This document shows, piece after piece, positions 1-64,000 of a stretch of 64,000 bases of DNA (positions are counted from its first letter, which is position 1; every line of letters starts with the position of its first letter). Under the pieces are notes generated by a model. That model had not been told where the DNA came from. It did no database searches and saw nothing but the letters and a program-made list of their open reading frames with translations. The position numbers and the translations under genes are program-made. This DNA is from a virus (taxonomy: Duplodnaviria > Caudoviricetes). The stretch covers positions 1 through 64,000 of the IMG/VR virus record IMGVR_UViG_3300020399_000003; one strand, given 5' to 3'.

Positions 1-14
1 CTTTGGAGGTTAAA

Positions 15-446
15 ATGACAGTAGAAACAGTAGTAAATAATGGTGCAGAAACTACAAATAGCAAGTTTAGCTTTGATGAAGGTCAAGCTGAAGTGGTTCT
101 GTTTGATCTTGGTGAAAATTCAGGTCATTACTTTAAGCCTAAGAGTATTAAATTAGGCGACAAGCTTACAGCTGGAAAAGTACAGACCGCTTTTATTAAC
201 GATAATTCTAAACTGGCTAAAAGACCCTACGTTTTAGAATATCAGGAACCACGTGCCGGTAGTAAAGGTCGCGGTCTTATAGTTTATAAGAATTATAAGA
301 ACGGTCCTAGAAAACAATTTGGAATTATCAATCATTGGGATTCCAACATTAAGCTTTCTATGGACATGGTGCCTATGATCGTAGGATTAGCTAAACATAG
401 TGTTACTCGTGCAATGTCAGATTCTGAGCTTGCAAATGACGAGTAG
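15..446 (+). CDS. hypothetical early phage protein
   Basis: ORF track 3..446; GGAGGT at 5-10 favours ATG at 15; no family recognised. Confidence 0.6.
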   Translation: MTVETVVNNGAETTNSKFSFDEGQAEVVLFDLGENSGHYFKPKSIKLGDKLTAGKVQTAFINDNSKLAKRPYVLEYQEPRAGSKGRGLIVYKNYKNGPRKQFGIINHWDSNIKLSMDMVPMIVGLAKHSVTRAMSDSELANDE

Positions 447-451
447 TGTCT

Positions 452-500
452 AATCTGGTTGCTCTAGGGGCATGTAAGACCCCTAGAGCAATCAAAGATT
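452..500 (+). other. strong intergenic hairpin (possible terminator/processing site)
   Basis: GGTTGCTCTAGGGG (457-470) pairs with CCCCTAGAGCAATC (480-493); extendable by AATCT/AGATT. Confidence 0.6.
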
Positions 501-518
501 TTAAAGGAAATAAACATC

Positions 519-623
519 ATGAAAGAAATTAACCCTATAAATATTACTTTAGCAATGATAATAGCCTTTCCATCAATAGTAATATTGATGATTTGGGCTT
601 TTCTAACTAGATGGTTCAAATGA
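519..623 (+). CDS. small membrane peptide (34 aa)
   Basis: Read by eye: MKEINPINITLAMIIAFPSIVILMIWAFLTRWFK, AAAGGA upstream, one hydrophobic helix. Confidence 0.5.
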   Translation: MKEINPINITLAMIIAFPSIVILMIWAFLTRWFK

Positions 624-632
624 GGTGAGATT

Positions 633-821
633 ATGAAGTGTGCAACTATGATGATGCGTAAGAGAGATTGGTTAACCTATGAAATGTTATACAAAAGATA
701 TAATAGACAGAGGTCTAAAGCTGTAGTTAACGGTTGGATTTATGTTCACAAGAAGACAGGCAGAATACTACATGATGCTTTTGAGAAATATAATAAAATA
801 TTGAAAGCTCAAGGATTATAG
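633..821 (+). CDS. hypothetical protein
   Basis: ORF track; GAGGTG upstream. Confidence 0.5.
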   Translation: MKCATMMMRKRDWLTYEMLYKRYNRQRSKAVVNGWIYVHKKTGRILHDAFEKYNKILKAQGL

Positions 822-943
822 GTGGCGGGGTATAGGATTATTACCTATCAATGTTACCTGGGTACCTAGGATCTTAGCTGGCGCGGACTCTAGGTACCTA
901 AAATTACTATGGTAAGATAGTAACAACATTAAGGAGATTAATT

Positions 944-1315
944 ATGCTTAAAGATCCTCAAGAAGAATTAGATAGTCTCGTTACTCAATGTCTAGAGCTA
1001 TACTGTTTGATTAAATGTAAAGCTCCCAATTATACAACAACTTATAGTAATACTTTTTTAGAAGATTTTCTAAATTATGTAGCTACTATAACTATGAATA
1101 AACATGGTGATGTAGAAAATATACCAAGAGATAGAGACGATGGTCAACGTTATACAGATATATCTTTTGATGAATTTGCAGAAGCTCTTCAAAAAGCATC
1201 TGGCTTAGATCTTAAAGGAGCGTTAGATAAAGCTGAAGATGAACATTACGATAAATTAGCTGAAGAAGATGAAGAGTATCGTCTTTTTCAGCGTTCTAAA
1301 AGAAAACTTAACTAA
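944..1315 (+). CDS. hypothetical acidic protein
   Basis: ORF track; AAGGAG RBS. Confidence 0.65.
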   Translation: MLKDPQEELDSLVTQCLELYCLIKCKAPNYTTTYSNTFLEDFLNYVATITMNKHGDVENIPRDRDDGQRYTDISFDEFAEALQKASGLDLKGALDKAEDEHYDKLAEEDEEYRLFQRSKRKLN

Positions 1316-1326
1316 GGAGAAAGATA

Positions 1327-1560
1327 ATGCAAGCTTGGGCTTTAGTTATGATTCTCTTTGGAACTACACCTGATCCTAGCGGTATTACTCATTCAGAAAT
1401 ATTAAAGGTCTACTCTACTCAAGCTACTTGTAGTAGTGCAATTGTTAAAGCATTGACCATTAAAATGCCGGTAGCTAGATCATTTTTTTGTTTAAAATTT
1501 AAACAACTTCCAGCTCAGGAGACTAAATATGTCAAAGAACGCATTAACAATTCAAGGTGA
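1327..1560 (+). CDS. hypothetical protein with N-terminal hydrophobic segment
   Basis: ORF track; AAGGAG RBS. Confidence 0.6.
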   Translation: MQAWALVMILFGTTPDPSGITHSEILKVYSTQATCSSAIVKALTIKMPVARSFFCLKFKQLPAQETKYVKERINNSR

Positions 1561-1720
1561 GATCTATATTCCATATGTTGAGTATCAACAGATAGAAAAT
1601 GATCGTTACGATATGAAAAATGTGGTTATTCCCAGTTTAAGAGCACAAGTTACAGTTCTTAAAGAAGTTTTAAAACTTAATAATATTTCTTTACCTAAGG
1701 AGATCGAACATGAAAGATGA
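1529..1720 (+). CDS. hypothetical protein
   Basis: ORF track; AGGAG RBS. Confidence 0.6.
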   Translation: MSKNALTIQGEIYIPYVEYQQIENDRYDMKNVVIPSLRAQVTVLKEVLKLNNISLPKEIEHER

Positions 1721-2081
1721 TGATGGTTTAAAAGAACTAGAACGAAGCTTTACTATCGCTGGATGGTCAATTTTACTTATTATTACTGTATATATTACAG
1801 TTCATTTTATTATAGCATTTCCAAAGATTGCGCATGGATGGGACGGTATTGATTTATCAGCTGATACTGATATATCAATTGAAACAGGTACCCGATCAAC
1901 AATTCCAGATACTATTATTCTTGAACCTATGCAAGAAATAGAAGTGCATGATTGGGAAACCAATGAGTCTAAATCAGTAACAATTATTAAAATTGATCCA
2001 CCAACTGAAGGTCCAATTCAGATGGAGGTACAAGATTATGGTACAGGAGATTATATGGATTTTTCATTAGATATCAATTAA
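1710..2081 (+). CDS. hypothetical membrane-anchored protein
   Basis: TM helix near N-terminus, acidic C-terminal part; AAGGAG RBS. Confidence 0.6.
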   Translation: MKDDDGLKELERSFTIAGWSILLIITVYITVHFIIAFPKIAHGWDGIDLSADTDISIETGTRSTIPDTIILEPMQEIEVHDWETNESKSVTIIKIDPPTEGPIQMEVQDYGTGDYMDFSLDIN

Positions 2082-2117
2082 CACCCTGCTTCGCTTATTC
2101 GCATTCGTTTACTACGC

Positions 2118-2149
2118 ACCCTGAGGTTTCTAGAACCTTAGGGTTTTTT
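2118..2149 (+). terminator. Rho-independent terminator
   Basis: ACCCTGAGGTT-TCTAG-AACCTTAGGGT followed by T-run. Confidence 0.8.
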
Positions 2150-2175
2150 AATGTCTAAAATCGAGGAGAATCGAC

Positions 2176-3918
2176 ATGACTACTAGTATTGATCAGTACA
2201 CTATAGAAACTACATGGTCTACAAGAATTACCGATGATATAGTTCTGGAAGCTATTCAAGGGGATGTACCTCAGGATATGGAAACTAATATCATGAATAC
2301 AATTACTCATTTAAATAATAATAAATGGGTAGATGACAAAGAGATTTATATTAAATTAATGTCTTTAATTCTTATAGATCATAACAGCCGACCTATTCAA
2401 GCTATTGCTACTCAGATAGGACATCTAGCAGGAATTAGCAATCCTACTGATGCTTTCGAATGGGGAATAGTACTTCTTAAAGATTGTAGAGATGTTAATC
2501 TTTATAATTTTCAAAAGAAGGATCATGAATGGAGGGTATACCCTAATTTCACATTAGATAGTAATACTAAGGACAAAATAGCTAAGCTACAGTTCTTACC
2601 TCCTATGAAGAAACAGCCTAAAGATTGGAGAGATAATTATAATGGTGGATGGCTTTGGGAGAATAAGCATTTAGTTCTTGGTAATAAGTTTACCAAGCAC
2701 GAGGAACCACTAGCTTATGATGTTATTAATAAGCTTCAAAGTATTCCTTGGGAAATAGATGCTGATACTTATCTATTTGAAAAGCAGACTAATACTGCTA
2801 TGGATAAGAAACAATTCTTAAGAGTTATAGATCAGTATTTAGGACAACATTTCTATTTTGTATGGAGATATGATTCCAGGGGTAGAAGTTATTCTTCTGG
2901 CTATGATCTTAATCTTCAGACTAATGAATATGGTAAAGCTTTATTATCTCTTCATAAGAAAGAGGTTATCACTCAATTACCAAATCTTTACATTGCTATA
3001 GCTAATCATGCTGGCAAAGATAAGCTTACATGGCAAGAACGTATTGATTGGGTTAGTACTCAAAATCCAGATACTATTGAGTGGGATGAACCTATTCTAG
3101 GTAAGAAAGCTATAAGAGCTCTTAAAGCTACTGCAGAAGGTAAACCTACTGGATATGTAATGTCAGTAGATGCTACAAGTTCTGGGATTCAAATCATGGC
3201 TGTGCTATCAGGAGATAAGCAAACAGCTAAGCTGGTTAATTGCATAGATCCTAATCAACGTCATGATCTATACAATGATGTAGCAGCTATGATGTCTTTA
3301 CAGCTAAAGAACCCAGTTCCTAGATCTATAGTAAAGCAATGCACAATGACGCATTACTATAATTCTAAGGCTACTCCCAGGGGCCTGCTATCTGAAGAAG
3401 AACTGGAAGTATTCTATCAGGTTATTGAAGGTCTACTACCGGGAGCAGAAGAAGTAATGGCTACCATTAATGGATGCTGGAATAATAATGCTGATGCGCA
3501 TTCATGGGTTATGCCTGATGGTCATAGAGTATATGTTCCTGTAGTAGAAGGTATTAATGGTGTATACTCAGATGAAGAATTCGGAGATATTCCTTTGAGG
3601 TGGTACCGTCAAACTAAATCTAATAATTATAGGTCTCTTTGCCCTAATGTTATTCATTCAATTGATGGCTATGTGGCTAGGGAAATGATTAGACGTTCTG
3701 AATTTCAACTAAGTCATATCCATGATTGTTTTGTATTTAACCCTAATCATTTACAGAAAGTATGTCAAACATACAGAGAGATTATGGCTGAATTAGCTAG
3801 CAGTGATATATTCGTTGATATCTTACGCCAAATTACGGGTAAATCGACTTTTACAATCACTAAAGCTAGTACAGATTTAGATAAGGATATTCTTCAAAGT
3901 AATTATATGTTATCTTGA
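2176..3918 (+). CDS. N4-like RNAPII (T7 superfamily), RNAP1+RNAP2 fused in one 580-aa chain
   Basis: YDSRGRSY (DxxGR), IANHAGKDK..W.ERIDW, motif A VDATSSG, motif B RSIVKQCTMTHYY, motif C SHIHDCF in one frame. Confidence 0.9.
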   Translation: MTTSIDQYTIETTWSTRITDDIVLEAIQGDVPQDMETNIMNTITHLNNNKWVDDKEIYIKLMSLILIDHNSRPIQAIATQIGHLAGISNPTDAFEWGIVLLKDCRDVNLYNFQKKDHEWRVYPNFTLDSNTKDKIAKLQFLPPMKKQPKDWRDNYNGGWLWENKHLVLGNKFTKHEEPLAYDVINKLQSIPWEIDADTYLFEKQTNTAMDKKQFLRVIDQYLGQHFYFVWRYDSRGRSYSSGYDLNLQTNEYGKALLSLHKKEVITQLPNLYIAIANHAGKDKLTWQERIDWVSTQNPDTIEWDEPILGKKAIRALKATAEGKPTGYVMSVDATSSGIQIMAVLSGDKQTAKLVNCIDPNQRHDLYNDVAAMMSLQLKNPVPRSIVKQCTMTHYYNSKATPRGLLSEEELEVFYQVIEGLLPGAEEVMATINGCWNNNADAHSWVMPDGHRVYVPVVEGINGVYSDEEFGDIPLRWYRQTKSNNYRSLCPNVIHSIDGYVAREMIRRSEFQLSHIHDCFVFNPNHLQKVCQTYREIMAELASSDIFVDILRQITGKSTFTITKASTDLDKDILQSNYMLS

Positions 3919-3980
3919 AGTTGTTCTTCATTTCTCCTCACCTATGAGTGTGTTTTGTCAAATCCGCACAAGTAGGTATT

Positions 3981-4012
3981 TGGTCTCCCCGAAAGGGGGG
4001 GCCATTTTTTTT
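3981..4012 (+). terminator. Rho-independent terminator
   Basis: TGGTCTCCCC-GAAA-GGGGGGGCCA followed by T8. Confidence 0.9.
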
Positions 4013-4074
4013 ATCCATACTTAAGATTTAGATGTTCACATAACTTAATCATATTTATCACTGGAGGTCGTGCA

Positions 4075-4290
4075 ATGTCTCGTTTTGTAGTTAAAAAGTG
4101 TGAGATGAGAGCCTGTCAGTGGTGGAGATTAGGAGACAATTGTATTAAAAATGGCTCTTCTATAAGCCATGCTGTGCAATATTCTTCCGATCTTCATAGT
4201 GCTGAACTATGCCAAGTGAGAGAACAAATCAACAAATATAGAATGAAACAAATGTTAGAAGGAAAGGAGATTGCTCATGAAGATAGGTAG
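4075..4290 (+). CDS. hypothetical Cys-containing protein
   Basis: ORF track; GGAGGT RBS. Confidence 0.6.
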   Translation: MSRFVVKKCEMRACQWWRLGDNCIKNGSSISHAVQYSSDLHSAELCQVREQINKYRMKQMLEGKEIAHEDR

Positions 4291-4924
4291 TTGGGAACTA
4301 GAAAGTATCCGTAATAAGATCCTAAGGGATCTATATTCACCAGAGGAAGAAAACCATAGTAAACGAAAAACTGAGATAGTACGTCAAAATAGAGAATATT
4401 ATATAGAACCATTTAACTCTATTTTACAAACTTTACCTGAAGAATTAATTGATGAACATAAAGATTTTGTAACTGAAATTAACTATCTCAGTCCTATGAT
4501 AGAAAAATTAGAAGGAGATACACCAGTTCATTTTACCATTAATGAGAGTTGGACTTACATGAATGACATAGCTGTAATTAATCCTGTTCAGAAACGAGCA
4601 ACAGGTTATTCACAAAATCAACCAGCACCACAACCATTAGATCCTCGATTAAAAGATATTACAGAGCAATTATGTGAAGAAATAATTACGCTGCGTAGTA
4701 AGCGTAGAGAAACACATGATTATTTAGTTGCTACAACTCATAAATATACAGGATCATTACAATTACGGAAAGAATGGCCTGCTTCATTCCATAAATATTT
4801 ACCACCTGAACCAGTAAAAGTCGCTAAGTCTGCGAAGGAAACTAAGAAAGTGGTGGTAGATGATATGGCATTGCCAGATCATATTCACGAAACAATGACT
4901 AATAATCTTTTAGAGGGAGATTAA
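4277..4924 (+). CDS. hypothetical protein, possibly Nmad5-like
   Basis: AAGGAG before ATG 4277; C-terminal QLRKEWPASFHKYLP resembles the L.e.WPe...ylP signature recalled for Nmad5. Confidence 0.55.
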   Translation: MKIGSWELESIRNKILRDLYSPEEENHSKRKTEIVRQNREYYIEPFNSILQTLPEELIDEHKDFVTEINYLSPMIEKLEGDTPVHFTINESWTYMNDIAVINPVQKRATGYSQNQPAPQPLDPRLKDITEQLCEEIITLRSKRRETHDYLVATTHKYTGSLQLRKEWPASFHKYLPPEPVKVAKSAKETKKVVVDDMALPDHIHETMTNNLLEGD

Positions 4925-4925
4925 G

Positions 4926-5951
4926 ATGTTTGAGGTTAACGCAGTTGAACTAGAACAAGCTCTTATTGAAGATCTAAAAGCAGGTCTTACTCCGATGGTA
5001 GCGTCCAGCCCAGGGATGGGTAAATCAGATATTATTCGTAGTATAGCTAAAACATTTAACCTTAAAGTAATTGATTTCAGAGTATCTCAGTGTGAGCCAG
5101 TAGATATGCAAGGTTATCCTGGCATAACTGATGGACGTATGACATTTCATATTCCTGAGTACTTCCCTATAGAGACAGACAGCATACCCGAAGGGTATGA
5201 TGGCTGGCTCCTATTTTTAGATGAATTTAATTCAGGTAATAAACAAACAGAAGCTGCAGCATATAAGCTTATTTTAGATCGAGAAGTATATAAACATAAA
5301 CTACATCCTAGATGTCTTATTGCCGCAGCGGGTAATTTAACTACTGATAGAGCTATTGTAAATACTCAAAGTACAGCAACTACATCCCGATTAACTCACT
5401 ATAGAATGCGAGTAGATCACAAAGTATGGATCGAGTGGGCTAATGCAAATGAGATTGATCATAGAATTATCTCACTTATTAAATTTAAGCCAGAGATTCT
5501 GCATAAATTTGATCCTCAAACTAATGAACTTACTTTCCCAAGTCCACGTACATGGGAATTCGCATCTAAAGTTATTAAGAATAAATCAGAAATAAATCAT
5601 ATTACTACTGTCAGGTTAGCTGGAACAGTAGGTGAAGGAGCAGCTGTAGAACTAGCTGCCTATTCTGAAATCTATCAGAATTTACCTACAATTGAGCAGA
5701 TACTTGCCAATCCTAAATCAGGATGGAAAGTACCTAAAGAACCTAGTGAATTATTCGCAGTCACAACAATGCTAGCCCACAACAGTACTAAAGATAATAT
5801 TGAAAAACTCATGATTGCTAACGGGCGGTTACCTACCGAGATGCAAGTAATCACGTTAAAAGATATTTATAAAAGAAATCCTAAATTAAAAAAACATCCA
5901 ATAATTAAAGAGTGGACTAGTAAGAACGCTCACATATTATTTGGTAATTAA
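4926..5951 (+). CDS. MoxR-like AAA+ ATPase (N4 gp24-like)
   Basis: Walker A SSPGMGKS, Walker B LFLDEF, AAGN, FPSPRTWE. Confidence 0.9.
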   Translation: MFEVNAVELEQALIEDLKAGLTPMVASSPGMGKSDIIRSIAKTFNLKVIDFRVSQCEPVDMQGYPGITDGRMTFHIPEYFPIETDSIPEGYDGWLLFLDEFNSGNKQTEAAAYKLILDREVYKHKLHPRCLIAAAGNLTTDRAIVNTQSTATTSRLTHYRMRVDHKVWIEWANANEIDHRIISLIKFKPEILHKFDPQTNELTFPSPRTWEFASKVIKNKSEINHITTVRLAGTVGEGAAVELAAYSEIYQNLPTIEQILANPKSGWKVPKEPSELFAVTTMLAHNSTKDNIEKLMIANGRLPTEMQVITLKDIYKRNPKLKKHPIIKEWTSKNAHILFGN

Positions 5952-5958
5952 CCATCCA

Positions 5959-6239
5959 GGCGGTTCGAGATGGAATGTCTCATCTTAAACTAGAATGGAA
6001 TTCAACCCAGCTCAATTCAATAGAGTGGGGTTAAATGAAACGCAATAACATATCTCAAGAGTAGTACCTGAGTACGGTTTAGTTCGATTTAACCAGATTG
6101 AATTCAATCCAGCACAGTAAGATACAATGGAACCAAATATCTCATCGCAATGATTAATAAACCTAGCAGCATATAATAAAATTAGGCTCGGTATTATTAA
6201 ATTTTATGAAATATGATTCAATAATTCAAAATTTAACAA
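5959..6239 (+). repeat. phased RRY-NN pentamer tracts upstream of RAMP gene (candidate guide ncRNAs)
   Basis: 5994-6048 11/11 units RRY; 6071-6140 14/14; 6160-6239 12/16; short remnant 5959-5988; shared 15-nt end motif at 5974, 6044, 6136. Confidence 0.9.
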
Positions 6240-6250
6240 GGAGATTTAAA

Positions 6251-6841
6251 ATGTATGTATCAGCAAAGTGTCATCTAAGAAGTAACAGTAAGTATAGTCA
6301 ATCACGCCCATATCAAGTAGAAAAGAAGCCTCGAGAAACACCGGGAGATTATGAAAAACGAACATGGAGAGAACGTCTCCATCTTAGTTATGAAAACCCT
6401 GAAAAAATTCAAATTCCAGGAATGCAATTTAAGAATTGTATAGCAGAATGTGCTAAGTACATGTCTAGACAAATTCCAGGTAAAGGTAAAACAACCTATA
6501 CCAAGCATTTCGAAGCAGGAATTATGCCTATGGGATCTATGGAACTAGATATCTACGCTAAAGATGTAATTGAAGAAGTAGTATTTGTTCCTTCAAGTGG
6601 AAAACGCGGAGATGGTAATCGTGTTTATAAATCTTTTCCAGTAATTAATAGCTGGGAAGGAGTAATAGAATTCTCAATATTTGATCATACGATTACAAAA
6701 GAAGTATTTATTGAACATCTAATTGAAGCCGGACAGTTTATCGGTATCGGTAGATGGCGACCTCGTAATAATGGAATGTACGGACGTTTTCTTGTTGAAA
6801 AAGTTGATTGGCAAGAAAATGAATCGGCAATCGCAGCATAG
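6251..6841 (+). CDS. solitary Cas7-like RAMP-fold protein
   Basis: AAGGAG before ATG 6251; N-terminal beta strand, IPGMQFKNCIAECAK helix, C-terminal G-rich loop AGQFIGIGRWRPRNNGMYGRFLV. Confidence 0.85.
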   Translation: MYVSAKCHLRSNSKYSQSRPYQVEKKPRETPGDYEKRTWRERLHLSYENPEKIQIPGMQFKNCIAECAKYMSRQIPGKGKTTYTKHFEAGIMPMGSMELDIYAKDVIEEVVFVPSSGKRGDGNRVYKSFPVINSWEGVIEFSIFDHTITKEVFIEHLIEAGQFIGIGRWRPRNNGMYGRFLVEKVDWQENESAIAA

Positions 6842-7132
6842 TTACATGAAATTTAGTCGAGTGCAATGAAATTTAATAAAATATAACGAAACATCTTGTC
6901 GCAATTATTACCCCCTAAAAAATTTAACTTTGGTCGAGTTCGATAAAATTCCATGCAATTTAATTGAATCGAGTATCATATAATATAATTCAACGCAATG
7001 AAATATCACATCTCAAGGATTAAAATATAGAGCACCCAGCAGGACCCAGCATAGTAAGATGTCTTGAAACGGCCTGAAATAGGTCATAATGTAATAGGTC
7101 ATCATGCAACCTAATGCAACCCCATGTAATCA
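6835..7132 (+). repeat. phased RRY-NN pentamer tracts between RAMP and partner gene
   Basis: 6835-6894 11/12; 6932-7006 13/15; 7038-7132 13/19; end motif at 6890 and 7002. Confidence 0.9.
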
Positions 7133-7146
7133 CACAAGGATTTTAT

Positions 7147-7725
7147 ATGAGTCATCCAGGAAACGATAACATCATAGATAATGAAAGGGATAAAATGGAA
7201 ACTCCAGATAACGAACCAACAGTTGATGAGAAAAGAAAACCTTTTTGTCGAGCAATCGAAACTACAGGTTTAATAAAAGAATTAAAAAAATACCGGGAAG
7301 GTGAAGAAATTCCTTACGATGCTTTAACTAAAGCAGCAATGGGAAATTGTTCTCCAGGCAAAATTAAGTATCCTTTTCTTAAATCTGCCAGAGATATTTT
7401 ATTTAAAGAAGACGGAGTCGAATTCAGAGCCATTCCTAATATTGGATTAATGCGAATGTCTGATAAAGATAAACTCAGTAAAGCTAAAAGAACTATACCG
7501 TCTTACAATAGAAAAGCTAAAAAAGATATGCACAGATTGCAAAATACAGATTTTGATAATCTAAATCCTGATGAGCAATTATGTCATAGTGTTCATTTAT
7601 CAATTCTTAACGTTCTTAGATGTTCAACATCTGGAGATAGAGTTAATAAAATTACCAAAGTAATTGCGAATAATGACCAGCCTGAAAGACTTGCATTGGA
7701 AGAAACACTTAAAACATTTCTTTGA
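7147..7725 (+). CDS. RAMP-associated partner protein, unknown function
   Basis: AAGGA before ATG 7147 (alternative ATG 7195 after AAAGGGA); basic; flanked by pentamer tracts on both sides. Confidence 0.75.
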   Translation: MSHPGNDNIIDNERDKMETPDNEPTVDEKRKPFCRAIETTGLIKELKKYREGEEIPYDALTKAAMGNCSPGKIKYPFLKSARDILFKEDGVEFRAIPNIGLMRMSDKDKLSKAKRTIPSYNRKAKKDMHRLQNTDFDNLNPDEQLCHSVHLSILNVLRCSTSGDRVNKITKVIANNDQPERLALEETLKTFL

Positions 7726-7778
7726 TCCGACAGGACCCAATCCGTTGGAATTCGATGCAATAAGACAAGACTTAACAT
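7724..7778 (+). repeat. phased RRY-NN pentamer tract downstream of partner gene
   Basis: gatcc gacag gaccc aatcc gttgg aattc gatgc aataa gacaa gactt aacat: 10/11 RRY. Confidence 0.85.
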
Positions 7779-7788
7779 CGAGGTACTT

Positions 7789-8004
7789 ATGAAAACAGTT
7801 CCAATAGAAGAGTTAGGTATTAATGACGGTACATTTAATGCTCTTAAGAATGCAGGCATTACAACCGCTAATGAACTACACCAAATGAATGATAATAAAC
7901 TATTAGCTATTCATGAAATAGGACCTGTTAGGCGTAAGATTATTAAAAACGCTATAGCAACTATACGTGGAGACCTAATAGATCTACCACCTATTGACTG
8001 GTAA
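7789..8004 (+). CDS. stand-alone RNA polymerase alpha C-terminal-domain-like (HhH) protein
   Basis: IEELGINDGTFNALKNAGITTANELHQMNDNKLLAIHEIGPVRRKII matches the alphaCTD pattern ieeL.ls.R..NcLk.agI.t..dL...e.eLl.i.nlG.ks..eI. Confidence 0.8.
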   Translation: MKTVPIEELGINDGTFNALKNAGITTANELHQMNDNKLLAIHEIGPVRRKIIKNAIATIRGDLIDLPPIDW

Positions 8005-8009
8005 AACTA

Positions 8010-9134
8010 ATGTCTAATGACTTAGAAGGACAATTACTTAAAGCTAAGATAGAGATCATGACTAAGTCAGCATTCATATCTACTATAGCTCTTAGTCTTA
8101 AACATGTAATTACTCCTGATGTCAAAACAGCCGATGTTAATGGCGTAGTTATTAGATATAACCCCGAATTTATTGGAGCACAATCAACTGCTCAATTAGC
8201 TGGGCTTATGGCCCATGAATGTTGGCATGTAGCCTTCCAGCATTTATCACGTAGAAACGATAGAGATCCTATTCTTTGGAATGTAGCAGGAGATTACGTT
8301 ATTAATCATATGCTAATGAAAGCAGGATTCCAGATACCTACTGGAGGTCTAATCGATGCTCAATACGATGAAACATGGTCTACTGATCAAGTATATGACC
8401 ATTTAAAGAAAGACCATCATACCCCAAATCCTGAAACATTAATGTTAGATCTAAATGAAGATGGAGCACCAGAAGATGCAGGTATTGGTTCACCACTAAT
8501 AAGTATAATAGTAAGAGCCAAACAAGCAGCTGAAATGTCTGGTGAAGCAAAAAGGGGTCTTGTTCCAGATGAGATTCTAAGACGAATAGATGAGCTATTA
8601 AATCCTAAACTACCCTGGCAAGTTATATTGCATAAATTTCTAGATCGCAGAGTTAAAGAAGAATATTCTTGGGCTAGACGTAATAGACGATATCACGCAG
8701 ATACATATCTACCTAGTTTACATAGTTATGGGTTAGGTCACCTAACCTTTGCAATCGACACTAGTGGCAGTATTGAAGATAAAGCACTTCAAGAAATGCT
8801 TAGTGAAATACAAGGTGTTCAACAAATATTTACCCCAGAAAGAATGACAATCATTGATTGTGATGCAGTAATTCATAAAATTCATGATGTAGATCAATCT
8901 ACAAATATTTTAAATTTAGAATTTGCTGGAGGGGGAGGAACTAGCTTCTGGCCTGTTCTAGACTATGTAGAAGAACACCCCACACAAGCATTAATTTATT
9001 TTACTGATTTAGAGGGGGAGACTGATCTTGATCCAGTAAACTACCCAGTTATTTGGGTATGTACATCTAATCATGAACCCTCACCAATCGGAGAGACTGT
9101 TTATGTCAACCCAGAGCACTATAATTCTGATTAA
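8010..9134 (+). CDS. metallopeptidase-like + vWA domain protein (N4 gp25-like, DUF2201 type)
   Basis: HECWH (HExxH), NVAGDYVIN, IDTSGS MIDAS, GGGGT. Confidence 0.9.
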   Translation: MSNDLEGQLLKAKIEIMTKSAFISTIALSLKHVITPDVKTADVNGVVIRYNPEFIGAQSTAQLAGLMAHECWHVAFQHLSRRNDRDPILWNVAGDYVINHMLMKAGFQIPTGGLIDAQYDETWSTDQVYDHLKKDHHTPNPETLMLDLNEDGAPEDAGIGSPLISIIVRAKQAAEMSGEAKRGLVPDEILRRIDELLNPKLPWQVILHKFLDRRVKEEYSWARRNRRYHADTYLPSLHSYGLGHLTFAIDTSGSIEDKALQEMLSEIQGVQQIFTPERMTIIDCDAVIHKIHDVDQSTNILNLEFAGGGGTSFWPVLDYVEEHPTQALIYFTDLEGETDLDPVNYPVIWVCTSNHEPSPIGETVYVNPEHYNSD

Positions 9135-11517
9135 AGAAGATGCCTGTATCACAACAGAAATTCAAAACTATTATCTAAACAAACTTCGTAATGAAGGAAT
9201 CTCACCAGATGAAGTACTCGTACTACCTCTTCTGTATAACACCCCTACCAAAATTATAGCTAAAACAGCTAAAGCTTATCTCGACAAGTTAATTCATAAG
9301 ATCCCGACAAGTGTATCTAAATTAATTATTGCAGATAGCAGTTATTTTAAATTTATTACTAAAGTAAATAAAGTGTCTGATGCTTATTGTCAGATATTAC
9401 GTGGAAAATACACAGGATATGAAAAATACCAATGTGTATATGTTCCTAATTATAAATCTTTATTTAAACAACCAGAGAACAAAAGATTAATTGATCTCGG
9501 TATTGAAACACTAATGGGTGTTTATACTGGAGATGGTTTAAATATATCAGCTGAATATGGTTTTAAACACGGATCTGATAGAGAGATACTCGATTCATTA
9601 TATAAATATCCGGTCTTATCAGCAGACATAGAAACTAGAGGACTAGATCTAGATTCAGAAATAGTATCCATTGCGTTTGCATGGTCCACGTTTGATGGCG
9701 TAGCTATCGATTTATCTATTAATGGTGATTACTATTTAAAGAAATTCTTTGAATCGTACAAAGGCCAGTTAATATTTCATAATGGCTTATTTGATGCCAA
9801 GTTACTTATCAAAAGTCTATGGATGGAACATCCTACAGATAGAGCAGGTATGCTCGAAGGTCTTAATTATTTTAAGAACTTTGATGACACTATGATCATG
9901 GCTTATTTAGCTAAGAATGCCACTACCGGTACATCACTTGGTTTAAAAAATCTAGCTCTGGAATTTGCAGGGTATTACGCTCTTGAACATATTGAAGATT
10001 TAAGTAGATATAGTAAGAAAGAACTTCTTAAATATAATCTTATAGATGCATTATCAACTTTTTATTGTTGGGAACAATATCATGACCAATTAGATTCTCG
10101 TCCATATAAAGAAATATTTCAGCCTAGTTTCGTAACATTATTAAAAATGATGTTAGTAGGCTTACCAATGGATTCTAATCGTGTAGACGAAGTTCACACA
10201 ATTTTAAAATCTAAAGAAAAAGTTCTACTAGAACAAATACAAGAAAATAACCACGTAAAAAATTTCACTAAAATATTACAAGAAACAGCATGTACAACTG
10301 CTAATTCTAAACTTAAAAAATTAGTTAAAACAATAGAACAATTTTACGATGTTAAGTTCAATCCAAGTAGTCATCAACAGTTAGCTCTTTTATTATTTGG
10401 TCATTTACAATTACCTATTTTAGATAAAACTAAATCAGGAGCACCAGCTACTAGTGCAGATGTATTAAAAGATTTAGCTAACCATACACAAGACGTAGAA
10501 ATAATAGATCTACTTAAGTTTGTTACAGACTTAGCAGACGTTACGAAGATTAATGGAACATTTATTAAAGCTTTCCTAAAAGAGAAGAATTTCCTACATG
10601 GAAATTTGAAACTTGGTGGTACTCAATCTGGAAGGTTGGCAAGTAACTCACCTAACTTGACCAATCTTCCCGCTCATGGGCCTATGGGCAAACTAATCAA
10701 GAGCTGTATTGTAGCTCCTGATGGTTGGCTATTTGCAGGAGCAGACTTTGCTGCTCTTGAAGAACGTATTGGAGCAATACTAAGTAACGATCCTAATAGA
10801 ATTAAAGTATATACCGATGGTATGGATGGGCATTCAATGAGAGCTTACAAATACTTCTCAGATCAAATGCCAGATATCGATCCTAACGATGTAGATAGCA
10901 TTAATTCAATCCAAATTAAATATCCTGAGCTGAGACGGAAGTCTAAAGGTCCAACCTTCGCCCTACAATATATGGGCACAGCTCATACCTTACATAAGCG
11001 TACTGGCTTTCCTAAAGACCAAGCTAAACAAATCTATGATGCTTTTCATGAATTATATAAAGTTTCTGGTGATTTTAATAATCAGAATAGAAAATTTATG
11101 GAAGAGCATGGTTATGTTGAATGTGCATTTGGTCTTAAACTGCAAACACCAATTATAACTAAATGTATAATGGGTAATTCAATTACTCCTTATGAAGCAG
11201 ATAAAGAAGCGCGTAGTGCTAATAATGCTGTTACTCAATCTTGGGGCATGCTACTCAATAGAGCTATGAATGCCACTAATAAACGCATTGAAGAAGCAGG
11301 ATATGGAACAGATATTCTTCCCTGTAACATGATTCATGATGCAGGTTACTTTATTGTAAGAGATACACCTGAACATATTAAATTTTTAAATGATGTTCTT
11401 ATTGAAGAAATGGAATGGAATGATGATGATGCAATTAGATCAACTGATGTCCCAATGTGTGCTCAATTAGAAATTGGCAAATCATGGGATAAATTAACCC
11501 CAATTGGAGAAATATGA
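9103..11517 (+). CDS. family A DNA polymerase with 3'-5' exonuclease (N4-like)
   Basis: ExoI DIET, ExoII HNGLFD, ExoIII YNLIDA; pol motifs ADFAALEER, RRKSKGPTFALQY, IHDA; GGAGAG before ATG 9103. Confidence 0.95.
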   Translation: MSTQSTIILIKEDACITTEIQNYYLNKLRNEGISPDEVLVLPLLYNTPTKIIAKTAKAYLDKLIHKIPTSVSKLIIADSSYFKFITKVNKVSDAYCQILRGKYTGYEKYQCVYVPNYKSLFKQPENKRLIDLGIETLMGVYTGDGLNISAEYGFKHGSDREILDSLYKYPVLSADIETRGLDLDSEIVSIAFAWSTFDGVAIDLSINGDYYLKKFFESYKGQLIFHNGLFDAKLLIKSLWMEHPTDRAGMLEGLNYFKNFDDTMIMAYLAKNATTGTSLGLKNLALEFAGYYALEHIEDLSRYSKKELLKYNLIDALSTFYCWEQYHDQLDSRPYKEIFQPSFVTLLKMMLVGLPMDSNRVDEVHTILKSKEKVLLEQIQENNHVKNFTKILQETACTTANSKLKKLVKTIEQFYDVKFNPSSHQQLALLLFGHLQLPILDKTKSGAPATSADVLKDLANHTQDVEIIDLLKFVTDLADVTKINGTFIKAFLKEKNFLHGNLKLGGTQSGRLASNSPNLTNLPAHGPMGKLIKSCIVAPDGWLFAGADFAALEERIGAILSNDPNRIKVYTDGMDGHSMRAYKYFSDQMPDIDPNDVDSINSIQIKYPELRRKSKGPTFALQYMGTAHTLHKRTGFPKDQAKQIYDAFHELYKVSGDFNNQNRKFMEEHGYVECAFGLKLQTPIITKCIMGNSITPYEADKEARSANNAVTQSWGMLLNRAMNATNKRIEEAGYGTDILPCNMIHDAGYFIVRDTPEHIKFLNDVLIEEMEWNDDDAIRSTDVPMCAQLEIGKSWDKLTPIGEI

Positions 11518-12803
11518 ATTACACCCCAGATCAAGTATCAGCTATTAATGGTGTAACGGATTTACTCTTAGATCCTACATCCCATAAGTCTGCTGTACTT
11601 GCAGTGCTTACCGGAGCAGCAGGTACCGGAAAAACTACTGTTATCGGGCAAATTATGAACGCTATTAGTAAAAAACAACCCCATACACCTATATCTTTAT
11701 GTGCAACAACTCATAGAGCAGCTGAAGTATTAGAAAATATAGTTCATTATCCTGTATCAACAGGGCATGCTTTATTTAAACTACGTCCTAGTATTACTAA
11801 ACATGGTAAAGAAATTCTTAAACGTGTAGGTATATGTGAAATACCATTTGAATCAATTGTTATTCTTGATGAATCATCAATGATTGGTAATAAATTTTTA
11901 GAAGCAATTGTTGATATAGTTCAATACAGAAATTTAAAAGTATTATTTGTTGGAGATTATTTTCAACTCCCTCCACCTAAAGATGCATGTAGCATATTTG
12001 ATGGATCATTAGCTACATTCCCACTAACTACAGTACATAGACAAGCATTAGGTAATCCTATCTTAGCTAAAGCTACTGAGTTTGTAGAACATATTAAAGG
12101 AGGTCCTAAACCTACTATTCAAACTACTTTGAATATAAAAGGTGAAGGCATCCATGTGCTACCACATTCAGAGTTCGTAACTAAATTTGTAGAACGGTAT
12201 ATGGACTATGAAACAGGAGCACAAGTAGATATTCCACTATGTACTTATACAAATGATTCTGCAATTAATTATAATAGTATGATTCGTAAAGCAGCTTACT
12301 TTTTAGAAGAAGATACTATTAAACCTTATTACTCAGGTGAACGATTAATTTCTAATAATGTAGTACTAGATGGAGAACATACAATATTAACTAATAATGA
12401 AGCAATTCATGTCCTTAGTTATACAGAAACTGAAAAATATGCTATCCCAGGCTATACTATTCGAGTTAAAGGAGACTACTGTAAGCATACAGGAACTGAT
12501 ACAAAAACTGTATTTGCTCCTCAATCTAAAGCAGTAGCTGAAAATATATTAGCTGTCCATAGAGAGACAGCTAAGAAAGCAAATCGTGCAACTGAGTGGC
12601 ATAAATTCTATCAGATTAAAAATTCTTTAGCTGATTTACGTCCACCATTTGCAGGAACAACTCACAAAGCTCAAGGTGGAACCTTCCCAGCTGTATTTAT
12701 AGATAAACTTAATATTGATAAATGTCGTGATGCAGTTACTAAAGCACGACTATTCTATGTAGCTCTTACTAGAGCAACTACTAATGTGTACATAAACAGT
12801 TAG
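11514..12803 (+). CDS. SF1 (RecD/Dda-like) DNA helicase
   Basis: GAAGTGKT, DESSM, GDYFQLPP, TTHKAQG, YVALTRA. Confidence 0.93.
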   Translation: MNYTPDQVSAINGVTDLLLDPTSHKSAVLAVLTGAAGTGKTTVIGQIMNAISKKQPHTPISLCATTHRAAEVLENIVHYPVSTGHALFKLRPSITKHGKEILKRVGICEIPFESIVILDESSMIGNKFLEAIVDIVQYRNLKVLFVGDYFQLPPPKDACSIFDGSLATFPLTTVHRQALGNPILAKATEFVEHIKGGPKPTIQTTLNIKGEGIHVLPHSEFVTKFVERYMDYETGAQVDIPLCTYTNDSAINYNSMIRKAAYFLEEDTIKPYYSGERLISNNVVLDGEHTILTNNEAIHVLSYTETEKYAIPGYTIRVKGDYCKHTGTDTKTVFAPQSKAVAENILAVHRETAKKANRATEWHKFYQIKNSLADLRPPFAGTTHKAQGGTFPAVFIDKLNIDKCRDAVTKARLFYVALTRATTNVYINS

Positions 12804-12812
12804 GAGATAAAT

Positions 12813-12989
12813 ATGGCAATGATGTACGGTGACATTGATAAATCAAAACAAAAACGTAATGATTTAGATATTATAATTAAAAATTTACAAGATTTAGTAG
12901 ATAACACTGATTTTTTCGAAAGACCAGATTTAGAAAAATATGCATGGACAGCATTAGAAACTGCACAAAAATTAAGAAAGGAAATGTAA
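12813..12989 (+). CDS. small hypothetical protein (58 aa)
   Basis: Read by eye: MAMMYGDIDKSK...KLRKEM, AGGAG RBS, fills the gap between helicase and nuclease. Confidence 0.6.
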   Translation: MAMMYGDIDKSKQKRNDLDIIIKNLQDLVDNTDFFERPDLEKYAWTALETAQKLRKEM

Positions 12990-13985
12990 ATGGCATTTGA
13001 ATACACAAATAAACTTAATATCTCTTTACCATTAGCTGTATTTCTTATGTATGACAGCTATGATCACGATCAGCGTGATAATGTCATTAGCGCTACTGGA
13101 CTATTAAGACCTATTAAACAACTAGTATTAACTCAACAAAACAAACATCTAGATACAATTAAAGATGTTAGTGACCTAGTAGCTGCCCGGATGGGTACTG
13201 CTATTCACGATGCTTGTGAAAAATCTTGGTCTAATCGTAATAATGTATTAGAAGCTCTTAAATTAATGGGAGCAGCTGATGGTGTTGTTGATAGTATTAG
13301 AGTCAATCCAGAAGATCCTGACTCATTAGAAGAAGGGCATCTAGCAATTTATGTAGAACAACGAGCTGAAAAAGAAATTATGGATATGATTGTATCAGGT
13401 AAATACGATTTAGTATTAGATGGTCAATTAAGTGACTATAAATCTACTTCTGTATGGACATATATTTACGGTAGTAAAGTAGAGGACTATATTAAACAAG
13501 GTAGTATTTATAAATGGTTAAGCCCAAGTAAAATTACAGGCGATACAGTCACTATTCATTATATATTCACAGATTGGTCAGCTAGTGCAGCTAGAAATGA
13601 TCCTAAACGATATCCTCAACAACGAATTCTCTCTAAAGAATACCCATTATGGAGCATAGAAGAGACTGAAAATTGGATCAAGAACAAACTAGAACTTTAT
13701 CAAACACTTGCACACTCTTCTCAAGAAGAATTGCCAGAATGTACTGATGAAGAGCTATGGGCCACAGAGACTAAATATAAATATTATAAAAATCCTGAAA
13801 AAACTCTAAAATCTACTAAAAATTTCAGTACAATGGATGCAGCACTAATCAAAAAAGCGGAAGACGGTAACGTTGGAATTATTAAAGAAGTTCCAGGAGA
13901 AGTTAGAGCTTGTCAATATTGCCCCGTAGCACAGATTTGTACACAGGCTGAATTAATGCAGGCAAGTGGACGACTATTACTATAG
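12990..13985 (+). CDS. PD-(D/E)XK (Cas4-like) exonuclease, N4-like
   Basis: GTAIHD, SGKYDLV..LSDYKST, C-terminal RACQYCPVAQIC. Confidence 0.85.
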   Translation: MAFEYTNKLNISLPLAVFLMYDSYDHDQRDNVISATGLLRPIKQLVLTQQNKHLDTIKDVSDLVAARMGTAIHDACEKSWSNRNNVLEALKLMGAADGVVDSIRVNPEDPDSLEEGHLAIYVEQRAEKEIMDMIVSGKYDLVLDGQLSDYKSTSVWTYIYGSKVEDYIKQGSIYKWLSPSKITGDTVTIHYIFTDWSASAARNDPKRYPQQRILSKEYPLWSIEETENWIKNKLELYQTLAHSSQEELPECTDEELWATETKYKYYKNPEKTLKSTKNFSTMDAALIKKAEDGNVGIIKEVPGEVRACQYCPVAQICTQAELMQASGRLLL

Positions 13986-14065
13986 GGGAGTACTATACAT
14001 TTTAACGGACTCGGCCTTTCTCTGGGGGCACGTGTAGGCTGTTAAAGATGTGTAGTGCTCCTTTT
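13985..14065 (+). other. long intergenic stem-loop
   Basis: GGAGTACTATACATTTTAAC pairs with GTTAAAGATGTGTAGTGCTCC; T-run follows. Confidence 0.6.
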
Positions 14066-14082
14066 TAGAGAAAGGTGAAATA

Positions 14083-14481
14083 ATGATTCATGGTGTAAAA
14101 ATTTATAAGGGAGACGGAACTTTAAAGGAAGAGATATCGAGTGAAAAAGCTAGAGAATTATATAATGATAGGAATAGAAGTGATTGGGAGTTATCTGATA
14201 CTCAAAGACTTCACTGGGACAGGCAAAAGCTTATTCAGAATCCTAAGGAGCCATATAAGACACAAGGCTTACAGCCGGGGATTGACCGTAATTACAAAAG
14301 GCATAAAGCGGTTTATAAAATAATATGTAAAATTTGTAAAACAGAAAAATTAATGGCTAATCAAAATGCTAAATTTTGTAGTTCTAAATGCCAAAGTATT
14401 CAGAGAAATTTAAAAGCAAAAAAACTTTACCAAACACGACAGAAATTCAAGAATTTTAATATAAAAAAAGTGCATCTATAG
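14083..14481 (+). CDS. hypothetical protein with CxxC...CxxxC zinc finger
   Basis: CKICK...KFCSSKC. Confidence 0.6.
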   Translation: MIHGVKIYKGDGTLKEEISSEKARELYNDRNRSDWELSDTQRLHWDRQKLIQNPKEPYKTQGLQPGIDRNYKRHKAVYKIICKICKTEKLMANQNAKFCSSKCQSIQRNLKAKKLYQTRQKFKNFNIKKVHL

Positions 14482-14583
14482 CCTAGCTCTGATCACATTG
14501 AGTTGTTGAGTTTCAGCTTGTGAAGGGAAAAAAAGACAATGTGTATGCAGCTATAGATGCATTTACTTTTACGAGGTGCCAGC

Positions 14584-14826
14584 ATGCCAATGAAAAAATT
14601 CAAAATAACATTTAATCAAGTTGTTGAAGCAGAGACTGAAAAAGATGCAATAGAATGGTTACTTACTTATTTACATGTAACTGTAAAACACGAAGAAATT
14701 GATGATGGATTTAAAATTGAATTACTTGATTGTCCCAACAAGCTAGAACCCAAGACAGATCACTTACCCGAAAAAGCCCGTAAAACAATACAAGAAAAAT
14801 ATGGCCTAGGCCGATCAGAAGCATAG
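14584..14826 (+). CDS. hypothetical protein
   Basis: GAGGTG before ATG 14584. Confidence 0.55.
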   Translation: MPMKKFKITFNQVVEAETEKDAIEWLLTYLHVTVKHEEIDDGFKIELLDCPNKLEPKTDHLPEKARKTIQEKYGLGRSEA

Positions 14827-14833
14827 TAACTTT

Positions 14834-14909
14834 GCCCTTGTAACTCAAATGGTAGAGTAACTGATGATTAAATCGGTAGTTGGTGGTTCAAATCCACCCA
14901 AGGGCCCCA
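14834..14909 (+). tRNA. tRNA(-like) gene with atypical 8-nt anticodon loop, C73, encoded CCA; isotype undetermined
   Basis: Acceptor GCCCTTG/CAAGGGC, D stem ACTC/GAGT, anticodon stem ACTGA/TCGGT with loop TGATTAAA, T arm GGTGG-TTCAAAT-CCACC. Confidence 0.8.
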
Positions 14910-14926
14910 TTATTAAAGGAAATATT

Positions 14927-15331
14927 ATGAATACACATGGACAACATCAAATGAGTCTTGGTGCAATTATTAAAGCAATAAGTAAATACGATATTCATTT
15001 ACCTGTATATTTAGATACAGCAGCTAAAGAAAGCCCAGGTACTCCTCATAGTTATAAAGATTACGCTAAAGATTTAGCATTCGAACCTACTACAAATATA
15101 GTACTAGCAGGAGACTTTGTTTCTGTACTAGCATCTTGCGTAGATAAATCATTTATGGGTTTTGAAGACTCAGATGGATTTTATGCAGATAAAATAATGC
15201 GTATTAACACTCCATGCTGGATATCCCCAATGGATACAGCAAGTAATCTTGGTATTACTGATGTATTACATAATGGAACTAATATTCTAATTATTACAAA
15301 ACTAATGCCAGAGGAGGTGAGTGATGCATGA
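14927..15331 (+). CDS. hypothetical protein
   Basis: AAAGGA before ATG 14927; ORF-track start lies inside the tRNA. Confidence 0.65.
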   Translation: MNTHGQHQMSLGAIIKAISKYDIHLPVYLDTAAKESPGTPHSYKDYAKDLAFEPTTNIVLAGDFVSVLASCVDKSFMGFEDSDGFYADKIMRINTPCWISPMDTASNLGITDVLHNGTNILIITKLMPEEVSDA

Positions 15332-15485
15332 TGATGTACCTTTAAATACTATACAAAAATTAAAATATATAGAAGTTATATTATCTGACGAAGGAGACAT
15401 TACAGATCAAGTTTTAATAGATGTAGCTATTCAATTTACAAGAGAATTACAGGAGATAGAAAATGCAAGATCACGAAATGACTGA
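15324..15485 (+). CDS. small hypothetical protein (53 aa)
   Basis: Read by eye: MHDDVPLNT...NARSRND, GGAGGT RBS. Confidence 0.55.
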   Translation: MHDDVPLNTIQKLKYIEVILSDEGDITDQVLIDVAIQFTRELQEIENARSRND

Positions 15486-15768
15486 TGTTGAAATTATAAA
15501 AGATAGAGAAGAAAAGTATGGTCCTCCAAAAGAATGCTTTGAGACATGGGCAACTATCTGCGCAGCATTAGATGACTATGCAAAAGAATCCCCCTGGGAA
15601 AATAAAGCTCATCTATATTCATTAAAGATGGCAGCTTTAAAAATGGTTCGATCCGTATGGAACCCATACACAGACGATAACTACGCAGATGGAAGAAACT
15701 ATTTCAGTATCGCTCAACTATGTAGCAGAGATGCCTTAGCCCAAAAAAGAGCAGGAGAAGAAGTATGA
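15463..15768 (+). CDS. DUF6378-like phage protein
   Basis: REEKYG...F..W, MAALKMVR, DNYADGRNY pattern. Confidence 0.65.
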   Translation: MQDHEMTDVEIIKDREEKYGPPKECFETWATICAALDDYAKESPWENKAHLYSLKMAALKMVRSVWNPYTDDNYADGRNYFSIAQLCSRDALAQKRAGEEV

Positions 15769-17939
15769 CAAAAAAGAAGTACCATCCGTTTTCAGAACAG
15801 ATTGTCGATATCCTTGTTAGAAAAGTCAACAATGATAATCGACATTTTTTTCGTATTCTAGTTGGATATTACTTATCTAAAGTAGCATCGATGATGCGAT
15901 GTAATATTCAAACTAATGATAGAGATGTCATTCCAGTTAATACTTATGTATTAAATTTAATGGTATCAGGTACCGGTAAAGGTCATTCAACTAATATTTT
16001 AGAACGTGAGTTCGTATCTCATTTTAAAAAAGAGTTCTTAAACTCAGTATTCCCTAGAAAAGCAGAAGAGAACATTGAAGTTCTAGCTCAAGAAAGAGCT
16101 CAAGCTCGAATAACGAGTGGACAATCTATTCTTCCATTAACTGAAGAATACGCAATTCAAAAAGATAGGTTCACACATCATTTTGATCGATTAGGAGAAC
16201 TAGCATTTAGTTTTGATAGTGGTACTTCACCAGCTGTTAAACAAATGCGAGAGAAATTACTATTAGCTTCTGCAGGTTCAATGAATCTAGAACTAGATGA
16301 AGTTGGATCTAATATGTCTGCTAATGTAGATGTTCTTAATACATTTCTAGAATTATATGACATAGGCTTAATCAAACAAAAGCTTATTAAGAACACGCCA
16401 GAGAATATTCGATCTGAAGAACTGCCAGGCAATACACCTACTAATCTAATGATGTTTGGTACTCCAACTAAATTATTGGATGGTGGACGTGTTGAAGATG
16501 AATTTAAACAATTCTTAGAAACAGGTTACGCACGTAGATTACTATTTGGCTACACAGTTGATAGTCATAGAACTCAATATGCATCAGCTGAAGAACGCTA
16601 TGCTGAGATGGTAGACATTAATCTAGCTACTAGTATTCATACTATACAAACTGCATTTAGTAACTTTGCAAAAAGACCATTTAATCCTGTATTACAGATG
16701 TCTAAGGATAACTCTATTTATTTAATTAAATATCAAATGAAATGCGAAGCAACAGCAGATCAATTTAAAGACCATATGGCTTTACATAAAGCAGAGATGA
16801 GTCATAGACATTATAAAAGTCTTAAATTAGCAGGTGCTTATGCATATGCTGATAATTCTCCAGATGTAACACAAGATCACCTAGATTACGCCATTAGTGT
16901 AGTAGAAGATTCTGGTGAAGCTTTTCATCTACTAATGCGTAAACAAGGACCCTATGAGCGTTTAGCTCATTACTTAGCTGATTGTGATAATGAAGTTACT
17001 CAACATGAACTAATTGAAGAACTACCATTCTATAAAGGCTCTGAATCCCAGCGTAAAGATCTAATGACACTAGCAATGTCCTTTGGCTATAAGAATAATA
17101 TTATTATTAAGAGACGAGCCATTGATGATATCGAATTCTTTATTGGTGAAACACTAATAGAAACTAGCTTAGATAAGTTAACTACTTCTATTAGTAAAGA
17201 TATTGCACATGATTATGTTCTTGAGCATCCACCATTCGATAAACTCCATAAGCTTACAACTGCTGATGGGTATCACTATGCAGCACATGCATTTATTAAT
17301 GGACATCGTAAAAGTGAAAATGCTATTGCAGGATTTGATCTTTTAATTCTAGATTGTGATGGCGATGTAAGTATATCTACAGTTAAAGTTTTATTAGAAG
17401 ACTACAATTTTCTAATCTCAACAACTAAACGACATACACCTGAACTAAATCGATTTAGATTAATACTTCCGTTATCTCATAAGCTAAAGTTATCTTCAGA
17501 TGAGTATTCAAGATTTATGACTAATGTATTCGAATGGTTACCATTCCCAGTAGATGAAGCTGCTAAAGATATTGCACGAAAGTGGGCATCACACCCAGGG
17601 CACTATGAATACAATCAAGGTAGTGTTATAGATGCAACAATGTTTATTCCAGAAACTAAACGTTCTGATGAGACCAAAGCACAAATCAGTGCAGCAGGTA
17701 TGAATAATATTGAACGATGGTTCAGAACTCATACATCTCAAGGTAACAGAGCTAATCATTTATACAGATATGGCATGGTAATGATAGACTCAGGAATGCA
17801 TCTAGGTGAAATTGTGGAAAAGCTAGAAAGCTTTAATCATTCACTAGCAGTTCCCTTACCAGAAGATCAATTTATGAACAGTACAGTTAAATCTATCAGT
17901 AAAGAACTAACTAAAAGAGGATTAATAGATGAACAATAA
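15765..17939 (+). CDS. N4-like DNA primase (gp43-like)
   Basis: SGTGKG, DEVGSNM, LDCDG, TTKRH..RFRLILP, C-terminal GNRANHLYRY; position before AAA/SSB. Confidence 0.88.
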   Translation: MTKKKYHPFSEQIVDILVRKVNNDNRHFFRILVGYYLSKVASMMRCNIQTNDRDVIPVNTYVLNLMVSGTGKGHSTNILEREFVSHFKKEFLNSVFPRKAEENIEVLAQERAQARITSGQSILPLTEEYAIQKDRFTHHFDRLGELAFSFDSGTSPAVKQMREKLLLASAGSMNLELDEVGSNMSANVDVLNTFLELYDIGLIKQKLIKNTPENIRSEELPGNTPTNLMMFGTPTKLLDGGRVEDEFKQFLETGYARRLLFGYTVDSHRTQYASAEERYAEMVDINLATSIHTIQTAFSNFAKRPFNPVLQMSKDNSIYLIKYQMKCEATADQFKDHMALHKAEMSHRHYKSLKLAGAYAYADNSPDVTQDHLDYAISVVEDSGEAFHLLMRKQGPYERLAHYLADCDNEVTQHELIEELPFYKGSESQRKDLMTLAMSFGYKNNIIIKRRAIDDIEFFIGETLIETSLDKLTTSISKDIAHDYVLEHPPFDKLHKLTTADGYHYAAHAFINGHRKSENAIAGFDLLILDCDGDVSISTVKVLLEDYNFLISTTKRHTPELNRFRLILPLSHKLKLSSDEYSRFMTNVFEWLPFPVDEAAKDIARKWASHPGHYEYNQGSVIDATMFIPETKRSDETKAQISAAGMNNIERWFRTHTSQGNRANHLYRYGMVMIDSGMHLGEIVEKLESFNHSLAVPLPEDQFMNSTVKSISKELTKRGLIDEQ

Positions 17940-18660
17940 TCATTTAGTACTTATTTCAGGGAAATCCAGCTCTGGCAAGAGTGCCAGTCTAATGGCTATG
18001 GATAATCCTGAAGGTGTTATGTACTTAAATTGCGAAAATGGTAAGAAATTGCCATTTAAAACTAAATTTAAAGAATTAATAGTTACTGATCCAATGCAGG
18101 TATATCAAGCTTTTGAAGAAGCTGAAAAACCAATGCATAAAGATGTACATACCATTGTAATTGATACACTTACATATCTAATGGATATGTACGAAAGTAC
18201 TAAAGTACTTAATGCTACCAATACTATGCAAGCTTGGGGACAGTATGCTCAATACATGAAACAACTCATGTCTCAAGTAGTTGCTAAATCTACTAAAAAT
18301 GTAGTATTTCTAGCTCATACCTCAGATATCCTTAATGAGGCCGAAATGGTTAATGAGACCTTAGTTAAGGTTAAAGGATCACTAATGAATCAAGGTATTG
18401 AGAGCTTCTTTACTACTGTAATATCCACGAAAAAACTTCCACTAACCAAGTTAGATGGTAAATTTGCTAAATCTAAGTTATATGTGATTACAGAGGAAGA
18501 TAAAGCTAATGGATTCAAGTATGTCTACCAGACCAGACTTACAAAAGAGACCGTTAATGAGCGAATGAGAGCCCCTATGGGGATGTGGGATATGAAGGAG
18601 ACCTACATAGATAACAATCTTCAAAATGTTGTTAATAGACTTCACGAGTATTATAAGTAG
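17929..18660 (+). CDS. AAA/Sak4-like ATPase (N4 gp44-like)
   Basis: SGKSSSGKS, VIDTLTYLMD. Confidence 0.85.
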   Translation: MNNNHLVLISGKSSSGKSASLMAMDNPEGVMYLNCENGKKLPFKTKFKELIVTDPMQVYQAFEEAEKPMHKDVHTIVIDTLTYLMDMYESTKVLNATNTMQAWGQYAQYMKQLMSQVVAKSTKNVVFLAHTSDILNEAEMVNETLVKVKGSLMNQGIESFFTTVISTKKLPLTKLDGKFAKSKLYVITEEDKANGFKYVYQTRLTKETVNERMRAPMGMWDMKETYIDNNLQNVVNRLHEYYK

Positions 18661-18677
18661 TTGTGATAAGATACAAC

Positions 18678-18871
18678 AGAGTACTCTAATGGTACCTGCC
18701 TTATGGGTTCCTCCTCCTTCATTAGGATACTCTAACGGAAGCGTTATAAATCACTAGTCCTCTATTTTATGATCGCCAGATCATTAGATAGAGGCAGTTA
18801 TGTTAGCCACCGGGGGATAGTAGCGGTGAATAAGGCATTAATCTCCCTCTGCCCACTGCTACTATTCTTCC
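18678..18871 (+). ncRNA. candidate structured ncRNA (three hairpins)
   Basis: Stems 18678-18733, 18759-18794, 18812-18871 in a gene-free gap. Confidence 0.45.
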
Positions 18872-18879
18872 TCAAGTCC

Positions 18880-18908
18880 TTGATAAATCTACCTAAATAT
18901 GCTATTAT
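18880..18908 (+). promoter_or_regulatory. sigma70-type promoter
   Basis: TTGATA-17 nt-TATTAT with extended -10 TG. Confidence 0.6.
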
Positions 18909-18940
18909 AGCTAATATTCAGCCTAAGTAAAGGAGCCAGC

Positions 18941-19141
18941 ATGAATTATGATGCAGACAACAAAATGCACCATTTAACTCAAGATATTGTGTTTAATGCT
19001 GTAGAAATAGGTTTTGCAGTAGTACAGGAAGTAGCTGATAAAACATTAGCTACACGACCTAATTTATCTCTTAAAGATTTCACTAAAGTATTAGAGGATT
19101 ATCTTATAAAACAAAGAGATATAAATCAGAAAAATGGTTAA
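18941..19141 (+). CDS. small hypothetical protein
   Basis: AAGGAG RBS. Confidence 0.65.
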   Translation: MNYDADNKMHHLTQDIVFNAVEIGFAVVQEVADKTLATRPNLSLKDFTKVLEDYLIKQRDINQKNG

Positions 19142-19179
19142 ATAGAAGTTAATACCACTATAAGAAAGGATATTAAATT

Positions 19180-19926
19180 ATGAGTGAATGGGAACTACCA
19201 AAAGGGTGTGAAATGCCTTCAATTGAGCGAGTAGGAGGCGGAGGATTCGCATGGGAATCTGGAGTATATGATGCATCAATTACGATGGCATATCTCAATC
19301 AGACTACATCTGAAGCCCAATGGTTGAATATTATACTGAAGAACTCTGAAGGTAAAGAAATGAGAGAGAACTTCTGTATTCGATCCGGCAAAGCTAAAGG
19401 GAATAAAGTTTACTATGTTAAAGATGGTAAACAAATTCCACTCCCAGGTTACGCTAGTGCTAACTCTTTATGTGTTGCTGTTACCGGTAAATCTCTGGCT
19501 GAGTGTATGAAGCCTGCTAATAAAGGTGGCACAATCGAAAAGAAGACCATTAATATCTGGAATGTTGAGCTGAAGAAAGAAGCTCCAACAGAACGTCCAG
19601 TTGTTATGGCTTTAGTTAATAAGTCTGTCAAAGTAGCTGTTCATCAAACTATTGAAGATAAGACTGCTAAAGGTACAAATGGTACTTATGAGCCTACAGG
19701 CGAAACTAGGACTACTAATGAATGTAAGTTCTTTGGTAGTGTCGATAGTGGTAAAACCGCTGAAGAGATTACTAAAGATGAAGACGCTACTATGTTTGAT
19801 CGATGGGCTGCTAAGAATACTGGCACTGTCATTGATAAGAGTAGTAAAGATAAGCCTGCATCAGCTGCAGCTATCATGGGTAGCACTCCTGCTGAAAGTA
19901 ATGCACAAGGTTCATTATTTAATTAG
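19180..19926 (+). CDS. single-stranded DNA-binding protein (N4 gp45-like)
   Basis: GGGGFAWESGVYD, LPGYASANSLC, acidic/aromatic C-tail SLFN; conserved position. Confidence 0.85.
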   Translation: MSEWELPKGCEMPSIERVGGGGFAWESGVYDASITMAYLNQTTSEAQWLNIILKNSEGKEMRENFCIRSGKAKGNKVYYVKDGKQIPLPGYASANSLCVAVTGKSLAECMKPANKGGTIEKKTINIWNVELKKEAPTERPVVMALVNKSVKVAVHQTIEDKTAKGTNGTYEPTGETRTTNECKFFGSVDSGKTAEEITKDEDATMFDRWAAKNTGTVIDKSSKDKPASAAAIMGSTPAESNAQGSLFN

Positions 19927-19935
19927 GAGTTTACC

Positions 19936-20463
19936 ATGCTAATTGCAGGTATTGATCCAGGAACTAATGGAGCAATCGCTGTTCTGGACTCAGAGAGTCC
20001 AGACAGCGTTGCCCTGTTAGATTTAAAGAAACAGGATACTTGGTATATTCAACACTGGTTGTACGAATTTATCGACATACTAATGAAGAAACCACTGTTA
20101 TCTCGAGAATACTATATATGGATAGAAGATGTACATTCTATGCATGGAATGTCAGCTAAATCTAATTTTGGATTTGGTAAAAATGTAGGAATGATTACTA
20201 CTATTGCAGAACTACTACTAAAAGATTCACCTCACATAGTTACTCCTAAAGTATGGCAAAAATATATAGGTGTAACTGTTAAAGGTAAATCTATTAAAAA
20301 AGAAGTAGCTAAGATAGCTCAAGGATTATATCCAAATGCAGAACTACATGGTAAACGTGGAGGTCTACTAGATGGTAGAGCCGATGCATTAATGATTGCT
20401 CACTATGGATTAAAACATTGGGAAATAGATGAAATTACCAAAATACAACTGGAGGAAGAATGA
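19936..20463 (+). CDS. ruvC: RuvC-like Holliday junction resolvase
   Basis: IAGIDPGTNGA, IEDV, FGFG, P..WQK, GRADALMIA. Confidence 0.85.
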   Translation: MLIAGIDPGTNGAIAVLDSESPDSVALLDLKKQDTWYIQHWLYEFIDILMKKPLLSREYYIWIEDVHSMHGMSAKSNFGFGKNVGMITTIAELLLKDSPHIVTPKVWQKYIGVTVKGKSIKKEVAKIAQGLYPNAELHGKRGGLLDGRADALMIAHYGLKHWEIDEITKIQLEEE

Positions 20464-20909
20464 AAATAGAGATAGATATAGATGTTGAATCTATAGTAAA
20501 AGAAGCACTTAAAAAGAAACAATCAGAACAGATAGTTTCTGCTCCTATAGAAGCTCCTCCTGTTAATGGAAAATCTAAATGGGAATATGGACGCATATCA
20601 GGTAAGAGACGTACTACTGAAGAACTAGCTCTCCATGAAGCTGAAAAGAAACTAAAGCGTAGACTTACTCCTGAGGAAAAAGGAGAGATCAAAGCTAAAG
20701 TACATATCGATGAAACAACAGAGAATAAGATTAAAGAAGCTGTTATTAAAAAAGATCGTATCGAAAAGATAGCTGCTGGAGGTATGGCCGCAGCAACTAA
20801 AGAATTAAAAGAAGAAAAAGAAATTATATTAGAATCTGATATTAAAATTGTAGAAGAAACAATTCCTGAAACAGAAGATTTTAATCTTCCTAAATCCTTA
20901 TTCCAATGA
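20460..20909 (+). CDS. hypothetical charged protein
   Basis: ORF track; GGAGG RBS. Confidence 0.65.
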   Translation: MKIEIDIDVESIVKEALKKKQSEQIVSAPIEAPPVNGKSKWEYGRISGKRRTTEELALHEAEKKLKRRLTPEEKGEIKAKVHIDETTENKIKEAVIKKDRIEKIAAGGMAAATKELKEEKEIILESDIKIVEETIPETEDFNLPKSLFQ

Positions 20910-21061
20910 TCCAGATTAAAAGTATACTCTATACTATTGGAACTCTGATTCTACTAATCGCGGGGATACTTATGTTACCTCTAGGATTACTATTACTGGC
21001 TGTAGCTATACTCTATGGTTTCTATAGAGTTCTATTCACCGTGAGACATACCAATGATTAA
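20906..21061 (+). CDS. small membrane protein (51 aa)
   Basis: Read by eye: MIQIKSILYTIGTLILLIAGILMLPLGLLLLAVAILYGFYRVLF...; ATGA overlap with previous gene. Confidence 0.55.
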   Translation: MIQIKSILYTIGTLILLIAGILMLPLGLLLLAVAILYGFYRVLFTVRHTND

Positions 21062-21218
21062 TCTACAAGAAGCACTACTAATAGTGAGTAAACTATTAAA
21101 TGATTACTTAAACGATCCTAATATTTCAGTAACCAAAGAACAAGAACAAGCTGTACTATTAATTAGAGATATAGCTGAGGGTAACGGTTGGAGTATTCAG
21201 AATGAATTCCGGGATTAG
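21054..21218 (+). CDS. small hypothetical protein (54 aa)
   Basis: Read by eye: MINLQEALLIVSK...QNEFRD; stop overlaps vRNAP stop. Confidence 0.5.
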   Translation: MINLQEALLIVSKLLNDYLNDPNISVTKEQEQAVLLIRDIAEGNGWSIQNEFRD

Positions 21219-24200
21219 AAATTCTTTAGATCTGATAGTACTTCAAAGAGAGTTATATTATTTGCTTCATCAAATAGATCATCAGTCTGGAAGACATTCG
21301 GTGAGAAGTCTCCACCCATCCAAGCACTATTCACATTACCTAGAGTAGGAATTCCGGACATTTCCTGTAGAAGAGCAGAGATAGCAACAGATGATGGATT
21401 ACTCATTACTAGTTTCTTAACAGCTCTTTGATTTCTTAACCAATAAGATAAAAAGGAAGTAGCACCAAGAGCGTCAAGCATTTCTAATGGAGCAATAAGA
21501 GACTCATCAAATAATACGAATGCTTCTAATGCTTCATGTAATGATTCTTTAAAGGATTTTCCTAAAACATTTTGACTATGTTCCATCATTACATATCGAC
21601 CCATAAAATCTGTCATCTGTACTACTTGTTTAGAGTATTGATATGGAATACTTTCTTTAGTCCAAAACAATGTATGTGCAACTGTTTGTACTGATCGTGG
21701 AATTTTATCCCCAACGTTTTTAAGTTTACCTTTAAATAGTAGACGAGACATTCTATTCCAATATCCATCCAACTGAGCCGCATTAAGATCCTCAATAATT
21801 AATGAATCCACACCTGCTTCATTCATTTTATGAATTTTATTTCCTTTAATTCTAACTCTTAATCTTTTTACTTTTTGAGCTTCAGGACTATTATCTGGTA
21901 ATTTTTTTGTATCAATATCATACTGAAGCTTATTCATTTCAATAGTATCTTTACTGTATTTCTTATATTCAGAAAGTCCTTCAATTAATTTATTAAAAAT
22001 ATAAGACGGTGGAATTTTACGCATCATTAACTGTGTTACATTTGACATCATATTCAAAAATATAACTTTTGGAATTGCTAATACTACTCGATTCTTACCC
22101 CACCCTACTGTTTCTTTAATTGTATAATGACTTAAACCGGCAACTCTTTCAGCTAATGGATGTTTATTATTCTCAAAAATTTTTGCTTGAGTAATATCTT
22201 TTTGTTTATATCCAAAGACCTTATCAACAATATCAATTCGAACCATGAACTCACCATTAACAGCAAACTCTTGCATATATTCTCGAATTGGACGAGGCAT
22301 TTTCTTATAACGTTCATGATATGCCGATGCGGGATCTAACATATTAATAAACTGCTTCGGGTGAGTTTTATATAGCTCTTCCTGTTCATGTACTAATAAG
22401 TGAATTGTTTCTTTATCATTTAAAATCGTATTTTTACGATCCACTAAATTAGAATGCATATGCGCAAATACATTCTGGAATTCTAAATCAGGTCTAATAA
22501 TATTTTTTGTGTCTTCATGATTCATCATTATTCGATAATCAACTATCTTATTATTCTGATCAAATAACGGACGAAATTTAAATCGATCATCAAATCCTAA
22601 CTTCTTAGCTAGTTTATTTTGATGTTGTTTAAATTGTTTAAGCTTAGCGCGAATTGCAGGCATATCTGGCCTACCAGTATTACCAACCTGATAGGCAGGA
22701 TTTAAACTTAATATTTCTGTTAACGTTGTTCCTTGATTCCGTGTATTAGTCGTAGACATAATCCCAGATACATCTTTTACTTCTGGTTTATTTCGATTAA
22801 TATACATAACATAGTGTGTTTGATTAGTAGCTATTTTACTTAATTTAACAGACTCTGTATATCCTCTCTCATCAAATTCCTCTTTTTGTTCTACTGTACC
22901 AATTTGAATATCAGTTAGATTATCCATGCGTTCGACAACGTATCCTTTCATCATTTGAGTAGGATCACCATCGAATAAATCTTTTCGAGATTTTGCTTTA
23001 AAATTAATATGCGCTTGCATAATACTAATAATGCCATTTTGTTGAGAATCAGCTTTAAATTCATTTTTAGCTAAGTCTTTAATTAAATGAGCATCTTGTG
23101 TATCAATATGATCTAATGCTGAAATGGTTGCATATGCATCTAATAAACCTACTCGTTCTTCTGTAGGATTAGAAAGATAATCTAAAGCTATTGAATATGC
23201 ATTAGATCGAGCGTCTGCTAATCGTTCAGTTAATCCTGTCATTTGCCAATACCCTAATTCATCAGCATATTGGATAGCAGCACTATCTGCTGTTACACCT
23301 AATCTGCGTAGTATATCTAGTTGTAATTGTTTTCTAGCTCGTATTGAATTCTTATCTTTACCAATTAATCCAATAATCTTTTTCATTCCAGCAGGTGAAT
23401 TAAGATCTAAACCGGCAGTTATAAGTTGAGATATATCACTGCGTAACATTACATTAGTGAGTGCTTCCCTGGTTTCAACAGACATAGCATGTCGTTTAGT
23501 TGGATCTAATGATTTCCAAATACTTTTTATCCCATCTCGTTTATTTCCATTAAACCAATCTATTTGGAATGTTTCTGCTAGTTGACGTTGTTTTGATATA
23601 TGAACTTTTGATTGAAGTAGTTGTTCAATCATTTTCTCACTAAGAACACCATCTCCAAATTCTTTAAGAAGTCCTCGCATTGAATAGTTCATTTTTTCCA
23701 TCCAACTATTCCGAGCTTCAGTGATAGTATTATCTTCACCAAAATAAATATATGGTAGTGCAATTAATCCAGTAGCAATTTTTAATCCAGGATCAGCACT
23801 TTCAAAACTAGGTTTTCCTTCTTCAGTAGATTTAACTACTGCTCTCGCATATTTTTTATAAGCTTTATTAGCAAAATTTCTAATTATTTGATCAGATGCA
23901 TCTAAAGCTTTATATGTTTTACTTTGTATTTGTTCAGCTTTACTTTTATGTTTATTCTGAATTGCAACGAGTTGTTCAGTTATGGCAATAGCTTCTGACA
24001 ACTGTAAGTCATTCTCAGGCTTATACACACGTTGCCCTAACACTTCTCTAACAATATCAACAATATTTTTAATCATATCTAACATTCGTCCGTATAACCC
24101 GGTCCTTTGAGCAATGGAATTACTCTTCATGAAATTAGATAGAGACGCATTCGTATTAGCATAAGCCATAAACTCATGTAATCGAGCTTCTTCTTTTGCA

Positions 24201-27200
24201 TGGAATGCATGCTGATATTGTTTTTTAGCCATAACAATTTCTGCAGCAGTAGCTAATTTTGTAGGACCTGTACCAGGTGGTAAGAACACTTTATAACCTT
24301 GTCCTTTACCGTATGTTAGTTCTAAAGTAGTTTCAACATTTGAATACAATCTTTCAATTCTTTGCCTAACTAAAGGGGATTGATCAATAGCTATAGAAGT
24401 CATCCCATGTAGTAGTTCATGAGTATAGACTTCCTGAGGAGATTGACCATTACGAATTCTTGGGGCATTTCGACTAGCTGAAATTGTTATTCTTTCTTGA
24501 GCTTCACTATATGTTCCTTGAGTAATTCCTTCGATTTGTTCATATGTTAATTGAATGCCTGCTGTTGCATCAAAACCTTTACTTAATATATCTAATACGC
24601 GACTTAGACTATCTGTATGACTAGCTTCTTCTTCCGCGTTATTATAATAATTACCTGATAGCTCAACAAAATCATTAAATAATGTTTTAACTTTATTACG
24701 AGTTATGTCACCCATATCTTTTGGGTCACCATAAATCTTTCCTTTCTCAGCCAGTAAAGATTTTAATTCTTGTTTATCCTCTTCAGTAAAAAAGTCAAAA
24801 GAAGTTTGATGTTCTTCGTACGTTCTAGTAAATGTTTCTGCGATCTCTTTTTTAGCTACTGGATTACGTTCTCTATTATTAACTGATTCTTCAGCTGTAG
24901 CTAACATTCCCTCTCTCAATACTTGATCTTGAGATTGACCTTCTGGTTTCTGCATAAACATTTGTAGAGATTCATTAAGTCCACCATTTTCAGAAGCTAA
25001 TTTTTCAAGTTGTCGTCTTGCTTCTAAAACTTTGTCTTTTACTTTTGCAAAACCTTCTATTAGTTCTTGATAACCAATTTTGTCATCATCAGATTTATTC
25101 TTATTATCAAAAAATTCATTTTTAACCCAATCCATAAGTTCTGCTTCAAGACTACGAACACCTTCAGGCCATTCATTATTGTTTTTTTCTACAATATCAT
25201 TATCCATTTGAGAGGTAATACCAAGAACCTTTTGGACTTGATCATAAGTTTGCTCAATAACACTATGTGTTCGATTATAGTGGAGAAACAATTGTCCATA
25301 AGCTGCACTAATGGTAGATAGCTGTTCTGGGCTAGCCATAAATGCATCATGTAGCATTAATACATTTAAATCCCCAACCCAACGTTTACCATCAACATTA
25401 ATATTTGAATCACCATTCATTGTCTGAGTTAGCAGAACAGAGTCCATATTAATGATCTGACGAATTAAAGCAGACACTCCAGGCTCAATAAATCTTAATT
25501 GTTGTGGGAAGGTATTATGAGTTTGAGAAGTATTAGAATCATACTTACCATCTTTACCCTGATTAGCTGTTCTATATTCTATTCTTTCGTCAGCAAGTTT
25601 ATCTCTACCTTGAAGACTTGAAACTAAATCTAATTGTATTTCTTCAGGAATATCCTTTTTAAAATTTATTATTTTAATTAATCTAGTTTTAGCATTTTCA
25701 GTTAAGTCATCTACATTCTCTTCAACAAAATTAATGAGTTCTTTACTACTCATTTTATCAATGTTTTCAGGTACTCCTATTTTCTCGTTTAGTACTGAAA
25801 CATTTTCAGTTTTAGATAAATCAATAAATCCTTCCGTATTACCATTTTCATCAATACTAGATATAGGTCCTTTATACTGAGGAAATACTTTAATCAACTC
25901 ACCTTTTGTATCTTTAATTAACTTAGTTAATTCATGTTTAGTTAAAGAACTACGACCAACTTCTTTTAATTTTGTATCATAGGCTCGTTTAAAATGAACC
26001 ATAAACGTACCATGCAGTACTCCACCCATTTGAACAATGGTATCTCTAGCTTCCTGAGTAGGCGCTAACATAGTCTTAAGACCATGATCAAATCGAGGAG
26101 CTATTGTAGTACTGATATTGGCACGGAGGTAATTATCATTAAAATATTTATTTAATGATTCACCTTTTTTCATAGATTCTATAAATTGTGCTTTTGTAAC
26201 AACAGGTTTAGTACCTCGATTCTCTTGTCGAAAAGCTCCTAATGCTTCTAATGCATTTACAAAATCAGTCATCTGTTTTGCATAACTTCGTAATTCTTGA
26301 GCAATATCTGCAGCTTCTCCTTCAAGTCGTTCACCTACGTCTGTAAATTTATATTGTTGGAAAAAAGCTTCTGCTTCTGCAGACGATGCTCTCATACTAT
26401 TGTATGTTTGTTGCATTACTCCAACTTGGGAGTAGAGTTCACTAATAATATCTTTAGTAACGTCTTTAGAAATACGATCTATACCGCCACCGTACATATG
26501 GATAATAAACGGGTATTTAACTACACTGCGTAGGGCTCCAGCATCTTGTGTAAAATCGGGGTAGATAGTATTAAGTGCAGCATTTAATTTATTATAGTCA
26601 CTAAGTAAATTCTCAGCAGCTTTCTTCTCAATTTTTTCATTACCTTTATCTTTTTTCTTTACATGATAATTCCATTTATTTTCTTTATATAAAGAGAATT
26701 CACTATAATCATCTTTCCATCGATTCTTATTAATAAAATCAATTGCTATCTTATTGGATTTAGATTCAAGATTTAATGTTCCATCGCCCATTGCTTCTTG
26801 TACATACTCTGCAAGAGTCTGATAGGTATCTGGAGCTTTAGTATCATGCTCAGTATCATTACCAAAATATGTAGCTACTTTAGCAAGCATCTCTGGCATA
26901 TTTTTCCACATAGGAAATTGCATAACATTCATTGCAAAGCCATTAGAGATACCATCAATCTCCATAACAATATCTGATTCAAATGATTTATTAATTGTTT
27001 TTCTAAAGCCAAGCTTAGCTGATTTACTAGGAGATACGGTCATGTACTGAGCTAATCCAGCAATACCCTGGAGTAAAGACATGTTGCCACCTTTAGTATC
27101 TTCGCCAAATTTAACAATAGATAACGCATCAGCAAATTCTTTAGCTGCTGCTTTCTTCGCCACCAGTGCATTCTTATGCTTAGTCTTATTAGCTTTTTTA

Positions 27201-30200
27201 AGCTTAGTGCTCTCTACAAGATTTCTTGCTTTAGTTAATTTTTGATAAGCATGAACTGCAGCTAATACATTACTGTTATTAACAAGATCATTAAAATAAG
27301 TTTTTGAGTCACCATAAGTTTGTTTATCAATATCACTTCCAAAATTCTGAGCAACAGCTAACTCAAACTTCCATAGATTTTTTTCGTTGTAAGTTTTTGG
27401 TTCCCAGGATTTTAATAGGAAACGATCAACTTTACTTCCTTGAGGATTGATCTTGCCTTCTTGCATAATACGATGATGATTCTGCAGGCTATAAGTAAAA
27501 TAAAATTTATCTAATTCATTACGATCATTAGCCTCTACAAGTCTTTTTAAGCTAGCTAATTTATCTCTATTAGAAGCTGCTTTAGACTCCATATCATATT
27601 CATGCCATCTACCTTTTTTAATAGGTTCACCGTTTTTATCTATTTTACGTTTACCATCTTTATCTAATACATATACATATTCACCATTAGCATCTTTTTC
27701 ATATAATTCTTCAATACCCATTACTTGTTCTAGAACATCACTATGATCTTCAAATAGATCACTAACTATATCCATTGGTTGAGATTTACTCCATTCAACC
27801 TTATGTAGTTTTTTCATGAGTCTTTGAACTTCTTGAGGTACTTCTCCAAAAGTACCGGGTACATCAGTTCGAATATCTCGTGGATTTTGTAGCGGACCAG
27901 CATTAGATTGAATATCTAAATTAAGTGTTGTAGTTAGATCCTTTACTGCAGCTAATCCCTCTTCTGAAGGTGGGCGCTTCTCATTAACCTTAAGTTGCCT
28001 ATATCCAAATCCATCTTTATCAGCTTTAGACCCCTTAACATTATTGTTATAGGCTCTGCCTGGTACAGTAGCTTCATCGAATGCCCATTTATGTACATCT
28101 TTAATAAAGTAAGCTTCACTATCATTGCCTTGAGCTGTTTCAATAGCTGCCATTCCAAGAGCAGGAATTAGATGTTCATAGTATATATCTATTCCTTCTT
28201 GTGTTAATTCACCAGAAGCTTTAGTTGGGGATAAGTGTAGCATCTGGGATATGTCATATCCTATCTGTCTAGCTACATCGTTATAGCTGTATCCTAATTT
28301 ACCTAGTTCAGTCTTCTCATTTTGATTTAATTTTTGAGTATTATTATAGAGAAAAGTTTCCATTTTATAGTCACTATCTCCAAATACATTATTATCTGCA
28401 GTTCTTTGTCTCCATGTCATTGCACCAACCATCATTGAGAATATAACTTGATTAGGTAATATTCCTTGATGATTATCAGGATTTTTCGTATCTTCACGAT
28501 ACAGTAATGACAAGGGTTGTCTAATAGCGTAATTAGTTGTATCAATTAAATTTGCAAGTGGGACTGTAAGAGCTTTACCATCATTTGCATTAGGAGCTTG
28601 AATTACTGCTTCTTTTCCTTTAATAGCTAAAACTTTAAATTGGGTACCCGCATATTTAGCTTCATTTTCAGTAGAGCTACTATCTACTAATACAACTGTA
28701 TTTCCTTTTACAATTGCATGATAAAGAGTTTCTCTAAAACGTTTTGCAAATTTGCTGTACCTAGCAACTAAAACTTTAGCTGATTTAGGATCAAGTCCTA
28801 GATTTGTTAATGCTTTAGTTAGTGCTTTAGTAGATTCAAAATCAGCATCAGAAAGAGTATGAATACCTCCTTCTTTAACTCGTTTACCTATATTAACTAA
28901 ATCAGTAAATTTTTTCCCAACTAGGCCGAGAGCTTTATCTAAATTATCTTTGCTTACTGCTTTAAGAGCTGTTTGATATATTAGAGTAGCAGACTCTACA
29001 AAATTCTTTCCTGCGAAGGAGAATTCGATTTGCTCTCCGGGCTTACCTTCTTCATCTTTAGTAGTTTCTCGCACATCAGGAGTAGATTCATCAGGAGATT
29101 TAGCAGATTCTTCAGGTGCTTTATCTTCTGTCCGAGTGTCATCTCCTGCTGGTTCATCAGTTTTGGATTCTGCGATACGTGATTCAAGACCTGCAATTGT
29201 TGTTTTGAGTTCGTCAATTTTGTCTCGAAGAATTTTTTTATTCTCATCACCTTCCCCCAGTTCATTAAATGCATCAACAGTAGTCTTTAATTCTGTTTTA
29301 GCTTCTTTTAATTGATTTTCTAAAGTAGAAGCTTCGTCTACTGTTTCATCAATTTTAATATCTTCTCGTTGTTCATCTGTTACTTCTTCAACAACGCGAG
29401 GCATAGCCCCTCTTAGCTTAACTAGTGTGTCATATACGTTTTGCTTAGCTTTAATCTTAATTTCTTGATTAGCAGCTGTTTGGGCCATAGAAGTCTTCTT
29501 ATAACCCTGCACTGTTCCCATAATTAACTTGCCATATTTAACTTCTCCTTCTAAATTATTAATAAGACCATCAGACTTATTAATAGTAAAGTTTGCAAAT
29601 TTATGGGTTTTATCACTGATAAGAGTAACGAATTGTCCATTAGTTTTACGAGCTTCAAATGATGATCCTTCTTTATATTCAACTCCATTAGCTTTAGCTT
29701 GAGCTTTTGCATCTGCTTCAGTTAATGGCATAGAAACCGTTTTGTAGTTCATTTTGCGTACACCTCTCGGTGACTTTTCATCAATTGAACCTACAACAAC
29801 AGCACCCATACCAGAGGCTAAGTTAGGGATCATACCTTTAGCTCGTTTAAACTCAGCCAATTTACTACTTAAATTAGTCGCATGAGTAATCATTTTCGAA
29901 GTAAGTGCTCTAATATGTCTGTCACGAAGTACAGGATCAGTTAGATTCTTATACGAATTAATAATTTCTTCATGGTATTTAGCTAAACCTTTCCACTTTT
30001 TAGTATCACCTTCTAAAATTTCTTCATGAACATCAGCCATTGTTTTTTCGGCTTGTTCTTCTTTTTCAGCTCTTTTAGCTTTTTCTATTTTTCTATCAAC
30101 TTGATTTTGCCAATAGAGTGTATCTTCTGCAGGAGCATCTGGATCTGCTTTTGATTGCGCTAATTTTTTCTTTGTTTCATCAATGGATAATTTATCATGC

Positions 30201-33200
30201 TCTTCTTCGCTATCCTCAATAGAACCAAATGTTTTACCCCCTTTACCGTCATCTTTAGGAGCATATTTTTTAACAAACTCATCAAATTTAGCTTGGACTA
30301 ATTTTCGAGCCTCATCGCTCATATTGCGTTGAGTTAATTCTTGAAATTTTTCTAGTATCGTACGAGGAGTTTCATCAGGGCGAACTCGAGGAATTAACTG
30401 GTCTACTGGAATAGTTTCAGTTAGACCTTTTATGCGTACATGCACTTTTCCATCTTTTAATAATCCAACAATTTCTTCAATTACATAGCCTTGTGTATCT
30501 TGACTTTCTTGATTTTCATCATTTTTTAGATCAACTATATCACCAGGTCCGTAATCTGGATGATCTTCAATAGGTATGTAGTTAGGATTATTTTTTGGCT
30601 CAGCAAGCATTGTTATTTCTTCTAAAATAGCATCAACCCCACTATCATCAATATCTTTTCCAGCATTTTTATTAATTTGAACATTAACTATATTTTCTTG
30701 CTTACCTTCAAGTTGAGTTGTTACTTTTTCTAATTGAAGTTTTTGATATTCTTTTTCAGCTTTTAATAAACTTGGTTTAGCTGTTTCTTCTAATACCTTT
30801 CCAATTTTATTTATTTTTTCTTGTACTTTTTCCGTAGCTATAATTTTTTGAATATCAGAAGATTTTTCATCAGCTTCAATTGTTTTAAGATCTTCTTCAT
30901 ATCCTTCAACTTCTTTATTTAATGCTTCCCCATATTGTGTATCTTTTACTTTAATCGTATCAGTATCTGACCGTCCTGCAAAAGTTTCTCTTATACTATT
31001 TTCTTTAGTAACAACTTGAGGTAAACGACTTTGTAATGTATCTAATTCTGACCCTGAAGTATTTAAATTTTCTTCTAAATCTGTACTAATAGCATTTATC
31101 ACATCGTCTACAGTACCATTAGTTTGATTAGCTAAATCTTTATGTTTCTCAAATAATTTTTTAATTTTAGGATTTTTTGTTTCTACTTTTAATTCACCAC
31201 TTTTTGCATCAGTAGTAACATTAGGTAATTCAGCTATAGCTGATTCAACTTCTACAACTTCATTAGTTAGTTCTTCTAAACGCGCAAGATCTTTAGGATT
31301 CGTATCCTTTTCAAATTTTTCAATTCTTTTAATTTGTTCTTCTATTGCAGTTTTTTTCTTTTTTAATCCATCTTTTAATTGTTGTTCATTTGATGGACTA
31401 AGAATTTTTTTAGTAACAGCTGTTGTTACATTTGCTGCAACAAATGTAGGTCCTAATGTTAGAGATCCAAGTCCTTCCATTAATGCGCCCTTATATGTTG
31501 CTCTCCAATCAACTGTTTCTTTGGGTAGTTGTCCCTCAATAACTACTTCTGCACCACCTTGAACAGCTTCACCAGCTGCACCACTTACGAAATCAACAGC
31601 TTTACCTCCAATTTTACCTAAAATTTTAATGCTAGTAGGAGTATTCTCTCCTATCTTTTTAGCTATTTTTCGAATCCACTGCACATGTCCTCCAGGAGGA
31701 CCTTTACCAACTACTTTATCTAAATAACCTAAACTTATTTTTTGAGTAATTACTTTTAATGCCATCCAATTTTCAATAGAATTTTGAACTTCTGGCGTGT
31801 AATTTTCTTCCCCATGCTTTTCAATCCATGCTGCTTTAGCACGTTGAGATTCATCTCTAATAAAAGTAGTTAATGTGGCACTTCCTGTAAACAATCCTCC
31901 AGCAACTAAAGCTAAAGAATACGCAGCACTACCTAATCCTTCTTTAGCATAAGCTGCTTTATGATTTTTTAACATTTCCCAAACAGCAGCAAGTTCACCA
32001 TCTTTATCAGCAATTAAATCATAAATTGATTGACTCGCTTGAAATCCAGCATCATTTGTTGGGAAAAGAGCTCTCCATTTATCCGCGTATTCTGTAATCC
32101 TTTCTCTTTGTTCGTTGTTTTCATCAGCTTCTTTTTGTAATTTAGAAAGTACTCCAAATTTTGGATCGTTTTTAAATTGTTCTTGAGCAGTAGTTAAAGT
32201 TTTACTAGTAAGAATAGATCTATACATTTTAACATCTGCAGGTGTAAGATCAGTTTCTTTCTTATTAAGTAGTACTTGAGCCTGTTTTAATTTATTATAA
32301 TTATTAACTTTTCCTTGTAGACTTTGTTCTCCAACAATAGCACCTGCAACATATGCATCAAGACCACCAATACTTCCCATTAAATAGTTCTTAACATCAC
32401 CAATAGACCATTCTTTATAAGCACCATTAGCTTGATTTGCAGCATCTCGTGCAAAACGAGTAGCATAATAAGTTGCTTCTTCTTCAGTTAAATTAGTTAC
32501 GGGTTTACCATTAATAATTGCAACCCATGTACCATCTTCAAGTCCTAAAACATTAGGTCCTTTAGTTTTAACAACTGGAGAATTTATCTCCATATGTGGT
32601 GCTTCAGTTAATGCAAGAACACTAGCTTTTACATGTGGACTAACATCCATATTCATAATAGATAAACGTTGTTCTTCTTTAGGATCACTGCTACTTACTA
32701 AATCATAATAATTAACATTAGATGGGGGCGGTAATGTAGATGGATCTGATTTTGCTCCTACTCCTATAGCTATACTATCTCCTGCTTTTCCTAAACCTTC
32801 TAATGCTTCACCTGGAGCTTTAGATCCACCTTTAACTAATGCATCTTTTGCATCAACCCATTTTTCTTTATCAGATAGTATTTCTCCAGATTTACTTACT
32901 CCTTTTACAAAATTATTTTTTGCATCAACTAATCTATTGCCAAGTTCTTTAGCTATTTCAATATCAGCTAAAACATCTTTTGTTATTACTGTAGCGGTAC
33001 CTTTAACTTTAGCAACTCCTGTATCAATAAGTTCATCTGCTTTATTAAGTATGTCATTACCAAATGCTTCTAATTGATCAAATACTTTAGCAGCATCAGC
33101 AGTAGAAGGAAGATCAGGAAGTTGATCTGTAATTGATTTAACAGCTTTTTCGGCACCTTTTAGTGCTAAATCTGGAGCTTGTGAAACACCACTAATAAAA

Positions 33201-34735
33201 GCATCTTTTGCTTCAACTAATGTATTGCCAAGTTTTGTGGCTTCTTCACTAACTTTTTCTACACCTGCTTCTAATTGATTAAGTACTACTGATTCTTTTT
33301 CAGGATGGGGCTTATGTTCTTTAAGAGGAGTTAATTTCTGTTCAGTCTCTTCAATCGATTCTTCAACAACAGGTTCAACAGCGGATGTTTCTGGAGCAGG
33401 AGTAGCGTATGTATCTTCAGCTCCAAATTCATCAATTCCTTCAATTCCCGCACGGATACTTTTAAGCTCCTCTTCTTCATCCTTAACCTCCGGTGGAGGA
33501 GTTAGTGGTCTACCAAGTTTTTCTGGGTGTCTCTTTAAATCTTGTTCATACTGTGCTTTTCTAGCTAATGCATCCTGTTCTTCTCTACTAAGACTAGTAT
33601 CTTCTAATTCATCACCAGGATCAGGTTCAATAGGTGTAGCAGACTCTTGGCTAACGCCCGAGTCTGCTACGCTACCATCTCCAAATTGGTAATCTTCTTC
33701 TTCAAAATCAATAGGTTTCTCAAAAAATAGTTCCTGACCCTCCACTATGGAGTCAGGATCTTTTTTAGTCCAAGGGTTGTATTCTTTTAACTTCTCTAAT
33801 GATATATTATTGCGTTTAGCAATTAATGATAATGTATCACCCTTTTTTACCACATATGTGCCTGTCGGTGGATCAGCTGGGGCATACTGATGTAAATGCT
33901 TTGACAAGTGATCTACTAGACCCTGTGGAGTGGGCTTATTCCTAAACCAGGATTCATTATTTAATGGAACTCTCTTACTAAGAAATGTTGAAGCTTCCTT
34001 AGTCTCTCCATCTCTAGCAAGTTTCAGAATTTCAGGCCCCTTACCTGATCCGAGAGTATGCATTATGTACATATTTGTATTCGTTATAGGAAGATTATTC
34101 TTTTTCAAAATCTTTATATTGTCGTCCATGAACGCTTCATGTGCTTTCCTTGCTTGTTCTGGATCTTTACGTCCGTCTATAGCCTTGGGATTAGCTTTAC
34201 TTGGGTAAGTTAGACCCAAATTAGGATGCTTCTTCATTAAATCCAACCATGTGCCTTCAATAAACTGGAAACTTCCAGTAGCTGATGAAGTTTTATTTTT
34301 AGCGTTGGACCCTTCCGCACCACCTTCTGCTGGCATAACAAGGTTAGTATATGCATTTCTATCCCATTCTTTTTCTCCTGGTGGAATTTCTGTTGGACCC
34401 GTTCCAGTCCGTACAGTATTGAATGTAGAAGCAGGGGGTTTATCAGCTGGGGCATAAGCATTTACATCATGTGCATCTACGATGTCCATGTGGTTTGTAA
34501 GCGTTTCAACACGAGGATCAATACCTAAAGCTTTTTTAACTTTAAGTACAGCTTTAGCTGTATCAACATTTTGCTTTGAATTGTTTTTTGCAAAAGCTAA
34601 TTTAGCTTTAGCCACTGCAACATCGGATGTTTCTGTAGGAGGGGGAGTAGCTACTGCAGCGCCATTCGTAGATTGATCAGGAGTTGTGGAGTTTGTTAAT
34701 TGTTGTATAATCTCTTCATTGGTCGGCTGAGCCAT
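21215..34735 (-). CDS. virion-encapsidated RNA polymerase (N4 vRNAP-like), 4506 aa, with N-terminal lytic transglycosylase-like and LysM domains
   Basis: Motif A MEIDGISNG (~26940-26965), motif B LRSVVKYPFIIHMY (~26490-26535), motif C LMLHDAF (~25340-25362), PQEVYTHELLH; size and position after the replication block. Confidence 0.93.
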   Translation of the reverse strand: MAQPTNEEIIQQLTNSTTPDQSTNGAAVATPPPTETSDVAVAKAKLAFAKNNSKQNVDTAKAVLKVKKALGIDPRVETLTNHMDIVDAHDVNAYAPADKPPASTFNTVRTGTGPTEIPPGEKEWDRNAYTNLVMPAEGGAEGSNAKNKTSSATGSFQFIEGTWLDLMKKHPNLGLTYPSKANPKAIDGRKDPEQARKAHEAFMDDNIKILKKNNLPITNTNMYIMHTLGSGKGPEILKLARDGETKEASTFLSKRVPLNNESWFRNKPTPQGLVDHLSKHLHQYAPADPPTGTYVVKKGDTLSLIAKRNNISLEKLKEYNPWTKKDPDSIVEGQELFFEKPIDFEEEDYQFGDGSVADSGVSQESATPIEPDPGDELEDTSLSREEQDALARKAQYEQDLKRHPEKLGRPLTPPPEVKDEEEELKSIRAGIEGIDEFGAEDTYATPAPETSAVEPVVEESIEETEQKLTPLKEHKPHPEKESVVLNQLEAGVEKVSEEATKLGNTLVEAKDAFISGVSQAPDLALKGAEKAVKSITDQLPDLPSTADAAKVFDQLEAFGNDILNKADELIDTGVAKVKGTATVITKDVLADIEIAKELGNRLVDAKNNFVKGVSKSGEILSDKEKWVDAKDALVKGGSKAPGEALEGLGKAGDSIAIGVGAKSDPSTLPPPSNVNYYDLVSSSDPKEEQRLSIMNMDVSPHVKASVLALTEAPHMEINSPVVKTKGPNVLGLEDGTWVAIINGKPVTNLTEEEATYYATRFARDAANQANGAYKEWSIGDVKNYLMGSIGGLDAYVAGAIVGEQSLQGKVNNYNKLKQAQVLLNKKETDLTPADVKMYRSILTSKTLTTAQEQFKNDPKFGVLSKLQKEADENNEQRERITEYADKWRALFPTNDAGFQASQSIYDLIADKDGELAAVWEMLKNHKAAYAKEGLGSAAYSLALVAGGLFTGSATLTTFIRDESQRAKAAWIEKHGEENYTPEVQNSIENWMALKVITQKISLGYLDKVVGKGPPGGHVQWIRKIAKKIGENTPTSIKILGKIGGKAVDFVSGAAGEAVQGGAEVVIEGQLPKETVDWRATYKGALMEGLGSLTLGPTFVAANVTTAVTKKILSPSNEQQLKDGLKKKKTAIEEQIKRIEKFEKDTNPKDLARLEELTNEVVEVESAIAELPNVTTDAKSGELKVETKNPKIKKLFEKHKDLANQTNGTVDDVINAISTDLEENLNTSGSELDTLQSRLPQVVTKENSIRETFAGRSDTDTIKVKDTQYGEALNKEVEGYEEDLKTIEADEKSSDIQKIIATEKVQEKINKIGKVLEETAKPSLLKAEKEYQKLQLEKVTTQLEGKQENIVNVQINKNAGKDIDDSGVDAILEEITMLAEPKNNPNYIPIEDHPDYGPGDIVDLKNDENQESQDTQGYVIEEIVGLLKDGKVHVRIKGLTETIPVDQLIPRVRPDETPRTILEKFQELTQRNMSDEARKLVQAKFDEFVKKYAPKDDGKGGKTFGSIEDSEEEHDKLSIDETKKKLAQSKADPDAPAEDTLYWQNQVDRKIEKAKRAEKEEQAEKTMADVHEEILEGDTKKWKGLAKYHEEIINSYKNLTDPVLRDRHIRALTSKMITHATNLSSKLAEFKRAKGMIPNLASGMGAVVVGSIDEKSPRGVRKMNYKTVSMPLTEADAKAQAKANGVEYKEGSSFEARKTNGQFVTLISDKTHKFANFTINKSDGLINNLEGEVKYGKLIMGTVQGYKKTSMAQTAANQEIKIKAKQNVYDTLVKLRGAMPRVVEEVTDEQREDIKIDETVDEASTLENQLKEAKTELKTTVDAFNELGEGDENKKILRDKIDELKTTIAGLESRIAESKTDEPAGDDTRTEDKAPEESAKSPDESTPDVRETTKDEEGKPGEQIEFSFAGKNFVESATLIYQTALKAVSKDNLDKALGLVGKKFTDLVNIGKRVKEGGIHTLSDADFESTKALTKALTNLGLDPKSAKVLVARYSKFAKRFRETLYHAIVKGNTVVLVDSSSTENEAKYAGTQFKVLAIKGKEAVIQAPNANDGKALTVPLANLIDTTNYAIRQPLSLLYREDTKNPDNHQGILPNQVIFSMMVGAMTWRQRTADNNVFGDSDYKMETFLYNNTQKLNQNEKTELGKLGYSYNDVARQIGYDISQMLHLSPTKASGELTQEGIDIYYEHLIPALGMAAIETAQGNDSEAYFIKDVHKWAFDEATVPGRAYNNNVKGSKADKDGFGYRQLKVNEKRPPSEEGLAAVKDLTTTLNLDIQSNAGPLQNPRDIRTDVPGTFGEVPQEVQRLMKKLHKVEWSKSQPMDIVSDLFEDHSDVLEQVMGIEELYEKDANGEYVYVLDKDGKRKIDKNGEPIKKGRWHEYDMESKAASNRDKLASLKRLVEANDRNELDKFYFTYSLQNHHRIMQEGKINPQGSKVDRFLLKSWEPKTYNEKNLWKFELAVAQNFGSDIDKQTYGDSKTYFNDLVNNSNVLAAVHAYQKLTKARNLVESTKLKKANKTKHKNALVAKKAAAKEFADALSIVKFGEDTKGGNMSLLQGIAGLAQYMTVSPSKSAKLGFRKTINKSFESDIVMEIDGISNGFAMNVMQFPMWKNMPEMLAKVATYFGNDTEHDTKAPDTYQTLAEYVQEAMGDGTLNLESKSNKIAIDFINKNRWKDDYSEFSLYKENKWNYHVKKKDKGNEKIEKKAAENLLSDYNKLNAALNTIYPDFTQDAGALRSVVKYPFIIHMYGGGIDRISKDVTKDIISELYSQVGVMQQTYNSMRASSAEAEAFFQQYKFTDVGERLEGEAADIAQELRSYAKQMTDFVNALEALGAFRQENRGTKPVVTKAQFIESMKKGESLNKYFNDNYLRANISTTIAPRFDHGLKTMLAPTQEARDTIVQMGGVLHGTFMVHFKRAYDTKLKEVGRSSLTKHELTKLIKDTKGELIKVFPQYKGPISSIDENGNTEGFIDLSKTENVSVLNEKIGVPENIDKMSSKELINFVEENVDDLTENAKTRLIKIINFKKDIPEEIQLDLVSSLQGRDKLADERIEYRTANQGKDGKYDSNTSQTHNTFPQQLRFIEPGVSALIRQIINMDSVLLTQTMNGDSNINVDGKRWVGDLNVLMLHDAFMASPEQLSTISAAYGQLFLHYNRTHSVIEQTYDQVQKVLGITSQMDNDIVEKNNNEWPEGVRSLEAELMDWVKNEFFDNKNKSDDDKIGYQELIEGFAKVKDKVLEARRQLEKLASENGGLNESLQMFMQKPEGQSQDQVLREGMLATAEESVNNRERNPVAKKEIAETFTRTYEEHQTSFDFFTEEDKQELKSLLAEKGKIYGDPKDMGDITRNKVKTLFNDFVELSGNYYNNAEEEASHTDSLSRVLDILSKGFDATAGIQLTYEQIEGITQGTYSEAQERITISASRNAPRIRNGQSPQEVYTHELLHGMTSIAIDQSPLVRQRIERLYSNVETTLELTYGKGQGYKVFLPPGTGPTKLATAAEIVMAKKQYQHAFHAKEEARLHEFMAYANTNASLSNFMKSNSIAQRTGLYGRMLDMIKNIVDIVREVLGQRVYKPENDLQLSEAIAITEQLVAIQNKHKSKAEQIQSKTYKALDASDQIIRNFANKAYKKYARAVVKSTEEGKPSFESADPGLKIATGLIALPYIYFGEDNTITEARNSWMEKMNYSMRGLLKEFGDGVLSEKMIEQLLQSKVHISKQRQLAETFQIDWFNGNKRDGIKSIWKSLDPTKRHAMSVETREALTNVMLRSDISQLITAGLDLNSPAGMKKIIGLIGKDKNSIRARKQLQLDILRRLGVTADSAAIQYADELGYWQMTGLTERLADARSNAYSIALDYLSNPTEERVGLLDAYATISALDHIDTQDAHLIKDLAKNEFKADSQQNGIISIMQAHINFKAKSRKDLFDGDPTQMMKGYVVERMDNLTDIQIGTVEQKEEFDERGYTESVKLSKIATNQTHYVMYINRNKPEVKDVSGIMSTTNTRNQGTTLTEILSLNPAYQVGNTGRPDMPAIRAKLKQFKQHQNKLAKKLGFDDRFKFRPLFDQNNKIVDYRIMMNHEDTKNIIRPDLEFQNVFAHMHSNLVDRKNTILNDKETIHLLVHEQEELYKTHPKQFINMLDPASAYHERYKKMPRPIREYMQEFAVNGEFMVRIDIVDKVFGYKQKDITQAKIFENNKHPLAERVAGLSHYTIKETVGWGKNRVVLAIPKVIFLNMMSNVTQLMMRKIPPSYIFNKLIEGLSEYKKYSKDTIEMNKLQYDIDTKKLPDNSPEAQKVKRLRVRIKGNKIHKMNEAGVDSLIIEDLNAAQLDGYWNRMSRLLFKGKLKNVGDKIPRSVQTVAHTLFWTKESIPYQYSKQVVQMTDFMGRYVMMEHSQNVLGKSFKESLHEALEAFVLFDESLIAPLEMLDALGATSFLSYWLRNQRAVKKLVMSNPSSVAISALLQEMSGIPTLGNVNSAWMGGDFSPNVFQTDDLFDEANNITLFEVLSDLKNF

Positions 34736-34770
34736 GAGGTATCTTTACTTATATAAAAGTTCATAAAAAG

Positions 34771-36747
34771 TTATTGATAAGGATTCTTTGAATTTCCTTT
34801 ATTAATCTTTTTACCCATTATTGCATTTTTTGCATTTTTTACAGAAGTATTTATCTTCGAGTAATCAACATTAACTGTCCCAGTAAGACTACTAAATCTA
34901 TTACTTACAGGTATAGGTTTTAACCTATCAAAATTTGCTCCCAGACTATTAAGAGAGGTTTTTACTGATCTCCACCCACTAGACATCCTACCTAAATCTT
35001 GAGATTGCGCATCAGCAAGTCTTCCTTGAGCAAATTCAGTAAATCTATTAATTCCTTCTGTTACATTAACATCTCCATCTCTATTCGTTTTAATAGATCG
35101 TTGTGAATCTGGGAGTGCTTCTACAAATAAATTTAACAATTCATAATCGGAAGTATCACTCATTTGTCGATATCTATTTAAAGTTGAAAATACAAGATCA
35201 TTTCCGTCAAATGGTAAGCTATCTTCATCAATACCTGCATTTCCAATAATAGCTTTAGAGACAGCTAATCGGAACGCTGCTAATGTTTGTTTACTAGCAC
35301 CAGGAAGAAATCTACCCTTTTCATCCTTAAAAAATCCTTTTATTCGATCTACTACTTGTGCAGTTTCCCTAGATATTTCATTAGCATCTTCATGAGAGAT
35401 ACTATCACCAGATTTAAATTTTAATTTAGTTAACTTATTAGTCAATCTATCGGCTATATAAGTTTTTGTACCATGCTGTGCCATATTAAAGAGAGCTTTA
35501 TGCTGTTGTGCTTTATATTCCTGAGCTGCCTCTCTAAAATCTGAATCTAGATTTGATTGAAATGCAGCATCTTTTTTTCCCTCAGAAATAGCGTAACCTA
35601 GTGCTTGATTATTTTTAATAACTTTAGCAATTTGCGGGTCTAATAATCTATCTGGTAAGTTAGGATATTTTTTACGATATGTTTCTTTTAAGTCTGCTAT
35701 TAACAAAGAAGCCTGCATTGGTGATATTTTTTTTGCTGTTTTATAATCTACACCACCATACTCAGCATTTTCAAAAACAGCAGCAGGATCTACCTTAGAA
35801 CGATCTAATGCTAATTCTACATTTTTATTAAATACGTCAGCTTCTGGTCCAGTTATGTTATTTGCTTGTAAGAAATTTAAAGTCTTATTTACTTCAGCAT
35901 CAACTAAATCAGGATCTTGTAAACTAATTGCATTTGCTATAGCTGCACTACGTTCTTTTAATCGAACACTTTGAGTAGTTTCGCCTGCTTCAAGTTTAGT
36001 TTGTCGATCAAAATTTTGTCCCCATTCAGATTTACTTAATAAATCTTTAGCTCTTTTATCAAATACTGATTTATCACGTATACCGGGCCATTGTGCTTCT
36101 AACCTATCTGAGATAGTACTAACAGCTCTATCATGTGCTGCTTTACCAAAATTACTTGGATTAGTCATATCCACGCCTACTCCTACAGCAGCTTGGATGG
36201 TATCAGGACTTACAGTAATATCAGCATTACCAAATTCTTGATCATAAATGTCAGTGATTGCTTTATCAGGAGTTCCGGTGGCAAGATTACGTTGATGTAG
36301 TTCTTCTGCTTTTGCTTTGTATTCAGGTGTACCAGGAGTAAATTGTGCAAGTTCCCCAAGTTCTTTTTTTATTGTTATCTTATTTTGGTATCCTTCTAAT
36401 ACATCTTTAGCACCTATATCTGAAATAATATTAGCTGTTCTTAATTTCTCTTCGTTTAATAAACCTAAAGTTCGTGCATCTCCTGCTGTACTAGCTGTCC
36501 CTTTATCTGCTAAAGGGCTAAGATTACCTAATATATTTTGAACTTCATCTTTAGTTTGAGCTTGAGATAGAGCTAAATTAACATCATCATCAGCGCTACT
36601 ACCTATAGTCCCAAGTGCGTCTTTAGCTTCTGCTAATGCAGCATTACGAATGCTAGCAGCATCTGTGTATCCTGCTCGCAGTTTATCTAAGAGAGTATTA
36701 TCTCTCCTACGCATTACTGATGATATATTTCCTTTTAATACTGACAT
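34771..36747 (-). CDS. internal virion/ejection protein (N4 gp51-like position)
   Basis: Helical 658 aa ORF directly upstream of vRNAP; call by synteny. Confidence 0.6.
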   Translation of the reverse strand: MSVLKGNISSVMRRRDNTLLDKLRAGYTDAASIRNAALAEAKDALGTIGSSADDDVNLALSQAQTKDEVQNILGNLSPLADKGTASTAGDARTLGLLNEEKLRTANIISDIGAKDVLEGYQNKITIKKELGELAQFTPGTPEYKAKAEELHQRNLATGTPDKAITDIYDQEFGNADITVSPDTIQAAVGVGVDMTNPSNFGKAAHDRAVSTISDRLEAQWPGIRDKSVFDKRAKDLLSKSEWGQNFDRQTKLEAGETTQSVRLKERSAAIANAISLQDPDLVDAEVNKTLNFLQANNITGPEADVFNKNVELALDRSKVDPAAVFENAEYGGVDYKTAKKISPMQASLLIADLKETYRKKYPNLPDRLLDPQIAKVIKNNQALGYAISEGKKDAAFQSNLDSDFREAAQEYKAQQHKALFNMAQHGTKTYIADRLTNKLTKLKFKSGDSISHEDANEISRETAQVVDRIKGFFKDEKGRFLPGASKQTLAAFRLAVSKAIIGNAGIDEDSLPFDGNDLVFSTLNRYRQMSDTSDYELLNLFVEALPDSQRSIKTNRDGDVNVTEGINRFTEFAQGRLADAQSQDLGRMSSGWRSVKTSLNSLGANFDRLKPIPVSNRFSSLTGTVNVDYSKINTSVKNAKNAIMGKKINKGNSKNPYQ

Positions 36748-36756
36748 GCTAGCCCC

Positions 36757-37266
36757 TTATACAGTAAAGTTAGTTTTCTTATTTTCCATGCCTTGTGCTT
36801 TACGATGTTGATTCTGATCTTCTTCTCTAACTCTATAGTCACCCATACCTAATTTCCATTTTCTATTTACATCCTTTTGATCAAATACCATAGCTTTTTC
36901 TACTTGATCCATATACTGTTGTTGTTGGCCCATTGCTTGATTTTGATTATAAGCACCCCAAAGATTCATTGCTATTTTCGCAGCATCCATAGGATGACCA
37001 CCCATCCAAGAACCCATTTTACTAAGCATACCTGGAACTGGCTGAGGATCTGCTAAAATACCGGAGTTTGATCGCATACCCTGACCAAATTTCTCTTGTA
37101 ATCTCCATATAGGAACTCCACCAAGGGTTGGCGAAGTATCTTCCATAATACCTCCACTCATATCGTGAAGCCCATCTTGCTGCCCAGCTCTCGGTTTCCA
37201 TGACGCTTTCCATCGATCTTCCCAATTATTAAAATTTTGTTGATTTAAAGGTTTACCATAATTCAT
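36757..37266 (-). CDS. internal virion protein (N4 gp52-like position)
   Basis: Gly/Met/Gln-rich; call by synteny. Confidence 0.55.
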   Translation of the reverse strand: MNYGKPLNQQNFNNWEDRWKASWKPRAGQQDGLHDMSGGIMEDTSPTLGGVPIWRLQEKFGQGMRSNSGILADPQPVPGMLSKMGSWMGGHPMDAAKIAMNLWGAYNQNQAMGQQQQYMDQVEKAMVFDQKDVNRKWKLGMGDYRVREEDQNQHRKAQGMENKKTNFTV

Positions 37267-37312
37267 TTGTTATCTCCTGCGTCTATATACAGTTGTCATT
37301 GAAATCATACTA

Positions 37313-40042
37313 TTATACGTCGTACGTTGCACCATAAAAATCAAAATCTGGAGTAATAGCAATACTTGCTAATGTCATAGGAACTATACCTATCCCCCCT
37401 GCAATGGTCCATTCAGCATACATAGGTATTCCAGATTGTTTTCTCCATGACATTTGAGTTGCTCCTGCAACACCATATTGATCCATCCCATAGTCTATTT
37501 CAGTTAATTTTTCAATTTCTGTTAGTTTTTTTGCTCGTTCTATATCCCAAGCACTTTTTCGAGCTGATAATTCTTCCAGACCTTCTGCAATTGCTATTGC
37601 TTTCAATGAACTCATACCACTGAATGCTTGCACCGCCAGTCCAGCCCACTGCAGAGGAGTAAACGATGCTGGACTTTTAAAACTTGTCATAGAATTAAAA
37701 TGAATACTTGAAGGAGCATTTGCAGGCATAGGTCCTACAAAATCTGGTGGTGCTTGTCCATATGTAATACTTCCTTCCCAGGACATGAAAGCTACAGTAG
37801 CTAATAGCTGAAGAATCATACCTAATTCAGTATCTCCTGCTACTTCTACAATAATCTGTTGGATAATAGCCATAACTACCCATTTAAAGGCGTAAACAGC
37901 TAATTTACTTAATACTATTTGAGCCGCAGCTAGTAATCCAGAAGTAGCCGCAGCTCCTGCAACAGTTGCTAACCATGCCTTTAAAGCAGTAGGATCAAAT
38001 GTGGTAATAGTATAATAAATAATAACTACAAGAAGAATAAGCATTACGAGAGCTGTAAGAAAATCCATACCTGCATGATGGATAACTTCATAATGAGCTA
38101 CATAAATGGATAGATGAGCTCCAGCTAAAAATAATTGAGCCTGATCTGTATTCGATAGACCTTTTACAAATGTATATACAAAAGGGACCATTAAATCTTC
38201 TTTGGCTCCAAGATTGAATTTAACGGTTTTAAATACACCTGTATCACCATCAATAACACGCATAGCTCCAATAGGAGCAGCAACCGTATATGCAGCTAAT
38301 CCACTAGGTTTGATTTTGTAGTAAGTAATTGATTGTCCAGACGTTGTTTCTTCTGAGGCTTGTTGAACTAATTTTAATACACCTGATCCATTATTCTCAT
38401 ATACGGCATCAGGAGTTAAATAAATTAATGTAGCTGTACTGCCATCAGATTCCTGTAATACAGGAGTTGGATTGTTATAACTCATTCTTTCAGTTACTTG
38501 GAGCCAATTGGTTGCTTCTGATGTAGTAGTACCAGGATTAGTTACCCCATTACCTGTTAAAAAATCAGCTACTTCTGTTAAATTATCAGCTTTATATCCA
38601 ACGTTATATGTACCTTTGCCAGATGAACTATAGTAAGGCGTAGCTAAAATATTATTAGCATCAAATTTTGACATATCCGAATAATAGATTCCATTCTCTG
38701 TACTTCCACTATTAGCATTAATATCTACTAATGAGGTAAATGCGTAACTAATATAGTTCCACTGAAATGCATCCTCTTTATCTTCAGTACGAGTTAAAAT
38801 ATTATTAGTTGGAGGGACTTCACCCGGTTGTGTATTGTTATATATCCCTTGAGTTGAACCTTGGGCAGGGTATAAGTTTTCAAACATTCTAAATAAATAA
38901 GACATACCTGCTTGAGAGGTATCCCACATTCTTACCCCAAAATTTACATATACATTATCTATATCCCCTGGAGCTAAACCAGCATCAGCCATTACACCAG
39001 TTATAATTTCATCTGGATCTAAATGAATAATTCCTAATAAATCTTCTATTGCTGCTTGTTTAGTAGCCCCAAAGGTTGTGTAATTTGAATTACTAATCCT
39101 TAAAGGTATAGCAGGCATTGCTTGTATTACGCTGTTATCAATATTAATAGGTTCTTCTACTGTATCTAAATCAACATAGGTTCCCTCTCCAACTTTATAA
39201 ACAAATAAATATGTTCTACCTGGGTCTACATTTCGAAAATATTCAGCTACATAATGTAGTTCTGTAGGTCTAGATGGCGCATTATATGGGAGAGTTATTG
39301 TTACACCAGCTGCATTGTATGCTTCAATCGTATAATCATCTGTAGGTACGTTATATACAATAGTGCTTAAATTAATTAGCCATCTCGTATCAGCTAATAC
39401 ATCATCTGAGGGAGCTACTGCACTTGTTATATCTAGTTGGATATTGCCCGGGCTAAGAGTAACATTATGTGTATCTGCAGCAGGCGTAAATGGACCAGTA
39501 GTAACTTCACGATATTCTGTGCCTAGTAGATTAGCACCTACATCATAGCCTTTGTTTTCTTGCAACCAGTACTTAACCCAATCCTGTTTAGTAAGAGCTC
39601 TAAGAGCTGATACTCCGGGTGTACACGGAACTCCATTAAGAGTTTGTAGTGCGGCTGTTAATTCATCATAATCAACAATTACAATATATGAATCAAGTTC
39701 AGGAAACCCTTCAAAATAGTTTCCATTTTCAATAAAAGCCATAAACTCTTTAATATTCCCTTTCATACTACGGAATACTAAATTGTAAATTAAAGAAGTA
39801 GATAGATCTTTATTTTGGAGGATTGCTTGTAGTAATGCTTGTGTGGTGGGATTTTTGCGATCTACATCTTCAAAAAGGGGGTAATTACGAACTTCAAAGT
39901 ACTCAACAATTTGGGTACTTCCACCATACCCAAGAAGTACCATAATTAACTGCACAACCATCTCAACTATTTGTACAACTGCTTCTACTATATAAACAAT
40001 AACATCTACAATTGCTGAGATTACACTAGCGATAAAACCCAT
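37313..40042 (-). CDS. structural protein with C-terminal hydrophobic helices (N4 gp53-like)
   Basis: 909 aa, hydrophobic stretch near aa 660-760; synteny. Confidence 0.7.
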   Translation of the reverse strand: MGFIASVISAIVDVIVYIVEAVVQIVEMVVQLIMVLLGYGGSTQIVEYFEVRNYPLFEDVDRKNPTTQALLQAILQNKDLSTSLIYNLVFRSMKGNIKEFMAFIENGNYFEGFPELDSYIVIVDYDELTAALQTLNGVPCTPGVSALRALTKQDWVKYWLQENKGYDVGANLLGTEYREVTTGPFTPAADTHNVTLSPGNIQLDITSAVAPSDDVLADTRWLINLSTIVYNVPTDDYTIEAYNAAGVTITLPYNAPSRPTELHYVAEYFRNVDPGRTYLFVYKVGEGTYVDLDTVEEPINIDNSVIQAMPAIPLRISNSNYTTFGATKQAAIEDLLGIIHLDPDEIITGVMADAGLAPGDIDNVYVNFGVRMWDTSQAGMSYLFRMFENLYPAQGSTQGIYNNTQPGEVPPTNNILTRTEDKEDAFQWNYISYAFTSLVDINANSGSTENGIYYSDMSKFDANNILATPYYSSSGKGTYNVGYKADNLTEVADFLTGNGVTNPGTTTSEATNWLQVTERMSYNNPTPVLQESDGSTATLIYLTPDAVYENNGSGVLKLVQQASEETTSGQSITYYKIKPSGLAAYTVAAPIGAMRVIDGDTGVFKTVKFNLGAKEDLMVPFVYTFVKGLSNTDQAQLFLAGAHLSIYVAHYEVIHHAGMDFLTALVMLILLVVIIYYTITTFDPTALKAWLATVAGAAATSGLLAAAQIVLSKLAVYAFKWVVMAIIQQIIVEVAGDTELGMILQLLATVAFMSWEGSITYGQAPPDFVGPMPANAPSSIHFNSMTSFKSPASFTPLQWAGLAVQAFSGMSSLKAIAIAEGLEELSARKSAWDIERAKKLTEIEKLTEIDYGMDQYGVAGATQMSWRKQSGIPMYAEWTIAGGIGIVPMTLASIAITPDFDFYGATYDV

Positions 40043-40045
40043 TGC

Positions 40046-40570
40046 TTACCCCGTAGGTTCAGCGTTTGTGATTTGGGTATTTATATTTCCTGTTCCAGTA
40101 ACATTAAGAGCTGTTACACCAGTAGAAGCAACTCCAGCTGTAGATATATTAACCGCCCATGCATCTAATAATGTTTTAAGATATTTTTGATCTGCATTCC
40201 ATTTAAAACCTTTAGCTTGTTCACTAGACAAGTTATTTGCTCTCCCTGCCACAGAAGTAGTTGTAGGAGCTACTTTAGTAGATTGTTCAGTTTGAGCAAA
40301 TTCAGTAACTTCTTTTTGGAACAATAGAGCTTCTTCTGCATTGCCTTTCTGCATGCCTACTGTATAAGCTACAGCTTGTTGAACAGCTGCTTGCATAGCT
40401 GTTAAATATACTGTTGCATAATCACTGCCAGTAATACGGCCTAAATTAAATTGGGCAGCCATATGTGCATTGACGGTTTCCATTAAGTCATCGAATACAC
40501 CTGTACCTGTTACTACATTACTAGCATCGGTAGTTACACCGGCAGTTAGATCAGCAATAGTAATAGCCAT
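40046..40570 (-). CDS. structural protein (N4 gp54-like)
   Basis: GTGVFDDLM..V..H...QF..GRITG.DYA.VY motif typical of N4-like virion protein. Confidence 0.75.
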   Translation of the reverse strand: MAITIADLTAGVTTDASNVVTGTGVFDDLMETVNAHMAAQFNLGRITGSDYATVYLTAMQAAVQQAVAYTVGMQKGNAEEALLFQKEVTEFAQTEQSTKVAPTTTSVAGRANNLSSEQAKGFKWNADQKYLKTLLDAWAVNISTAGVASTGVTALNVTGTGNINTQITNAEPTG

Positions 40571-40573
40571 TAG

Positions 40574-41191
40574 TTAACTCCCTTGATGAAATGCAGGATT
40601 TGCTGCTTGAGATGCAGCCAATCTTTCTAACTCTTCTTTAGTTAGTGGATCTAATATTCGAACATTAAATTTCTTAGTAATATATGGCTCTAATTGTTTT
40701 TCACCATTAGGCATAGTTACTGTTTTAAATTTTTGCATTTCAGCATATTCAATTTGATTCAGGATAACTTGCGGAACATGCCATCCTTCTTCGTTGTTAA
40801 AAGGAACATACTTTTTAATCATTTTCCCGCCATTAAGACCTGAAGCACCTACAGTAAATATGAGACCGGGATAACTACTCATTAGCGGGTCATTAGGCGT
40901 AACAACAATACGCACAAGTTTCATAGCTTCTTTCTCACCCGTTTTTGTTAATGCTTTTGCAGCAGCTGCTTTAGCGGCTTCACTAGCATCTGGCAGCCCA
41001 CCCTCATAAGGTCTATCATCTACAGCAACTGGAATATCTTGCACCATTACTTCTGGGTTTTCCCGAGCAGTATATAACAGTTCAGCTAATTTAGATGACC
41101 CTGTCTTATGATGGAATTTAATTCCATATTCTTTTAATTCCTGTTTAATTTCTTCATCAGTAAGCTCACTGATAGGTGTTTCAACTTGCAT
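40574..41191 (-). CDS. N4 gp55-like protein
   Basis: LKEYGIKFHHK N-terminus, KLVRIVVTPNDP, KKYVPF..GWHVP. Confidence 0.75.
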   Translation of the reverse strand: MQVETPISELTDEEIKQELKEYGIKFHHKTGSSKLAELLYTARENPEVMVQDIPVAVDDRPYEGGLPDASEAAKAAAAKALTKTGEKEAMKLVRIVVTPNDPLMSSYPGLIFTVGASGLNGGKMIKKYVPFNNEEGWHVPQVILNQIEYAEMQKFKTVTMPNGEKQLEPYITKKFNVRILDPLTKEELERLAASQAANPAFHQGS

Positions 41192-41212
41192 ACATCTTCT
41201 CCTTAGTTAAAC

Positions 41213-41244
41213 GTCCCCCCGAGGGCTAACGCCCTCGAGGTGAC
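41213..41244 (-). terminator. GC-rich hairpin downstream of major capsid gene
   Basis: GTC..CCCGAGGGC/GCCCTCGAGG.GAC stem; U-tract weak. Confidence 0.55.
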
Positions 41245-41256
41245 ATCTATTTATGA

Positions 41257-42567
41257 TTATACAGCTGCCAAAGCAGTCCAGATAATTCCTAGACGTTCTG
41301 GGCGAAGCGCCATAAATCCATAGTACCATTTGATAGAGTAGAACCCTACTTCACCATATGGATCATCCAAAGAAGCTATTTCTTTACCAGGCTTCTTATG
41401 GTTGATGCTGAATTTAACGCTTTTTCCATCTGTCTGGAAACCGATAGTAGTGAAAGCACCATCACCAACAACTAACATTGGGTAGATGTCTGCACCATTA
41501 TCTCCGGTACCTGCAGTATCAGCGGCAGATGCACCACCGTTTTCGGTGAATTGCATTTCTGGTACTACAACAATTCGGAACTGATCTACTGTTCCAATTT
41601 CACCATTCATAACATTACCAGCGTCTGCATATTTTTCAACAGAAACAAATGCAGGTGCACTATGTAAGTCAGTCATAGCTCTTAGAAGAGGAATCAATTC
41701 TGAACCAACATACATGATACGTCCACCATTAACGGTTTTAGTATCAACCATTCGTGAACCAGCAATAACTTTCGTTTGCTTAGGAGTTTTATTATCATCC
41801 AAAGCAATAGAAAGATTCATGAGGTCCGTATAGGTAACAACTTCATCAACATCCAATTTACTACCTGTCGTTACGGCAGCAGCAGCTGAACAATAATAAG
41901 CTGTACCATTAGCAGTTGCATTGGTAATAAGATCTGCCTGAAGCTCTGCTTCAGTCAACTCATTAGCACCAACGAGAGCTTCCTCAGTAATATGAGACAA
42001 CAATTCTGAATCAGAATCGAAATCCATAGATTCCTGAGTGTACTCTGTAAAGAAACCACGTTTTAGCAATTCGCCTTCAATTTGCGTACGTGTGAAACCA
42101 ACTCTGTTAACTCGACCACCGTGCTCACGGAGAGTCGGGATTTTAGATTTAATTGTACCGGTATCTTTAGAAGAACCGTACAAGTTTTGATCATTCAATC
42201 CAACTTCACCACCAGCACCAGCTGCGGTTACCGCATCTGCTCTGTTAGCTTCGTCAGAAGATTGAAGAACACCAGAAGAATTCCATGCAGACCAAGTGCC
42301 AGCTGTAAGAGCTGTACCTGCTGCATTGAGTCCCTGATCACCAGTATTCAATACATCAAGCAATGGAACATATACATCTTGCTTGATTTTCTTACCCATA
42401 TGCTTCGGCATTGCACGAACATCTGCCAAAGGCATAAAGTACATACGGTCTCGAACACTGATAAGCGCTTTCTTAAAATAATAATCAGTTCTTGCTTGTG
42501 CGCCTATGTCCGATGCAGACCCACTAGCAGTACTAGATGGGGAATTATATGCATTTTCATTAGCCAT
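41257..42567 (-). CDS. major capsid protein (N4 gp56-like)
   Basis: MPKHMGKKIK..Y.PLLD, GRVNRVGF, DDPYGEVGFYSIKWYYG...RPER. Confidence 0.93.
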   Translation of the reverse strand: MANENAYNSPSSTASGSASDIGAQARTDYYFKKALISVRDRMYFMPLADVRAMPKHMGKKIKQDVYVPLLDVLNTGDQGLNAAGTALTAGTWSAWNSSGVLQSSDEANRADAVTAAGAGGEVGLNDQNLYGSSKDTGTIKSKIPTLREHGGRVNRVGFTRTQIEGELLKRGFFTEYTQESMDFDSDSELLSHITEEALVGANELTEAELQADLITNATANGTAYYCSAAAAVTTGSKLDVDEVVTYTDLMNLSIALDDNKTPKQTKVIAGSRMVDTKTVNGGRIMYVGSELIPLLRAMTDLHSAPAFVSVEKYADAGNVMNGEIGTVDQFRIVVVPEMQFTENGGASAADTAGTGDNGADIYPMLVVGDGAFTTIGFQTDGKSVKFSINHKKPGKEIASLDDPYGEVGFYSIKWYYGFMALRPERLGIIWTALAAV

Positions 42568-42594
42568 AATATTTACTCAAGTTAATAGTGATAA

Positions 42595-43743
42595 TTACGG
42601 TGTAGCATATTTCTTCATAAACTCGTCATCTGATAGACCTAAAAAGTCATCAGTAGCAGGGCCTTTCTTAGAAGAAACTTGCTTCACTGGCGCTGCTGCT
42701 TTTCGTTTTTTATTACGATCAGCATTAGCTTCTTGTTGTGGTACAGATTCATTTGATACATTAGAAGCTTTACTACCATTATCACTAGACATAACGAGCT
42801 TATTGTTTTTATACATGTCTTCAGCTGTTAATCGATACGCTTCTACATCAGGAGTATTTTTAAATTTACCTAAAACTTTCCCTTGTTGCATTTGCGCATG
42901 AACTTGGTCAAAAACACCGGTAAGCATATGTTCATTAACTATAGAAATAATTTCAGGTTGATCAGAAATAGTAGTTCTACTTTCTGAATCCCATTCTTTA
43001 GTTAGAACATCGATAGTCCGAGTAAATGTTTCCGTTTCTTTAATTTCATCAAGAATACGGTCCAAATTATATTCTTTATCTGTAATAGAATAATTATTTG
43101 GTTGGTAGTTTACTGCAGCTTCATTGTCAATCTCTAAAGGATCTACATTACTTTCTTGAATTAGCTTAGTAATTGCTTGAGGGTCTTTTTTAGATAGATC
43201 AATTAAATTATTTAATTTTGCTTCATCTAATAGCTCATTATTTTCTAACATCTTAATAAGCTTTAAATTCGGCTTTAATTGAGACATCTTCTTCTGATAA
43301 TTAGCACCCATTTGCATTAAACGGATAACATCATCAGGAGATTCAACCTTCATTTCAACACCATTGGCTTTGAAAGGTGCAGTAACCTTTTTGAAAGCAC
43401 TTTCGTAATCAAACTCTGTAGTATCTGGAGTATCCTCTTTGGTGTCAGTCGAGTCTGATTTACTAGTATCAAGAGATTCTGTCGTATCACTACCAGCAAA
43501 AGGTTCAGGCTCCTTCGGAGTATCCTCCGTAGGTTGGCTTACTTCTTCTGTTACAGTTTCAACTTCAGTTTGCTCCTGTGCTTCACTACCCTCTGGCGAG
43601 GGTTCTTCAACAGCATCAGTTTGATCTGATGCAGTAGTTTCTTCTTCAACTGCTGTTTCTTCAGCAGTTTCTTCAGCTAAAAAATCATTAGGATCTTTAG
43701 CTAGGAATTCTTCGTCAGTTAAGTCTAATGCGGTATCTGTCAT
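42595..43743 (-). CDS. scaffold / 'tape-measure' protein (N4 gp57-like)
   Basis: Acidic N-terminus, FKANG, RLMQMGANY..KM..LKP. Confidence 0.8.
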   Translation of the reverse strand: MTDTALDLTDEEFLAKDPNDFLAEETAEETAVEEETTASDQTDAVEEPSPEGSEAQEQTEVETVTEEVSQPTEDTPKEPEPFAGSDTTESLDTSKSDSTDTKEDTPDTTEFDYESAFKKVTAPFKANGVEMKVESPDDVIRLMQMGANYQKKMSQLKPNLKLIKMLENNELLDEAKLNNLIDLSKKDPQAITKLIQESNVDPLEIDNEAAVNYQPNNYSITDKEYNLDRILDEIKETETFTRTIDVLTKEWDSESRTTISDQPEIISIVNEHMLTGVFDQVHAQMQQGKVLGKFKNTPDVEAYRLTAEDMYKNNKLVMSSDNGSKASNVSNESVPQQEANADRNKKRKAAAPVKQVSSKKGPATDDFLGLSDDEFMKKYATP

Positions 43744-44075
43744 TTATTTAATCCTTCCGCTAATATTTCTTCACGAGTTTGTTCGTGTTCTCCAATAGCT
43801 TGATCCATTTCAGTTCCACGTCTCATTACTGATTCAAGAAAATTAGCTAAAGCTCCAATACCATATTGCATGTTATCAATAAGTTTCATCTGATCATCGT
43901 TTAAATTAGAACTTTTTGCCATAACTAATCTAGCTGCTTCTTCTTTAAAGTACCCTTCTTCAATAACTTCTTTAAAGTATTTACTATCCATTAATTTAAC
44001 ACAATGATCTCGGAGTTCACGCATGCGTTGTGCAGCTGTAATTTGTATTTCAACTTGTTCTAATTCTGTGCTCAT
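43740..44075 (-). CDS. N4 gp58-like protein
   Basis: FKEVIEEGYFKEEAARLV; lies between portal and scaffold. Confidence 0.75.
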   Translation of the reverse strand: MSTELEQVEIQITAAQRMRELRDHCVKLMDSKYFKEVIEEGYFKEEAARLVMAKSSNLNDDQMKLIDNMQYGIGALANFLESVMRRGTEMDQAIGEHEQTREEILAEGLNK

Positions 44076-44125
44076 TAGTACCTACCTTATGATTTAGTTA
44101 ATATAAACAACCTCTTAATGTCTAT

Positions 44126-46228
44126 TTAACGATCAATTCCGGCATTGTCAACATTTATTTCAGCATCAAGCTGTCTATTATCTAAATTAGCTTGTCTATC
44201 AAACTCTTTACTTTCTAAATTTTGAGCATGTTTTTTATCTTCAGTTGCTGCTTCTCTTGTATCTTTACTGCCAGATTCTTTATCCACAAAATCAAGATCA
44301 GTAAGATCTGCTCCACTTTCCAGACTTCTTGCTTTAGCTTGCTCTGTCGCAGTCTTAGCAGTTTTAAGTTGAACATCAACAGCATTTTCTTGACCTTTAG
44401 CAGTTTCATTTTGAACTTGTGCTTCTAGCAATGCTAATTCAAGTTGAGCTTTCTGCTGGGCCATTGGATCAGGTTGTGGTTGGTATTCTTCAATACGTTT
44501 AGCTAAATCAGGCATTTTACGCAATTTAGCTATGTCCGCTAAAATCATTTGACTCATTTCAGGAGGCATAGTATTACCCATAGTTTGTAACATAAATGCT
44601 AATTCACTTCCTTTTTGTTCGTCAGCTTCAGCAGTAGAAATATTAAGTCTAATATCATATTTACCGCCTAAATCATTTCTATTAATAGCTACAAATTCTT
44701 CATTAGTAATTCTAATAATTTCTTCATCATCAAGAAATTCAGCATTCATAGAAATAACTTTACGCCCAATTTGATTTAATCCATTCGACAGTCTACGAAG
44801 AATTCCTAATTCTCTTTTAGATGTAGCATCAAGTGCTGATCTAATACCAGTAGCTGTAGTACCTAGCGCCTGTCCAGATATTCCCTGGGTAAATGCTTTA
44901 ACTCCTGTTAATGCTTCAGCATCATTGTTCTGCATATTAAGTACTTCTAATGCGGACCGAGGTATTTCTGGGTAAACTTCCATATGAAATGCTTGACGAG
45001 GATCTACGTTAGCATTAAATTTATAATCATCTCCACGTTCAAATTTACGTGCGTTAGTAACATCTAAAGCATCTTTACGAATACCTTGTTGCCCGCTAGC
45101 ACTGCGTCCAATAATGTCAATGATTCCTCGAGTAACAGCACCTACTATTTTTTGATTATCTTCAATAAGAGCTGCGTCTGGTTCTCCATAAATATTTTTA
45201 CGTCTAGGTAAGTATTGAACTAATACAAATGGAATTTTTTTATCAGGAAATGGATTCTCTTCCATTCTGATAATTGTGTCTCCTATCCAGGTAGCTACAA
45301 ATGGTTTAACTTCACCAGTATCATCTATATCCCAATACCCCCAGTATTCTCTGGCGATAACTTTCTTACGTGCCTTATCTTTAAACGTAAAAGAAGTATC
45401 GTCACTATTAACTTCATGATCTGGTTCAGCTAATACAGAGGCACTTTCAAAATTAATATCATCTAGATTTTTATATCGCCCATCTTTCTTAAGTTCAGAT
45501 AGTGATGTTTCAAAACTATAAATTGCAAAGTTAGCGTTTTCTAGATCGCCATCACAAGTTGGATCTACAATTATATTGTTATAATCACAAACTGTTAATA
45601 CCGGTTGATTTTTAATAGTAACTGTTTTAATTTTTGATTTCTGTCCAACCTTTTGTTCTTGCATTACTGGTTGACCAGTTTGAGGGTCCATAGCAGGTTG
45701 TCCTGTTTGTGGATCAAGGACCATTTGCATTTCCATTACATCTTCGTAGACTTTACGTTTGCCTTCTTCAAACTCCCATCCAACACGTACTACAACAGTT
45801 CCTTCATCAACAGCTGTTCTAATATATTCATCAACAAATACAACTTTATCCATACGACAGTTAAGTTGATAATTTAAAAGCATACCATTTTGTACAGCAT
45901 AAGGTTTATCTTCAAATGTTTGGGGGGAAGTATTAAACAGATCATCAGTAGAAAGGAAAGGTTCAGATAGAGCAGCATAACGCCATTCCGCTTGTTTACG
46001 AACTAATTTTGGTACTAATTTAGAACGTCCACGTTTAGCATTAATAGTCTGTTCACCATTTAATACACGAAGCCAGGTATCAACTTCTTGAGTATGCACA
46101 TCATGGGCTACCTTAGCTGATTCATAATCTTGTTTAAGATCAGCTAAAGTTGGTGGGTTTTCCCAATCAACTAGATCATTAGCATCAACTGCAGTTGTTT
46201 TGTCTTCATCTAAGTTTGATTCAGCCAT
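44126..46228 (-). CDS. portal protein (N4 gp59-like)
   Basis: PKLVRKQAEWRY..LSEPFL, EYWGYWDI, ALG.TATG. Confidence 0.93.
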   Translation of the reverse strand: MAESNLDEDKTTAVDANDLVDWENPPTLADLKQDYESAKVAHDVHTQEVDTWLRVLNGEQTINAKRGRSKLVPKLVRKQAEWRYAALSEPFLSTDDLFNTSPQTFEDKPYAVQNGMLLNYQLNCRMDKVVFVDEYIRTAVDEGTVVVRVGWEFEEGKRKVYEDVMEMQMVLDPQTGQPAMDPQTGQPVMQEQKVGQKSKIKTVTIKNQPVLTVCDYNNIIVDPTCDGDLENANFAIYSFETSLSELKKDGRYKNLDDINFESASVLAEPDHEVNSDDTSFTFKDKARKKVIAREYWGYWDIDDTGEVKPFVATWIGDTIIRMEENPFPDKKIPFVLVQYLPRRKNIYGEPDAALIEDNQKIVGAVTRGIIDIIGRSASGQQGIRKDALDVTNARKFERGDDYKFNANVDPRQAFHMEVYPEIPRSALEVLNMQNNDAEALTGVKAFTQGISGQALGTTATGIRSALDATSKRELGILRRLSNGLNQIGRKVISMNAEFLDDEEIIRITNEEFVAINRNDLGGKYDIRLNISTAEADEQKGSELAFMLQTMGNTMPPEMSQMILADIAKLRKMPDLAKRIEEYQPQPDPMAQQKAQLELALLEAQVQNETAKGQENAVDVQLKTAKTATEQAKARSLESGADLTDLDFVDKESGSKDTREAATEDKKHAQNLESKEFDRQANLDNRQLDAEINVDNAGIDR

Positions 46229-46231
46229 TAT

Positions 46232-46570
46232 CTATGTCCCTGCTTCTTCTAAATGTTTTTCATATTGACTGTATTTGCTTTTAAGATAGTTATCTACCTT
46301 ATAAAACTTAAGCCCATCTATCGTATCATAATACGTTAAGTAATTGTCAAACATAGAATGTTCACCTTCTAATTGAATAGAACAATAAATATCATCTGCT
46401 TGTACAATTTCCGATACAAAATACGTCCAAACTTTTGCAAAATCTAATCTAGCTTCAACACTATCTACTATAATAAGCCCAGCTATCATATAACCATTCA
46501 TCGGCTTATTAAAGTTATAAAATAAAACTGCTTCCCCTTCTTGTATTAAACTAGCGTGTGCAAATATCAT
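46232..46570 (-). CDS. hypothetical protein
   Basis: ORF track; overlaps stop of ACP-like gene. Confidence 0.6.
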   Translation of the reverse strand: MIFAHASLIQEGEAVLFYNFNKPMNGYMIAGLIIVDSVEARLDFAKVWTYFVSEIVQADDIYCSIQLEGEHSMFDNYLTYYDTIDGLKFYKVDNYLKSKYSQYEKHLEEAGT

Positions 46571-46953
46571 GAATTAGTGCCCCCAAAATAATTACCTTTA
46601 TAGTTTCCTTTATTTATTGTTGCATCAACTTCTGCGTATGAATATGTTTTTGTTGCTTCTAATGTAACAAATTTTTTAATAGCACGAATTGTAAAATCTC
46701 GTTTACTAACAAAATCTCTCATAATTTTCTCAGGAATACCAAATAAATGAACTATCCAAATAAAAAATACCGTCATACTTAAACTATCTAATTCATCTAA
46801 ATTTAATTTATCATTAATAGAATTAAGGGGAGTATATTCATCTTCGTCTAGATCTATACGACATAATGAATTAATGACTTTTAAGAATTCTGCATCTGTA
46901 AAATTAAATGATGCCATAGTGTTGAATAGTTTAGCATTAGCGTGTATAGTCAC
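46567..46953 (-). CDS. acyl-carrier-protein-like protein
   Basis: LNLDELDSLSMTVFFIWIVHLFGI resembles ACP lg.DSL...e....FgI; then FTIRAIKKFV. Confidence 0.6.
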   Translation of the reverse strand: MTIHANAKLFNTMASFNFTDAEFLKVINSLCRIDLDEDEYTPLNSINDKLNLDELDSLSMTVFFIWIVHLFGIPEKIMRDFVSKRDFTIRAIKKFVTLEATKTYSYAEVDATINKGNYKGNYFGGTNS

Positions 46954-46980
46954 GCAACCTATTCTAATGGAGGATACATT

Positions 46981-47256
46981 ATGGTAAAAGTAGAATTAAC
47001 AGATAAATTAGCAAAACAATTAAAAATAGGAAAAAGTAAAGCCCATAAAATAGTTAATGCCGTTTTAGAAGAAATTAAACAAGGAATAATAACGGACGGT
47101 ATAGTAACACTACGCGGCTTTGGATCTTTCCGGGCCCGTATGAAAGTAAAACGTTTAGGACGTAATCCTAAAACAGGAGAATCAGCAGTTATTACAGCGA
47201 GACGAGTTCCTTCTTTTAAAGCATCAAAACTACTAAAAAATAGAGTTAACGGATAA
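46981..47256 (+). CDS. HU/IHF family DNA-binding protein
   Basis: VTLRGFGSF, GRNPKTGE, RVPSFKASKLLK; GGAGGA before ATG 46981. Confidence 0.93.
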   Translation: MVKVELTDKLAKQLKIGKSKAHKIVNAVLEEIKQGIITDGIVTLRGFGSFRARMKVKRLGRNPKTGESAVITARRVPSFKASKLLKNRVNG

Positions 47257-47260
47257 ATTT

Positions 47261-47587
47261 ATGGTTTTCAGGGTTAAAGTCTTTAAGCCAGATAAAGACG
47301 GTAATCTAGTACTAGAACAAGTACTACCAGTAGAAGATGTTTCTAGGATACATTGGACTAAATTTAATAGAGATAATAAATATCAAGTTGATTTTAAAGG
47401 AGATACTACACTTACATATCATAGACTTGGAGCTGATCCAAAACAATGTGCGGAAGAAGGTTGTACTGAAATGGTTGATGATCCTAGAACATTAACTTGC
47501 TCAAAGAAGTGTAAACTCAATAGGTTACGCAGAAAAAATAAAGAAGCTAGAGCACGACAACGAGCTAGACAACTTAAAAAGGAGTAG
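47261..47587 (+). CDS. hypothetical protein with CxxxxC...CxxxC zinc finger and basic tail
   Basis: CAEEGC...TCSKKC. Confidence 0.6.
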   Translation: MVFRVKVFKPDKDGNLVLEQVLPVEDVSRIHWTKFNRDNKYQVDFKGDTTLTYHRLGADPKQCAEEGCTEMVDDPRTLTCSKKCKLNRLRRKNKEARARQRARQLKKE

Positions 47588-47589
47588 TC

Positions 47590-47952
47590 ATGGGCGATTT
47601 AACTGCTAATTTTGATCGATCAGAGTATGCTTGTAAATGTGGATGCGGTAGAGATGATATTAAGCAGGAATTAGCTGAAAAGGTCCAACTAGTAAGAGAT
47701 AAATTAAAACGCGGTATTCGGATTAATAGTGGGGTTAGATGCGAAAGACACAATGGTAATATAGGAGCCAGTGCTTCTAGCTCTCATGTAGGTGGCTGGG
47801 CGGCAGATTTAGGCTATCAAGGCTCTAGACAACGGTTTGAACTTATTACTGTATGTGCGCAAGTATTTGATAGAATAGGGATTGCAAAGAATTTTATACA
47901 TGTAGATGTAGATGCTAATAAGACTGCTGGTGTAATTTGGATGTATTCTTAA
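47590..47952 (+). CDS. peptidase M15A family Zn peptidase (putative endolysin)
   Basis: NF...EYACKCGCG, SG.RC..HN..IGAS..SSH..G.AAD, FIHVD. Confidence 0.9.
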   Translation: MGDLTANFDRSEYACKCGCGRDDIKQELAEKVQLVRDKLKRGIRINSGVRCERHNGNIGASASSSHVGGWAADLGYQGSRQRFELITVCAQVFDRIGIAKNFIHVDVDANKTAGVIWMYS

Positions 47953-48037
47953 TGTATTCTTGACATTGCTACAATATAAGCAATTAACAAAATAGTAACA
48001 ATAGCGGATACTCCACCCAAGATCCAAAGAAATATTT

Positions 48038-48700
48038 TCATTTTGTTTTAGTCATAGCTGCAAGTGGATTCTCCAGAGCTTTCATAATCTTCTTATCAAT
48101 CTTCGTTTCTAATGCTTCTATTTGGGAATCAACTTTTGTAAGCTTATCATCCCATCTTTTAGATGTATCAAGTATTAGTTCTCTTACTTCTTTCTCTGTA
48201 TTCCGCATAGCTTGCCTAGTCTCTAAGCCGTCTGCTCTCGATCTTTTATCTATAGCATCAATCTGATCTAGTTGTTGATTAACAGTGTTTTTAATATCTG
48301 TTCTAATATCTCTGGCTGTTGCCTGAGCATCAGATACTAAAGTTTGTACTGCTAATATTTCGGCTCTTATTGTATCTTCTGTTTCAGTAACTACTGCTCC
48401 TAATGTCCTGATTTCAGCATTAATAATTTCTTTTAGTGCAGTGACTTCTGTATTTACAACTTGTCGTTCAAGTTCTAATGAAGCTTTTACACCATCTACC
48501 GATGTTGTTATAACTTCTAAACGTTTATCAAAAGTTGCTAAATCTGGGGCTACATAAGTAGTAATTTGTTCTTTCATATCCATGTAGTCTTTATAGAATT
48601 CAAATCCTCCCCATAGTCCTCCGCCCAGTGTTCCTAGAAGCGGTAAGATAAGTAGTAATTTACCACCTGAGATTTTTATACCACCGTATTCAGCTTCCAT
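48038..48700 (-). CDS. membrane-anchored coiled-coil protein
   Basis: N-terminal TM LLLILPLLGTLGGGLWGG, long heptad region. Confidence 0.7.
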   Translation of the reverse strand: MEAEYGGIKISGGKLLLILPLLGTLGGGLWGGFEFYKDYMDMKEQITTYVAPDLATFDKRLEVITTSVDGVKASLELERQVVNTEVTALKEIINAEIRTLGAVVTETEDTIRAEILAVQTLVSDAQATARDIRTDIKNTVNQQLDQIDAIDKRSRADGLETRQAMRNTEKEVRELILDTSKRWDDKLTKVDSQIEALETKIDKKIMKALENPLAAMTKTK

Positions 48701-48702
48701 AT

Positions 48703-50124
48703 TTATTTCTCAAAGTTATATTGTGAGTCAATCATTTTATTCATCATTTGGTCACTACCTAATGTGTAAATAGAGCTTAAAGGATCAATTAATGTTTTTT
48801 CATAAGGAATTTCGCTGACATACATTGGCATATCTGGTATACCCGCTTGTTGGTAGTCCTTAAATCCAGGTGCTCCAAGAGCGCCCATCAATGCTAATTT
48901 AGTTCCATCCACATCTCCTCCAGCCATTGAAACTACTTCTAAAACTCTTGAAACTATAGCTTGTACAGCTTTTGCTTTAGACGCATTAGTTTGTTTTACA
49001 TCTTGTTTTGATTCTTGTTTAGCTGCCGGTTTCTGTGGCTTTTTAGACTCACTTTTTGGTGTGCTTTTACTTACTGGTGCTGCTGGTGTACTTTTAGCTA
49101 CTGGGGCTGCAGAAGCTACAGGAGCTGCCGGTGCTGAAGGTGCTGCTTGTATTTTAGCTACAGCAGCAACTGCACTAGAAACTTGAGGTGCAGCGACAGG
49201 TGGTGCACTTGGAGCAGACATCCCTGTATTAATAGTTATTGGCTGGATTGTTCCGGCTGTGCTAGGAACCGATATAGTTATAGCCCCCGGACTTACTGCT
49301 ACAGGGACATTGAGCATTTGTTGTCCAGCTGGGGTAGCAATAGTAATTTGCATATTTGTTCCCACACTAGCATTTACAACCTGACCTAAAGGAGATGGAG
49401 TTGTTGGAGACATGTCGTTGTTCTGCATGATATCTTGGCTACTAACAACAATATCATCAACTGCATTAGCTACTAAATCTAGAATAGTATTTTGAACTTG
49501 ATCATTAATAATATCGTATGTAGCAGTTAGATTAATCATATTCGTTTGCGGTCCACCATAACCACCACTTAAACTTGCTCCATCGAGGATTAAACCAAAT
49601 GTTGCTAAGGAATAGGTTAATGTATTCTGTGGGACAATTAATTGACTTGTTACTGTTTGGTAGTCTTGACCTGCAGGAGTTGTAAATGAAGCTAAATCTG
49701 AATAAGTAGTAGTTCCATCTGTAACTTCAATTTTCATAGTAAATGGATCTCCGCCTATATAATTTCTATCCCGTAATCCAACAGAAGCATCCATAGTGAA
49801 CCCCTGAAGCATTTCTTCTTCAGTTAGGAATGATTTAACATCATTAGTAATCTTCCATTCTGTATCAATCCCATAATTGTAGTTTGGATAAAGAGCACCA
49901 TGATGATCCCAATAAACGACATCATCATCATCACCACCATCTGAAGCAATATCACTTCTTGGATCAAAATTATAATTTGTACATCTTGTTGAACAGGAGG
50001 TTTCTGCACCAGCTGAATCTTCAGTAACGTCAGCAGTTGTTTTTGTATCTGCATTGGAGATTGCACAAAAACTTATTTGCGCTAAAAGAATAACTAAAAA
50101 TATAGCTAATTTAAAAATCGTCAT
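48703..50124 (-). CDS. secreted/exported protein with Ala/Pro/Lys-rich linker
   Basis: Signal-peptide-like N-terminus, beta-rich domain, low-complexity linker. Confidence 0.65.
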   Translation of the reverse strand: MTIFKLAIFLVILLAQISFCAISNADTKTTADVTEDSAGAETSCSTRCTNYNFDPRSDIASDGGDDDDVVYWDHHGALYPNYNYGIDTEWKITNDVKSFLTEEEMLQGFTMDASVGLRDRNYIGGDPFTMKIEVTDGTTTYSDLASFTTPAGQDYQTVTSQLIVPQNTLTYSLATFGLILDGASLSGGYGGPQTNMINLTATYDIINDQVQNTILDLVANAVDDIVVSSQDIMQNNDMSPTTPSPLGQVVNASVGTNMQITIATPAGQQMLNVPVAVSPGAITISVPSTAGTIQPITINTGMSAPSAPPVAAPQVSSAVAAVAKIQAAPSAPAAPVASAAPVAKSTPAAPVSKSTPKSESKKPQKPAAKQESKQDVKQTNASKAKAVQAIVSRVLEVVSMAGGDVDGTKLALMGALGAPGFKDYQQAGIPDMPMYVSEIPYEKTLIDPLSSIYTLGSDQMMNKMIDSQYNFEK

Positions 50125-50674
50125 CCCACTCTACCTCTCCACTAGAATATGTATTACCTGTATGGTTATTTAGATCAACAACTTTTTGATTTTCTTTTTT
50201 ATTTTTCCATTCATCATAATCAGGTCTTCTATGGGGTTGTTTATCCCATATCTGTTTCGCTTCTTCTCCAAGTTTGCCATCAACGGGACAGGGTGTTCCT
50301 GCCTGTTCCATAGCTTGAAAAACTCTAGTGTCTTGGCATAGCAAAGATACAGAAGCAACTTTCATTCCCATACCATATAGAGAACGTGCAAGCTTTAATC
50401 TTTCACAGTTCTTATCCACAACCGTATTACCAAAAGAAAGACCAAACCACGCAGATTGAGCTGCACCAGCCATTGCGGTAGTACAGACATCCTGGTTATT
50501 TAACATTATGTTTGGAGAAGCAGCAGTACTAGGTGTTCTATCTACTGTTGTTGTACCAGTAACAGTCCCAGAAGATGTAACAGTTGAGGATACTGTTGTA
50601 TTAGTATCTACAGCAAATGCAAGGGAGGGAATAAATAGAATAATAATAAGAGGTAAAATCTTCCATGATTTCAT
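50111..50674 (-). CDS. exported Cys-containing protein
   Basis: Signal peptide; DVC..., KNCERLKLARSL, SLLCQD..V..AM..AGTPCP. Confidence 0.7.
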   Translation of the reverse strand: MKSWKILPLIIILFIPSLAFAVDTNTTVSSTVTSSGTVTGTTTVDRTPSTAASPNIMLNNQDVCTTAMAGAAQSAWFGLSFGNTVVDKNCERLKLARSLYGMGMKVASVSLLCQDTRVFQAMEQAGTPCPVDGKLGEEAKQIWDKQPHRRPDYDEWKNKKENQKVVDLNNHTGNTYSSGEVEWDDDF

Positions 50675-50683
50675 GCCATAACC

Positions 50684-50776
50684 TCATTTACGTGGTTTTT
50701 TAGTAGGTTTTCTTCGAGGTTTACGTTTAGGTGGTCTTCCGCGTCTGTTACCATACGTTCCAATTCCTCTAGGCAT
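50684..50776 (-). CDS. small basic peptide (30 aa)
   Basis: Read by eye: MPRGIGTYGNRRGRPPKRKPRRKPTKKPRK. Confidence 0.6.
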   Translation of the reverse strand: MPRGIGTYGNRRGRPPKRKPRRKPTKKPRK

Positions 50777-51087
50777 TATTCATTGTTCTCCGTATCTTTA
50801 GGATCACAGACTTCTAAATAGATATCATTATTTTTAGCTACTTGGGCTAAATCCTCACTTACAATTGGAGGAGGATTATTCTGAAGTAACCATTGTTTAG
50901 TATCTTCACTAAACTTAACCTGTCCATACCAGGCACACTCTTTAGAATAATAAGTATCAGCGTTGTAGAGTCCTAGTCCGAAGTTGGCGACAGGAGCCGC
51001 CAATTCGGATAGAATACCCATACTGCTACAACCCGTCAAGAACGTCAGGCATACCAGCCCTGTCGCGAACCTTTGCTTTAGCTTCAT
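50776..51087 (-). CDS. lipoprotein (possible o-spanin)
   Basis: Lipobox FLTGC after hydrophobic leader; overlaps upstream membrane gene. Confidence 0.65.
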   Translation of the reverse strand: MKLKQRFATGLVCLTFLTGCSSMGILSELAAPVANFGLGLYNADTYYSKECAWYGQVKFSEDTKQWLLQNNPPPIVSEDLAQVAKNNDIYLEVCDPKDTENNE

Positions 51088-51313
51088 CGATTTCTTTCTC
51101 TACAGCTGGAGCTGCAGCCATTCCTTTTGGGTGATTAATATTGTTAAATACATTTCCAGCTAACCAATTGAAAATAGGCCAGACAGTTCCTAGTACTGGA
51201 ATTTTCTGTACAAATTTATCAGGTAGAGATCCAGTAATAGCAGTAAATACAAGTACTATTTGTCCTGCTATTGCAAACCATCCTTGTCCTTCAAACATTG
51301 CAGCAATATCCAT
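51026..51313 (-). CDS. membrane protein (holin/spanin-like)
   Basis: Two hydrophobic segments, charged tail. Confidence 0.55.
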   Translation of the reverse strand: MDIAAMFEGQGWFAIAGQIVLVFTAITGSLPDKFVQKIPVLGTVWPIFNWLAGNVFNNINHPKGMAAAPAVEKEIDEAKAKVRDRAGMPDVLDGL

Positions 51314-51314
51314 A

Positions 51315-51620
51315 CTAATCTCCTACGTTCATTTTTAAAGATTTAGGTGGCTCAACTGGCATCCAATAATTTGGGTGCCGAATAAATGTTGGAGTACTTA
51401 AATCATATACAGCGTAACAATCTGTTTCTGAAGATTTGAATACCATCTCCTTATTATTTCTAGGTCGAAATGAACATGATACTGGCGATGCGTTATAGCT
51501 CACCTCTAAGCCAGATTTATGTATTAACTGGACCTGCGTTGGAACTTGATTCACAGTCCAGAAAGCCATTTTATGTGGAGCAGGTATTACGAGTAAAATC
51601 GCAATAGCGAGCTCATTCAC
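51315..51620 (-). CDS. hypothetical protein
   Basis: ORF track. Confidence 0.55.
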   Translation of the reverse strand: MNELAIAILLVIPAPHKMAFWTVNQVPTQVQLIHKSGLEVSYNASPVSCSFRPRNNKEMVFKSSETDCYAVYDLSTPTFIRHPNYWMPVEPPKSLKMNVGD

Positions 51621-51811
51621 TTTTTCTTACGATCTTGCCCCATCTTCCAAGTAGCCGCACCGCCAATGCCTAGTACTCCCCAAGCTTCTTGATCGAATTG
51701 ATGATAGCCCATCATTTGACAAACCATCATTGCTATACCGATTAACATAATTGCGTACGTTTTGTGGCCCGGCATCATTTTATCCACAAATTGAATAATT
51801 GTTTTAATCAT
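51617..51811 (-). CDS. holin-like 2-TM protein
   Basis: GHKTYAIMLIGIA...WGVLGIGGAATWK, basic tail. Confidence 0.6.
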   Translation of the reverse strand: MIKTIIQFVDKMMPGHKTYAIMLIGIAMMVCQMMGYHQFDQEAWGVLGIGGAATWKMGQDRKKK

Positions 51812-52020
51812 TTTGGTGTATCTCCTTTATTTATTAAATGTGTGAGTACCATCTCAACATTGCGTTCTAGTGTATTAAGATCTGCTTTAGTCACAACAGT
51901 TTTTTCTAATGCAGTGATACGATCACTTAAACTATCGTGATTATTAAATACTCTCTTGGTAATAAACGTGCCTACTATGGCGAGACCACCAAGTAACATT
52001 TCATTAAGTTTGTCTGTCAT
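51808..52020 (-). CDS. holin-like / TM-coiled-coil small protein
   Basis: N-terminal TM then LSDRITALEK coiled coil. Confidence 0.55.
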   Translation of the reverse strand: MTDKLNEMLLGGLAIVGTFITKRVFNNHDSLSDRITALEKTVVTKADLNTLERNVEMVLTHLINKGDTPK

Positions 52021-52045
52021 AGCATTCTCCGTTATTAATCAACTA

Positions 52046-52600
52046 TTATTCTCCCATAGAATGATCATGTTTTATACCTCTAATCTGGATAGTTAACCGA
52101 TTATCTACAGCTGATTCACTAATAGGAGTAATTAAATGTCTTTCACAGTTATCAAAAATAACTAATCTACCAAATTGAGGCTTAACTACATGTTCTTTAT
52201 TGTCATTATCAAGCCAAACTAAAAATCCACCCCAATCAATATTCCAAACGGTATTAAGATATAATGTCGCACTGAAACTATACTTTATATCATCATGCAT
52301 AATTAGATGACTTAATGGTTCCCATTTATAAAAAGTATAAGTTATTGTAAAGGTAGGTTTTATTTGAACAATAGGAGCTAAATATTGTTCTAAATCTGCG
52401 TGAAGTTGCTGGCACCAAATATCCCTATTCCAGATACCCTGTAATTCTATTATACTAGGTGCTGTTCCCCACTTAACTTGTCTCCAATCGTCATTAGGTG
52501 CATGCATATCATCCAATATATCGATTGCTGTTTGTGGTGTTAGCACATTTTCATACAGGAGTGTCATTTTTAACCTGTTGAATTTGTTGAACTTTGCCAT
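52046..52600 (-). CDS. 2OG-Fe(II) oxygenase, prolyl-4-hydroxylase-like
   Basis: MHDD (HxD), SATLYLN..W..DWGG, PQFGRLVIF, H.ITP, RLTIQ. Confidence 0.88.
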   Translation of the reverse strand: MAKFNKFNRLKMTLLYENVLTPQTAIDILDDMHAPNDDWRQVKWGTAPSIIELQGIWNRDIWCQQLHADLEQYLAPIVQIKPTFTITYTFYKWEPLSHLIMHDDIKYSFSATLYLNTVWNIDWGGFLVWLDNDNKEHVVKPQFGRLVIFDNCERHLITPISESAVDNRLTIQIRGIKHDHSMGE

Positions 52601-52940
52601 CCTTTAAAACATATTCATCACCTGCTGTAAGATAATGTACAAATACACCATCAAAACTAGGATGGTAATGGGGGTGAGTTCTCTCGCCATTAACCTGATA
52701 ATGACCAGATACCGTAGCTTCTATATTTAGAGATTTAGCATCCGTAATATTATAAGCATTTGTTAAGTAATACCGAATAACTTCATTCGCAATCTTTTCA
52801 TATTCTTTTACAAAATCAAATGTTGGGTCTAGAACAGCTTTATTTACAATTAGTTCCATCAATTTTATCTTTATATCTTCAGGGGTGTTTAACTGCATTT
52901 TGCCAATCTTTGTGGTCCAATTTTTAGTTATTTTCATCAT
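52551..52940 (-). CDS. N-terminal half of 2OG-Fe(II) oxygenase (split gene or fragment)
   Basis: RTHPHYHPSFDGVFVHYLTAG present; no DPRP/WHES C-terminal half. Confidence 0.7.
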   Translation of the reverse strand: MMKITKNWTTKIGKMQLNTPEDIKIKLMELIVNKAVLDPTFDFVKEYEKIANEVIRYYLTNAYNITDAKSLNIEATVSGHYQVNGERTHPHYHPSFDGVFVHYLTAGDEYVLKDGKVQQIQQVKNDTPV

Positions 52941-53772
52941 AGATTGTCGATAAAGGTTTTACTATCGTAGAATTTGTTTTTGTCAGTATTCTGTAATTAA
53001 TAACGATTGATACTCTTATTCCACTTCCTGTAAACGTATTAGACTCATGCCAAATACAGGCAGGATGCATCAGTAGAGTTCCAGTTACAGGACTCCATGC
53101 AAGCGCTTTATTACAATAAGGATAATTTTGTGAGGGTCTTGGATCTTGAAGTATTAAATTACCAGAACCATCAGTATTACTAGTTTTTAAATTATTATCT
53201 AAATCAACAGGATACCTATTATCATCTAGTACATATTCATTACCCGCTGTTAAATAGTAAATTAGCACACCATCAAATCCATGATGGTAGTGAGGGTAGG
53301 TTCTACCACCGTAAACTTGATGATTACCAAATGATCTAGCTTCTATATCAAGATCATCTATATTCGTAATACCGTACGCTTCAGTAATATAGTCTCTAAT
53401 TATTTTATTTGAGATTTTCTCAAATTCTCTAATTGCGTGTGCATTAGGATCATCGTTAGGGTAAATAAAAATGTTTGAACCATCATTTGCTATTACCTGT
53501 ATAAGTTGTTTTCTTAATTCTTCACCAATTTCTATTTTATCCTCGCCTAATGGTGTTGTCCAATGATCTGTAATTTCCATTGAAATTGGATGAATACCTT
53601 GTGCATACGGATCATTAACCTCCTTAGATTGATTTCTTTCAATCATAAAGGTTGGATCAGCCGTAGTAAACAAGACTTCATCACATTCAATTTCAACTGC
53701 TTTATGTAGATCAGAAGTAGCACCAGGGCAATTGATAGCCCCATTCGGAGGTATTACAAAGTAATCCTTCAC
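52924..53772 (-). CDS. 2OG-Fe(II) oxygenase (TIGR02466-like HxH type)
   Basis: RTYPHYHHGFDGV..YYL, LILQDPRP, HP..WHES, RVSIVIN. Confidence 0.85.
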   Translation of the reverse strand: MKDYFVIPPNGAINCPGATSDLHKAVEIECDEVLFTTADPTFMIERNQSKEVNDPYAQGIHPISMEITDHWTTPLGEDKIEIGEELRKQLIQVIANDGSNIFIYPNDDPNAHAIREFEKISNKIIRDYITEAYGITNIDDLDIEARSFGNHQVYGGRTYPHYHHGFDGVLIYYLTAGNEYVLDDNRYPVDLDNNLKTSNTDGSGNLILQDPRPSQNYPYCNKALAWSPVTGTLLMHPACIWHESNTFTGSGIRVSIVINYRILTKTNSTIVKPLSTIYDENN

Positions 53773-53981
53773 TGTCCTGGCTGGATTAACTCGGTTAGTA
53801 CTCGATAATTCACAACAATTGCAACCCGTATTCCATTTCCTAAAAATGGATTTGATTCATGCCAGACATAGGAAGGATGGCATATTGCCATTCCAGACTT
53901 CGGTGTAATAACATGAGTCTTTTCGTTAATAGGATAATTAACTACTGGTCTAGGGTCTTGAAGTATTAGTTCTCCTGTCAC
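53769..53981 (-). CDS. C-terminal half of 2OG-Fe(II) oxygenase
   Basis: GELILQDPRP...HPSYVWHESNP..G.GIRVAIVVNY only. Confidence 0.7.
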   Translation of the reverse strand: MTGELILQDPRPVVNYPINEKTHVITPKSGMAICHPSYVWHESNPFLGNGIRVAIVVNYRVLTELIQPGQ

Positions 53982-55318
53982 TTGTCCTCCTTAGCATATT
54001 TTAGGGTCTCAAACCCAAATACATCTTTGCGATATTCTGGTAATGTTTCATGTTCAATTCTATGAAGAACATGCCCGGTTATCTCAAATAGGGAAGCTGC
54101 AAGCCACACTGCGTTGTCACTATAGGAGTTGTCGCATGACAATTCCCACTCTTTACTACCTCCTGACAAGAATAAACAAGAACCTTGACACAAATGAAGT
54201 ACTGGGCAAGTTCTACATTCTTCCCTATCAGACCAATGCGTTCCTGATTTTATATCAACAGATTCCAAATCATCCATTGTCCCAATCTTATGTGAAACAC
54301 CGCCTGGGTTATTACCAGACACCGTTACGTTTTGGCAAGTAGTCACGTTTCCATTCAGATCAACTGCCATTGTATTTGGTGAATCCATTCCGCATTTTTG
54401 CATTAAAGAACTAGAAGGTTGTTGGGATTTTAAAGAACCAATAAAATTCTCAATCTTTTGATTCAAAATAACAAAATGTTTTATTTTCTTATCCATAATT
54501 TCCCTAAAAGCTTTTCTTCTATAGCCAATATGTTCTTCTTCCGATTGCCATGACATAGAAGCTCCGCCTTCATCATATGCATCAACAGTTCCACCTTCAC
54601 CAATTCCAATCATCCCAAAGTTATTTATCATCCACCTTTGAATTTCTGCCCTACTATCGTTATCTTTATGAATCATAGAATTAACAGAAAATTTATTTCT
54701 TGGAACTAATAGATTCCTTAATTTGAATAACCATTTCTTTTGTTCTGGATCATCCAGTGGATCTGGACCTCTTGTTTTTTGTCCTATAGCATCATGTGAA
54801 ATAGATACACCAAAATCATATTTCAGGATAAAATCAATTATTTCTTGATTTATAAGAGAACCATTTGTAATAACACTATAGGTTGCATCAGGATATTTAG
54901 CATGTAGTTGTTCTGTAACTAATTTCATTTTATTAAAATACAAGAATGGTTCACCACCCCACATTTCAAAGTGTAATTCTTCTCCTACAGTAACTGTGTC
55001 AAATTTCTTTATAAAACTTTCAATTTCATTAGCATCTACATCTTCTGGCGAATATGTATCATCTGTATTTCTAGGTACAAATCTTTGTGAGCAATATTCG
55101 CAGGAATAATTGCATTTTAAACCAAGTTGTATTTTAATTTTTGTAAGATCACGTTTCCCTGCATCCATCTTATGAAATGGAATCCAATCTTTAAATGTGT
55201 CCTGCGGTACTACAATATCACCAGATTCGTAACGTAATTCAGACGTTTCATTATCGTAATCCAATACCATCTCGTTTCCGCTTTCTGGTGATTCTAAATG
55301 AAATTTAAATTTTGCCAT
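53978..55318 (-). CDS. radical SAM enzyme with SPASM-like C-terminus
   Basis: CNYSCEYC, WGGEPFL, ITNGSL, ISHD, KCG..., CRTCPVLHLCQGSC...C. Confidence 0.93.
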   Translation of the reverse strand: MAKFKFHLESPESGNEMVLDYDNETSELRYESGDIVVPQDTFKDWIPFHKMDAGKRDLTKIKIQLGLKCNYSCEYCSQRFVPRNTDDTYSPEDVDANEIESFIKKFDTVTVGEELHFEMWGGEPFLYFNKMKLVTEQLHAKYPDATYSVITNGSLINQEIIDFILKYDFGVSISHDAIGQKTRGPDPLDDPEQKKWLFKLRNLLVPRNKFSVNSMIHKDNDSRAEIQRWMINNFGMIGIGEGGTVDAYDEGGASMSWQSEEEHIGYRRKAFREIMDKKIKHFVILNQKIENFIGSLKSQQPSSSLMQKCGMDSPNTMAVDLNGNVTTCQNVTVSGNNPGGVSHKIGTMDDLESVDIKSGTHWSDREECRTCPVLHLCQGSCLFLSGGSKEWELSCDNSYSDNAVWLAASLFEITGHVLHRIEHETLPEYRKDVFGFETLKYAKEDK

Positions 55319-55319
55319 T

Positions 55320-56099
55320 TTATATCCTAATTAGTGGATCAATAGATTTACTTGTACTAATATTAAAATTAACAGTAATAGCTACACGAATACCAGAACC
55401 CATAAATGGATTTGACTCATGCCATAAATAGCCTGGATGTAATAACGTCAATCCTACTTCTGGTTTAAGATGCCAAGCCTTTCTATTATACGGATATGAT
55501 ATAGCAGGTCTAGGATCTAAAAGAATTAAATTACCCGGTTCTTCAAATTCTTTTGGATGTGTACTAGGAGCTGTAGGAGCAAATGATACAATTTTTACAG
55601 CTTTAGGTGCATCAATTAAAAAATCTTCCCAATTATTATTTTCCATACAATCTACATCAATACTAATCTCATCACCCAACGTAAGATATGTAATTGCTAC
55701 GCCATCATAGCCATGATGGTAGTGCGGATAAGTACGTTGTCCCCATGATTGAACATTACCAAAACATTTTGCTTCTATATCCATATCTGCCACATTTTCA
55801 ACATTCCACGCATTAGCAACATAATAACGAATTAATTCAGCTATATTTTTCTTATATAGATCAACAAATTCATTATCGGTAGAATTAGCAAATAAATTAT
55901 AATAATGTTTATTGCTATATCCATTCTCCATTGGATGAACATGTTGATATGTTTGTTTAACAATACATTTAATTAAACCAATTCGTACTTCGTCTGGCAA
56001 ATCAAAACTAATTAATCCAAGGCTACTTGACCAATCATCCCGCAGTTCAAACGAATTATTTAAAGGATGATCTATATTATTTAAATAATGGTCATTCAT
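55320..56099 (-). CDS. 2OG-Fe(II) oxygenase (HxH type)
   Basis: RTYPHYHHGYDGV, DPRP, HPGYLWHES. Confidence 0.85.
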   Translation of the reverse strand: MNDHYLNNIDHPLNNSFELRDDWSSSLGLISFDLPDEVRIGLIKCIVKQTYQHVHPMENGYSNKHYYNLFANSTDNEFVDLYKKNIAELIRYYVANAWNVENVADMDIEAKCFGNVQSWGQRTYPHYHHGYDGVAITYLTLGDEISIDVDCMENNNWEDFLIDAPKAVKIVSFAPTAPSTHPKEFEEPGNLILLDPRPAISYPYNRKAWHLKPEVGLTLLHPGYLWHESNPFMGSGIRVAITVNFNISTSKSIDPLIRI

Positions 56100-56887
56100 T
56101 CTAATGGTTTCAATAGTTCATTGTAACCATGTGAAACAATTCTAAAATTAACTACAATACATACTCTTATTCCTTCACCAAGCCACGGATTTGTTTCATG
56201 CCATACATAATTGGGATGAACAATTGTTAACCCTACTCTTGGGCTAATAGTATGTACTTTTTCCCAATACGGATAGCTTATTGCAGGTCTTGGATCTTGA
56301 AAAATTACTGTGTGACCTCCATGCCTAGCAGATTTTTCAAAATCTTTATTCATTTGTTCTTCTAAAGGTTTATCTTCATCACCCATTTTAAGATAATGAA
56401 CTAAAACACCATTAATATCTTGATGATAATGAGGATAAGTTCTAGCTCCCGGCTGTTGAACATTACCGAAACATCTTCCTTCAAGCTGCATATCATCTGC
56501 TTGTTGAACTCCCCAACCCTTACGAATGTAATAACGGATCATCTGGCAAGCTATTTCCTTAAATCCTAAAATTGAATCTTTTGCAAAAGGAAATTCATTA
56601 ACAGAATCAAAAAGATTATAGTGAGTAGTAGCATAAAATCCTTTTGAATGAGCCATTCCATAAAATTCAGGATTACTTTCTTTAAGTTCAGATAATGCTG
56701 TTTCTTTGTGTATTAAAACCTTTACTAGATCTTTCCGCATTTTTTCTGGCAGACTTGTATCAGACTCCATAAAAGGGGTAGTAAATTTCTGATCAATCTT
56801 TGCAAAATTATCTAAAGGATGACTAGTCGTATCTAGCGGTTCATCTTTTAAGTTTTTGTAAAACTCAACATGTTCTGCTGTTTTCAT
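56096..56887 (-). CDS. 2OG-Fe(II) oxygenase (HxH type)
   Basis: RTYPHYHQDINGV, DPRP, HPNYVWHET. Confidence 0.85.
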   Translation of the reverse strand: MKTAEHVEFYKNLKDEPLDTTSHPLDNFAKIDQKFTTPFMESDTSLPEKMRKDLVKVLIHKETALSELKESNPEFYGMAHSKGFYATTHYNLFDSVNEFPFAKDSILGFKEIACQMIRYYIRKGWGVQQADDMQLEGRCFGNVQQPGARTYPHYHQDINGVLVHYLKMGDEDKPLEEQMNKDFEKSARHGGHTVIFQDPRPAISYPYWEKVHTISPRVGLTIVHPNYVWHETNPWLGEGIRVCIVVNFRIVSHGYNELLKPLE

Positions 56888-57642
56888 GATATCCTCATGG
56901 ATTCTTCATCCGTGTATACATTCAAATTAGTTTGTACACTCCATCTTTGTTCAGTACCCCGATATGGATATACAGCATGATCTAACCATTTCGGAAAAAT
57001 GTAATAGTCCCCTACAGTTGGTATAATAAAACTAGTAGTTTCTGGACTATAATCATCTAGCGTACCTATATATTGGCTTTGCCATCTAAATTGTAACAGT
57101 CCGTCTGTTAAAAATCTTCCATTATTGTCAGGATTTTCTCGTGATTTAAAAGCATCTTGTCTAATATGTTCTGGTACTTTAATGTAACAGATTGTTGCAA
57201 GGCCAGTTCTTGCCTTAGTATAATGAGCATGTATAGGATTGTAATCATTCTGATTCATTTTTACAGACCAACAACTATCAATAGTTATTGTCCTATGCTC
57301 GTTCTCAACATTTACATTCGGTCTACCCATAAAATTTTGGTATGCGATACCTCCTTCTATAATTTCACTACAAAAGTTTCTCATTAATGGGTGTTCAATA
57401 TCTAAGTTTGATTGATCTCCAGATATATTAGCCGCTAATTCAGAATTTGCTGAATTGTCATTAACATTTGCAATATATTTATGTACATCCGTAATAATAT
57501 CTTTAGACATTCTACCTCTTAATACACTGATAGCATGAAATGATGTCATTTCTTTTGTTTCAGTAATTGGTGTAGTTACTGTAGTAGCTTGATGCCCCTT
57601 ATTATCTATTTTCATATTAGATAAGTTGGAAGAATATCCCAA
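56884..57642 (-). CDS. 2OG-Fe(II) oxygenase (divergent HxH type)
   Basis: DYNPIHAH, YIKVP, PTVGDYYIFPKWLDHAVYP, RWSV. Confidence 0.82.
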   Translation of the reverse strand: MGYSSNLSNMKIDNKGHQATTVTTPITETKEMTSFHAISVLRGRMSKDIITDVHKYIANVNDNSANSELAANISGDQSNLDIEHPLMRNFCSEIIEGGIAYQNFMGRPNVNVENEHRTITIDSCWSVKMNQNDYNPIHAHYTKARTGLATICYIKVPEHIRQDAFKSRENPDNNGRFLTDGLLQFRWQSQYIGTLDDYSPETTSFIIPTVGDYYIFPKWLDHAVYPYRGTEQRWSVQTNLNVYTDEESMRIS

Positions 57643-58421
57643 TTCCTATTTTCGATATTAAAGTTAATAACAATAGCAACGCGGATACCAGCTTTTGTAT
57701 GTGTTTGGGTTTCGTGCCAGACATAACCAGGATGAATGAGAGTCATTCCTACCTCTGGTTTAAATGTTTTTGCTTTGTTATTGTATGGCATTTTAATGGC
57801 AGGCCTTGGATCTAGCATAATCAAGTCTCCACTAAAATCAGAATTTATAGCCTCAGGATCTTTATCATCTATAGCTTTTCGACCACCCGCGGAGCGGGCT
57901 GTGATTTGTACTAAATGGTCATTGGTTGACATAGTCCAATCATCAGCATCACTAAATAACGGGTAATTAAATTCCTCTCCAACAGTTAAATAGTGAACCA
58001 AAACACCATCCCATGCATGATGGAAATGAGGGGCAGTTCTTCTACCAAATGGTCTTTGTACATTACCAAAGCACCGAGCTTTAATTGCTGCATCCTCATC
58101 TAGCCCCCATGCTTTATGAATGTAAGTCCTAATGATTTTTGAAGAGATTTTTTCAAATTCTGCTAAAGCATCTATTTCATTAGCGTCTAATACTGTTTTC
58201 TGATCGTCATAATCAAATAGATTATAAATTTTATCGTCAAACTTTTTTAAGGCTTCAGATGTATTATTTACTTTATTATAGGTGTGTTCTGTAAATACAA
58301 TACCCTGTTTAGTTAAGATAACTATTAAAATTTGTCTTAACTCTTCGGGTAAATAAATATTGATACTACCAATGGGAGTTGTCCATTCGTGTTCAACATT
58401 TAGCTTGTCATGTAGGTCCAC
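57612..58421 (-). CDS. 2OG-Fe(II) oxygenase (HxH type)
   Basis: RTAPHFHHAWDGV, DPRP, HPGYVWHET. Confidence 0.85.
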   Translation of the reverse strand: MDLHDKLNVEHEWTTPIGSINIYLPEELRQILIVILTKQGIVFTEHTYNKVNNTSEALKKFDDKIYNLFDYDDQKTVLDANEIDALAEFEKISSKIIRTYIHKAWGLDEDAAIKARCFGNVQRPFGRRTAPHFHHAWDGVLVHYLTVGEEFNYPLFSDADDWTMSTNDHLVQITARSAGGRKAIDDKDPEAINSDFSGDLIMLDPRPAIKMPYNNKAKTFKPEVGMTLIHPGYVWHETQTHTKAGIRVAIVINFNIENRNWDILPTYLI

Positions 58422-59416
58422 TAGGCTACCGTATAATTAACATCCTGGACACCAGTCAGATTTCTAAAACCAATCTTCACCTTAAATGTATCACCAGATT
58501 CTAATCCTAGGGCTGTTACTTTAAAAGTACCAAGACCATCAGTTATAGGTACTCGAGTTTTAGGTAAATACCCAGCAGTTGATTCTAAATAAGCTTCAGA
58601 AGTTCTCGCAATTAGTGCACCATCTTTATCTACCATTTTAAAAGCAACAGTATCGGTACCATCTGCATCAATACTAGTACCGCCAGAAGTAACCGTAAAC
58701 GTAGGAAAGGCTTCATTCATTTCACCTAAATAGTTGTAACCATCGCCAGAAGTCTTAAACAATGCTTTTTCATCTGTTCCAATTAGCCAATCATTCATTA
58801 TATTTGTACTAAAACCACAGCCACGATTATATTTCATCGTAATTGAACAATCTGTGAAATTGTCTGTGTTAAATGATTTATAGATAAAAAGAGCAGCAGG
58901 AGCATTTTGCTGACGAACTGATCGCAAAGGATGGGCCTTACTATAGTGTGTATTTGTTAGTGAATTGTAACTAGCACTCGCTGAGAAGTCTGGTTTTATG
59001 CCTATCACCCAACAAGCAACATCTGATTTTTCACCAGATGCAATTGATGGATCAGTTGGATCAACCCAGGAGAACCCTGTATTTCTAAACCATGTATCTT
59101 TTAATTTTTCTGTATAGGTGTCACGAATATTAGCAGGTATCTGCGGTAAAAATGTTTCACCAGTAACCATAGTTCCATGAAGTATTCCCGTTGGTAACTT
59201 GTCGTGGAAAACTCCACTCATAGCTGCTGGAAATTCTCCCAAAGCAGGAGCTGCTGGCATATGTAAACTTTGTTCTGGAAAAGGTCTATTAGGCATTGCA
59301 CCGTTAAACTCATCTTCGTCAATGGGAGACCAGACTTTCAAACATACAAAATCATCATTAACTAATAGTTCTAAGTGGACTCCCATACTTAAACTATCAT
59401 AAAGTTTTTTAAACAT
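58421..59416 (-). CDS. hypothetical protein with C-terminal Ig-like beta domain
   Basis: Alternating beta pattern TDTVAFKMVDKDG...GTFKVTALGL..GDTFKVKIG. Confidence 0.65.
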   Translation of the reverse strand: MFKKLYDSLSMGVHLELLVNDDFVCLKVWSPIDEDEFNGAMPNRPFPEQSLHMPAAPALGEFPAAMSGVFHDKLPTGILHGTMVTGETFLPQIPANIRDTYTEKLKDTWFRNTGFSWVDPTDPSIASGEKSDVACWVIGIKPDFSASASYNSLTNTHYSKAHPLRSVRQQNAPAALFIYKSFNTDNFTDCSITMKYNRGCGFSTNIMNDWLIGTDEKALFKTSGDGYNYLGEMNEAFPTFTVTSGGTSIDADGTDTVAFKMVDKDGALIARTSEAYLESTAGYLPKTRVPITDGLGTFKVTALGLESGDTFKVKIGFRNLTGVQDVNYTVA

Positions 59417-59428
59417 TTTGTTCCTTTC

Positions 59429-59959
59429 TTAGCAATTACAAGCACAGGCACAAGCACATGCCCCACCAAAACAAGCCGGACCGTTAGTTGTGCAATTAGG
59501 ATGATTGTTGCAGTTATTTGGAGAATTATTACAATTAGTCTTACCATTACCATTTGTTGCGCAATTGGGATGATTATTACAATTACTAGAGGAGTTGTTA
59601 CAATTAGTAAATCCTCCTCCATTAACTGAACAGTTAGGCATACCATTCCCATTAGTTGTACAATTTGCATGCCCAGAACCATTGGTTGTACAGTTAGCAT
59701 GATTAGTACAGTTAGTTTGCCAGGTATTATCTCCTCTTAAATACTTTCCAGCACTAGGAGAGGCTCCCATTCGTGCAGGAACTAATGTACCACTACTAAT
59801 GTTATCCGCATTAGTGGTATCTGTTGTAGCTGAAGCAACCAGAGCAGGTTTGTTTAATAAGGTATTCCAATCTGATGCAGGGGCATTGTCTAATGCTCCT
59901 CCAATAACATCACCGCCACTATCTAAAAGTCGTGCTATTTCATCTGCTCTAGTAGTCAT
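59429..59959 (-). CDS. Cys/Asn-rich tail-associated protein, paralog 4
   Basis: MTTRADEIARLLD leader, YLRGDNTW, NC repeats, ends CACACACNC. Confidence 0.8.
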   Translation of the reverse strand: MTTRADEIARLLDSGGDVIGGALDNAPASDWNTLLNKPALVASATTDTTNADNISSGTLVPARMGASPSAGKYLRGDNTWQTNCTNHANCTTNGSGHANCTTNGNGMPNCSVNGGGFTNCNNSSSNCNNHPNCATNGNGKTNCNNSPNNCNNHPNCTTNGPACFGGACACACACNC

Positions 59960-59971
59960 TAATTAACCTCT

Positions 59972-60481
59972 TTAACAATTGCAGGCACAAGCAGCGCAAG
60001 CACCATTATGTGTACAATTGGGATAGCTAGTACAGTTGCCGCTAGAATTATTACAGTTAGTTTTACCATTGCCATTCGTAGCGCAATTACTATGATTACT
60101 ACAATTACTAGAAGTATTATTACAGTTAGTTTTGCCATTACCATTAGTTGCACAATTAGTATGACCACTACCATTAACGGCACAGTTTGCCATACCGTTA
60201 CCATTCGTTGTACAATTTGCATGATTGGTACAATTAGTCTGCCAAGTTCCATCGCCTCGTAAGTATTTTCCAGCACTAGCAGAACCGCCTACCCGTGCAA
60301 CATTTAATGTACCTGTGCTGATATTATCTGCATTAGTGGTATCAGTAGTTGCACTAGCCACAAGTGCTGGCTTATTTAAAAGGGTATTCCAGTCACTAGC
60401 AGGCATATTATCTAAAGCACCTACAATAACATCTCCACCGCTATCTAAAAGCCTAGCTATCTCTGATGCTCTAGTTGTCAT
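59972..60481 (-). CDS. Cys/Asn-rich tail-associated protein, paralog 3
   Basis: Same leader; ends CAACACNC. Confidence 0.8.
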   Translation of the reverse strand: MTTRASEIARLLDSGGDVIVGALDNMPASDWNTLLNKPALVASATTDTTNADNISTGTLNVARVGGSASAGKYLRGDGTWQTNCTNHANCTTNGNGMANCAVNGSGHTNCATNGNGKTNCNNTSSNCSNHSNCATNGNGKTNCNNSSGNCTSYPNCTHNGACAACACNC

Positions 60482-60493
60482 TAATTAATCTCC

Positions 60494-61003
60494 TCAACAA
60501 TTACAAGCACAAGCTGCCGGAGCACCATTTGTTGTACAATTAGGGTGATTCGTGCAGTTACCGCTAGAGTTATTACAGTTGGTATAAGTATTGCCATTAG
60601 TGGCACAATTAGCATGATTGGTGCAGTTACTAGAAGAGTTATTGCAATTAGTTTTACCATTGCCGTTTGTTGTACAATTAGCATAACCATTTCCGTTAGT
60701 CGCACAATTAGCGTGACCACCGCCATTTGTGGCGCAATTCCCGGTATTAGTACAATTGGTTTGCCATGTTCCATCTCCCCTTAAATATTTCCCTGAAGTT
60801 GGAGACCCACCTAATCGAGCAGCATCTAACGTACCTGAGGTTATATTATCTGCATTAGTAGTATCTGTCGTAGCAGACGCAACTAATGCAGGTTTATTTA
60901 GCAAAGTAGTCCAATCTGATGGAGGAGCATTATCTAATGCACTACTCTCCACATCGCCACCACTATCTAGAAGATTTGCTATTTCTGTTGATTTAGTTGT
61001 CAT
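60494..61003 (-). CDS. Cys/Asn-rich tail-associated protein, paralog 2
   Basis: Same leader; ends ACACNC. Confidence 0.8.
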   Translation of the reverse strand: MTTKSTEIANLLDSGGDVESSALDNAPPSDWTTLLNKPALVASATTDTTNADNITSGTLDAARLGGSPTSGKYLRGDGTWQTNCTNTGNCATNGGGHANCATNGNGYANCTTNGNGKTNCNNSSSNCTNHANCATNGNTYTNCNNSSGNCTNHPNCTTNGAPAACACNC

Positions 61004-61015
61004 TAATTTAGTTCC

Positions 61016-61606
61016 TTAACAATTACAAGCGCAAACACCTGGAGTCAAAACAACCGCTGTTCCAACAACACTTAATGTGCCGCCATAAGTATTATTTGCA
61101 GATCCACTTGCGGATGTAAGCGTCCCCGCACAATTAGTACAGTTAGTGTGACTGCTAGTTCCAGAACAATTAGCACAATTAGCCATACCATTTCCATTTG
61201 TTGCACAATTCCCAAAACTATCTGTGCCTGAACAATTAGTACAATTACCATGATTCGTACAATTAGTAGTCCACGCCCCGTCTCCTCGAAGATAATTTCC
61301 TGAACCACCAGTGCCACTTCCCATTCTAGCAACATTTAATGTTCCGGTACTAATGTTGTCAGCCGAAGTAGTATCTGTAGTAGCAGAAGCCACTAAACCA
61401 GCAACTTGAGCATTCGGAAGATCTACAATTCGTGCGTTAGGCAACGTTCCTGTATTAATATTACTAGCATCACGAGTATCTGTATCTGCATGAGCAGGTT
61501 TATTTAATAATGTCGTCCAATCAGAGGCAGGAACATTGTCTAAGCCAGCTGAGATAACATCCCCGTCTGCTTCTAGTAAGTTTGCGAGTTCTCTAGCTTT
61601 GCTCAT
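61016..61606 (-). CDS. Cys-rich tail-associated protein, paralog 1
   Basis: MSKARELANLL leader; NCxNC repeats; ends CACNC. Confidence 0.8.
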   Translation of the reverse strand: MSKARELANLLEADGDVISAGLDNVPASDWTTLLNKPAHADTDTRDASNINTGTLPNARIVDLPNAQVAGLVASATTDTTSADNISTGTLNVARMGSGTGGSGNYLRGDGAWTTNCTNHGNCTNCSGTDSFGNCATNGNGMANCANCSGTSSHTNCTNCAGTLTSASGSANNTYGGTLSVVGTAVVLTPGVCACNC

Positions 61607-61618
61607 TGTTTTATCCTT

Positions 61619-61975
61619 TTAGAAATTTATAAATTCCATTGTATCTAAAATAGTAGCCCCTGTTGCTAGTTCTATCGTAGTACCATTAGTAGCTTCAAAA
61701 TCGTTAGCTGCACCATTTAATAATTTAACACCATTCATAAATACCTGTACTCGTCCTACAACATATACATGAGGAAAAGTTGTTTGACCTGCTGTAGGAA
61801 CAACAATGGTTTCAGAATAGTCATCAGTTGCTGTTAATGTATGACCTCCTGCTGTTGAACCATCATGTACAACTAAAGTATCTTTATCAGTATCTACAGT
61901 AACTTCACGAAGAGCTCCTGTAAATGTAGCATGCTGAGCAGTCGTTCCGCCTCTTAACTGTAGTTTTTTAGCCAT
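61619..61975 (-). CDS. tail protein with mtd-like N-terminus (LQLRGGT...EVTVDTDK..VVHDG..AGG)
   Basis: N-terminal motif common in tail/tropism proteins plus a GQTTF..Y.VGRVQV..NGVKL domain. Confidence 0.7.
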   Translation of the reverse strand: MAKKLQLRGGTTAQHATFTGALREVTVDTDKDTLVVHDGSTAGGHTLTATDDYSETIVVPTAGQTTFPHVYVVGRVQVFMNGVKLLNGAANDFEATNGTTIELATGATILDTMEFINF

Positions 61976-61984
61976 GATGTCCCT

Positions 61985-62266
61985 TTATAAATTTATAAAT
62001 TCTAATCGGTCTGTTGTATCAACCCCAGTTGCTAAAACTACAGTTGTTCCATTGGTAGCTTCAAAATCATTGGATGCACCTACTACTAATTTAACTCCAT
62101 TTAAATAAACTTGTACTCGCCCTACTGTGTATACATGATTAAATGTTACTTGTGCAGCCGTACCGGGAGTAACTTCAGTTTCAGAAATTGTAACATTTTT
62201 AGAAGTTAGAGGATCTACTAAAAGACCAGAACTTCTGCCTGTATTGTTATCAACTATTCCACTCAT
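61985..62266 (-). CDS. small tail protein, paralogous to C-half of 61619-61975
   Basis: HVYTVGRVQVYLNGVKL..GA.NDFEATNGTT..LATG shared. Confidence 0.7.
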   Translation of the reverse strand: MSGIVDNNTGRSSGLLVDPLTSKNVTISETEVTPGTAAQVTFNHVYTVGRVQVYLNGVKLVVGASNDFEATNGTTVVLATGVDTTDRLEFINL

Positions 62267-62276
62267 AGTTTATTCC

Positions 62277-62606
62277 TTATAATGTCTGATCAAGATATGA
62301 AACACATACATCAATGTCTGATGCACTTGCAGTAATAATTGATAAATGATCTGATGCTTCCATTACAAATTTACTAGTATGCTCAAACGTTTGTTTAGCT
62401 CCTATTGCTTGATCAAAATAAATATATGTATCTGCTCCAGAGCCTCCGTCATCAATCAATAATTTGAATGTTTCTGCCGCATCACCTGTCTCACAAATGG
62501 TTACACTTAAAACCGTACAAGTATGCCCACTTGCAACAGTAAGTAATGCTTGAACGGAAGAAGCATCACCCCTAAATGTTGCTAGTTTTAAAACTTCACT
62601 TGCCAT
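62277..62606 (-). CDS. small beta-rich virion protein
   Basis: ORF track; beta-sandwich-like pattern. Confidence 0.6.
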   Translation of the reverse strand: MASEVLKLATFRGDASSVQALLTVASGHTCTVLSVTICETGDAAETFKLLIDDGGSGADTYIYFDQAIGAKQTFEHTSKFVMEASDHLSIITASASDIDVCVSYLDQTL

Positions 62607-62615
62607 AACTTTCTC

Positions 62616-64000
62616 CTAAAATCCAAGGACTAGAGCTTTGCCCGTACTTGTTATTGTTGGGTTCATAATTGTTGTTGATGAGGTTATGTTGTATCCTAAA
62701 ATATCTAAATCACCAGCAAGTTGAGGAGTAGCATCAGCTGATACCTCTATAGAAACAGTTCCAAAGGATAATTGACCAGCACCGTCAGTCTTCATATATT
62801 GATCTAGTAAACCATCCGCTTGCGGGTGTTTTAACCCATCAATAATAACATCACCTGAACCATTAGGAGTAATCGCTATATCACCATTAGACGCACTGAT
62901 TATCGAATTGCTATTTACATCTAAATCTCCACCTAATTCAGGACTTGCATCTTCTACTATATTTCCAAGACCAGGAGCAATACCAGTCCAAGCACTACCC
63001 GTATAATATTTAAGAAGGTTGTTGGTACTGTCGTACCAAAGATCTCCTGCTGAAGGAGAACCTGGGGAAGAAGCATTTATAGAATATTCATCACTGTATC
63101 TATTAATAGAGGATTCATTAAGTGCAGCAGTTGTAATATTTCCTGCTATGCCTGCACAAGTCGTAACATTAGCACTAATTGCTGCTAAAGAATTCATGTC
63201 AGTTACGTTCTGAGCCGTACCCAAGACGTTCATATCATTTACTACATCTGCGGTGCCCAAAATATTCATATCGTTTACAAAATCAGCCGAGGCTATAACA
63301 TTTAAATCACTAACGAAATCAGCTGTTGCTACGATATTTAAGTCACTGACAAAATCAGCGGTTCCAACAATTGCTAGGTCTGCTATTGTTGCCGCATTCC
63401 CCAAGAGTCCAATTTCAGTTGATACACCGGCTACACTTGTAACATCACTAGATATTCCCGCTACGGTAGTCGTATTTGCTGAAATGCCTGCAACTGTTGT
63501 AACATTTGCAGCAACTGCTGCTACGCTTGTTACATTAGCAGCAATCCCGGATACTATTCCAATTTCAGTAGTGTCTCCAGCAACGACTCCAATTTCTGTG
63601 GTATCCCCAGCTACAGTTGTGACGTTAGCAGCGATTCCAGCAACGGTAGTAATATTTGCTGAATTAGAATTAACGGCATTAATATTTGTTGAATTAGAGT
63701 TTACGCCTGATACAGCAGAAGAAATAGCGTTAACTCCTGACACGGCAGTAGAAATTCCTGCTACTGATGTAACATTGCTAGAAATTCCTGCAACTGTTGT
63801 GACATTACCGGATATTCCTGCCACTGTTGTAATATCAGCACTCGCTCCTGCCAATGCACTAATATTATTAGTAGGAGTAATTTGTCCTGCTACTGTATCA
63901 ATATCAGCAATATTATCTGCACAAGATGTTATATCTCCATTACCAGTAGAACTATCTAATGCATCAGCAATGCTTCCTAGATCCTCGTTAAAAACAACAT
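62616..64000 (-). CDS. tail fibre protein (5'-partial)
   Basis: Frame open to window edge (checked codon by codon 63855-64000); NVTTVAGI repeats, PSAGDLWYD..LKYY, EDASPELGGDLDVN. Confidence 0.85.
   Translation of the reverse strand, partial: VVFNEDLGSIADALDSSTGNGDITSCADNIADIDTVAGQITPTNNISALAGASADITTVAGISGNVTTVAGISSNVTSVAGISTAVSGVNAISSAVSGVNSNSTNINAVNSNSANITTVAGIAANVTTVAGDTTEIGVVAGDTTEIGIVSGIAANVTSVAAVAANVTTVAGISANTTTVAGISSDVTSVAGVSTEIGLLGNAATIADLAIVGTADFVSDLNIVATADFVSDLNVIASADFVNDMNILGTADVVNDMNVLGTAQNVTDMNSLAAISANVTTCAGIAGNITTAALNESSINRYSDEYSINASSPGSPSAGDLWYDSTNNLLKYYTGSAWTGIAPGLGNIVEDASPELGGDLDVNSNSIISASNGDIAITPNGSGDVIIDGLKHPQADGLLDQYMKTDGAGQLSFGTVSIEVSADATPQLAGDLDILGYNITSSTTIMNPTITSTGKALVLGF

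Follow-up and report, generated by a model that had tools for sequence, protein, structure and literature searches.

The locus at positions 5959-7788 of the window (the whole 64-kb stretch of phage DNA that was analysed) consists of a small Cas7-like RAMP gene, a partner gene and six pentamer guide cassettes, all on the + strand, with non-coding DNA between the two open reading frames (Table 1). It has the minimal layout of a VIPR (Viral Interference Programmable Repeat) system, namely a lone RAMP with a single adjoining accessory gene and no other cas genes nearby. The original prediction had described a 196-aa gene with a G-rich loop and an IPG..FKNCI helix, phased RRY-NN pentamers before, between and after the genes, and no CRISPR array. 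Both protein motifs are present in the first reading frame, the tracts with their in-phase tails make up about 80% of the non-coding DNA of the locus (our own count), and no CRISPR-type repeat array was seen. No Rfam family, hammerhead included, matched in 5800-7900.

Table 1. Features of the locus, with positions in the window.
Feature	Coordinates	Strand	Description
Leader/degenerate phased units before the first guide	5959..5993	+	GAT-GG, AAT-GT, then CTC-AT, CTT-AA, ACT-AG
vr1	5994..6070	+	11 RRY-NN units (5994-6048); variant tail CATATCTCAAGAGTAGTACCTG (6049-6070)
vr2	6071..6155	+	14 RRY-NN units (6071-6140); 15-nt tail CTCATCGCAATGATT (6141-6155)
vipr leader	6160..6250	+	Weakly phased, AT-rich; parser score 8.5; ribosome-binding site AAGGAG 6238-6243
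vipr	6251..6841	+	196-aa Cas7-like RAMP; G-loop GIGRWRPRNNGMYGRF; helix-1 at 57-71
vr3	6835..6931	+	12 units (6835-6894); tail CTTGTCGCAATTATT (6895-6909); spacer ACCCCCTAAAAAATTTAACTTT (6910-6931)
vr4	6932..7037	+	15 units (6932-7006); tail CACATCTCAAGGATT (7007-7021); spacer (7022-7037)
vr5	7038..7146	+	19 more degenerate units (7038-7132); short tail-like CACAAGGATT (7133-7142)
partner (vap-like)	7147..7725	+	192 aa; winged-helix-like core (residues 36-103), then long helices
vr6	7724..7788	+	11 units (7724-7778); no canonical tail

The carrier phage is N4-like, as had been proposed: it encodes a 4,506-aa virion RNA polymerase (phrog_2206, E 1e-144), and its DNA polymerase shares about 40% identity with those of Schitoviridae-type phages. 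Its complete genome measures 74 kb with a GC content of 0.35, and the neighbours of the locus are an AAA ATPase, an RNAP alpha-CTD-like protein, DUF2201 and the DNA polymerase. There was no DNA similarity to cultured phages, and 50,697 cultured-phage records contained no close relative of the RAMP protein, the protein matches being weak and partial. Near-identical DNA is present in marine/seawater runs from 12 studies; its small shares in RNA runs establish neither expression nor habitat.

A parser for RRY-NN pentamers, applied to all 64 kb, found seven tracts on the + strand, every one inside 5994-7778, and a single tract on the - strand (6075-6109), which lies in the same locus and overlaps vr2. 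Shuffling the non-coding DNA of the locus (667 nt) led to an expectation of 0.005 tracts, compared with the 7 observed; block-shuffled whole windows gave 0.8 tracts over both strands with a top score of 7.5, the observed scores reaching 14. Period-5 Fourier power, computed in 100-nt windows, peaked at 5941-6081 and 6881-6941, with a maximum of 5.19 versus a mean of 0.73 (sd 0.45) for the window. It rose again at 7661-7681 (2.2-2.6), a level also reached at a few other sites of the window.

The six good tracts comprise 82 units, of which 72 (88%) conform to RRY, for about 12% expected, and all 82 have C or T at the third position of the pentamer. AAT (31 units), AAC (11) and AGT (10) dominate. 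GGY, the canonical consensus, occurs in only 3 units, and 49 units (60%) have no G at positions 1-2. The NN positions use all 16 dinucleotides. Because published work admits 'a related consensus', the non-GGY triplet excludes the canonical form of VIPR, not membership of the family. The forecast of an AT-rich RRY variant with several distinct guides and an accessory gene was borne out by the triplet counts, by the match to a solved Vipr structure described below, by six cassettes with variable NN and by the partner gene directly alongside.

The cassettes follow a common plan. Their 11-19 units are usually followed by a 15-nt tail, CAYATCKCAAKGATT, that keeps the pentamer phase, and then by a spacer consisting of ACCCCCTAAAAAATTTAAC, a T-rich stretch or a GTAGTACC variant. 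Across five diverged loci, 29 cassettes carry this tail motif behind their final repeat; in the present locus, the tails of vr1, vr5 and vr6 are variant or missing. Two cassettes overlap stop codons, vr3 that of vipr and vr6 that of the partner, and the tail-like end of vr5 abuts the partner start, which it provides with a Shine-Dalgarno-like AAGGA. A mini-hairpin of 4 bp with a triloop has modest support in the tail (83% of cells paired versus 74% in shuffled sequences, with a GU/UG swap in 8 sequences), and no pseudoknot was evident there. We considered the possibility that the spacer ACCCCCTAAAAAATTTAAC is a genome-wide phage promoter, and rejected it because the motif occurs at the locus alone in the 74-kb genome; the spacer motif of vr3 was likewise found only there. 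Matches to sigma-70-type promoters were at chance level only. The vipr leader has no homologous NN run in the close relative L001 (see below) and probably serves as a promoter or 5' UTR, not as a guide.

The Vipr protein and its partner

The 6251-6841 gene encodes a Vipr-family RAMP. Comparison with RAMP and Cas7 structures, the check put forward with the original prediction, returned a RAMP fold, the closest solved folds being RNA-targeting Csm3 and type VII Cas7. A beta-hairpin at about residues 107-132 occupies the position of the thumb and presumably corresponds to it. The sole sequence match in the PDB was 36pp, 'SUSP1 Vipr protein' (E 3e-4), and it covers the thumb and the G-loop. Profile comparison of the Vipr clade with the Vipr of Felixounavirus wV8 gave a probability of 96.9% (E 1.3e-10), for an overall identity of about 21% and a confident alignment restricted to the C-terminal 81 residues. 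In the wV8 reference locus, GGT-NN repeats flank the genes for a 195-aa Vipr and a 146-aa vap, and the residues of this Vipr agree with the SUSP1 numbering of the structure paper. The present protein belongs to no Pfam family and to one PHROG of unknown function; PADLOC, with which vipr and the partner were the two genes compared, had no family match for either.

The whole Vipr clade differs from the GGY-type Viprs of SUSP1/wV8 and DSL-LC04 in that Arg replaces the G1-reading Asp177, Phe or Tyr replaces the thumb Arg138, and a 4-residue NNGx insertion is present. Since residues that read G in SUSP1 are replaced across the clade, RNA recognition must differ in detail from that of SUSP1. The Asp-to-Arg change in the G-loop was considered as the cause of A-acceptance and rejected: members that use GGC carry the clade-wide changes too, so that these do not account for it. 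As candidate positions, P20, C67, M71, V111, W169 and an aromatic residue at 126 go together with A-rich scaffolds in two lineages, the number of independent lineages being small.

The partner has only 35 homologues, many of which begin at the internal Met17, and matched nothing in Pfam or PHROG. Its AF2 model (pLDDT 70) displays an alpha-beta-alpha-alpha-beta-beta topology in the core, and Foldseek returned weak matches (E > 0.1), mostly to winged-helix DNA-binding domains. On the basis of this model, the partner is a probable DNA-binding protein. A homologue adjoins vipr in locus L007 (hhalign 98.8%, E 7e-17), and no similarity was detectable with wV8 vap or with the downstream ORF of L009. 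The partner family, confined to a small sub-clade, appears to be a new one among the accessory proteins.

Scaffold series and cassette turnover among related loci

Vipr has 2,135 homologues, chiefly metagenomic. The expectation that their flanks would always show a 5-nt period held for all 10 relatives from IMG/VR and, in a profile-based set of 79 loci (50-97% identity), for 68, in which RRY-NN tracts lie on the gene strand; in the other 11 the parser found no RRY tract. These 11 loci may use other scaffolds (e.g. GTT in L007) or have truncated flanks.

These data bear on the possibility that the tracts are DNA-level elements, such as iteron-like arrays to which the winged-helix partner binds, or bendable, phased DNA with a regulatory role for both genes. 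The resemblance of the partner to DNA-binding proteins and the way in which the tracts adjoin start and stop codons of the neighbouring genes would fit such a role, and transcription of the guides is supposed here by analogy. Yet the tracts are strand-specific in the set of 79 loci (232 on the gene strand versus 34 on the opposite one), and they accompany Vipr across >60 loci, whereas the partner family is found only in its small sub-clade. Furthermore, a fixed triplet, variable NN and a 3' tail make up the experimentally shown architecture of vrRNAs. We consider a role as DNA-level elements highly improbable.

In the 79 loci, the scaffold tracks the GC content: GGC or pure GAC is found at GC >= 0.45 and AGC, AGT and AAT at GC 0.33-0.37. 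Most members of the clade use canonical GGC repeats, and users of GAC and AGT (L177, L178 and L146) lie inside the same Vipr clade. AAY is the AT-rich end of a GGC -> GAC/AGC -> AGT -> AAT series within one Vipr clade. As the scaffold follows GC, this is a mainstream VIPR clade of which the AT-rich N4-like branch has drifted to AAY.

Such a dependence on genome composition would also be expected of a decaying or inactive relic, whose A-rich repeats would stem from mutational drift of an AT-rich genome, and the degeneracy of vr5 and the absence of a canonical tail from vr6 point in the same direction. Against this, neither reading frame is disrupted, and in many marine samples both are conserved at 77-97%. 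Drift would erode both the pyrimidine at position 3 and the RRY consensus, which are found in 82/82 and 88% of the units, respectively. In addition, synteny and cassette architecture are retained in several diverged lineages; contigs from Tara Oceans keep the order AAA ATPase - array - vipr - array - partner - array - alpha-CTD-like - DUF2201. That the locus is a relic is hardly credible, and less probable still than the role in DNA discussed above.

The guides themselves turn over between closely related strains. Locus L001, the Vipr of which is 97% identical, has about twice as many cassettes and shares vr1, vr2, vr4 and vr6, vr3 and vr5 being absent from it. The NN string of vr1 (GG TC CC TC TC AG GG TA GA GC AA) is the same in L001 (11/11), as is that of vr6 (11/11); 13 of 14 NN are common to both loci for vr2 and 14 of 15 for vr4. 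The sequence of 5959-5993 also precedes the homologous guide in L001. In more distant loci, the first 8 units of vr2 are nearly identical in L014, and both L005 and L014 retain the vr6 core CC CC GG YC GC AA. In DNA contigs from other samples, the genes are preserved, and it is at the arrays that the contigs break or diverge. Gain and loss of cassettes between near-identical strains fits a panel of guides directed against changing competitors or host genes. A single contig from an RNA library, derived from an L001-like strain, contains the end of a tract and the 5' part of the partner; this is a weak hint that tracts are transcribed, DNA carry-over being possible.

Relation to known RAMP systems

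The original prediction had pointed to phage systems named 'VIPR', which are indeed in print. According to the 2026 reports, they combine a Vipr RAMP and a vap gene with vrRNAs, in which 9-16 YNNGG repeats precede a 3' tail. Each repeat is bound by a single protomer, which sequesters GGY, and NN pairs with dsDNA by a 1-nt skip, whereby transcription is repressed (bioRxiv 10.64898/2026.04.26.720920,.720927). The targets known from the 2026 VIPR preprints are satellites, prophages and rival phages. The type II system of SUSP1 comprises Vipr, vap1 and four vrRNAs (bioRxiv 10.64898/2026.04.26.720920,.720927, 10.64898/2026.10.15.759431; PDB 36pp). Among the variants that the discovery paper mentions are NNNGG/YNNNG/NNNNG. 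A survey by language-model entropy periodicity, of which the text gives 21 clusters and 6,318 sequences, described non-canonical arrays with GAC/NN, CAC/NN, WGT/NN and TGH/NN (bioRxiv 10.64898/2026.10.21.760802).

Like the type II systems of SUSP1 and the Felixounaviruses, the present locus is a two-gene operon of a lytic phage with a lone RAMP of about 195 aa that carries the G-loop and the motif WRPR..GRF. Cassettes of about 10-16 pentamers lie on the gene strand at both sides, with a triplet ending in a pyrimidine, free NN and a conserved 3' tail, and no self-target was found, as in the published controls. Unlike SUSP1, it has an AAY/RRY scaffold instead of GGY, Arg in the G-loop instead of the G1-reading Asp177, the NNGx insertion, Phe in the thumb instead of Arg138, and a 15-nt tail motif instead of a pseudoknotted extension. 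It differs from the VIPR of Felixounaviruses by a partner without detectable similarity to vap and by its N4-like marine carrier. As judged from sequence, the divergent Vipr, a partner unrelated to wV8 vap and the different tail place the locus outside type II (the SUSP1 clade).

With the non-canonical arrays (10.64898/2026.10.21.760802) the locus shares a period of 5, about 10 units, an adjoining protein with a Vipr-like fold and a non-GGY triplet; the running text of that preprint names no AAY-dominated scaffold. The backbone RAMPs of class 1 CRISPR systems (Csm3 of type III-A and Cas7 of type VII) differ more, the present locus having neither a CRISPR array nor other cas genes nearby. By analogy with known VIPR, it would also have a step of 5 nt instead of 6 and a guide read non-contiguously, and it is encoded by a phage. 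All in all, we are confident that 5959-7788 is a genuine, intact VIPR system of a lytic marine N4-like phage.

Proposed mode of action and guide targets

By analogy with the SUSP1 system, the cassettes would be transcribed into vrRNAs of roughly 80-100 nt, and each pentamer would be bound by one Vipr protomer that hides RRY and exposes NN. The NN of the resulting filament would pair with dsDNA, reading NN-x-NN-x (1-nt skip), and block transcription at that site, with the assistance of the partner protein. That each pentamer takes up one subunit and that the DNA target is gapped are assumptions from homology.

Searches for targets were mostly negative. Self-targets were sought with skips of 0-3 in the complete 74-kb genome and none was found beyond the tracts themselves. 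At skip 1, there was no excess of matches for the guides of related phages in this genome, nor for all guides in the vipr and partner genes of relatives and their flanks. A 16/18 match inside the vipr gene of L014 was rejected as a target, being not wobble-aligned and of chance frequency. Exact patterns of 10 units gave zero matches for vr1 and vr6 (IMG/VR), vr2 (metagenomes) and vr4 (genomes), and the 8- or 9-unit seeds of vr4, vr2 and vr6 (IMG/VR) and of vr4 (metagenomes) extended at chance level. Ten of the 13 matches of the vr2 seed were wobble-aligned, yet they lay in at least four different-looking ORFs; the alignment is unremarkable, since it is expected of a codon-like seed, and these matches were discarded. 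Nothing was found for vr4, vr2 and vr6 in five candidate host genomes with up to 3 mismatches. For five of the six guides, the searches made thus yielded no convincing target.

A search of 185,579 species genomes with the 9-unit seed of vr1, at skip 1, gave 48 matches, 39 of them at the 5' end of bacterial tRNA-Glu(UUC) genes. The first nine NN units of vr1 match positions -2 to +24 of tRNA-Glu(UUC) exactly, on the sense strand, and the full guide agrees with tRNA-Glu genes at 18-21 of 22 bases (mostly 19-21). The matching genomes include three marine Gammaproteobacteria MAGs of 1.4-1.6 Mb, from one family, the tRNA-Glu loci of which have a GC content of 0.33-0.36, near that of the phage. When 1,525 guide windows from the 79 loci were compared with tRNA-Glu under any skip rule, none exceeded 15/18 except vr1 of this lineage, with 18/18 at skip 1. 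In four MAG loci (L100, L116, L134 and L115), the idea that the tRNA-Glu gene lies within an rRNA operon proved incorrect. In IMG/VR, the vr1 seed had no phage-borne tRNA-Glu match.

The tRNA genes represent about 0.1% of the collection, and about 0.01 tRNA matches would be expected, a rough and post hoc estimate for which the nine non-tRNA matches served as background; the 39 tRNA-Glu matches count as one conserved family. The score of vr1 is by itself not significant, because one of the nine non-tRNA matches also reaches 21/22. We regard the match between vr1 and tRNA-Glu as suggestive and post hoc, with a rough p of 0.01-0.03. A housekeeping gene of the host (tRNA-Glu) as the target of vr1, in place of a rival mobile element, is a tentative proposal, which we deem possible, if rather doubtful.

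We also considered the possibility that the filament is VIPR-like but acts on RNA, or with a skip other than 1 nt, rather than as a roadblock to transcription on DNA. Type III and type VII Cas7 backbones act on RNA, and Csm3 and type VII Cas7 are the nearest solved folds. The scaffold-reading residues are unlike those of SUSP1, and searches at 1-nt skip gave no clear target for five guides. Yet the SUSP1 Vipr, a homologue of the present protein, binds DNA, most members of the present clade have canonical GGC repeats, and the sole striking match, that of vr1 to tRNA-Glu, appears under skip 1 and no other rule. Action on RNA or with another skip is very unlikely, if less so than either a DNA-level element or a relic.

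Should a VIPR transcription block at tRNA-Glu be confirmed, a lytic N4-like phage that supplies an RNA polymerase itself would be taking over its host in part by an RNA-guided roadblock at a tRNA gene of that host, and the vr1 match would also point to the host lineage. It would then be a VIPR directed at a host core gene, a case not found in the text of the VIPR preprints as far as covered here.

The VIPR class, its mechanism and non-GGY scaffolds have already been published in the 2026 preprints; what distinguishes the present locus is its AAY scaffold, short tail, apparently new partner family and N4-like marine carrier. It shows that VIPR guides do not depend on guanines in their fixed triplet, which passes from GGC to AAT within one clade as GC falls, with a third-position pyrimidine and a free NN preserved along the series. 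This series provides natural material for understanding how Vipr reads its scaffold and bears on the engineering of guides of different composition. The locus also extends VIPR to marine N4-like phages, which abound in ocean metagenomes.

Cassette tails and scaffolds

The cassettes of two GC-rich relatives (L009 and L010) end in AAGGGCAGTACC, which is similar to the CTCAAGAGTAGTACC found in the window after the first guide cassette, vr1. Because of this resemblance in sequence, a single type of tail, the conserved stretch that follows the last pentamer, may be conserved between Vipr proteins that are about 51% identical. The scaffold of another related locus, L007, has a T at position 2 (GTT), and the RRY parser used to find the tracts was largely blind to it. 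Two further loci (L177 and L178) carry GAC in every one of their 39-48 units.

In the second cassette, vr2, the RRY-NN phase was present on both strands over units 1-7. These 5' units are the ones in vr2 that are conserved between the window phage and the Tara Oceans contig L014.

Features of the window and of related loci
Feature	Location	Strand	Remarks
Phased RRY-NN tract	window 6075-6109	-	opposite-strand reading; overlaps vr2 5' units
RNA polymerase alpha C-terminal-domain-like protein, 71 aa	window 7789-8004	+	helix-hairpin-helix, PF03118, E 1e-7
tRNA-like gene	window 14834-14909	+	ARAGORN; four-base anticodon (atta), without definite amino acid
Virion RNA polymerase, 4,506 aa	window 21215-34735	-	phrog_2206, E 1e-144
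Three tandem repeats	window 59480-60719		each ~69 nt, ~2 copies
NN-GTT units (GAGTT, CGGTT, AAGTT)	L007 2721-2982 and 3514-3691		related VIPR locus; contig also L201
Cassette end AAGGGCAGTACC	L009 4031-4311; L010 4031-4541		GC-rich relatives

Other features of the window

The virion RNA polymerase, about 1,000 aa longer than that of N4, contains an N-terminal transglycosylase-like segment (residues 143-276, phrog_4067). The tRNA-like gene was ARAGORN's single tRNA call in the 64-kb window. The regions that contain the tandem repeats look like paralogous coding regions.

An alpha-CTD-like gene after the array

The alpha-CTD-like gene starts 10 nt past the last guide, vr6, and its placement after the array is unchanged in the Tara contigs L014-L016. 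Its product may be part of the VIPR module, or of the transcription control of the phage.

What the first reader, a model, noticed from the sequence alone, without database searches (positions are those of the whole stretch)
5994..7778. At least seven separate pentamer tracts, each with its own NN string
Parsed by hand: A 5994-6048 (11/11 RRY; NN = gg tc cc tc tc ag gg ta ga gc aa); B 6071-6140 (14/14; ac tt tc tt ca tg tc cc ac aa ac gg ca at); B2 6160-6239 (12/16); C 6835-6894 (11/12; at ta ga tt cg gc ga tt aa at ga at); D 6932-7006 (13/15; cg tc aa tc gc tt tg cg at at at tc gc ga at); E 7038-7132 (13/19); F 7724-7778 (10/11; cc ag cc cc gg tc gc aa aa tt at). Position 3 is a pyrimidine in every unit of every tract, even where RR fails. 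A random triplet is RRY about 1 time in 8, so runs of 11-14 are not chance. The tracts share no NN sequence, unlike a microsatellite, which fits a guide repertoire. Period 5 also argues against a coding origin.
Basis: partly seen in the sequence, partly recalled or inferred. Interest (0 to 1): 0.9.

Follow-up and report, generated by a model that had tools for sequence, protein, structure and literature searches.

The report
Phage VIPR guide-RNA arrays, purine-purine-pyrimidine type
The five-base tracts are real and are almost certainly the guide RNAs of a VIPR system, a CRISPR-like phage weapon first described in 2026, here in a marine N4-like phage and built on an A-rich purine-purine-pyrimidine scaffold instead of the published GGY.

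Summary
All seven tracts are confirmed at the stated coordinates. There are 98 five-base units: position 3 is a pyrimidine in 98/98, position 1 a purine in 87 and position 2 a purine in 92. All 16 NN dinucleotides occur. The tracts are on the + strand only and lie in only three intergenic gaps of the 64 kb; shuffles give none.

The tracts flank a 196-aa gene (6251-6841). Its model (pLDDT 90.6) has the Cas7/Csm3 RAMP fold. Its profile matches the reference Vipr protein of Escherichia phage SUSP1 (hhalign 97%, E 1.3e-10), including the glycine loop. Among 20 related N4-like phage contigs, tracts occur only in the four that carry this gene. In 117 distant homologue loci (GC 32-70%), 88 have same-strand tracts within 1.2 kb.

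This matches VIPR (bioRxiv 10.64898/2026.04.26.720920 and .720927): one Vipr protomer per 5 nt holds the triplet and exposes NN, which pairs with DNA skipping every third base. In guides retained between relatives, NN is better conserved (82-92%) than the scaffold (52-79%), so NN is not drifting neutrally.

I found no natural target in anything I could search. This scan has already met VIPR systems on other DNA. Verdict: a new member of a known kind, with a relaxed RRY (mostly AAT) scaffold.

The parts
5994..6063 (+). vrRNA A: 11 RRY-NN units (5994-6048), then the tail CATATCTCAAGAGTA
   Evidence: The same guide is in relatives L001/L002: 11/11 NN are identical and the one change is in a scaffold base (AAC to AAT).
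6071..6159 (+). vrRNA B: 14 units (6071-6140), then the tail CTCATCGCAATGATT
   Evidence: It is the longest unbroken run (14/14). It is retained in L001 at 6340 with 96% NN identity.
6160..6246 (+). vrRNA B2: 16 units, 12 of them RRY and all with a pyrimidine at position 3. Its CAAGGAG end is also the ribosome-binding site of the vipr gene.
   Evidence: A contig from another marine sample (X4) carries deletions of 5, 5 and 3+1+1 bases inside this tract, which keeps the 5-base register (one contig only).
6251..6841 (+). vipr gene: 196-aa minimal RAMP (Cas7-like) protein with the glycine loop GIGRWRPRNNGMYGRF
   Evidence: The AF2 model has pLDDT 90.6. The top Foldseek PDB hits are Csm3 (6xn3_F, E 1.4e-8), type VII Cas7 and Cmr4. 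hhalign against SUSP1 Vipr gives 97% probability, E 1.3e-10. The family has 2135 hits. There is no Pfam hit, and phrog_4652 has no assigned function.
6835..6909 (+). vrRNA C: 12 units (6835-6894), starting inside the last codons of vipr, then the tail CTTGTCGCAATTATT
   Evidence: L001 has a cassette with the same tail (CTTGTCGCAATAATT) but different NN. That points to guide replacement on a conserved frame.
6910..6926 (+). Linker motif ACCCCCTAAAAAATTTA between cassettes: a candidate vrRNA promoter or a further part of the tail
   Evidence: It is the only copy in the 64 kb at up to 2 mismatches. It recurs after many tails in relatives L007, L013, L029, L031 and L032. Its function was not tested.
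6932..7021 (+). vrRNA D: 15 units (6932-7006), then the tail CACATCTCAAGGATT
   Evidence: It is retained in L001 at 7659 with 14 units of identical NN.
7038..7142 (+). vrRNA E: 19 units, 13 of them RRY and all with a pyrimidine at position 3. Its end CACAAGGATT overlaps the ribosome-binding site of the next gene.
   Evidence: It is the most degenerate tract and has no counterpart in relatives, so it is the least certain member.
7147..7725 (+). Candidate vap (accessory) gene: 192 aa, with an N-terminal winged-helix-like domain followed by a helical hairpin
   Evidence: The family is narrow (35 hits). The model has pLDDT 70. Weak fold matches are to OmpR-type and PurR winged helices (Foldseek E about 0.15; VIA Z 6.8-7.4). 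It is present in every related locus that has tracts. It shows no similarity to SUSP1 vap1.
7724..7788 (+). vrRNA F: 11 units (7724-7778), then CGAGGTACTT, which holds the ribosome-binding site of the next gene
   Evidence: It is identical in L001. Its NN core (cc cc gg yc gc aa ar ty at) is kept in L031, L032 and L034 while the scaffold triplets differ. It is the only tract that folds better than shuffles (z -3.9), so it may also act as a structured element.
7789..8004 (+). 71-aa protein resembling the C-terminal domain of the RNA polymerase alpha subunit. It is next to the module but not a core part of it.
   Evidence: Pfam RNA_pol_A_CTD, E 9.7e-8. It is present in the window and in L001/L002 but not in L007 or L013, which also carry the module.

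Best explanation
The region 5994-7788 is a VIPR (Viral Interference Programmable Repeat) locus inserted between the MoxR-type ATPase and VWA genes of a 74-kb marine N4-like phage.

Inferred from the published mechanism: the + strand tracts are transcribed as vrRNAs of about 60-100 nt. The 196-aa Vipr protein (6251-6841) polymerises along each RNA, one protomer per five bases. It holds the purine-purine-pyrimidine triplet in protein pockets and exposes the two variable bases. The exposed NN string pairs with a DNA target in which every third base is skipped (NNxNNx...). The resulting R-loop filament blocks transcription, probably in a competing phage, satellite or prophage. The short conserved motif after each tract (CAYATC[TG]CAAGGATT or a variant) takes the place of the published 3' tail. 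The 192-aa gene at 7147-7725 is the accessory (vap) gene, probably DNA-binding.

Shown here:
- the anatomy of the tracts;
- the RAMP fold of the protein and its homology to SUSP1 Vipr;
- the co-occurrence of gene and tracts;
- class-level constraint on the scaffold, with sequence-level constraint on NN in retained guides;
- the absence of self-targets.

Not shown here: transcription and processing of the RNAs, filament formation, the one-base skip rule in this clade, and the identity of the targets.
For: Protein.
- The AF2 model has pLDDT 90.6.
- The best solved matches are Cas7-family backbone subunits: Csm3 6xn3_F at E 1.4e-8, type VII Cas7, and Cmr4.
- The family profile matches SUSP1 Vipr (KT454805 28474-29061, minus strand) at hhalign probability 97%, E 1.3e-10. 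The match covers 80 C-terminal residues including the glycine loop.

Anatomy.
- There are 7 tracts of 11-19 units, on the strand of the genes only, each closed by a conserved tail.
- The published description is the same: 9-16 units plus an invariant tail, with arrays upstream and downstream of vipr and vap.
- My scan of the SUSP1 locus finds the same layout with GGT units.

Co-occurrence.
- Of 20 related contigs, only the four that carry the two genes have tracts (L001, L002, L007, L013).
- 88 of 117 distant homologue loci have tracts within 1.2 kb on the same strand. That is 267 tracts, against 12 elsewhere on that strand and 33 on the other.

Selection.
- In guides retained between relatives, NN identity is 82-92%. 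Scaffold identity is 52-79%, and third-codon identity in vipr is 66-71%. The scaffold still stays in class RRY in 96-100% of positions.

Other points.
- No self-target stands above shuffled guides at any skip, as published.
- The tracts do not fold better than shuffles, as expected for protein-coated RNA.
- There is no Rfam match.
Against: - No natural target was found, and the one-base skip gave no excess over skips of 0, 2 or 3 or over shuffled guides in any searchable data.
- The scaffold is not GGY: 50 of 98 units (AAT plus AAC) contain no G at all.
- The residues aligned with the two guanine-reading residues of SUSP1 Vipr differ: D177 aligns with R168 and R138 with F129. The published contacts therefore cannot be simply transferred.
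- The tail is short and has no predicted hairpin or pseudoknot, unlike the SUSP1 tail.
- The accessory gene has no detectable similarity to vap1, and its winged-helix assignment is weak.
- Expression is not demonstrated. One contig from an RNA library covers the tail and the start of the accessory gene in a relative, but such libraries can contain DNA.
Confidence: 0.9

Rival explanations
1. The tracts are decoy or sponge vrRNAs rather than guides against DNA. On this reading the phage makes many Vipr-binding RNAs mainly to load, redirect or titrate the Vipr protein of competing elements, as published for satellite-encoded solo vrRNAs. The NN strings would then point at harmless or host decoy sites.
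For: Solo vrRNAs that redirect another element's Vipr are documented (abstract of 10.64898/2026.10.15.759431). No target was found for any guide. Cassette number changes quickly between near-identical phages: 7 in the window against 15 in L001.
Against: The locus carries its own intact and highly conserved vipr gene and an accessory gene, so it is not a solo array. NN is conserved in retained guides, which implies specific targets either way.
Confidence: 0.06
2. The tracts are cis-regulatory protein-binding sites in the 5' leaders of the three downstream genes. A multimeric RNA-binding protein would sit on the repeated triplets and control translation or termination, as TRAP does on (G/U)AG-NN repeats, with no trans target.
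For: The last tract of each gap ends in a CAAGGA/CGAGG motif that overlaps the ribosome-binding site of the next gene. Period 5 and roughly 11 repeats resemble the TRAP site (my own knowledge, not tested).
Against: Most cassettes are internal and have no gene after them. L001 has 8 cassettes in a row before vipr. In homologue loci, tracts also lie downstream of the gene (131 of 267). NN is conserved more than the triplet in retained tracts, and a binding site that reads triplets does not predict that. The protein is a RAMP homologous to a proven guide-binding protein. No TRAP-family domain is present.
Confidence: 0.03
3. The periodicity is a DNA-level or mutational feature with no RNA role: a degenerate microsatellite, a curvature element or a replication element.
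For: The region is AT-rich and intergenic. Tracts E and B2 are degenerate.
Against: The signal is strictly strand-specific, and only the purine/pyrimidine class repeats. All 16 NN are used. It is linked to one protein family across GC contents of 32-70% and across many phyla. Shuffles never reproduce it.
Confidence: 0.01

Closest known systems
Type II VIPR of Escherichia phage SUSP1 (KT454805; vipr 28474-29061, vap1 28031-28471, four vrRNAs), as described in bioRxiv 10.64898/2026.04.26.720920 and 10.64898/2026.04.26.720927
   Same: Both have a Vipr of 195-196 aa that is a single-RRM RAMP with a GxGxWRPR...GRF glycine loop (hhalign 97%). Both have a two-gene core flanked on both sides by arrays of 5-base units, each with a fixed triplet and a free NN, 9-16+ units per RNA, each ended by a conserved tail. 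Both are phage-borne, and neither self-targets.
   Different: The scaffold here is RRY, mostly AAT, AAC, AGT and GAT, rather than GGT/GGC. The glycine-loop residue aligned with D177 is Arg, and the thumb residue aligned with R138 is Phe. The tail is a short CAAGGATT-type motif with no predicted pseudoknot. The accessory gene is unrelated to vap1. The host phage is an N4-like marine podovirus rather than an E. coli Ounavirinae myovirus. Targets are unknown.
Non-canonical VIPR arrays found by entropy periodicity (GAC/NN, CAC/NN, WGT/NN, TGH/NN; bioRxiv 10.64898/2026.10.21.760802)
   Same: These are period-5 arrays whose fixed triplet is not GGY, next to Vipr-like folds. Relatives of this window's Vipr use GAC only (L063, L064, L110) or AGT (L031-L033).
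   Different: The window's triplet is degenerate at all three positions (R, R, Y) with AAT as the commonest form. The accessible text of that paper does not name this pattern; I could not see its figure S10.
Cas7-family backbone subunits of class 1 CRISPR effectors (Csm3, Cmr4, type VII Cas7)
   Same: They share the RRM core, glycine loop and thumb, and they polymerise along a guide RNA with periodic base flipping. They are the best solved structural matches.
   Different: The CRISPR subunits have a 6-base period and bind spacers without sequence preference. They work with other Cas subunits, and their guides come from repeat-spacer arrays filled by Cas1-Cas2. Here the period is 5, the triplet is read by class, and the neighbouring genes I scanned include no other cas family.
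TRAP (trp RNA-binding attenuation protein) and its (G/U)AG-NN repeat sites
   Same: A multimeric protein reads a triplet repeated about every five bases on single-stranded RNA (my own knowledge).
   Different: The protein fold is unrelated, and TRAP has no variable information-carrying positions and no trans target. This was my first working idea, and I dropped it after the fold search.

Membership tests
VIPR | A Vipr protein: a minimal single-RRM RAMP with a glycine loop and thumb, homologous to the described Vipr proteins | tested here: met
   The model has pLDDT 90.6. Cas7/Csm3 are the top solved matches. hhalign against SUSP1 Vipr gives 97% probability, E 1.3e-10, but only over the C-terminal 80 residues. 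A BFVD hit is annotated as a RAMP superfamily protein.
VIPR | vrRNA tracts: tandem 5-base units with a conserved triplet and hypervariable NN, about 9-16 units, beside the vipr gene | tested here: met
   There are 7 tracts of 11-19 units. Positions 4 and 5 have entropy 1.94 and 1.97 bits, against 0.86-1.31 for positions 1-3. The triplet is RRY rather than the canonical GGY. Published variants allow other consensus triplets.
VIPR | An invariant 3' tail after each repeat tract | tested here: met
   The motif CAYATC[TG]CA[AT][GT]GATT, or a shortened CRCAAGGATT, follows the tracts in the window and its relatives. GC-rich homologue loci have CGCAACGCAAGGCAAGG. Unlike the SUSP1 tail, no stable structure is predicted.
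VIPR | An adjacent accessory (vap) gene predicted to interact with DNA | tested here: inconclusive
   A 192-aa gene always accompanies vipr in the N4-like relatives. Its winged-helix-like domain is supported only weakly (Foldseek E about 0.15; VIA Z 6.8-7.4). It shows no similarity to vap1. I had no sequences for vap2-6.
VIPR | vrRNAs are expressed as discrete small RNAs and co-purify with Vipr | not testable with these tools
   Only assembled contigs were available. One contig from an RNA library covers a relative's tract end, tail and accessory-gene start. That cannot show RNA ends or strand.
VIPR | Natural DNA targets that match at least 80% of NN under the one-base skip rule | tested here: inconclusive
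   No enrichment over shuffled guides or other skips was seen in the phage's own genome, in 426 kb of related phages or in 844 kb of VIPR-bearing loci. Exact 8- or 10-unit seeds of guides A, B, C, D and F in IMG/VR, and of A and B in JGI metagenomes, gave only chance-level hits. A mismatch-tolerant search of large marine collections was not possible.
VIPR | No self-targeting of the source genome | tested here: met
   The best matches in the 74-kb genome, with the locus masked, equal those of shuffled guides at skips 0-3. There is no match at up to 3 mismatches for guide B.
CRISPR-Cas class 1 | A repeat-spacer CRISPR array with a multi-subunit effector and adaptation genes | tested here: not met
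   No direct-repeat array lies in or beside the locus (covering 4000-10000). The neighbouring genes are an ATPase, a VWA protein, a DNA polymerase and an RNA polymerase, with no cas family among them. The period is 5, not 6. I did not scan the rest of the window for CRISPR arrays.
TRAP-type attenuation | A TrpBP-family undecameric protein binding (G/U)AG repeats in a leader RNA | tested here: not met
   No Pfam TrpBP hit appears in the module's proteins. The protein has a RAMP fold. The triplet is RRY, and most tracts are not leaders.

The most novel reading that the evidence does not exclude
This Vipr clade may read its scaffold only by chemical class (purine, purine, pyrimidine) rather than as GGY. 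The two guanine-specific contacts of SUSP1 Vipr are replaced here: D177 aligns with Arg168 and R138 with Phe129. The stacking Trp and the pyrimidine-pocket Arg are kept. That would let the scaffold drift with genome composition, from GGC or GAC in GC-rich hosts to AGT and AAT in 32-35% GC marine phages, while NN keeps the information.

A second possibility is that the CAAGGA tail of the last cassette doubles as the ribosome-binding site of vipr, the accessory gene and the alpha-CTD-like gene. Filament loading on the primary transcript would then throttle their translation.
Probability: 0.3. Interest if true: 0.55.

Novelty: new member of a known kind. Interest (0 to 1): 0.4.

Why it matters
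VIPR is a very recent discovery, and its characterised examples come from enterobacterial and Pseudomonas phages with GGY scaffolds. This locus adds three things.

- **Range.** VIPR sits in a globally distributed marine N4-like phage; the stretch was found in runs from 13 studies.
- **Scaffold.** One Vipr clade tolerates scaffolds from GGC to AAT. That bears on how the protein recognises the scaffold and on how freely synthetic vrRNAs could be designed.
- **Guide turnover.** Near-identical phages differ by whole cassettes (7 against 15), and a few guides are kept across relatives whose Vipr is only 63-80% identical to the window's. Those kept guides mark the targets most worth finding.

It also gives a natural test case for whether the one-base skip rule holds outside type II systems.

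Tried and rejected
**TRAP-like ring protein.** This was my first idea, prompted by period 5 and 11 repeats. I dropped it after the fold search showed a RAMP.

**Cultured relatives.** tblastn of the Vipr against 50,697 phage records gave no hit. Relatives had to come from IMG/VR and metagenomes.

**Target searches, all negative or at chance level:**
- Own genome at skips 0-3 against 50 shuffles, and guide B at up to 3 mismatches.
- 57 guides from the N4-like clade against five related phage genomes plus fragments, 426 kb.
- 228 guides of at least 10 units, called from the 117 homologue loci, against 844 kb of those loci. Skip 1 gave 26 guides at 80% or more, against 11, 12 and 21 for skips 0, 2 and 3 and 14 for shuffles. 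This is a weak excess that I do not trust.
- Guides against vipr genes only: 1 hit against 1.5 expected. The hit was L041's guide on the QIPGKGK motif of vipr at 18/22.
- Exact 10-unit seeds of guides B and D in IMG/VR: none.
- 8-unit seeds of B, A, F and C: 3, 13, 6 and 14 hits, none extending beyond chance. The C hits lie in unrelated reading frames.
- 10-unit seeds in JGI metagenomes: B none. A gave one hit at 20/22 on a 1.2-kb, 36% GC contig (L195), in a tRNA-like element beside tRNA-Ile. By my rough estimate, one such hit is about what chance would give in a collection of that size.
- Guide A at up to 3 mismatches: 4 matches against 5 control matches in 401 genomes of one bacterial class, and 0 against 2 in 167 genomes of another phylum.

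**tRNA idea for guide A.** Six IMG/VR seed hits share a tRNA-like D-arm sequence. ARAGORN calls no tRNA there, and the acceptor-side units do not match.

**Walker-A idea for guide F.** The conserved NN core spells PPG(S/P)AK-like codons. The phage's own ATPase has SSPGMGKS, and the best sites in relatives are PPEPVK in the upstream gene at 77% or less.

**Other checks.** Rfam gave no match in 5900-7900. The RNA-library contig of run X20 cannot show transcription.
Full report
**Observation.** I read 5400-8400 and parsed the three intergenic gaps 5952-6250, 6842-7146 and 7726-7788 in all five registers.

- Across the 98 units, position 3 is a pyrimidine in all 98. Position 1 is a purine in 87 and position 2 in 92.
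- Positions 4 and 5 are close to random (1.94 and 1.97 bits) and use all 16 dinucleotides.
- The commonest triplets are AAT (37), AAC (13), AGT (10) and GAT (8).
- Unbroken period-5 RRY runs of 7 or more occur three times on the + strand, all inside the finding, and never in 20 shuffles.
- Windows with at least 8 of 10 RRY units occur only in these three gaps and only on the + strand.

**Setting.** The window is the first 64 kb of a 73,993-base virus record rated complete. It is an N4-like phage. It has a 4506-aa virion RNA polymerase reading frame, an N4-type RNA polymerase II, a MoxR-type ATPase (4926-5951), a VWA/DUF2201 protein (8010-9134) and a family A DNA polymerase. The closest cultured phages share under 50% identity in the ATPase. 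The stretch, or part of it, occurs in marine runs from 13 studies.

**The tracts belong to a two-gene module.**
- Twenty IMG/VR relatives were fetched through the ATPase. Period-5 tracts occur in L001, L002, L007 and L013 and in none of the others.
- Those four are exactly the loci that carry homologues of the 196-aa gene (6251-6841) and the 192-aa gene (7147-7725), inserted between the ATPase and VWA genes.
- L001 and L002 have a 99% identical ATPase, yet they carry 8+6+1 cassettes where the window has 3+3+1. Cassettes are therefore gained and lost quickly.

**Cassette anatomy.** Each tract of 9-17 units is followed by a conserved end, CAYATC[TG]CA[AT][GT]GATT or a shorter CRCAAGGATT. A T-run and the motif TACCCCTAAAAAATTTA often follow before the next tract. 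The last cassette of each gap ends in CAAGGA/CGAGG, which is also the ribosome-binding site of the next gene.

**The protein.**
- The 196-aa family is large (2135 hits) and strongly conserved.
- Its AlphaFold model (pLDDT 90.6) is most like Cas7-family backbone subunits: Csm3 6xn3_F at E 1.4e-8, type VII Cas7, and Cmr4.
- The 192-aa protein has a narrow family. Its N-terminal domain looks like a winged helix and is followed by a helical hairpin, with weak support.

**The link between protein and tracts holds far beyond this phage.** Contigs encoding homologues of 55-60% identity carry same-strand RRY-NN tracts right beside the gene. These include a 374-kb bacterial contig, a 210-kb contig and a 74-kb contig, with GC of 51-67%. 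Their triplets are GGC or GAC and their tails are CGCAACGCAAGGCAAGG.

Across 117 loci from IMG/VR and GTDB genomes of many phyla, 88 have tracts within 1.2 kb on the gene's strand. That is 267 tracts, against 12 elsewhere on that strand and 33 on the other strand.

**Identification.** Earlier notes of this scan named VIPR and gave preprint identifiers. I read the papers myself.
- The discovery paper describes a phage-borne minimal RAMP (Vipr) and an accessory gene (vap). Its vrRNAs have 9-16 GGY-NN units plus an invariant tail. Targeting of double-stranded DNA is specified only by NN, with one skipped base per unit. There are seven types with variable arrays and related repeat consensus patterns.
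- The structural paper shows one protomer per repeat. G1 is read by H17 and D177, G2 by R138 and W178, and Y3 sits in a pocket that excludes purines. R-loop growth runs from the 3' tail towards the 5' end.
- A third paper describes satellite competition and solo vrRNAs.
- A fourth reports 21 clusters with non-canonical triplets such as GAC, CAC, WGT and TGH.

**Direct comparison with the reference system.**
- I fetched the SUSP1 genome. The locus at 27.6-29.3 kb has a 195-aa gene, a 146-aa gene and four GGT-NN tracts with long tails.
- The window's family profile matches the SUSP1 Vipr at 97% probability, E 1.3e-10, over the C-terminal 80 residues.
- In that alignment, SUSP1 D177-W178-R179 corresponds to R168-W169-R170 here, and SUSP1 R138 corresponds to F129.
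- So the stacking Trp and the pyrimidine-pocket Arg are kept, while both guanine-specific contacts are changed. This fits a scaffold that accepts A or G. It is an inference from an alignment, not a structural result.
- The accessory genes are unrelated.

**The scaffold varies by lineage.** Within this Vipr clade some loci use GGC, some only GAC, and some AGT. The window's subclade uses mainly AAT. G content at positions 1 and 2 and C content at position 3 rise with locus GC (r = 0.70, 0.42 and 0.73).

**NN is not drifting neutrally.**
- Most guides differ completely between relatives, but a few are retained.
- In those, NN identity is 82-92% and scaffold identity is 52-79%. Third-codon identity in the adjacent vipr gene is 66-71%. 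The scaffold still stays in class RRY at 96-100%.
- Tract F is an example. Its NN core is kept in L031, L032 and L034 although nearly every triplet has changed within its class.
- One caveat: the pairs were picked by NN similarity, which inflates that figure somewhat. The lower scaffold identity within the same homologous tracts is the informative contrast.
- A contig from another sample has 5-base deletions inside tract B2, which preserve the register (one contig only).

**Targets.**
- Nothing exceeded chance.
- The best single match is guide A at 20/22 on a short 36% GC marine contig, in a tRNA-like element next to tRNA-Ile. By my rough estimate, one exact 20-base seed hit is about what chance would give in a collection of that size.
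- The absence of self-targets agrees with the published systems.

**Structure of the RNAs.** Tracts A-E with their tails fold no better than shuffles (z from -0.4 to +1.6). Tract F does fold better (z -3.9). There is no Rfam match.

The system is a known kind, and this scan has already met it on other genomes. This is a new member with a relaxed, A-rich RRY scaffold, a short tail and a different accessory gene, in a widespread marine N4-like phage.

Noticed in passing
L024:9201-10640 (74-kb JGI contig that carries a homologous VIPR locus): About 1.3 kb downstream of the VIPR cassettes there is a long reading frame that looks like TnpB/Cas12. It is followed by at least four copies of a 36-base direct repeat (GATGGAAGTGACCCGAATTTGGGTGGTGCGCACAAC) with spacers, which is a CRISPR array. 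So a VIPR system and a compact CRISPR system sit side by side on one element.
   Followed up: no
L021:11915-14813 (374-kb bacterial contig); L142 and L149: A TROVE (Ro60-like) gene with HD and RlaP genes lies 3 kb from a VIPR locus in L021. Separately, the IMG/VR seed hits of guide A fall in tRNA-like elements in contigs that have weak YrlA (Y RNA-like) matches a few hundred bases away. This may be coincidence.
   Followed up: partly
window 6237-6246, 7133-7142, 7779-7783: The tail motif of the last cassette in each gap (CAAGGAG, CAAGGAT, CGAGG) doubles as the Shine-Dalgarno sequence of vipr, the accessory gene and the alpha-CTD-like gene. Internal cassettes carry the same CAAGGATT with no gene after it. 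Vipr loading could therefore be coupled to translation.
   Followed up: partly
window 6910-6926, and after many tails in L007, L013, L029, L031 and L032: The motif (T)ACCCCTAAAAAATTTA recurs between cassettes but nowhere else in the 64-kb window. It may be a dedicated promoter for single vrRNAs or a further part of the tail.
   Followed up: partly
window 7724-7788: Tract F is the only tract with a significantly stable predicted fold: two hairpins, z -3.9, 0 of 200 shuffles as good. It is also the guide whose NN core is kept across the deepest divergence. It may have a second role as a structured element or terminator after the accessory gene.
   Followed up: partly
window 6203-6223, in run X4: A contig from a 2025 seawater metagenome differs from the window by deletions of 5, 5 and 3+1+1 bases inside tract B2. 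Units are removed while the pentamer register is kept. This rests on one contig at depth 5.65.
   Followed up: no
window 7789-8004: A free-standing 71-aa protein matches the C-terminal domain of the RNA polymerase alpha subunit (Pfam E 9.7e-8). It follows the module in the window and in L001/L002 but is absent from L007 and L013.
   Followed up: partly
window 2176-3918: A single 580-aa reading frame matches N4-type and T7-type RNA polymerase families (Pfam RNA_pol E 2.6e-17; phrog_2051 E 9.6e-94). In phage N4 this polymerase is made of two separate proteins.
   Followed up: no

Follow-up and report, generated by a model that had tools for sequence, protein, structure and literature searches.

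What is the role of a 15-nt motif that recurs on both sides of a small gene in a marine phage, in step with repeats of five nucleotides? The original prediction was that the motif is a processing or capping handle, akin to the handle of a CRISPR repeat, which closes five repeat tracts and thereby defines guide units. We found that the motif is real and that it is of a kind that is already known. The marine N4-like phage carries a VIPR system (a kind first published in 2026), and the motif is very probably the conserved 3' tail of its guide RNAs (vrRNAs). The locus is a VIPR member with a variant scaffold and with a variant, unstructured, in-register tail.

VIPR is described in a 2026 preprint as a CRISPR-related, RNA-guided gene-silencing system of phages (10.64898/2026.04.26.720920). 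According to its authors, a VIPR system has a phage-encoded RAMP protein (Vipr) and vrRNAs in which 9-16 YNNGG repeats (GGY/NN) lead into an invariable 3' tail; they liken this tail to the repeat handle of a crRNA. The same preprint reports that the guides read double-stranded DNA via their NN bases, that each unit skips one base of the target, and that competing phages and satellites are silenced (10.64898/2026.04.26.720920). Cryo-EM of the SUSP1 system showed one Vipr protomer on every unit and a filament that is capped by the tail's 3' pseudoknot (10.64898/2026.04.26.720927). The tail is reported to be kept in the mature RNP of the characterised system (10.64898/2026.04.26.720920; 10.64898/2026.04.26.720927).

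The window is the whole stretch of 64,000 nt that was analysed; it corresponds to bases 1-64000 of a circularly assembled phage genome of 73,993 bp (~35% G+C), and it was found in marine and seawater metagenomes. Its early/middle gene set is that of N4-like podoviruses. Besides the RNA polymerase, ATPase, and vWA genes that are listed below, further N4-like genes encode a family A DNA polymerase, a Dda-like helicase, an exonuclease, and a primase. Among GenBank phages, DNA relatives are limited to the ATPase gene, and the Vipr protein of the window has no tblastn match.

Pentamer tracts around a lone RAMP gene

We scanned for phased purine-purine-pyrimidine (RRY) triplets and found seven tracts with a 5-nt period. 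They have 11-19 units each, are on the + strand only, and all lie within 5994-7778, where they occupy two intergenic regions of ~300 nt that flank ORF 6251-6841 as well as the short gaps around the next two genes. Two of the tracts consist entirely of consecutive RRY pentamers (11/11 and 14/14). As the probability of RRY is 0.122 per position (p^14 = 1.7e-13), the tracts are far beyond chance. Within the unit, positions 1-3 are constrained to R, R, and Y (entropy 0.85-1.3 bits, with position 3 never a purine) and positions 4-5 are free (1.9-2.0 bits, with 16/16 dinucleotides seen). The most frequent triplet in the window is AAY (46/91 units), and GGY accounts for just 5/91. The locus and its neighbors are laid out as follows, with the motif sites numbered by position and the bit scores taken from the matrix scan described in the next section.

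2176-3918: N4-type RNA polymerase II
4926-5951: AAA ATPase
5959..5988, + strand: truncated unit, with 3/4 RRY pentamers and a degenerate copy of the tail (motif 1, 5974-5988)
5994..6068, + strand: putative vrRNA 1, with 11/11 RRY-NN units (5994-6048) and the tail AATAA CATAT CTCAA GAGTA GTACC (motif 2, 6044-6058; extended tail to 6068)
6071..6163, + strand: putative vrRNA 2, with 14/14 RRY-NN units (6071-6140) and the tail AATAT CTCAT CGCAA TGATT ... ACC (motif 3, 6136-6150; 27.1 bits, the best site in the genome)
6160..6239, + strand: degenerate pentamer-phased tract, with 12/16 units and no tail, which enters the ribosome-binding site of vipr
6251..6841, + strand: vipr, encoding a 196-aa single-domain Cas7-like RAMP with the C-terminal G-loop GIGRWRPRNNGMYGRF
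6835..6931, + strand: putative vrRNA 4, with 11/12 units (6835-6894) and the tail AACAT CTTGT CGCAA TTATT ACCCC CTAAA AAATT TAAC (motif 4, 6890-6904; 20.8 bits)
6932..7037, + strand: putative vrRNA 5, with 13/15 units (6932-7006) and the tail AATAT CACAT CTCAA GGATT ... GCACCC (motif 5, 7002-7016; 26.5 bits)
7038..7142, + strand: putative vrRNA 6, degenerate, with 13/19 units and the short-form tail AATCA CACAA GGATT (7128-7142)
7147..7725, + strand: candidate vap (accessory protein, 192 aa), with a winged-helix-like domain and then long helices
7724..7778, + strand: tract 7, with 10/11 units and no canonical tail, which begins at the stop codon of vap and reaches the start region of the following gene
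7789..8004, + strand: third gene of the module, encoding a 71-aa protein that resembles the alpha-subunit C-terminal domain of RNA polymerase (PF03118)
8010-9134: vWA/DUF2201 protein

The gene between the two groups of tracts encodes a RAMP. Vipr proteins are small RAMPs with one RRM, a thumb, and a G-loop. ORF 6251-6841 belongs to PHROG 4652 (function unknown) and to no Pfam family. Its sequence by itself matches PDB 36pp, "SUSP1 Vipr protein", with E = 3e-4 (aligned over the thumb and the G-loop), and a profile of the Vipr family (28 members) matches this entry, the one solved structure that was matched, with E = 1.4e-9. The AlphaFold model of the protein has a pLDDT of 91.4, and its top Foldseek matches are Csm3 and type VII Cas7 (E of 3e-8 to 1e-7, probability 1.0). 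The family has more than 2,100 metagenomic relatives (clusters at 90% identity) and many invariant residues. Among the ORFs that we scanned around the locus, the lone RAMP is the sole cas-type gene.

The two genes that follow vipr may encode DNA-binding proteins. The structural model of the candidate Vap (pLDDT 72) contains a winged-helix-like unit (H-E-H-H-E-E), and its matches in PDB are weak (E of 0.1-0.7), but all of them are winged-helix DNA-binding domains. Vap follows Vipr in all close relatives, and its family is narrow (35 clusters). The product of ORF 7789-8004 matches PF03118 with E = 9.7e-8 (32.1 bits; the cut-off is 23.8), and PF03118 is also recorded for its homologues in two related loci (L011 and L012).

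Because arrays of the form (RRY-NN)n surround a Cas7-like RAMP that is homologous to the Vipr of SUSP1, we conclude that the locus is a VIPR system. And because the locus has the parts of VIPR in the published order, the motif is very probably the vrRNA tail of this clade. This supports the handle reading in the original prediction, which was made from sequence alone and is in essence what has been published: the neighbor is indeed a RAMP, as had been supposed, and the VIPR preprint describes the same layout of tract and tail.

The tail in the window and in related phages

The five predicted 15-mers are present exactly at 5974, 6044, 6136, 6890, and 7002, all on the + strand. As had been claimed, their phase is that of the last pentamer: the motif opens with the final RRY-NN unit of the tract (five bases), and two C-initial pentamers in the same register come next. 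The shared block turned out to be longer than the predicted 15 nt, with an extra pentamer (KRATT or GAGTA) and then an element ending in ACC. Also, besides the five sites, there is a sixth tail of short form (AATCA CACAA GGATT, 7128-7142) that the predicted consensus missed and that ends a degenerate tract immediately upstream of the following gene. The predicted unit size of ~70-90 nt was about correct, as the units measure 60-85 nt when counted up to the motif's end. The spacing from a tail to the next tract is only 5-27 nt.

A degenerate consensus of the five sites matches nothing else in the window, nor in the full genome of 73,993 bp. Since this consensus was fitted to the five sites, we also made an out-of-sample test: 32 tails from related phages, and no others, went into a 20-nt weight matrix, which then scored 147,948 positions on both strands. 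The top four positions in the genome were 6136 (27.1 bits), 7002 (26.5), 6890 (20.8), and 6044 (15.6); the fifth-best position had 13.9 bits. Site 5974 had just 2.3 bits (rank 114), so it is a degenerate copy.

The coupling of tracts to tails is not strict: no such tail closes the tracts at 6160-6239 and 7724-7778, and motif 1 (5974) is preceded by hardly any tract. Motif 1 lies in the stub at 5959-5988, which had been suspected to be a truncated guide. As judged from its place in L011 and L012, the site of the stub is directly after the stop codon of the ATPase gene, and in both of these relatives a full 12-unit tract with a tail is found there, so we consider the stub a truncated unit.

We retrieved 16 related loci via the Vipr protein, and phased tracts lie beside the vipr homologue in 16/16 of them. 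The motif, which was expected in homologous loci, closes tracts in every close relative that we examined. In the AT-rich clade (Vipr 78-97% identical), 7 loci gave 36 anchor hits where tracts end. The consensus of these tails is AAYAT | CAYAT CKCAA KRATT, and the information peaks at the two C-pentamers. The scaffold of this clade (816 units) resembles that of the window: 41% of the triplets are AAY, 31% are AGY, and 5.6% are GGY.

In many units of the AT-rich clade, the tail is followed after 0-5 nt by ACCCCYTAAMAAATTTAM, which continues into the first units of the next tract. Because the tail and ACCCCYTAAMAAATTTAM recur between tracts, the variable tracts are separated by a conserved repeat of ~38 nt, and the tail is the first half of this inter-tract repeat. 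The only complete copy of the bipartite repeat in the window is at 6890-6928; elsewhere in the window the linker is a shortened variant, for example GAGTA GTACC.

The GC-rich relatives (Vipr ~51-60% identical) have GAC-NN or GGC-NN units and in-phase tails of their own. In L008 the units are GAC-NN and the tail is ACCAT CACAA GCCGC (three copies), while in L009 and L010 the tail is GACAA GGGCA GTACC. Both CAA-G and GTACC of these tails recur in the window at 6054-6068. (The units of L007 are mostly AGT, along with GGT and TGT.) As the GC-rich loci carry their own in-phase tails, the tail changes from one protein clade to another, much as CRISPR repeats do with their Cas proteins.

The arrays gain and lose whole units of tract plus tail. 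One relative, L001, has flanking genes that are 97% identical, and it has 14 tracts versus 7 in the window. One of the indel junctions between L001 and the window is inside a 9-nt overlap in the linker GTAGTACCT (6061-6069), and a contig from another metagenome has the same 185-nt difference. Putative vrRNA 2 has an orthologue in L001 and is diverged in L011 and L016; an orthologue of the vrRNA 5 unit is also in L001; and tract 7 is kept in L001, with a diverged unit in L005, L011, L015, and L016. A leader equivalent to the tract at 6160-6239 is present in L011, and in a related strain this tract has indels of 1 and 3 nt. Within putative vrRNA 6, three pentamers are duplicated (15 nt, at 7078-7106); its short-form tail, CACAA GGATT, is also found in L015 and L016.

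What the tail may do

A putative guide gene of this phage has two parts. The first part is 10-15 units of five bases, each with a fixed purine-purine-pyrimidine triplet and two free bases, and the second part is the tail, comprising the last RRY unit, CAYAT CKCAA, KRATT or GAGTA, and the element ending in ACC. By homology to SUSP1, each pentamer would be bound by one protomer of Vipr (ORF 6251-6841), which would sequester the triplet, and the two free bases of each unit would be offered for gapped pairing with target DNA, leading to silencing. The tail would mark the end of the repeat register. Its most likely role is to terminate or cap the Vipr filament, which would fix the 3' boundary and the register of the guide; it also bounds the modules by which the arrays gain or lose guides. 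For this SUSP1-like mechanism, we infer that the phage transcribes the tracts and that the mature RNA includes the tail, which would cap the filament instead of being cleaved.

How would such a cap be built? Across six stretches (five guide units and tract 7), the fold z-scores ranged from -2.4 to +2.2, and only tract 7, which has no tail, was clearly below zero (z = -2.4). RNAalifold found 0 consensus pairs in 17 aligned inter-tract repeats. With no predicted structure, the tail is therefore not a pseudoknot of the SUSP1 type, although these tools model no pseudoknots and a weak one is possible. Because the tail of the SUSP1 clade is a pseudoknot, its capping mechanism is not simply transferable to this phage.

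We tentatively suggest, as one possible solution among others, that the stop might be coded in the sequence: the C-pentamers, occupied in register by the terminal Vipr protomers, would take the place of the pseudoknot cap. The end of the guide would then be written in the guide's own 5-nt code, with pyrimidine-N-pyrimidine triplets (CAYAT CKCAA) that would set the length and the register of the filament. As an equally tentative corollary, tracts might act as leaders that bind Vipr and exert feedback on translation. The tracts at 6160-6239 and 7724-7778 (no tail) and at 7038-7142 (short tail) abut the starts of all three genes of the module.

If the tail instead served as punctuation, it would be a cleavage site for an RNase of the host or the phage, or a sequence-specific stop or pause for the N4-type RNA polymerase II, at which the array transcript is cut and then trimmed. 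The layout of the array has some features that would suit this. The 5-27 nt between a tail and the next tract leave scant room for separate promoters; motif 1 precedes the first full tract, like a leading repeat; a T-run follows the tails of some relatives (for example, CGCAT TTATT TTTTA); and the VIPR preprint describes staggered arrays, in which the end of one vrRNA is the start of the next (10.64898/2026.04.26.720920). But the motif keeps the pentamer register of the tract, and the shared register suggests contact with the same protein filament. Furthermore, the rest of the genome lacks the motif, which rules it out as a general phage terminator, there is no terminator-like hairpin or ribozyme between the units, and the characterised system retains the tail in its mature RNP. 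We therefore consider punctuation unlikely, and capping of the filament remains our preferred reading.

Searches for other RNA elements and signals were negative. Between the units, we found no ribozymes and no known Rfam RNA families, even at E values of up to 1. No CRISPR repeat families of Rfam were found. Scans for sigma-70 promoters and for terminators gave results at the level of shuffled sequence. Two RNA-library runs touch the locus, as assembled contigs, which show neither RNA ends, nor strand, nor a single transcript. The first contig spans a portion of vipr and probably derives from DNA. The second spans 7136-7419, at vap, and its loose end corresponds to the last units and the tail of vrRNA 6 in a relative.

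The motif could also act at the level of DNA, as an operator at which the winged-helix-like protein (7147-7725) or the alpha-CTD-like protein (7789-8004) regulates transcription of the arrays. Repeated short intergenic sites beside genes for putative DNA-binding proteins are what an operator would look like, but the copies are on one strand, in one orientation, non-palindromic, and phase-locked to a strand-specific repeat. Also, the accessory family is narrow as compared to Vipr (35 versus >2,100 clusters), and the GC-rich loci (Vipr 51-60% identical) keep an in-phase tail with a similar core. These observations make an operator very improbable. We give even less credence to the motif being a functionless relic of the duplications that multiplied the units: arrays do gain and lose whole units, and there is the internal 15-nt duplication at 7078-7106, yet the NN positions have near-maximal entropy while the tail core is nearly invariant among loci whose Vipr proteins are 78-97% identical, and a related core persists at ~51% Vipr identity. 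The 3' tail of a vrRNA thus remains the reading that we favor.

Several other identities were considered for the locus and rejected. RNA that binds a TRAP-like ring has a similar 5-nt triplet periodicity, but the protein here is a RAMP. Type III toxin-antitoxin systems (ToxIN-like) have tandem RNA repeats of ~36 nt that are near-identical and lie upstream of an endoribonuclease toxin; here, the units vary in length and sequence and share only a scaffold and a tail, and the protein is Cas7-like. Iterons of a replication origin, or curved DNA, do not fit tracts that are strand-specific and have free NN positions, and the periodicity is wrong for a DGR template. A CRISPR array, or a repeat that is processed by Cas6, would have near-identical repeats of 25-40 nt around contiguous spacers, with cas6 or cas5 and adaptation genes close by, and does not fit variable parts with a 5-nt scaffold or a locus whose lone RAMP is the sole cas-type gene among the scanned ORFs. 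Finally, the motif and the linker element CCCCCTAAAAAATTTAAC are both absent elsewhere in the genome, as an N4-type middle promoter or a general phage promoter would not be.

We also searched for targets of the guides, using the published rule of a 1-nt skip; the scans of sequence collections allowed exact matches only. In IMG/VR, five patterns of 22 bases (the 3' and 5' halves of vrRNA 2, its orthologue in L016, vrRNA 1, and tract 7) had 0 exact matches each. One pattern each was searched against the contigs of GTDB genomes and of JGI metagenomes, also with 0 exact matches, and five related phage records had 0 matches with up to 3 mismatches. Within the phage's own genome, there was only a trivial self match, at skip 3. 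When 75 guides from all of the loci were compared to the genome of the window, the identity of the best match was 0.67-0.68 and was alike for skips of 0-3. As the collection scans were limited to exact matches, their zero counts are no evidence against the existence of targets.

Relation to known systems

The closest parallel is type II VIPR, as found in Escherichia phage SUSP1 and in a prophage of Pseudomonas fulva. Like the window, these systems have an invariable element at the 3' side of a pentamer tract of 9-16 units, and their arrays flank a single phage-encoded, Cas7-like vipr gene that has an accessory gene (in the window, the candidate vap) as its neighbor. In VIPR systems, the product of this accessory gene is predicted to interact with DNA. 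The tails differ: the tail of SUSP1 is ~40 nt long and forms a pseudoknot that caps the filament, whereas the core in the window is 10-20 nt, is in the 5-nt register, and has no predicted structure.

The scaffold differs as well. In SUSP1 the triplet is GGY, while in the window it is RRY, with ~50% AAY and ~5% GGY. In SUSP1, changing GGY to AAY, AGY, or GAY abolished silencing (2026 VIPR preprints), and the two guanines, G1 and G2, are read by D177 and R138, which are both essential (10.64898/2026.04.26.720927). In a weak HMMER alignment (E = 3e-4; residues numbered by hand), these two residues are opposite R168 and F129 of the window's protein, respectively, and W178 and R179 of SUSP1 are kept as W169 and R170. 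On this alignment, the replacements at D177 and R138 would fit a changed purine specificity of the window's Vipr.

Non-canonical VIPR arrays have been reported from a clustering of intergenic sequences, with the patterns GAC/NN, CAC/NN, WGT/NN, and TGH/NN (10.64898/2026.10.21.760802). As described there, they are like the window in that they have a 5-nt period and a triplet other than GGY and lie beside a Vipr-like fold. Two of our related loci, L008 (GAC-NN) and L007, fit patterns that are named in that preprint (10.64898/2026.10.21.760802). The AAY-dominated RRY scaffold is not among the patterns in its text, which does not discuss tails (10.64898/2026.10.21.760802). Because variants other than GGY are already reported there, the triplet bears on the subtype of the locus and not on its membership in VIPR.

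More distantly, the crRNA handles of class 1 CRISPR-Cas systems are likewise constant sequences that bound a variable guide on a filament of Cas7-type RAMPs, and their arrays also change through the gain and loss of repeat-bounded units. Unlike class 1 CRISPR-Cas, the locus in the window has no cas5, cas6, cas1, or cas2 among the ORFs scanned around it, and it has no CRISPR array. Its guide is non-contiguous, with two free bases in every five, whereas that of class 1 CRISPR-Cas is contiguous. Also, the periodicity is 5 nt instead of 6, and the constant element is in the register of the guide.

VIPR is a newly described kind of RNA-guided DNA recognition, with a gapped code. The phage in the window combines an A-rich RRY scaffold, which is lethal to function in SUSP1, with the apparent replacement of both of the residues that read guanines, and so it is a natural test of how the scaffold triplet is chosen. 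Its short, unstructured, in-register tail bears on how vrRNA ends and filament length are set and on how an array might mature without a pseudoknot or a ribozyme; in the main text of the first VIPR preprint, array maturation is described for staggered arrays and ribozyme arrays only (10.64898/2026.04.26.720920). The Vipr family itself is large, with >2,100 clusters at the 90% identity level; Pfam has no model for it, and marine viromes commonly contain it.

The third gene and the setting of the module

The third module gene in the window (7789-8004) encodes a 71-amino-acid protein that matches PF03118 with 32 bits and resembles the RNA polymerase alpha subunit in its C-terminal domain (alpha-CTD). 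Two related loci that carry vipr homologues, L011 and L012, encode a 71-amino-acid homologue, for which PF03118 is recorded as well; for the 65-amino-acid genes at the equivalent place in three others (L015-L017), no Pfam hit is on record. In the main text of the VIPR papers, the accessory genes named are winged-helix, HTH, nuclease and helicase genes; an alpha-CTD-like gene is not among them.

L015, L016 and L017 have the vipr-vap-small gene module along with tailed arrays, in a different gene neighbourhood: downstream of the module lies AAA_24, versus a vWA (DUF2201) gene in the N4-like relatives. The module may be mobile among phage backbones.

Changes in the guide arrays

Relative to window positions 6061-6069, the 97%-identical phage L001 has two additional guide units (L001 2380-2564), flanked by a repeated linker, GTAGTACCT. 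This suggests that guide units are gained or lost by linker-to-linker recombination. The same 185-nt difference is present in a contig from another marine metagenome (run X4).

Within a guide tract of the window, AATAGGTCATAATGT is duplicated in tandem (7078-7106; 15 nt, 1.9 copies), which is exactly three pentamers and hints that tracts grow by in-register duplication. The related locus L007 has low-complexity arrays (2762-2971) in which AGTTA/GGTTC is repeated and the free positions hardly vary; these may be decayed or non-guiding.

Elsewhere in the window is a tRNA gene (14834-14909; Rfam tRNA, 51 bits), to which ARAGORN gives a four-base anticodon, 'atta', that is not assignable.

Tracts ahead of the module genes

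Each of the three module genes has a pentamer-phased tract directly upstream:
6160-6239, ahead of vipr
7038-7142, ahead of the candidate vap
7724-7778, ahead of the small alpha-CTD-like gene

These tracts end only a few bases short of the gene's ribosome-binding site or start codon, and two of the three lack the tail. The layout is kept in relatives (L011 2415-2489, 3180-3315 and 3894-3948). Through these tracts, Vipr could bind the leaders of its own mRNAs, giving feedback control.

Follow-up and report, generated by a model that had tools for sequence, protein, structure and literature searches.

We identified the open reading frame (ORF) at 7147..7725 of the window, the whole 64,000-nt stretch of viral DNA analysed, as the accessory vap gene of a type II-like VIPR system in a marine N4-like phage, a reading to which we assign a probability of about 0.7 as a whole; its narrower part, that the gene is a vap of the Vap1 family belonging to a VIPR system, is very probable. 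VIPR, a CRISPR-like RNA-guided DNA silencer of phages, was first described in 2026 and has been proposed to be older than CRISPR. Its parts are a solitary RAMP protein (Vipr), an accessory gene (vap) and vrRNAs of ~100 nt, which consist of 9-16 GGY-NN pentamers and a 3' tail; Vipr polymerises along the vrRNA with one protomer per pentamer, double-stranded DNA is read by the NN dinucleotides, one nucleotide being skipped after each (NN-x-NN-x), and competing mobile elements are transcriptionally silenced (10.64898/2026.04.26.720920; structural work in 10.64898/2026.04.26.720927). The vaps of type II systems are predicted to be winged-helix-like DNA binders (10.64898/2026.04.26.720920, fig. S21 legend). 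The window gene is a distant new member of this known Vap1 family and does not represent a new kind of system.

The window is part of the genome of a marine N4-like phage (podovirus) and contains the following genes around or outside the VIPR locus:

2176-3918: T7/N4-type RNA polymerase gene
4926-5951: AAA ATPase gene, upstream neighbour of the VIPR locus
8010-9134: DUF2201 metallopeptidase/vWA gene, downstream neighbour of the VIPR locus
9073-11517: family A DNA polymerase gene
minus strand: ORF of 4,506 aa, the size of a virion RNA polymerase

The early and middle genes of N4-like phages are transcribed by RNA polymerases of the phage itself. A scan of the locus for sigma-70 promoters and terminators did no better than on shuffled sequence, and no conserved palindromic operator was seen there. 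DNA near-identical to the window was present in seawater metagenomes from at least 10 studies; searches of 50,697 phage records with the region (blastn) and with the target protein and Vipr (tblastn) gave zero matches, as did an Rfam search of positions 5800-7900. No cas genes were found at the VIPR locus, which is laid out as follows:

5994..6072, + strand: tract T1, 11 RRY-NN units (5994-6048), then the hairpin-capable tail CATATCTCAAGAGTAGTACCTGAG
6071..6157, + strand: tract T2, 14 units (6071-6140), then the tail CTCATCGCAATGATTA
6160..6250, + strand: tract T3, 13 partly degenerate units (6160-6224), running into AACAAGGAG (ribosome binding site, RBS) and the vipr ATG
6251..6841, + strand: vipr, 196-aa RAMP of Cas7/Csm3 fold with G-loop GIGRWRPRNNGMYGRF; start ATG 6251, not 6206
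6835..6920, + strand: tract T4 (tract C of the first-pass annotation), 12 units (6835-6894), then the tail CTTGTCGCAATTATTACCCCC
6932..7030, + strand: tract T5, 15 units (6932-7006), then the tail CACATCTCAAGGATTA
7083..7140, + strand: tract E, 10 units, 4 of them imperfect (7083-7132); its end CACAAGGA doubles as the RBS of the target gene
7147..7725, + strand: target, very probably a vap gene of the Vap1 family, 192 aa; ATG 7147, TGA 7723-7725
7724..7788, + strand: tract F, 11 units (7724-7778), continuing into the RBS (GAGG) and start codon (ATG) of the following gene

The gene upstream of the target had been called a RAMP in the first-pass annotation, and structure and profile searches both bore this out. 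Its model (pLDDT 92.5) had only Csm3/Cas7 RAMPs from CRISPR effectors of types III and VII as best PDB matches (Foldseek E 3e-8, TM 0.5-0.6), and a profile of its family, searched against the whole PDB, returned 36pp, 'SUSP1 Vipr protein', as the sole match (E 8.8e-9). Since an alignment of the family also matched SUSP1 Vipr by hhalign (probability 96.9), the upstream gene is Vipr and the locus is a VIPR system, of an AAT variant. Clustered at 90% identity, the Vipr family falls into over 2,100 clusters. Mapping the published G1- and G2-contacting residues onto the window Vipr left the A-for-G switch unexplained; D177 of SUSP1 Vipr aligned with an Arg that is common to AAT-type and GGC-type members.

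The seven tracts hold 10-15 units each. Over 86 units, position 1 of the pentamer was A in 69% and G in 22%, position 2 was A in 76% and G in 21%, and position 3 was T in 74% and C in 26%, with positions 4-5 near uniform; this composition marks the tracts as pentamer arrays of the vrRNA type, in which an R-R-Y triplet, mostly AAT, is fixed and the NN varies. Sequence identity at lags of 5, 10 and 15 nt was 0.36-0.44 in all three intergenic stretches, compared with ~0.25 at other lags, and the lag-5 signal was absent from both coding sequences (vipr and the target). Throughout the 64-kb window, RRY-NN tracts of at least 10 units were confined to the VIPR locus and to the + strand. Tails of the type AAYAT-C-(A/T)CATC(T/G)CAA recur in four tracts, and the last unit (AAYAT) of each tract probably belongs to the tail. 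A CAAGG-type motif at tract ends was found in 66 of 257 crude tail windows of this Vipr clade and in 0 for the reverse complement; it is present in the window and in three other loci (L004, L009 and L011). Arrays also vary in length among close relatives, the stretch upstream of vipr measuring 300 bp in the window and 740 bp in the related locus L006, and the indels in T3 of a marine population variant sum to whole pentamers. A replication origin made of iterons and an initiator, as suggested by the replication-gene surroundings, was also considered and was dropped because the RAMP fold and the VIPR papers account for the 5-nt period.

Tracts and genes are tightly packed. T4 begins at 6835, within the last vipr codons, and overlaps the vipr TAG (6839-6841); the units of tract E stop 3 nt short of CACAAGGA, which holds the target RBS; and the first base of tract F is the G of the target TGA (7724). 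The coordinates thus confirm what had been described in the first-pass annotation, namely a tract directly before the RBS of the target, one starting from within its stop codon and one lying over the stop of the RAMP gene. The leader of the vap mRNA is tract E itself, with the CAAGGA end of the tract as its RBS, and the same tract-as-leader layout is seen upstream of vipr (T3) and of the next gene (F).

The target ATG at 7147 lies 6 nt downstream of a Shine-Dalgarno sequence, AAGGA, at 7136-7140. A longer listed ORF, from 7114, starts within tract E and has no RBS, and an alternative start, ATG 7195 (M17), would give a protein of 176 aa and is equivalent to the start in most relatives; the start at 7147 is plausible because the nearest clades keep the 16-aa N-terminal extension. 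With 35 metagenomic homologues (46-97% identity) and ~55 invariant columns in the family alignment, mostly in residues 33-104 and at the C-terminus, the target is, as judged from its relatives, a real and conserved gene. It had been described as a basic protein of ~180-190 aa, which was close in size (192 aa) and overstated in charge, as a pI of 8.6 and 34 K+R versus 31 D+E make the protein no more than mildly basic. Searches of the target against Pfam (E up to 0.01), PHROGs and NCBIfam revealed no nuclease, helicase or other family signature, and 27 members of the Vap family searched against Pfam at E up to 0.1 gave nothing usable, including no Trans_reg_C (OmpR/PhoB) match. In line with the earlier remark that no nuclease motif is visible, the structural model likewise consists of a winged helix and further helices only.

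Assembled contigs were also mapped to the locus. RNA contigs covered parts of vipr and vap only, and the DNA contigs from two runs left 7052-7179 uncovered. One metatranscriptome contig (X20, 7136-7419) spans the vap gene of a relative, with DNA carry-over being possible.

The assignment to the Vap1 family came from 80 IMG/VR loci that were picked on Vipr alone and over all of whose ORFs a profile was iterated. In 85 of 94 sources, the profile settled on a single ORF, and SUSP1 Vap1 was one of these ORFs. As a guard against circularity, it was rebuilt from 62 non-redundant members without SUSP1 and searched against the 107 ORFs in the first 50 kb of SUSP1. The sole match was SUSP1 Vap1 (NC_028808.2 28031-28471, minus strand; E 1.1e-8), at 27.5 bits, a score that is weak in absolute terms and leans on the small search space and the position of the gene; the alignment covered the recognition helix, the wing and the helical hairpin. 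Taken together, the modest score and the positional expectation support a distant homology between the target and SUSP1 Vap1. An initial finding of no similarity to SUSP1 Vap1, obtained with the narrow target-family alignment (hhalign probability 0.2), was overturned by this broader 62-member profile. The narrow alignment did match the partner ORF of a GC-rich phage of the ERF/YqaJ type (hhalign probability 96.6). Among 1.84 billion cluster representatives (clusters at 50% identity), the family profile had 5,708 protein matches with E no higher than 1e-3, of which 3,777 had E no higher than 1e-10; the best 150 listed matches were all 156-228 aa long, most of them 160-180 aa, and aligned near end-to-end on the profile. 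Against PDB sequences it gave chance-level rows only, with no solved structure among them. BFVD contained a possible Vap1 orthologue, a protein of 146 aa from Escherichia phage adrianh (E 3.9e-4).

In 71 of the 80 Vipr-seeded IMG/VR loci, an ORF of the Vap1 family lay on the strand of vipr, downstream of it in 66 and upstream in 5. Three of the nine others were cut at the contig edge, three had Vipr at the contig start and three were truly without vap (L055, L059 and L079, in which Vipr has room on both sides and no vap is recognisable); with truncated loci set aside, co-occurrence was 71/77. The reverse look-up, which rests on three cases, started from Vap-seeded representatives with enough flanking sequence (P0215, P0262 and P0305) and found an adjacent Vipr in 3/3. 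The same trio of vipr, vap and arrays occurs in GC-rich phages with ERF/YqaJ/SSB modules, where the arrays consist of GGC-type pentamers. Among related N4-like phages, the cassette (arrays, vipr, arrays, vap) occupies one of two alternative sites, either between the ATPase and vWA genes (site 1: the window, L006-8, L016, L017 and L020) or between a primase-like gene and AAA_24 (site 2: L001/2, L004/5/18, L019, L021 and L024), and the core genes flanking these sites are 75-86% identical. Hence, vap is almost always beside vipr and relocates with it, and the co-occurrence and the two alternative sites sustain the earlier proposal that the two genes and the tracts form one unit. The pairwise identities of Vipr and Vap correlate (Mantel r 0.55, with 0/999 permutations as high), and their medians are 61% for Vipr and 23% for Vap; on these values, Vap evolves much faster than Vipr.

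The AlphaFold model of the target is of moderate quality (pLDDT 68.7, pTM 0.47), reaching a pLDDT of 87-91 at residues 41-60 and 81-110. The predicted elements are:

residues 1-31: disordered N-terminus
residues 36-46, 57-64 and 75-89: helices, the last carrying the conserved LKSARDILFK
residues 93-96 and 100-103: beta hairpin with the invariant PNxGLxRM
residues 106-158: long helical hairpin
residues 160-169: flexible linker
C-terminal part: two short helices, the conserved C-terminal one (179-191) ending in LALEETLKTF

In this model, the protein divides into a winged helix (~33-105), a helical hairpin (106-160) and the C-terminal helix (179-191), and the order of helices and strands in the N-terminal domain is that of a winged helix. 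The top PDB matches by Foldseek were OmpR/PhoB-type DNA-binding domains (E 0.08, probability 0.99, TM ~0.5 on the target). In VIA, residues 28-112 matched the winged helices of NSE1, PurR, ArlR, AdeR and CadC (Z 6.4-7.2) and residues 105-166 matched helical hairpins, including histidine-kinase DHp domains and the C-terminal domain of AphA, with all VIA matches under the noise guide of the tool (Z < 8). As the structural match scores lie under this caution line, the N-terminal winged-helix fold is rated as probable; the prediction agrees with the one published for type II vaps (10.64898/2026.04.26.720920). The middle of the protein had been guessed to be helix-helix-wing, and the segment quoted for it coincides with the predicted winged helix (helices 57-64 and 75-89, strands 93-96 and 100-103). 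Within the modelled fold, LKSARDIL would form a conserved recognition helix (the SAR helix) and PNxGLxR the wing, the long helical hairpin appears suited to dimerisation, and the C-terminal LxLxxTLxxF helix is predicted to be amphipathic and is conserved. The model contains no catalytic motif. The target protein is thus probably a small DNA-binding helper, as far as the model goes.

Deletion of vap1 in SUSP1 phenocopies deletion of vipr, reducing plaquing on a satellite lysogen by ~10^4 (10.64898/2026.10.15.759431), and co-expressed vap1 enhances VIPR defence against lambda (10.64898/2026.04.26.720920). SUSP1 vrRNA1 and vipr alone nonetheless suffice for filaments to form, for targets to be bound and for GFP to be repressed without Vap1 (10.64898/2026.04.26.720920, 10.64898/2026.04.26.720927). 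We tentatively favour, on the basis of the modelled fold and of these published results, a mode of action in which Vap is a dimeric, non-catalytic nucleic-acid-binding cofactor that works with the Vipr filament. Vap would act at or beside the Vipr-vrRNA-DNA complex on the target and would make silencing effective at natural expression levels, and its conserved helix at the extreme C-terminus might serve as a peptide that docks on Vipr, itself highly conserved. The preference for repression over cutting expressed in the first-pass annotation fits the transcriptional silencing published for type II VIPR, in which the vaps are predicted DNA binders (10.64898/2026.04.26.720920). By analogy with the published systems, the AAT-type system of the window would also act by silencing. 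When the seven tracts were decoded by the NN-x-NN rule, no self-target was found, and in 0.8 Mb of sequence from related loci no guide had a target better than those in shuffled controls. Exact 10-unit patterns of tracts E and F had 0 matches in IMG/VR viral contigs, the patterns being possibly too strict (AAYAT unit), and 8-unit seeds of T2 and T5 had 12 and 20 matches in IMG/VR, respectively, with extension at chance level (best 22/28 and 22/30).

In the main alternative, which we consider possible but rather unlikely, Vap would regulate its own locus as a sequence-specific transcription factor, activating or autoregulating the vrRNA and vipr promoters and taking no part in target silencing. 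A winged helix joined to a helical dimerisation hairpin is a standard build of bacterial and phage regulators, and the gap in median identity between Vap and Vipr is as expected if Vap co-evolves with lineage-specific operators. Moreover, vap1 is needed in the native SUSP1 phage and is dispensable when Vipr and vrRNA are driven from plasmid promoters (10.64898/2026.10.15.759431, 10.64898/2026.04.26.720920), a pattern compatible with a function in expression. However, the SAR recognition helix is among the best-conserved parts of the protein across AT-rich and GC-rich phages, which argues against lineage-specific operators. The lack of a conserved palindromic operator in the locus, the sigma-70 scan at shuffle level and the transcription of early and middle genes by phage-encoded RNA polymerases in N4-like phages also speak against a regulator of this kind.

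A second alternative, which we regard as improbable, holds that Vap binds the conserved 3' tail of the vrRNA, or the DNA encoding it, and serves in maturation, capping or filament nucleation, i.e. the 'loading factor' that had been suggested for this gene. The strand-specific CAAGG-type tract ends of this Vipr clade (66/257 versus 0) are compatible with such a role, as are the conservation of the SAR recognition helix in the same clade, the combination in SUSP1 of a different, pseudoknot tail with a Vap1 that has no SAR, and the fact that the vap leader consists of a tract, the CAAGGA end of which provides the RBS. This correlation between tail and helix is, however, based on two clades only. 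In addition, SUSP1 Vipr-vrRNA complexes assemble, bind their targets and repress GFP without Vap1; as they form from vrRNA1 and vipr alone, neither processing nor loading requires Vap1, at least in SUSP1, and a loading factor is not needed. That the gene is an unrelated phage regulator merely adjoining vipr is very improbable: adjacency need not mean a functional link and the family is unannotated in Pfam, PHROGs and NCBIfam, but vap and vipr co-occur in both directions across very different phages, the vipr and vap cassette relocates jointly, and the target is homologous to a gene that is genetically required for SUSP1 VIPR (10.64898/2026.10.15.759431).

Compared with Vap1 of Escherichia phage SUSP1 (type II VIPR), the target is likewise a small, stand-alone gene on the same strand beside vipr and within vrRNA arrays, and both proteins are predicted to be winged-helix-like, neither having a nuclease domain. 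They differ in length (192 aa for the target, 146 aa for SUSP1 Vap1) and share ~16% identity in the alignment, and the C-terminal LxLxxTLxxF helix and the SAR recognition helix of the target are absent from SUSP1 Vap1. While vap1 abuts vipr in SUSP1, two and a half vrRNA tracts lie between vipr and vap in the window; the carrier is a Felix-O1-like myovirus in the first case and a marine N4-like podovirus in the second, and the fixed triplet of the vrRNA is GGY in SUSP1 and AAT/RRY in the window. The window shares with VIPR in general a minimal two-gene phage locus with a single-RRM G-loop RAMP, pentamer arrays of ~10-15 units with a tail and no cas genes. The published VIPR consensus is GGY/NN, with the variants NNNGG, YNNNG and NNNNG, whereas A largely replaces G at both purine positions in the window.

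Beyond VIPR, residues ~28-112 of the modelled target superpose on the winged-helix domains of SaeR (4u88), ArlR (6is4), PurR (1o57, N-terminal) and NSE1 (5wy5), with the same order of helix, helix, recognition helix and wing. Unlike OmpR/PhoB-type proteins, the target has no match to their sequence family, lacks a receiver or effector domain and carries an extra C-terminal helical hairpin, so that the resemblance is one of fold only, with moderate scores. The accessory subunits of class 1 CRISPR effectors (Cas8, Cas11) offer an analogy only, that of a non-RAMP partner of a Cas7-type filament able to contact target DNA; no similarity of sequence or fold to them was found, and VIPR binding in vitro needs no such subunit. 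In contrast to VIPR types III-V and to CRISPR-associated nucleases (HNH etc.), the target has no nuclease or helicase domain.

Vap1 is a genetic requirement in a natural infection, and a further role for Vap is conceivable in this Vipr clade. As tract leader and CAAGG tail coincide with the Shine-Dalgarno sequence, Vipr bound to the leader tract, or the SAR helix bound to the CAAGG tail, could couple the translation of Vap and Vipr to guide loading, which would place vap in a feedback loop; we consider this an unlikely arrangement. If it were true, then with Vap evolving ~three times faster than Vipr, Vap would be a regulated, arms-race-exposed component of VIPR and not a passive DNA clamp. 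With its 5,708 clusters, the Vap1 family goes far beyond the characterised examples in size and diversity, and it now reaches marine N4-like phages with AAT guides in place of GGY. Its members would have in common an architecture of winged helix, helical hairpin and C-terminal motif, and the SAR helix, the wing, the C-terminal helix and the CAAGG tail provide handles on Vap function. The window further supplies an A-rich natural variant of the VIPR code for comparison.

Among closely related N4-like phages, the entire VIPR cassette occupies one of two alternative sites, between an ATPase and a vWA gene, as in the window and the related locus L006, or between a primase-like gene and AAA_24, as in the related locus L004.

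Window 5952-7788: VIPR cassette
L004 2596-4731: VIPR cassette
L006 8202-10642: VIPR cassette
Window 7789-8004: RNA polymerase alpha C-terminal domain-like protein, 71 aa (Pfam RNA_pol_A_CTD, E 1e-7)

The array upstream of vipr, the Cas7/Csm3-fold RAMP gene, differs strongly in length (300 bp in the window versus 740 bp in L006). The RNA_pol_A_CTD-like gene, which lies directly after tract F, the pentamer array following vap, was limited to the window and the L006-8 lineage; in three further ATPase-vWA loci (L016, L017 and L020) the vWA gene directly follows vap, without an RNA_pol_A_CTD-like gene between them.

A strand-specific, Shine-Dalgarno-like motif of the CAAGG type was found at tract ends in the window, L004, L009, L011 and other loci of the window's Vipr clade. 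Of 257 crude tail windows, 66 contained the motif and none its reverse complement. This tract-end motif is the actual RBS of vipr, vap and the next gene. In L009, a GC-rich ERF/YqaJ-type phage locus, an additional pentamer tract (3282-3354) that shares the AACGCAAGGCAAGG tail is located approximately 1.6 kb upstream of vipr and is flanked by unrelated genes; this candidate could represent a dispersed or solo vrRNA.

Within tract T3, the array preceding vipr (window 6160-6224), a marine population variant from sequencing run X5 carries deletions of 3+1+1, 5 and 5 nt, which sum to whole pentamers and thus preserve the 5-nt register. A seawater metatranscriptome contig of 330 nt (run X20) spans the initial 270 nt of a vap variant together with its RBS (window 7136-7419). 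This variant is approximately 93% alike to the window gene and has a 12-nt in-frame deletion at 7204; the contig is a weak hint that it is transcribed, with DNA carry-over being possible.

Two other genes of the window were annotated as follows.

2176-3918: RNA polymerase gene, one 580-aa ORF (N4-type RNA polymerase II models, PHROG 2051 and 2166)
14834-14909: tRNA-like gene (ARAGORN), 4-base anticodon (atta), without assigned identity

RNA polymerase II is encoded by two genes in N4, whereas the window phage has a single ORF.

In Vipr of Escherichia phage SUSP1, which has a characterised type II VIPR, D177 is the published reader of G1. The G-loop of the window Vipr (gene 6251-6841, residues 165-180) has an Arg at the aligned position, and this Arg is nearly invariant across the window's Vipr clade, in members whose arrays have an AAT-type or a GGC-type fixed triplet alike. 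Since both types share the residue, the alignment indicates that the A-versus-G preference for the fixed triplet would have to be determined outside the D177-equivalent position of Vipr.
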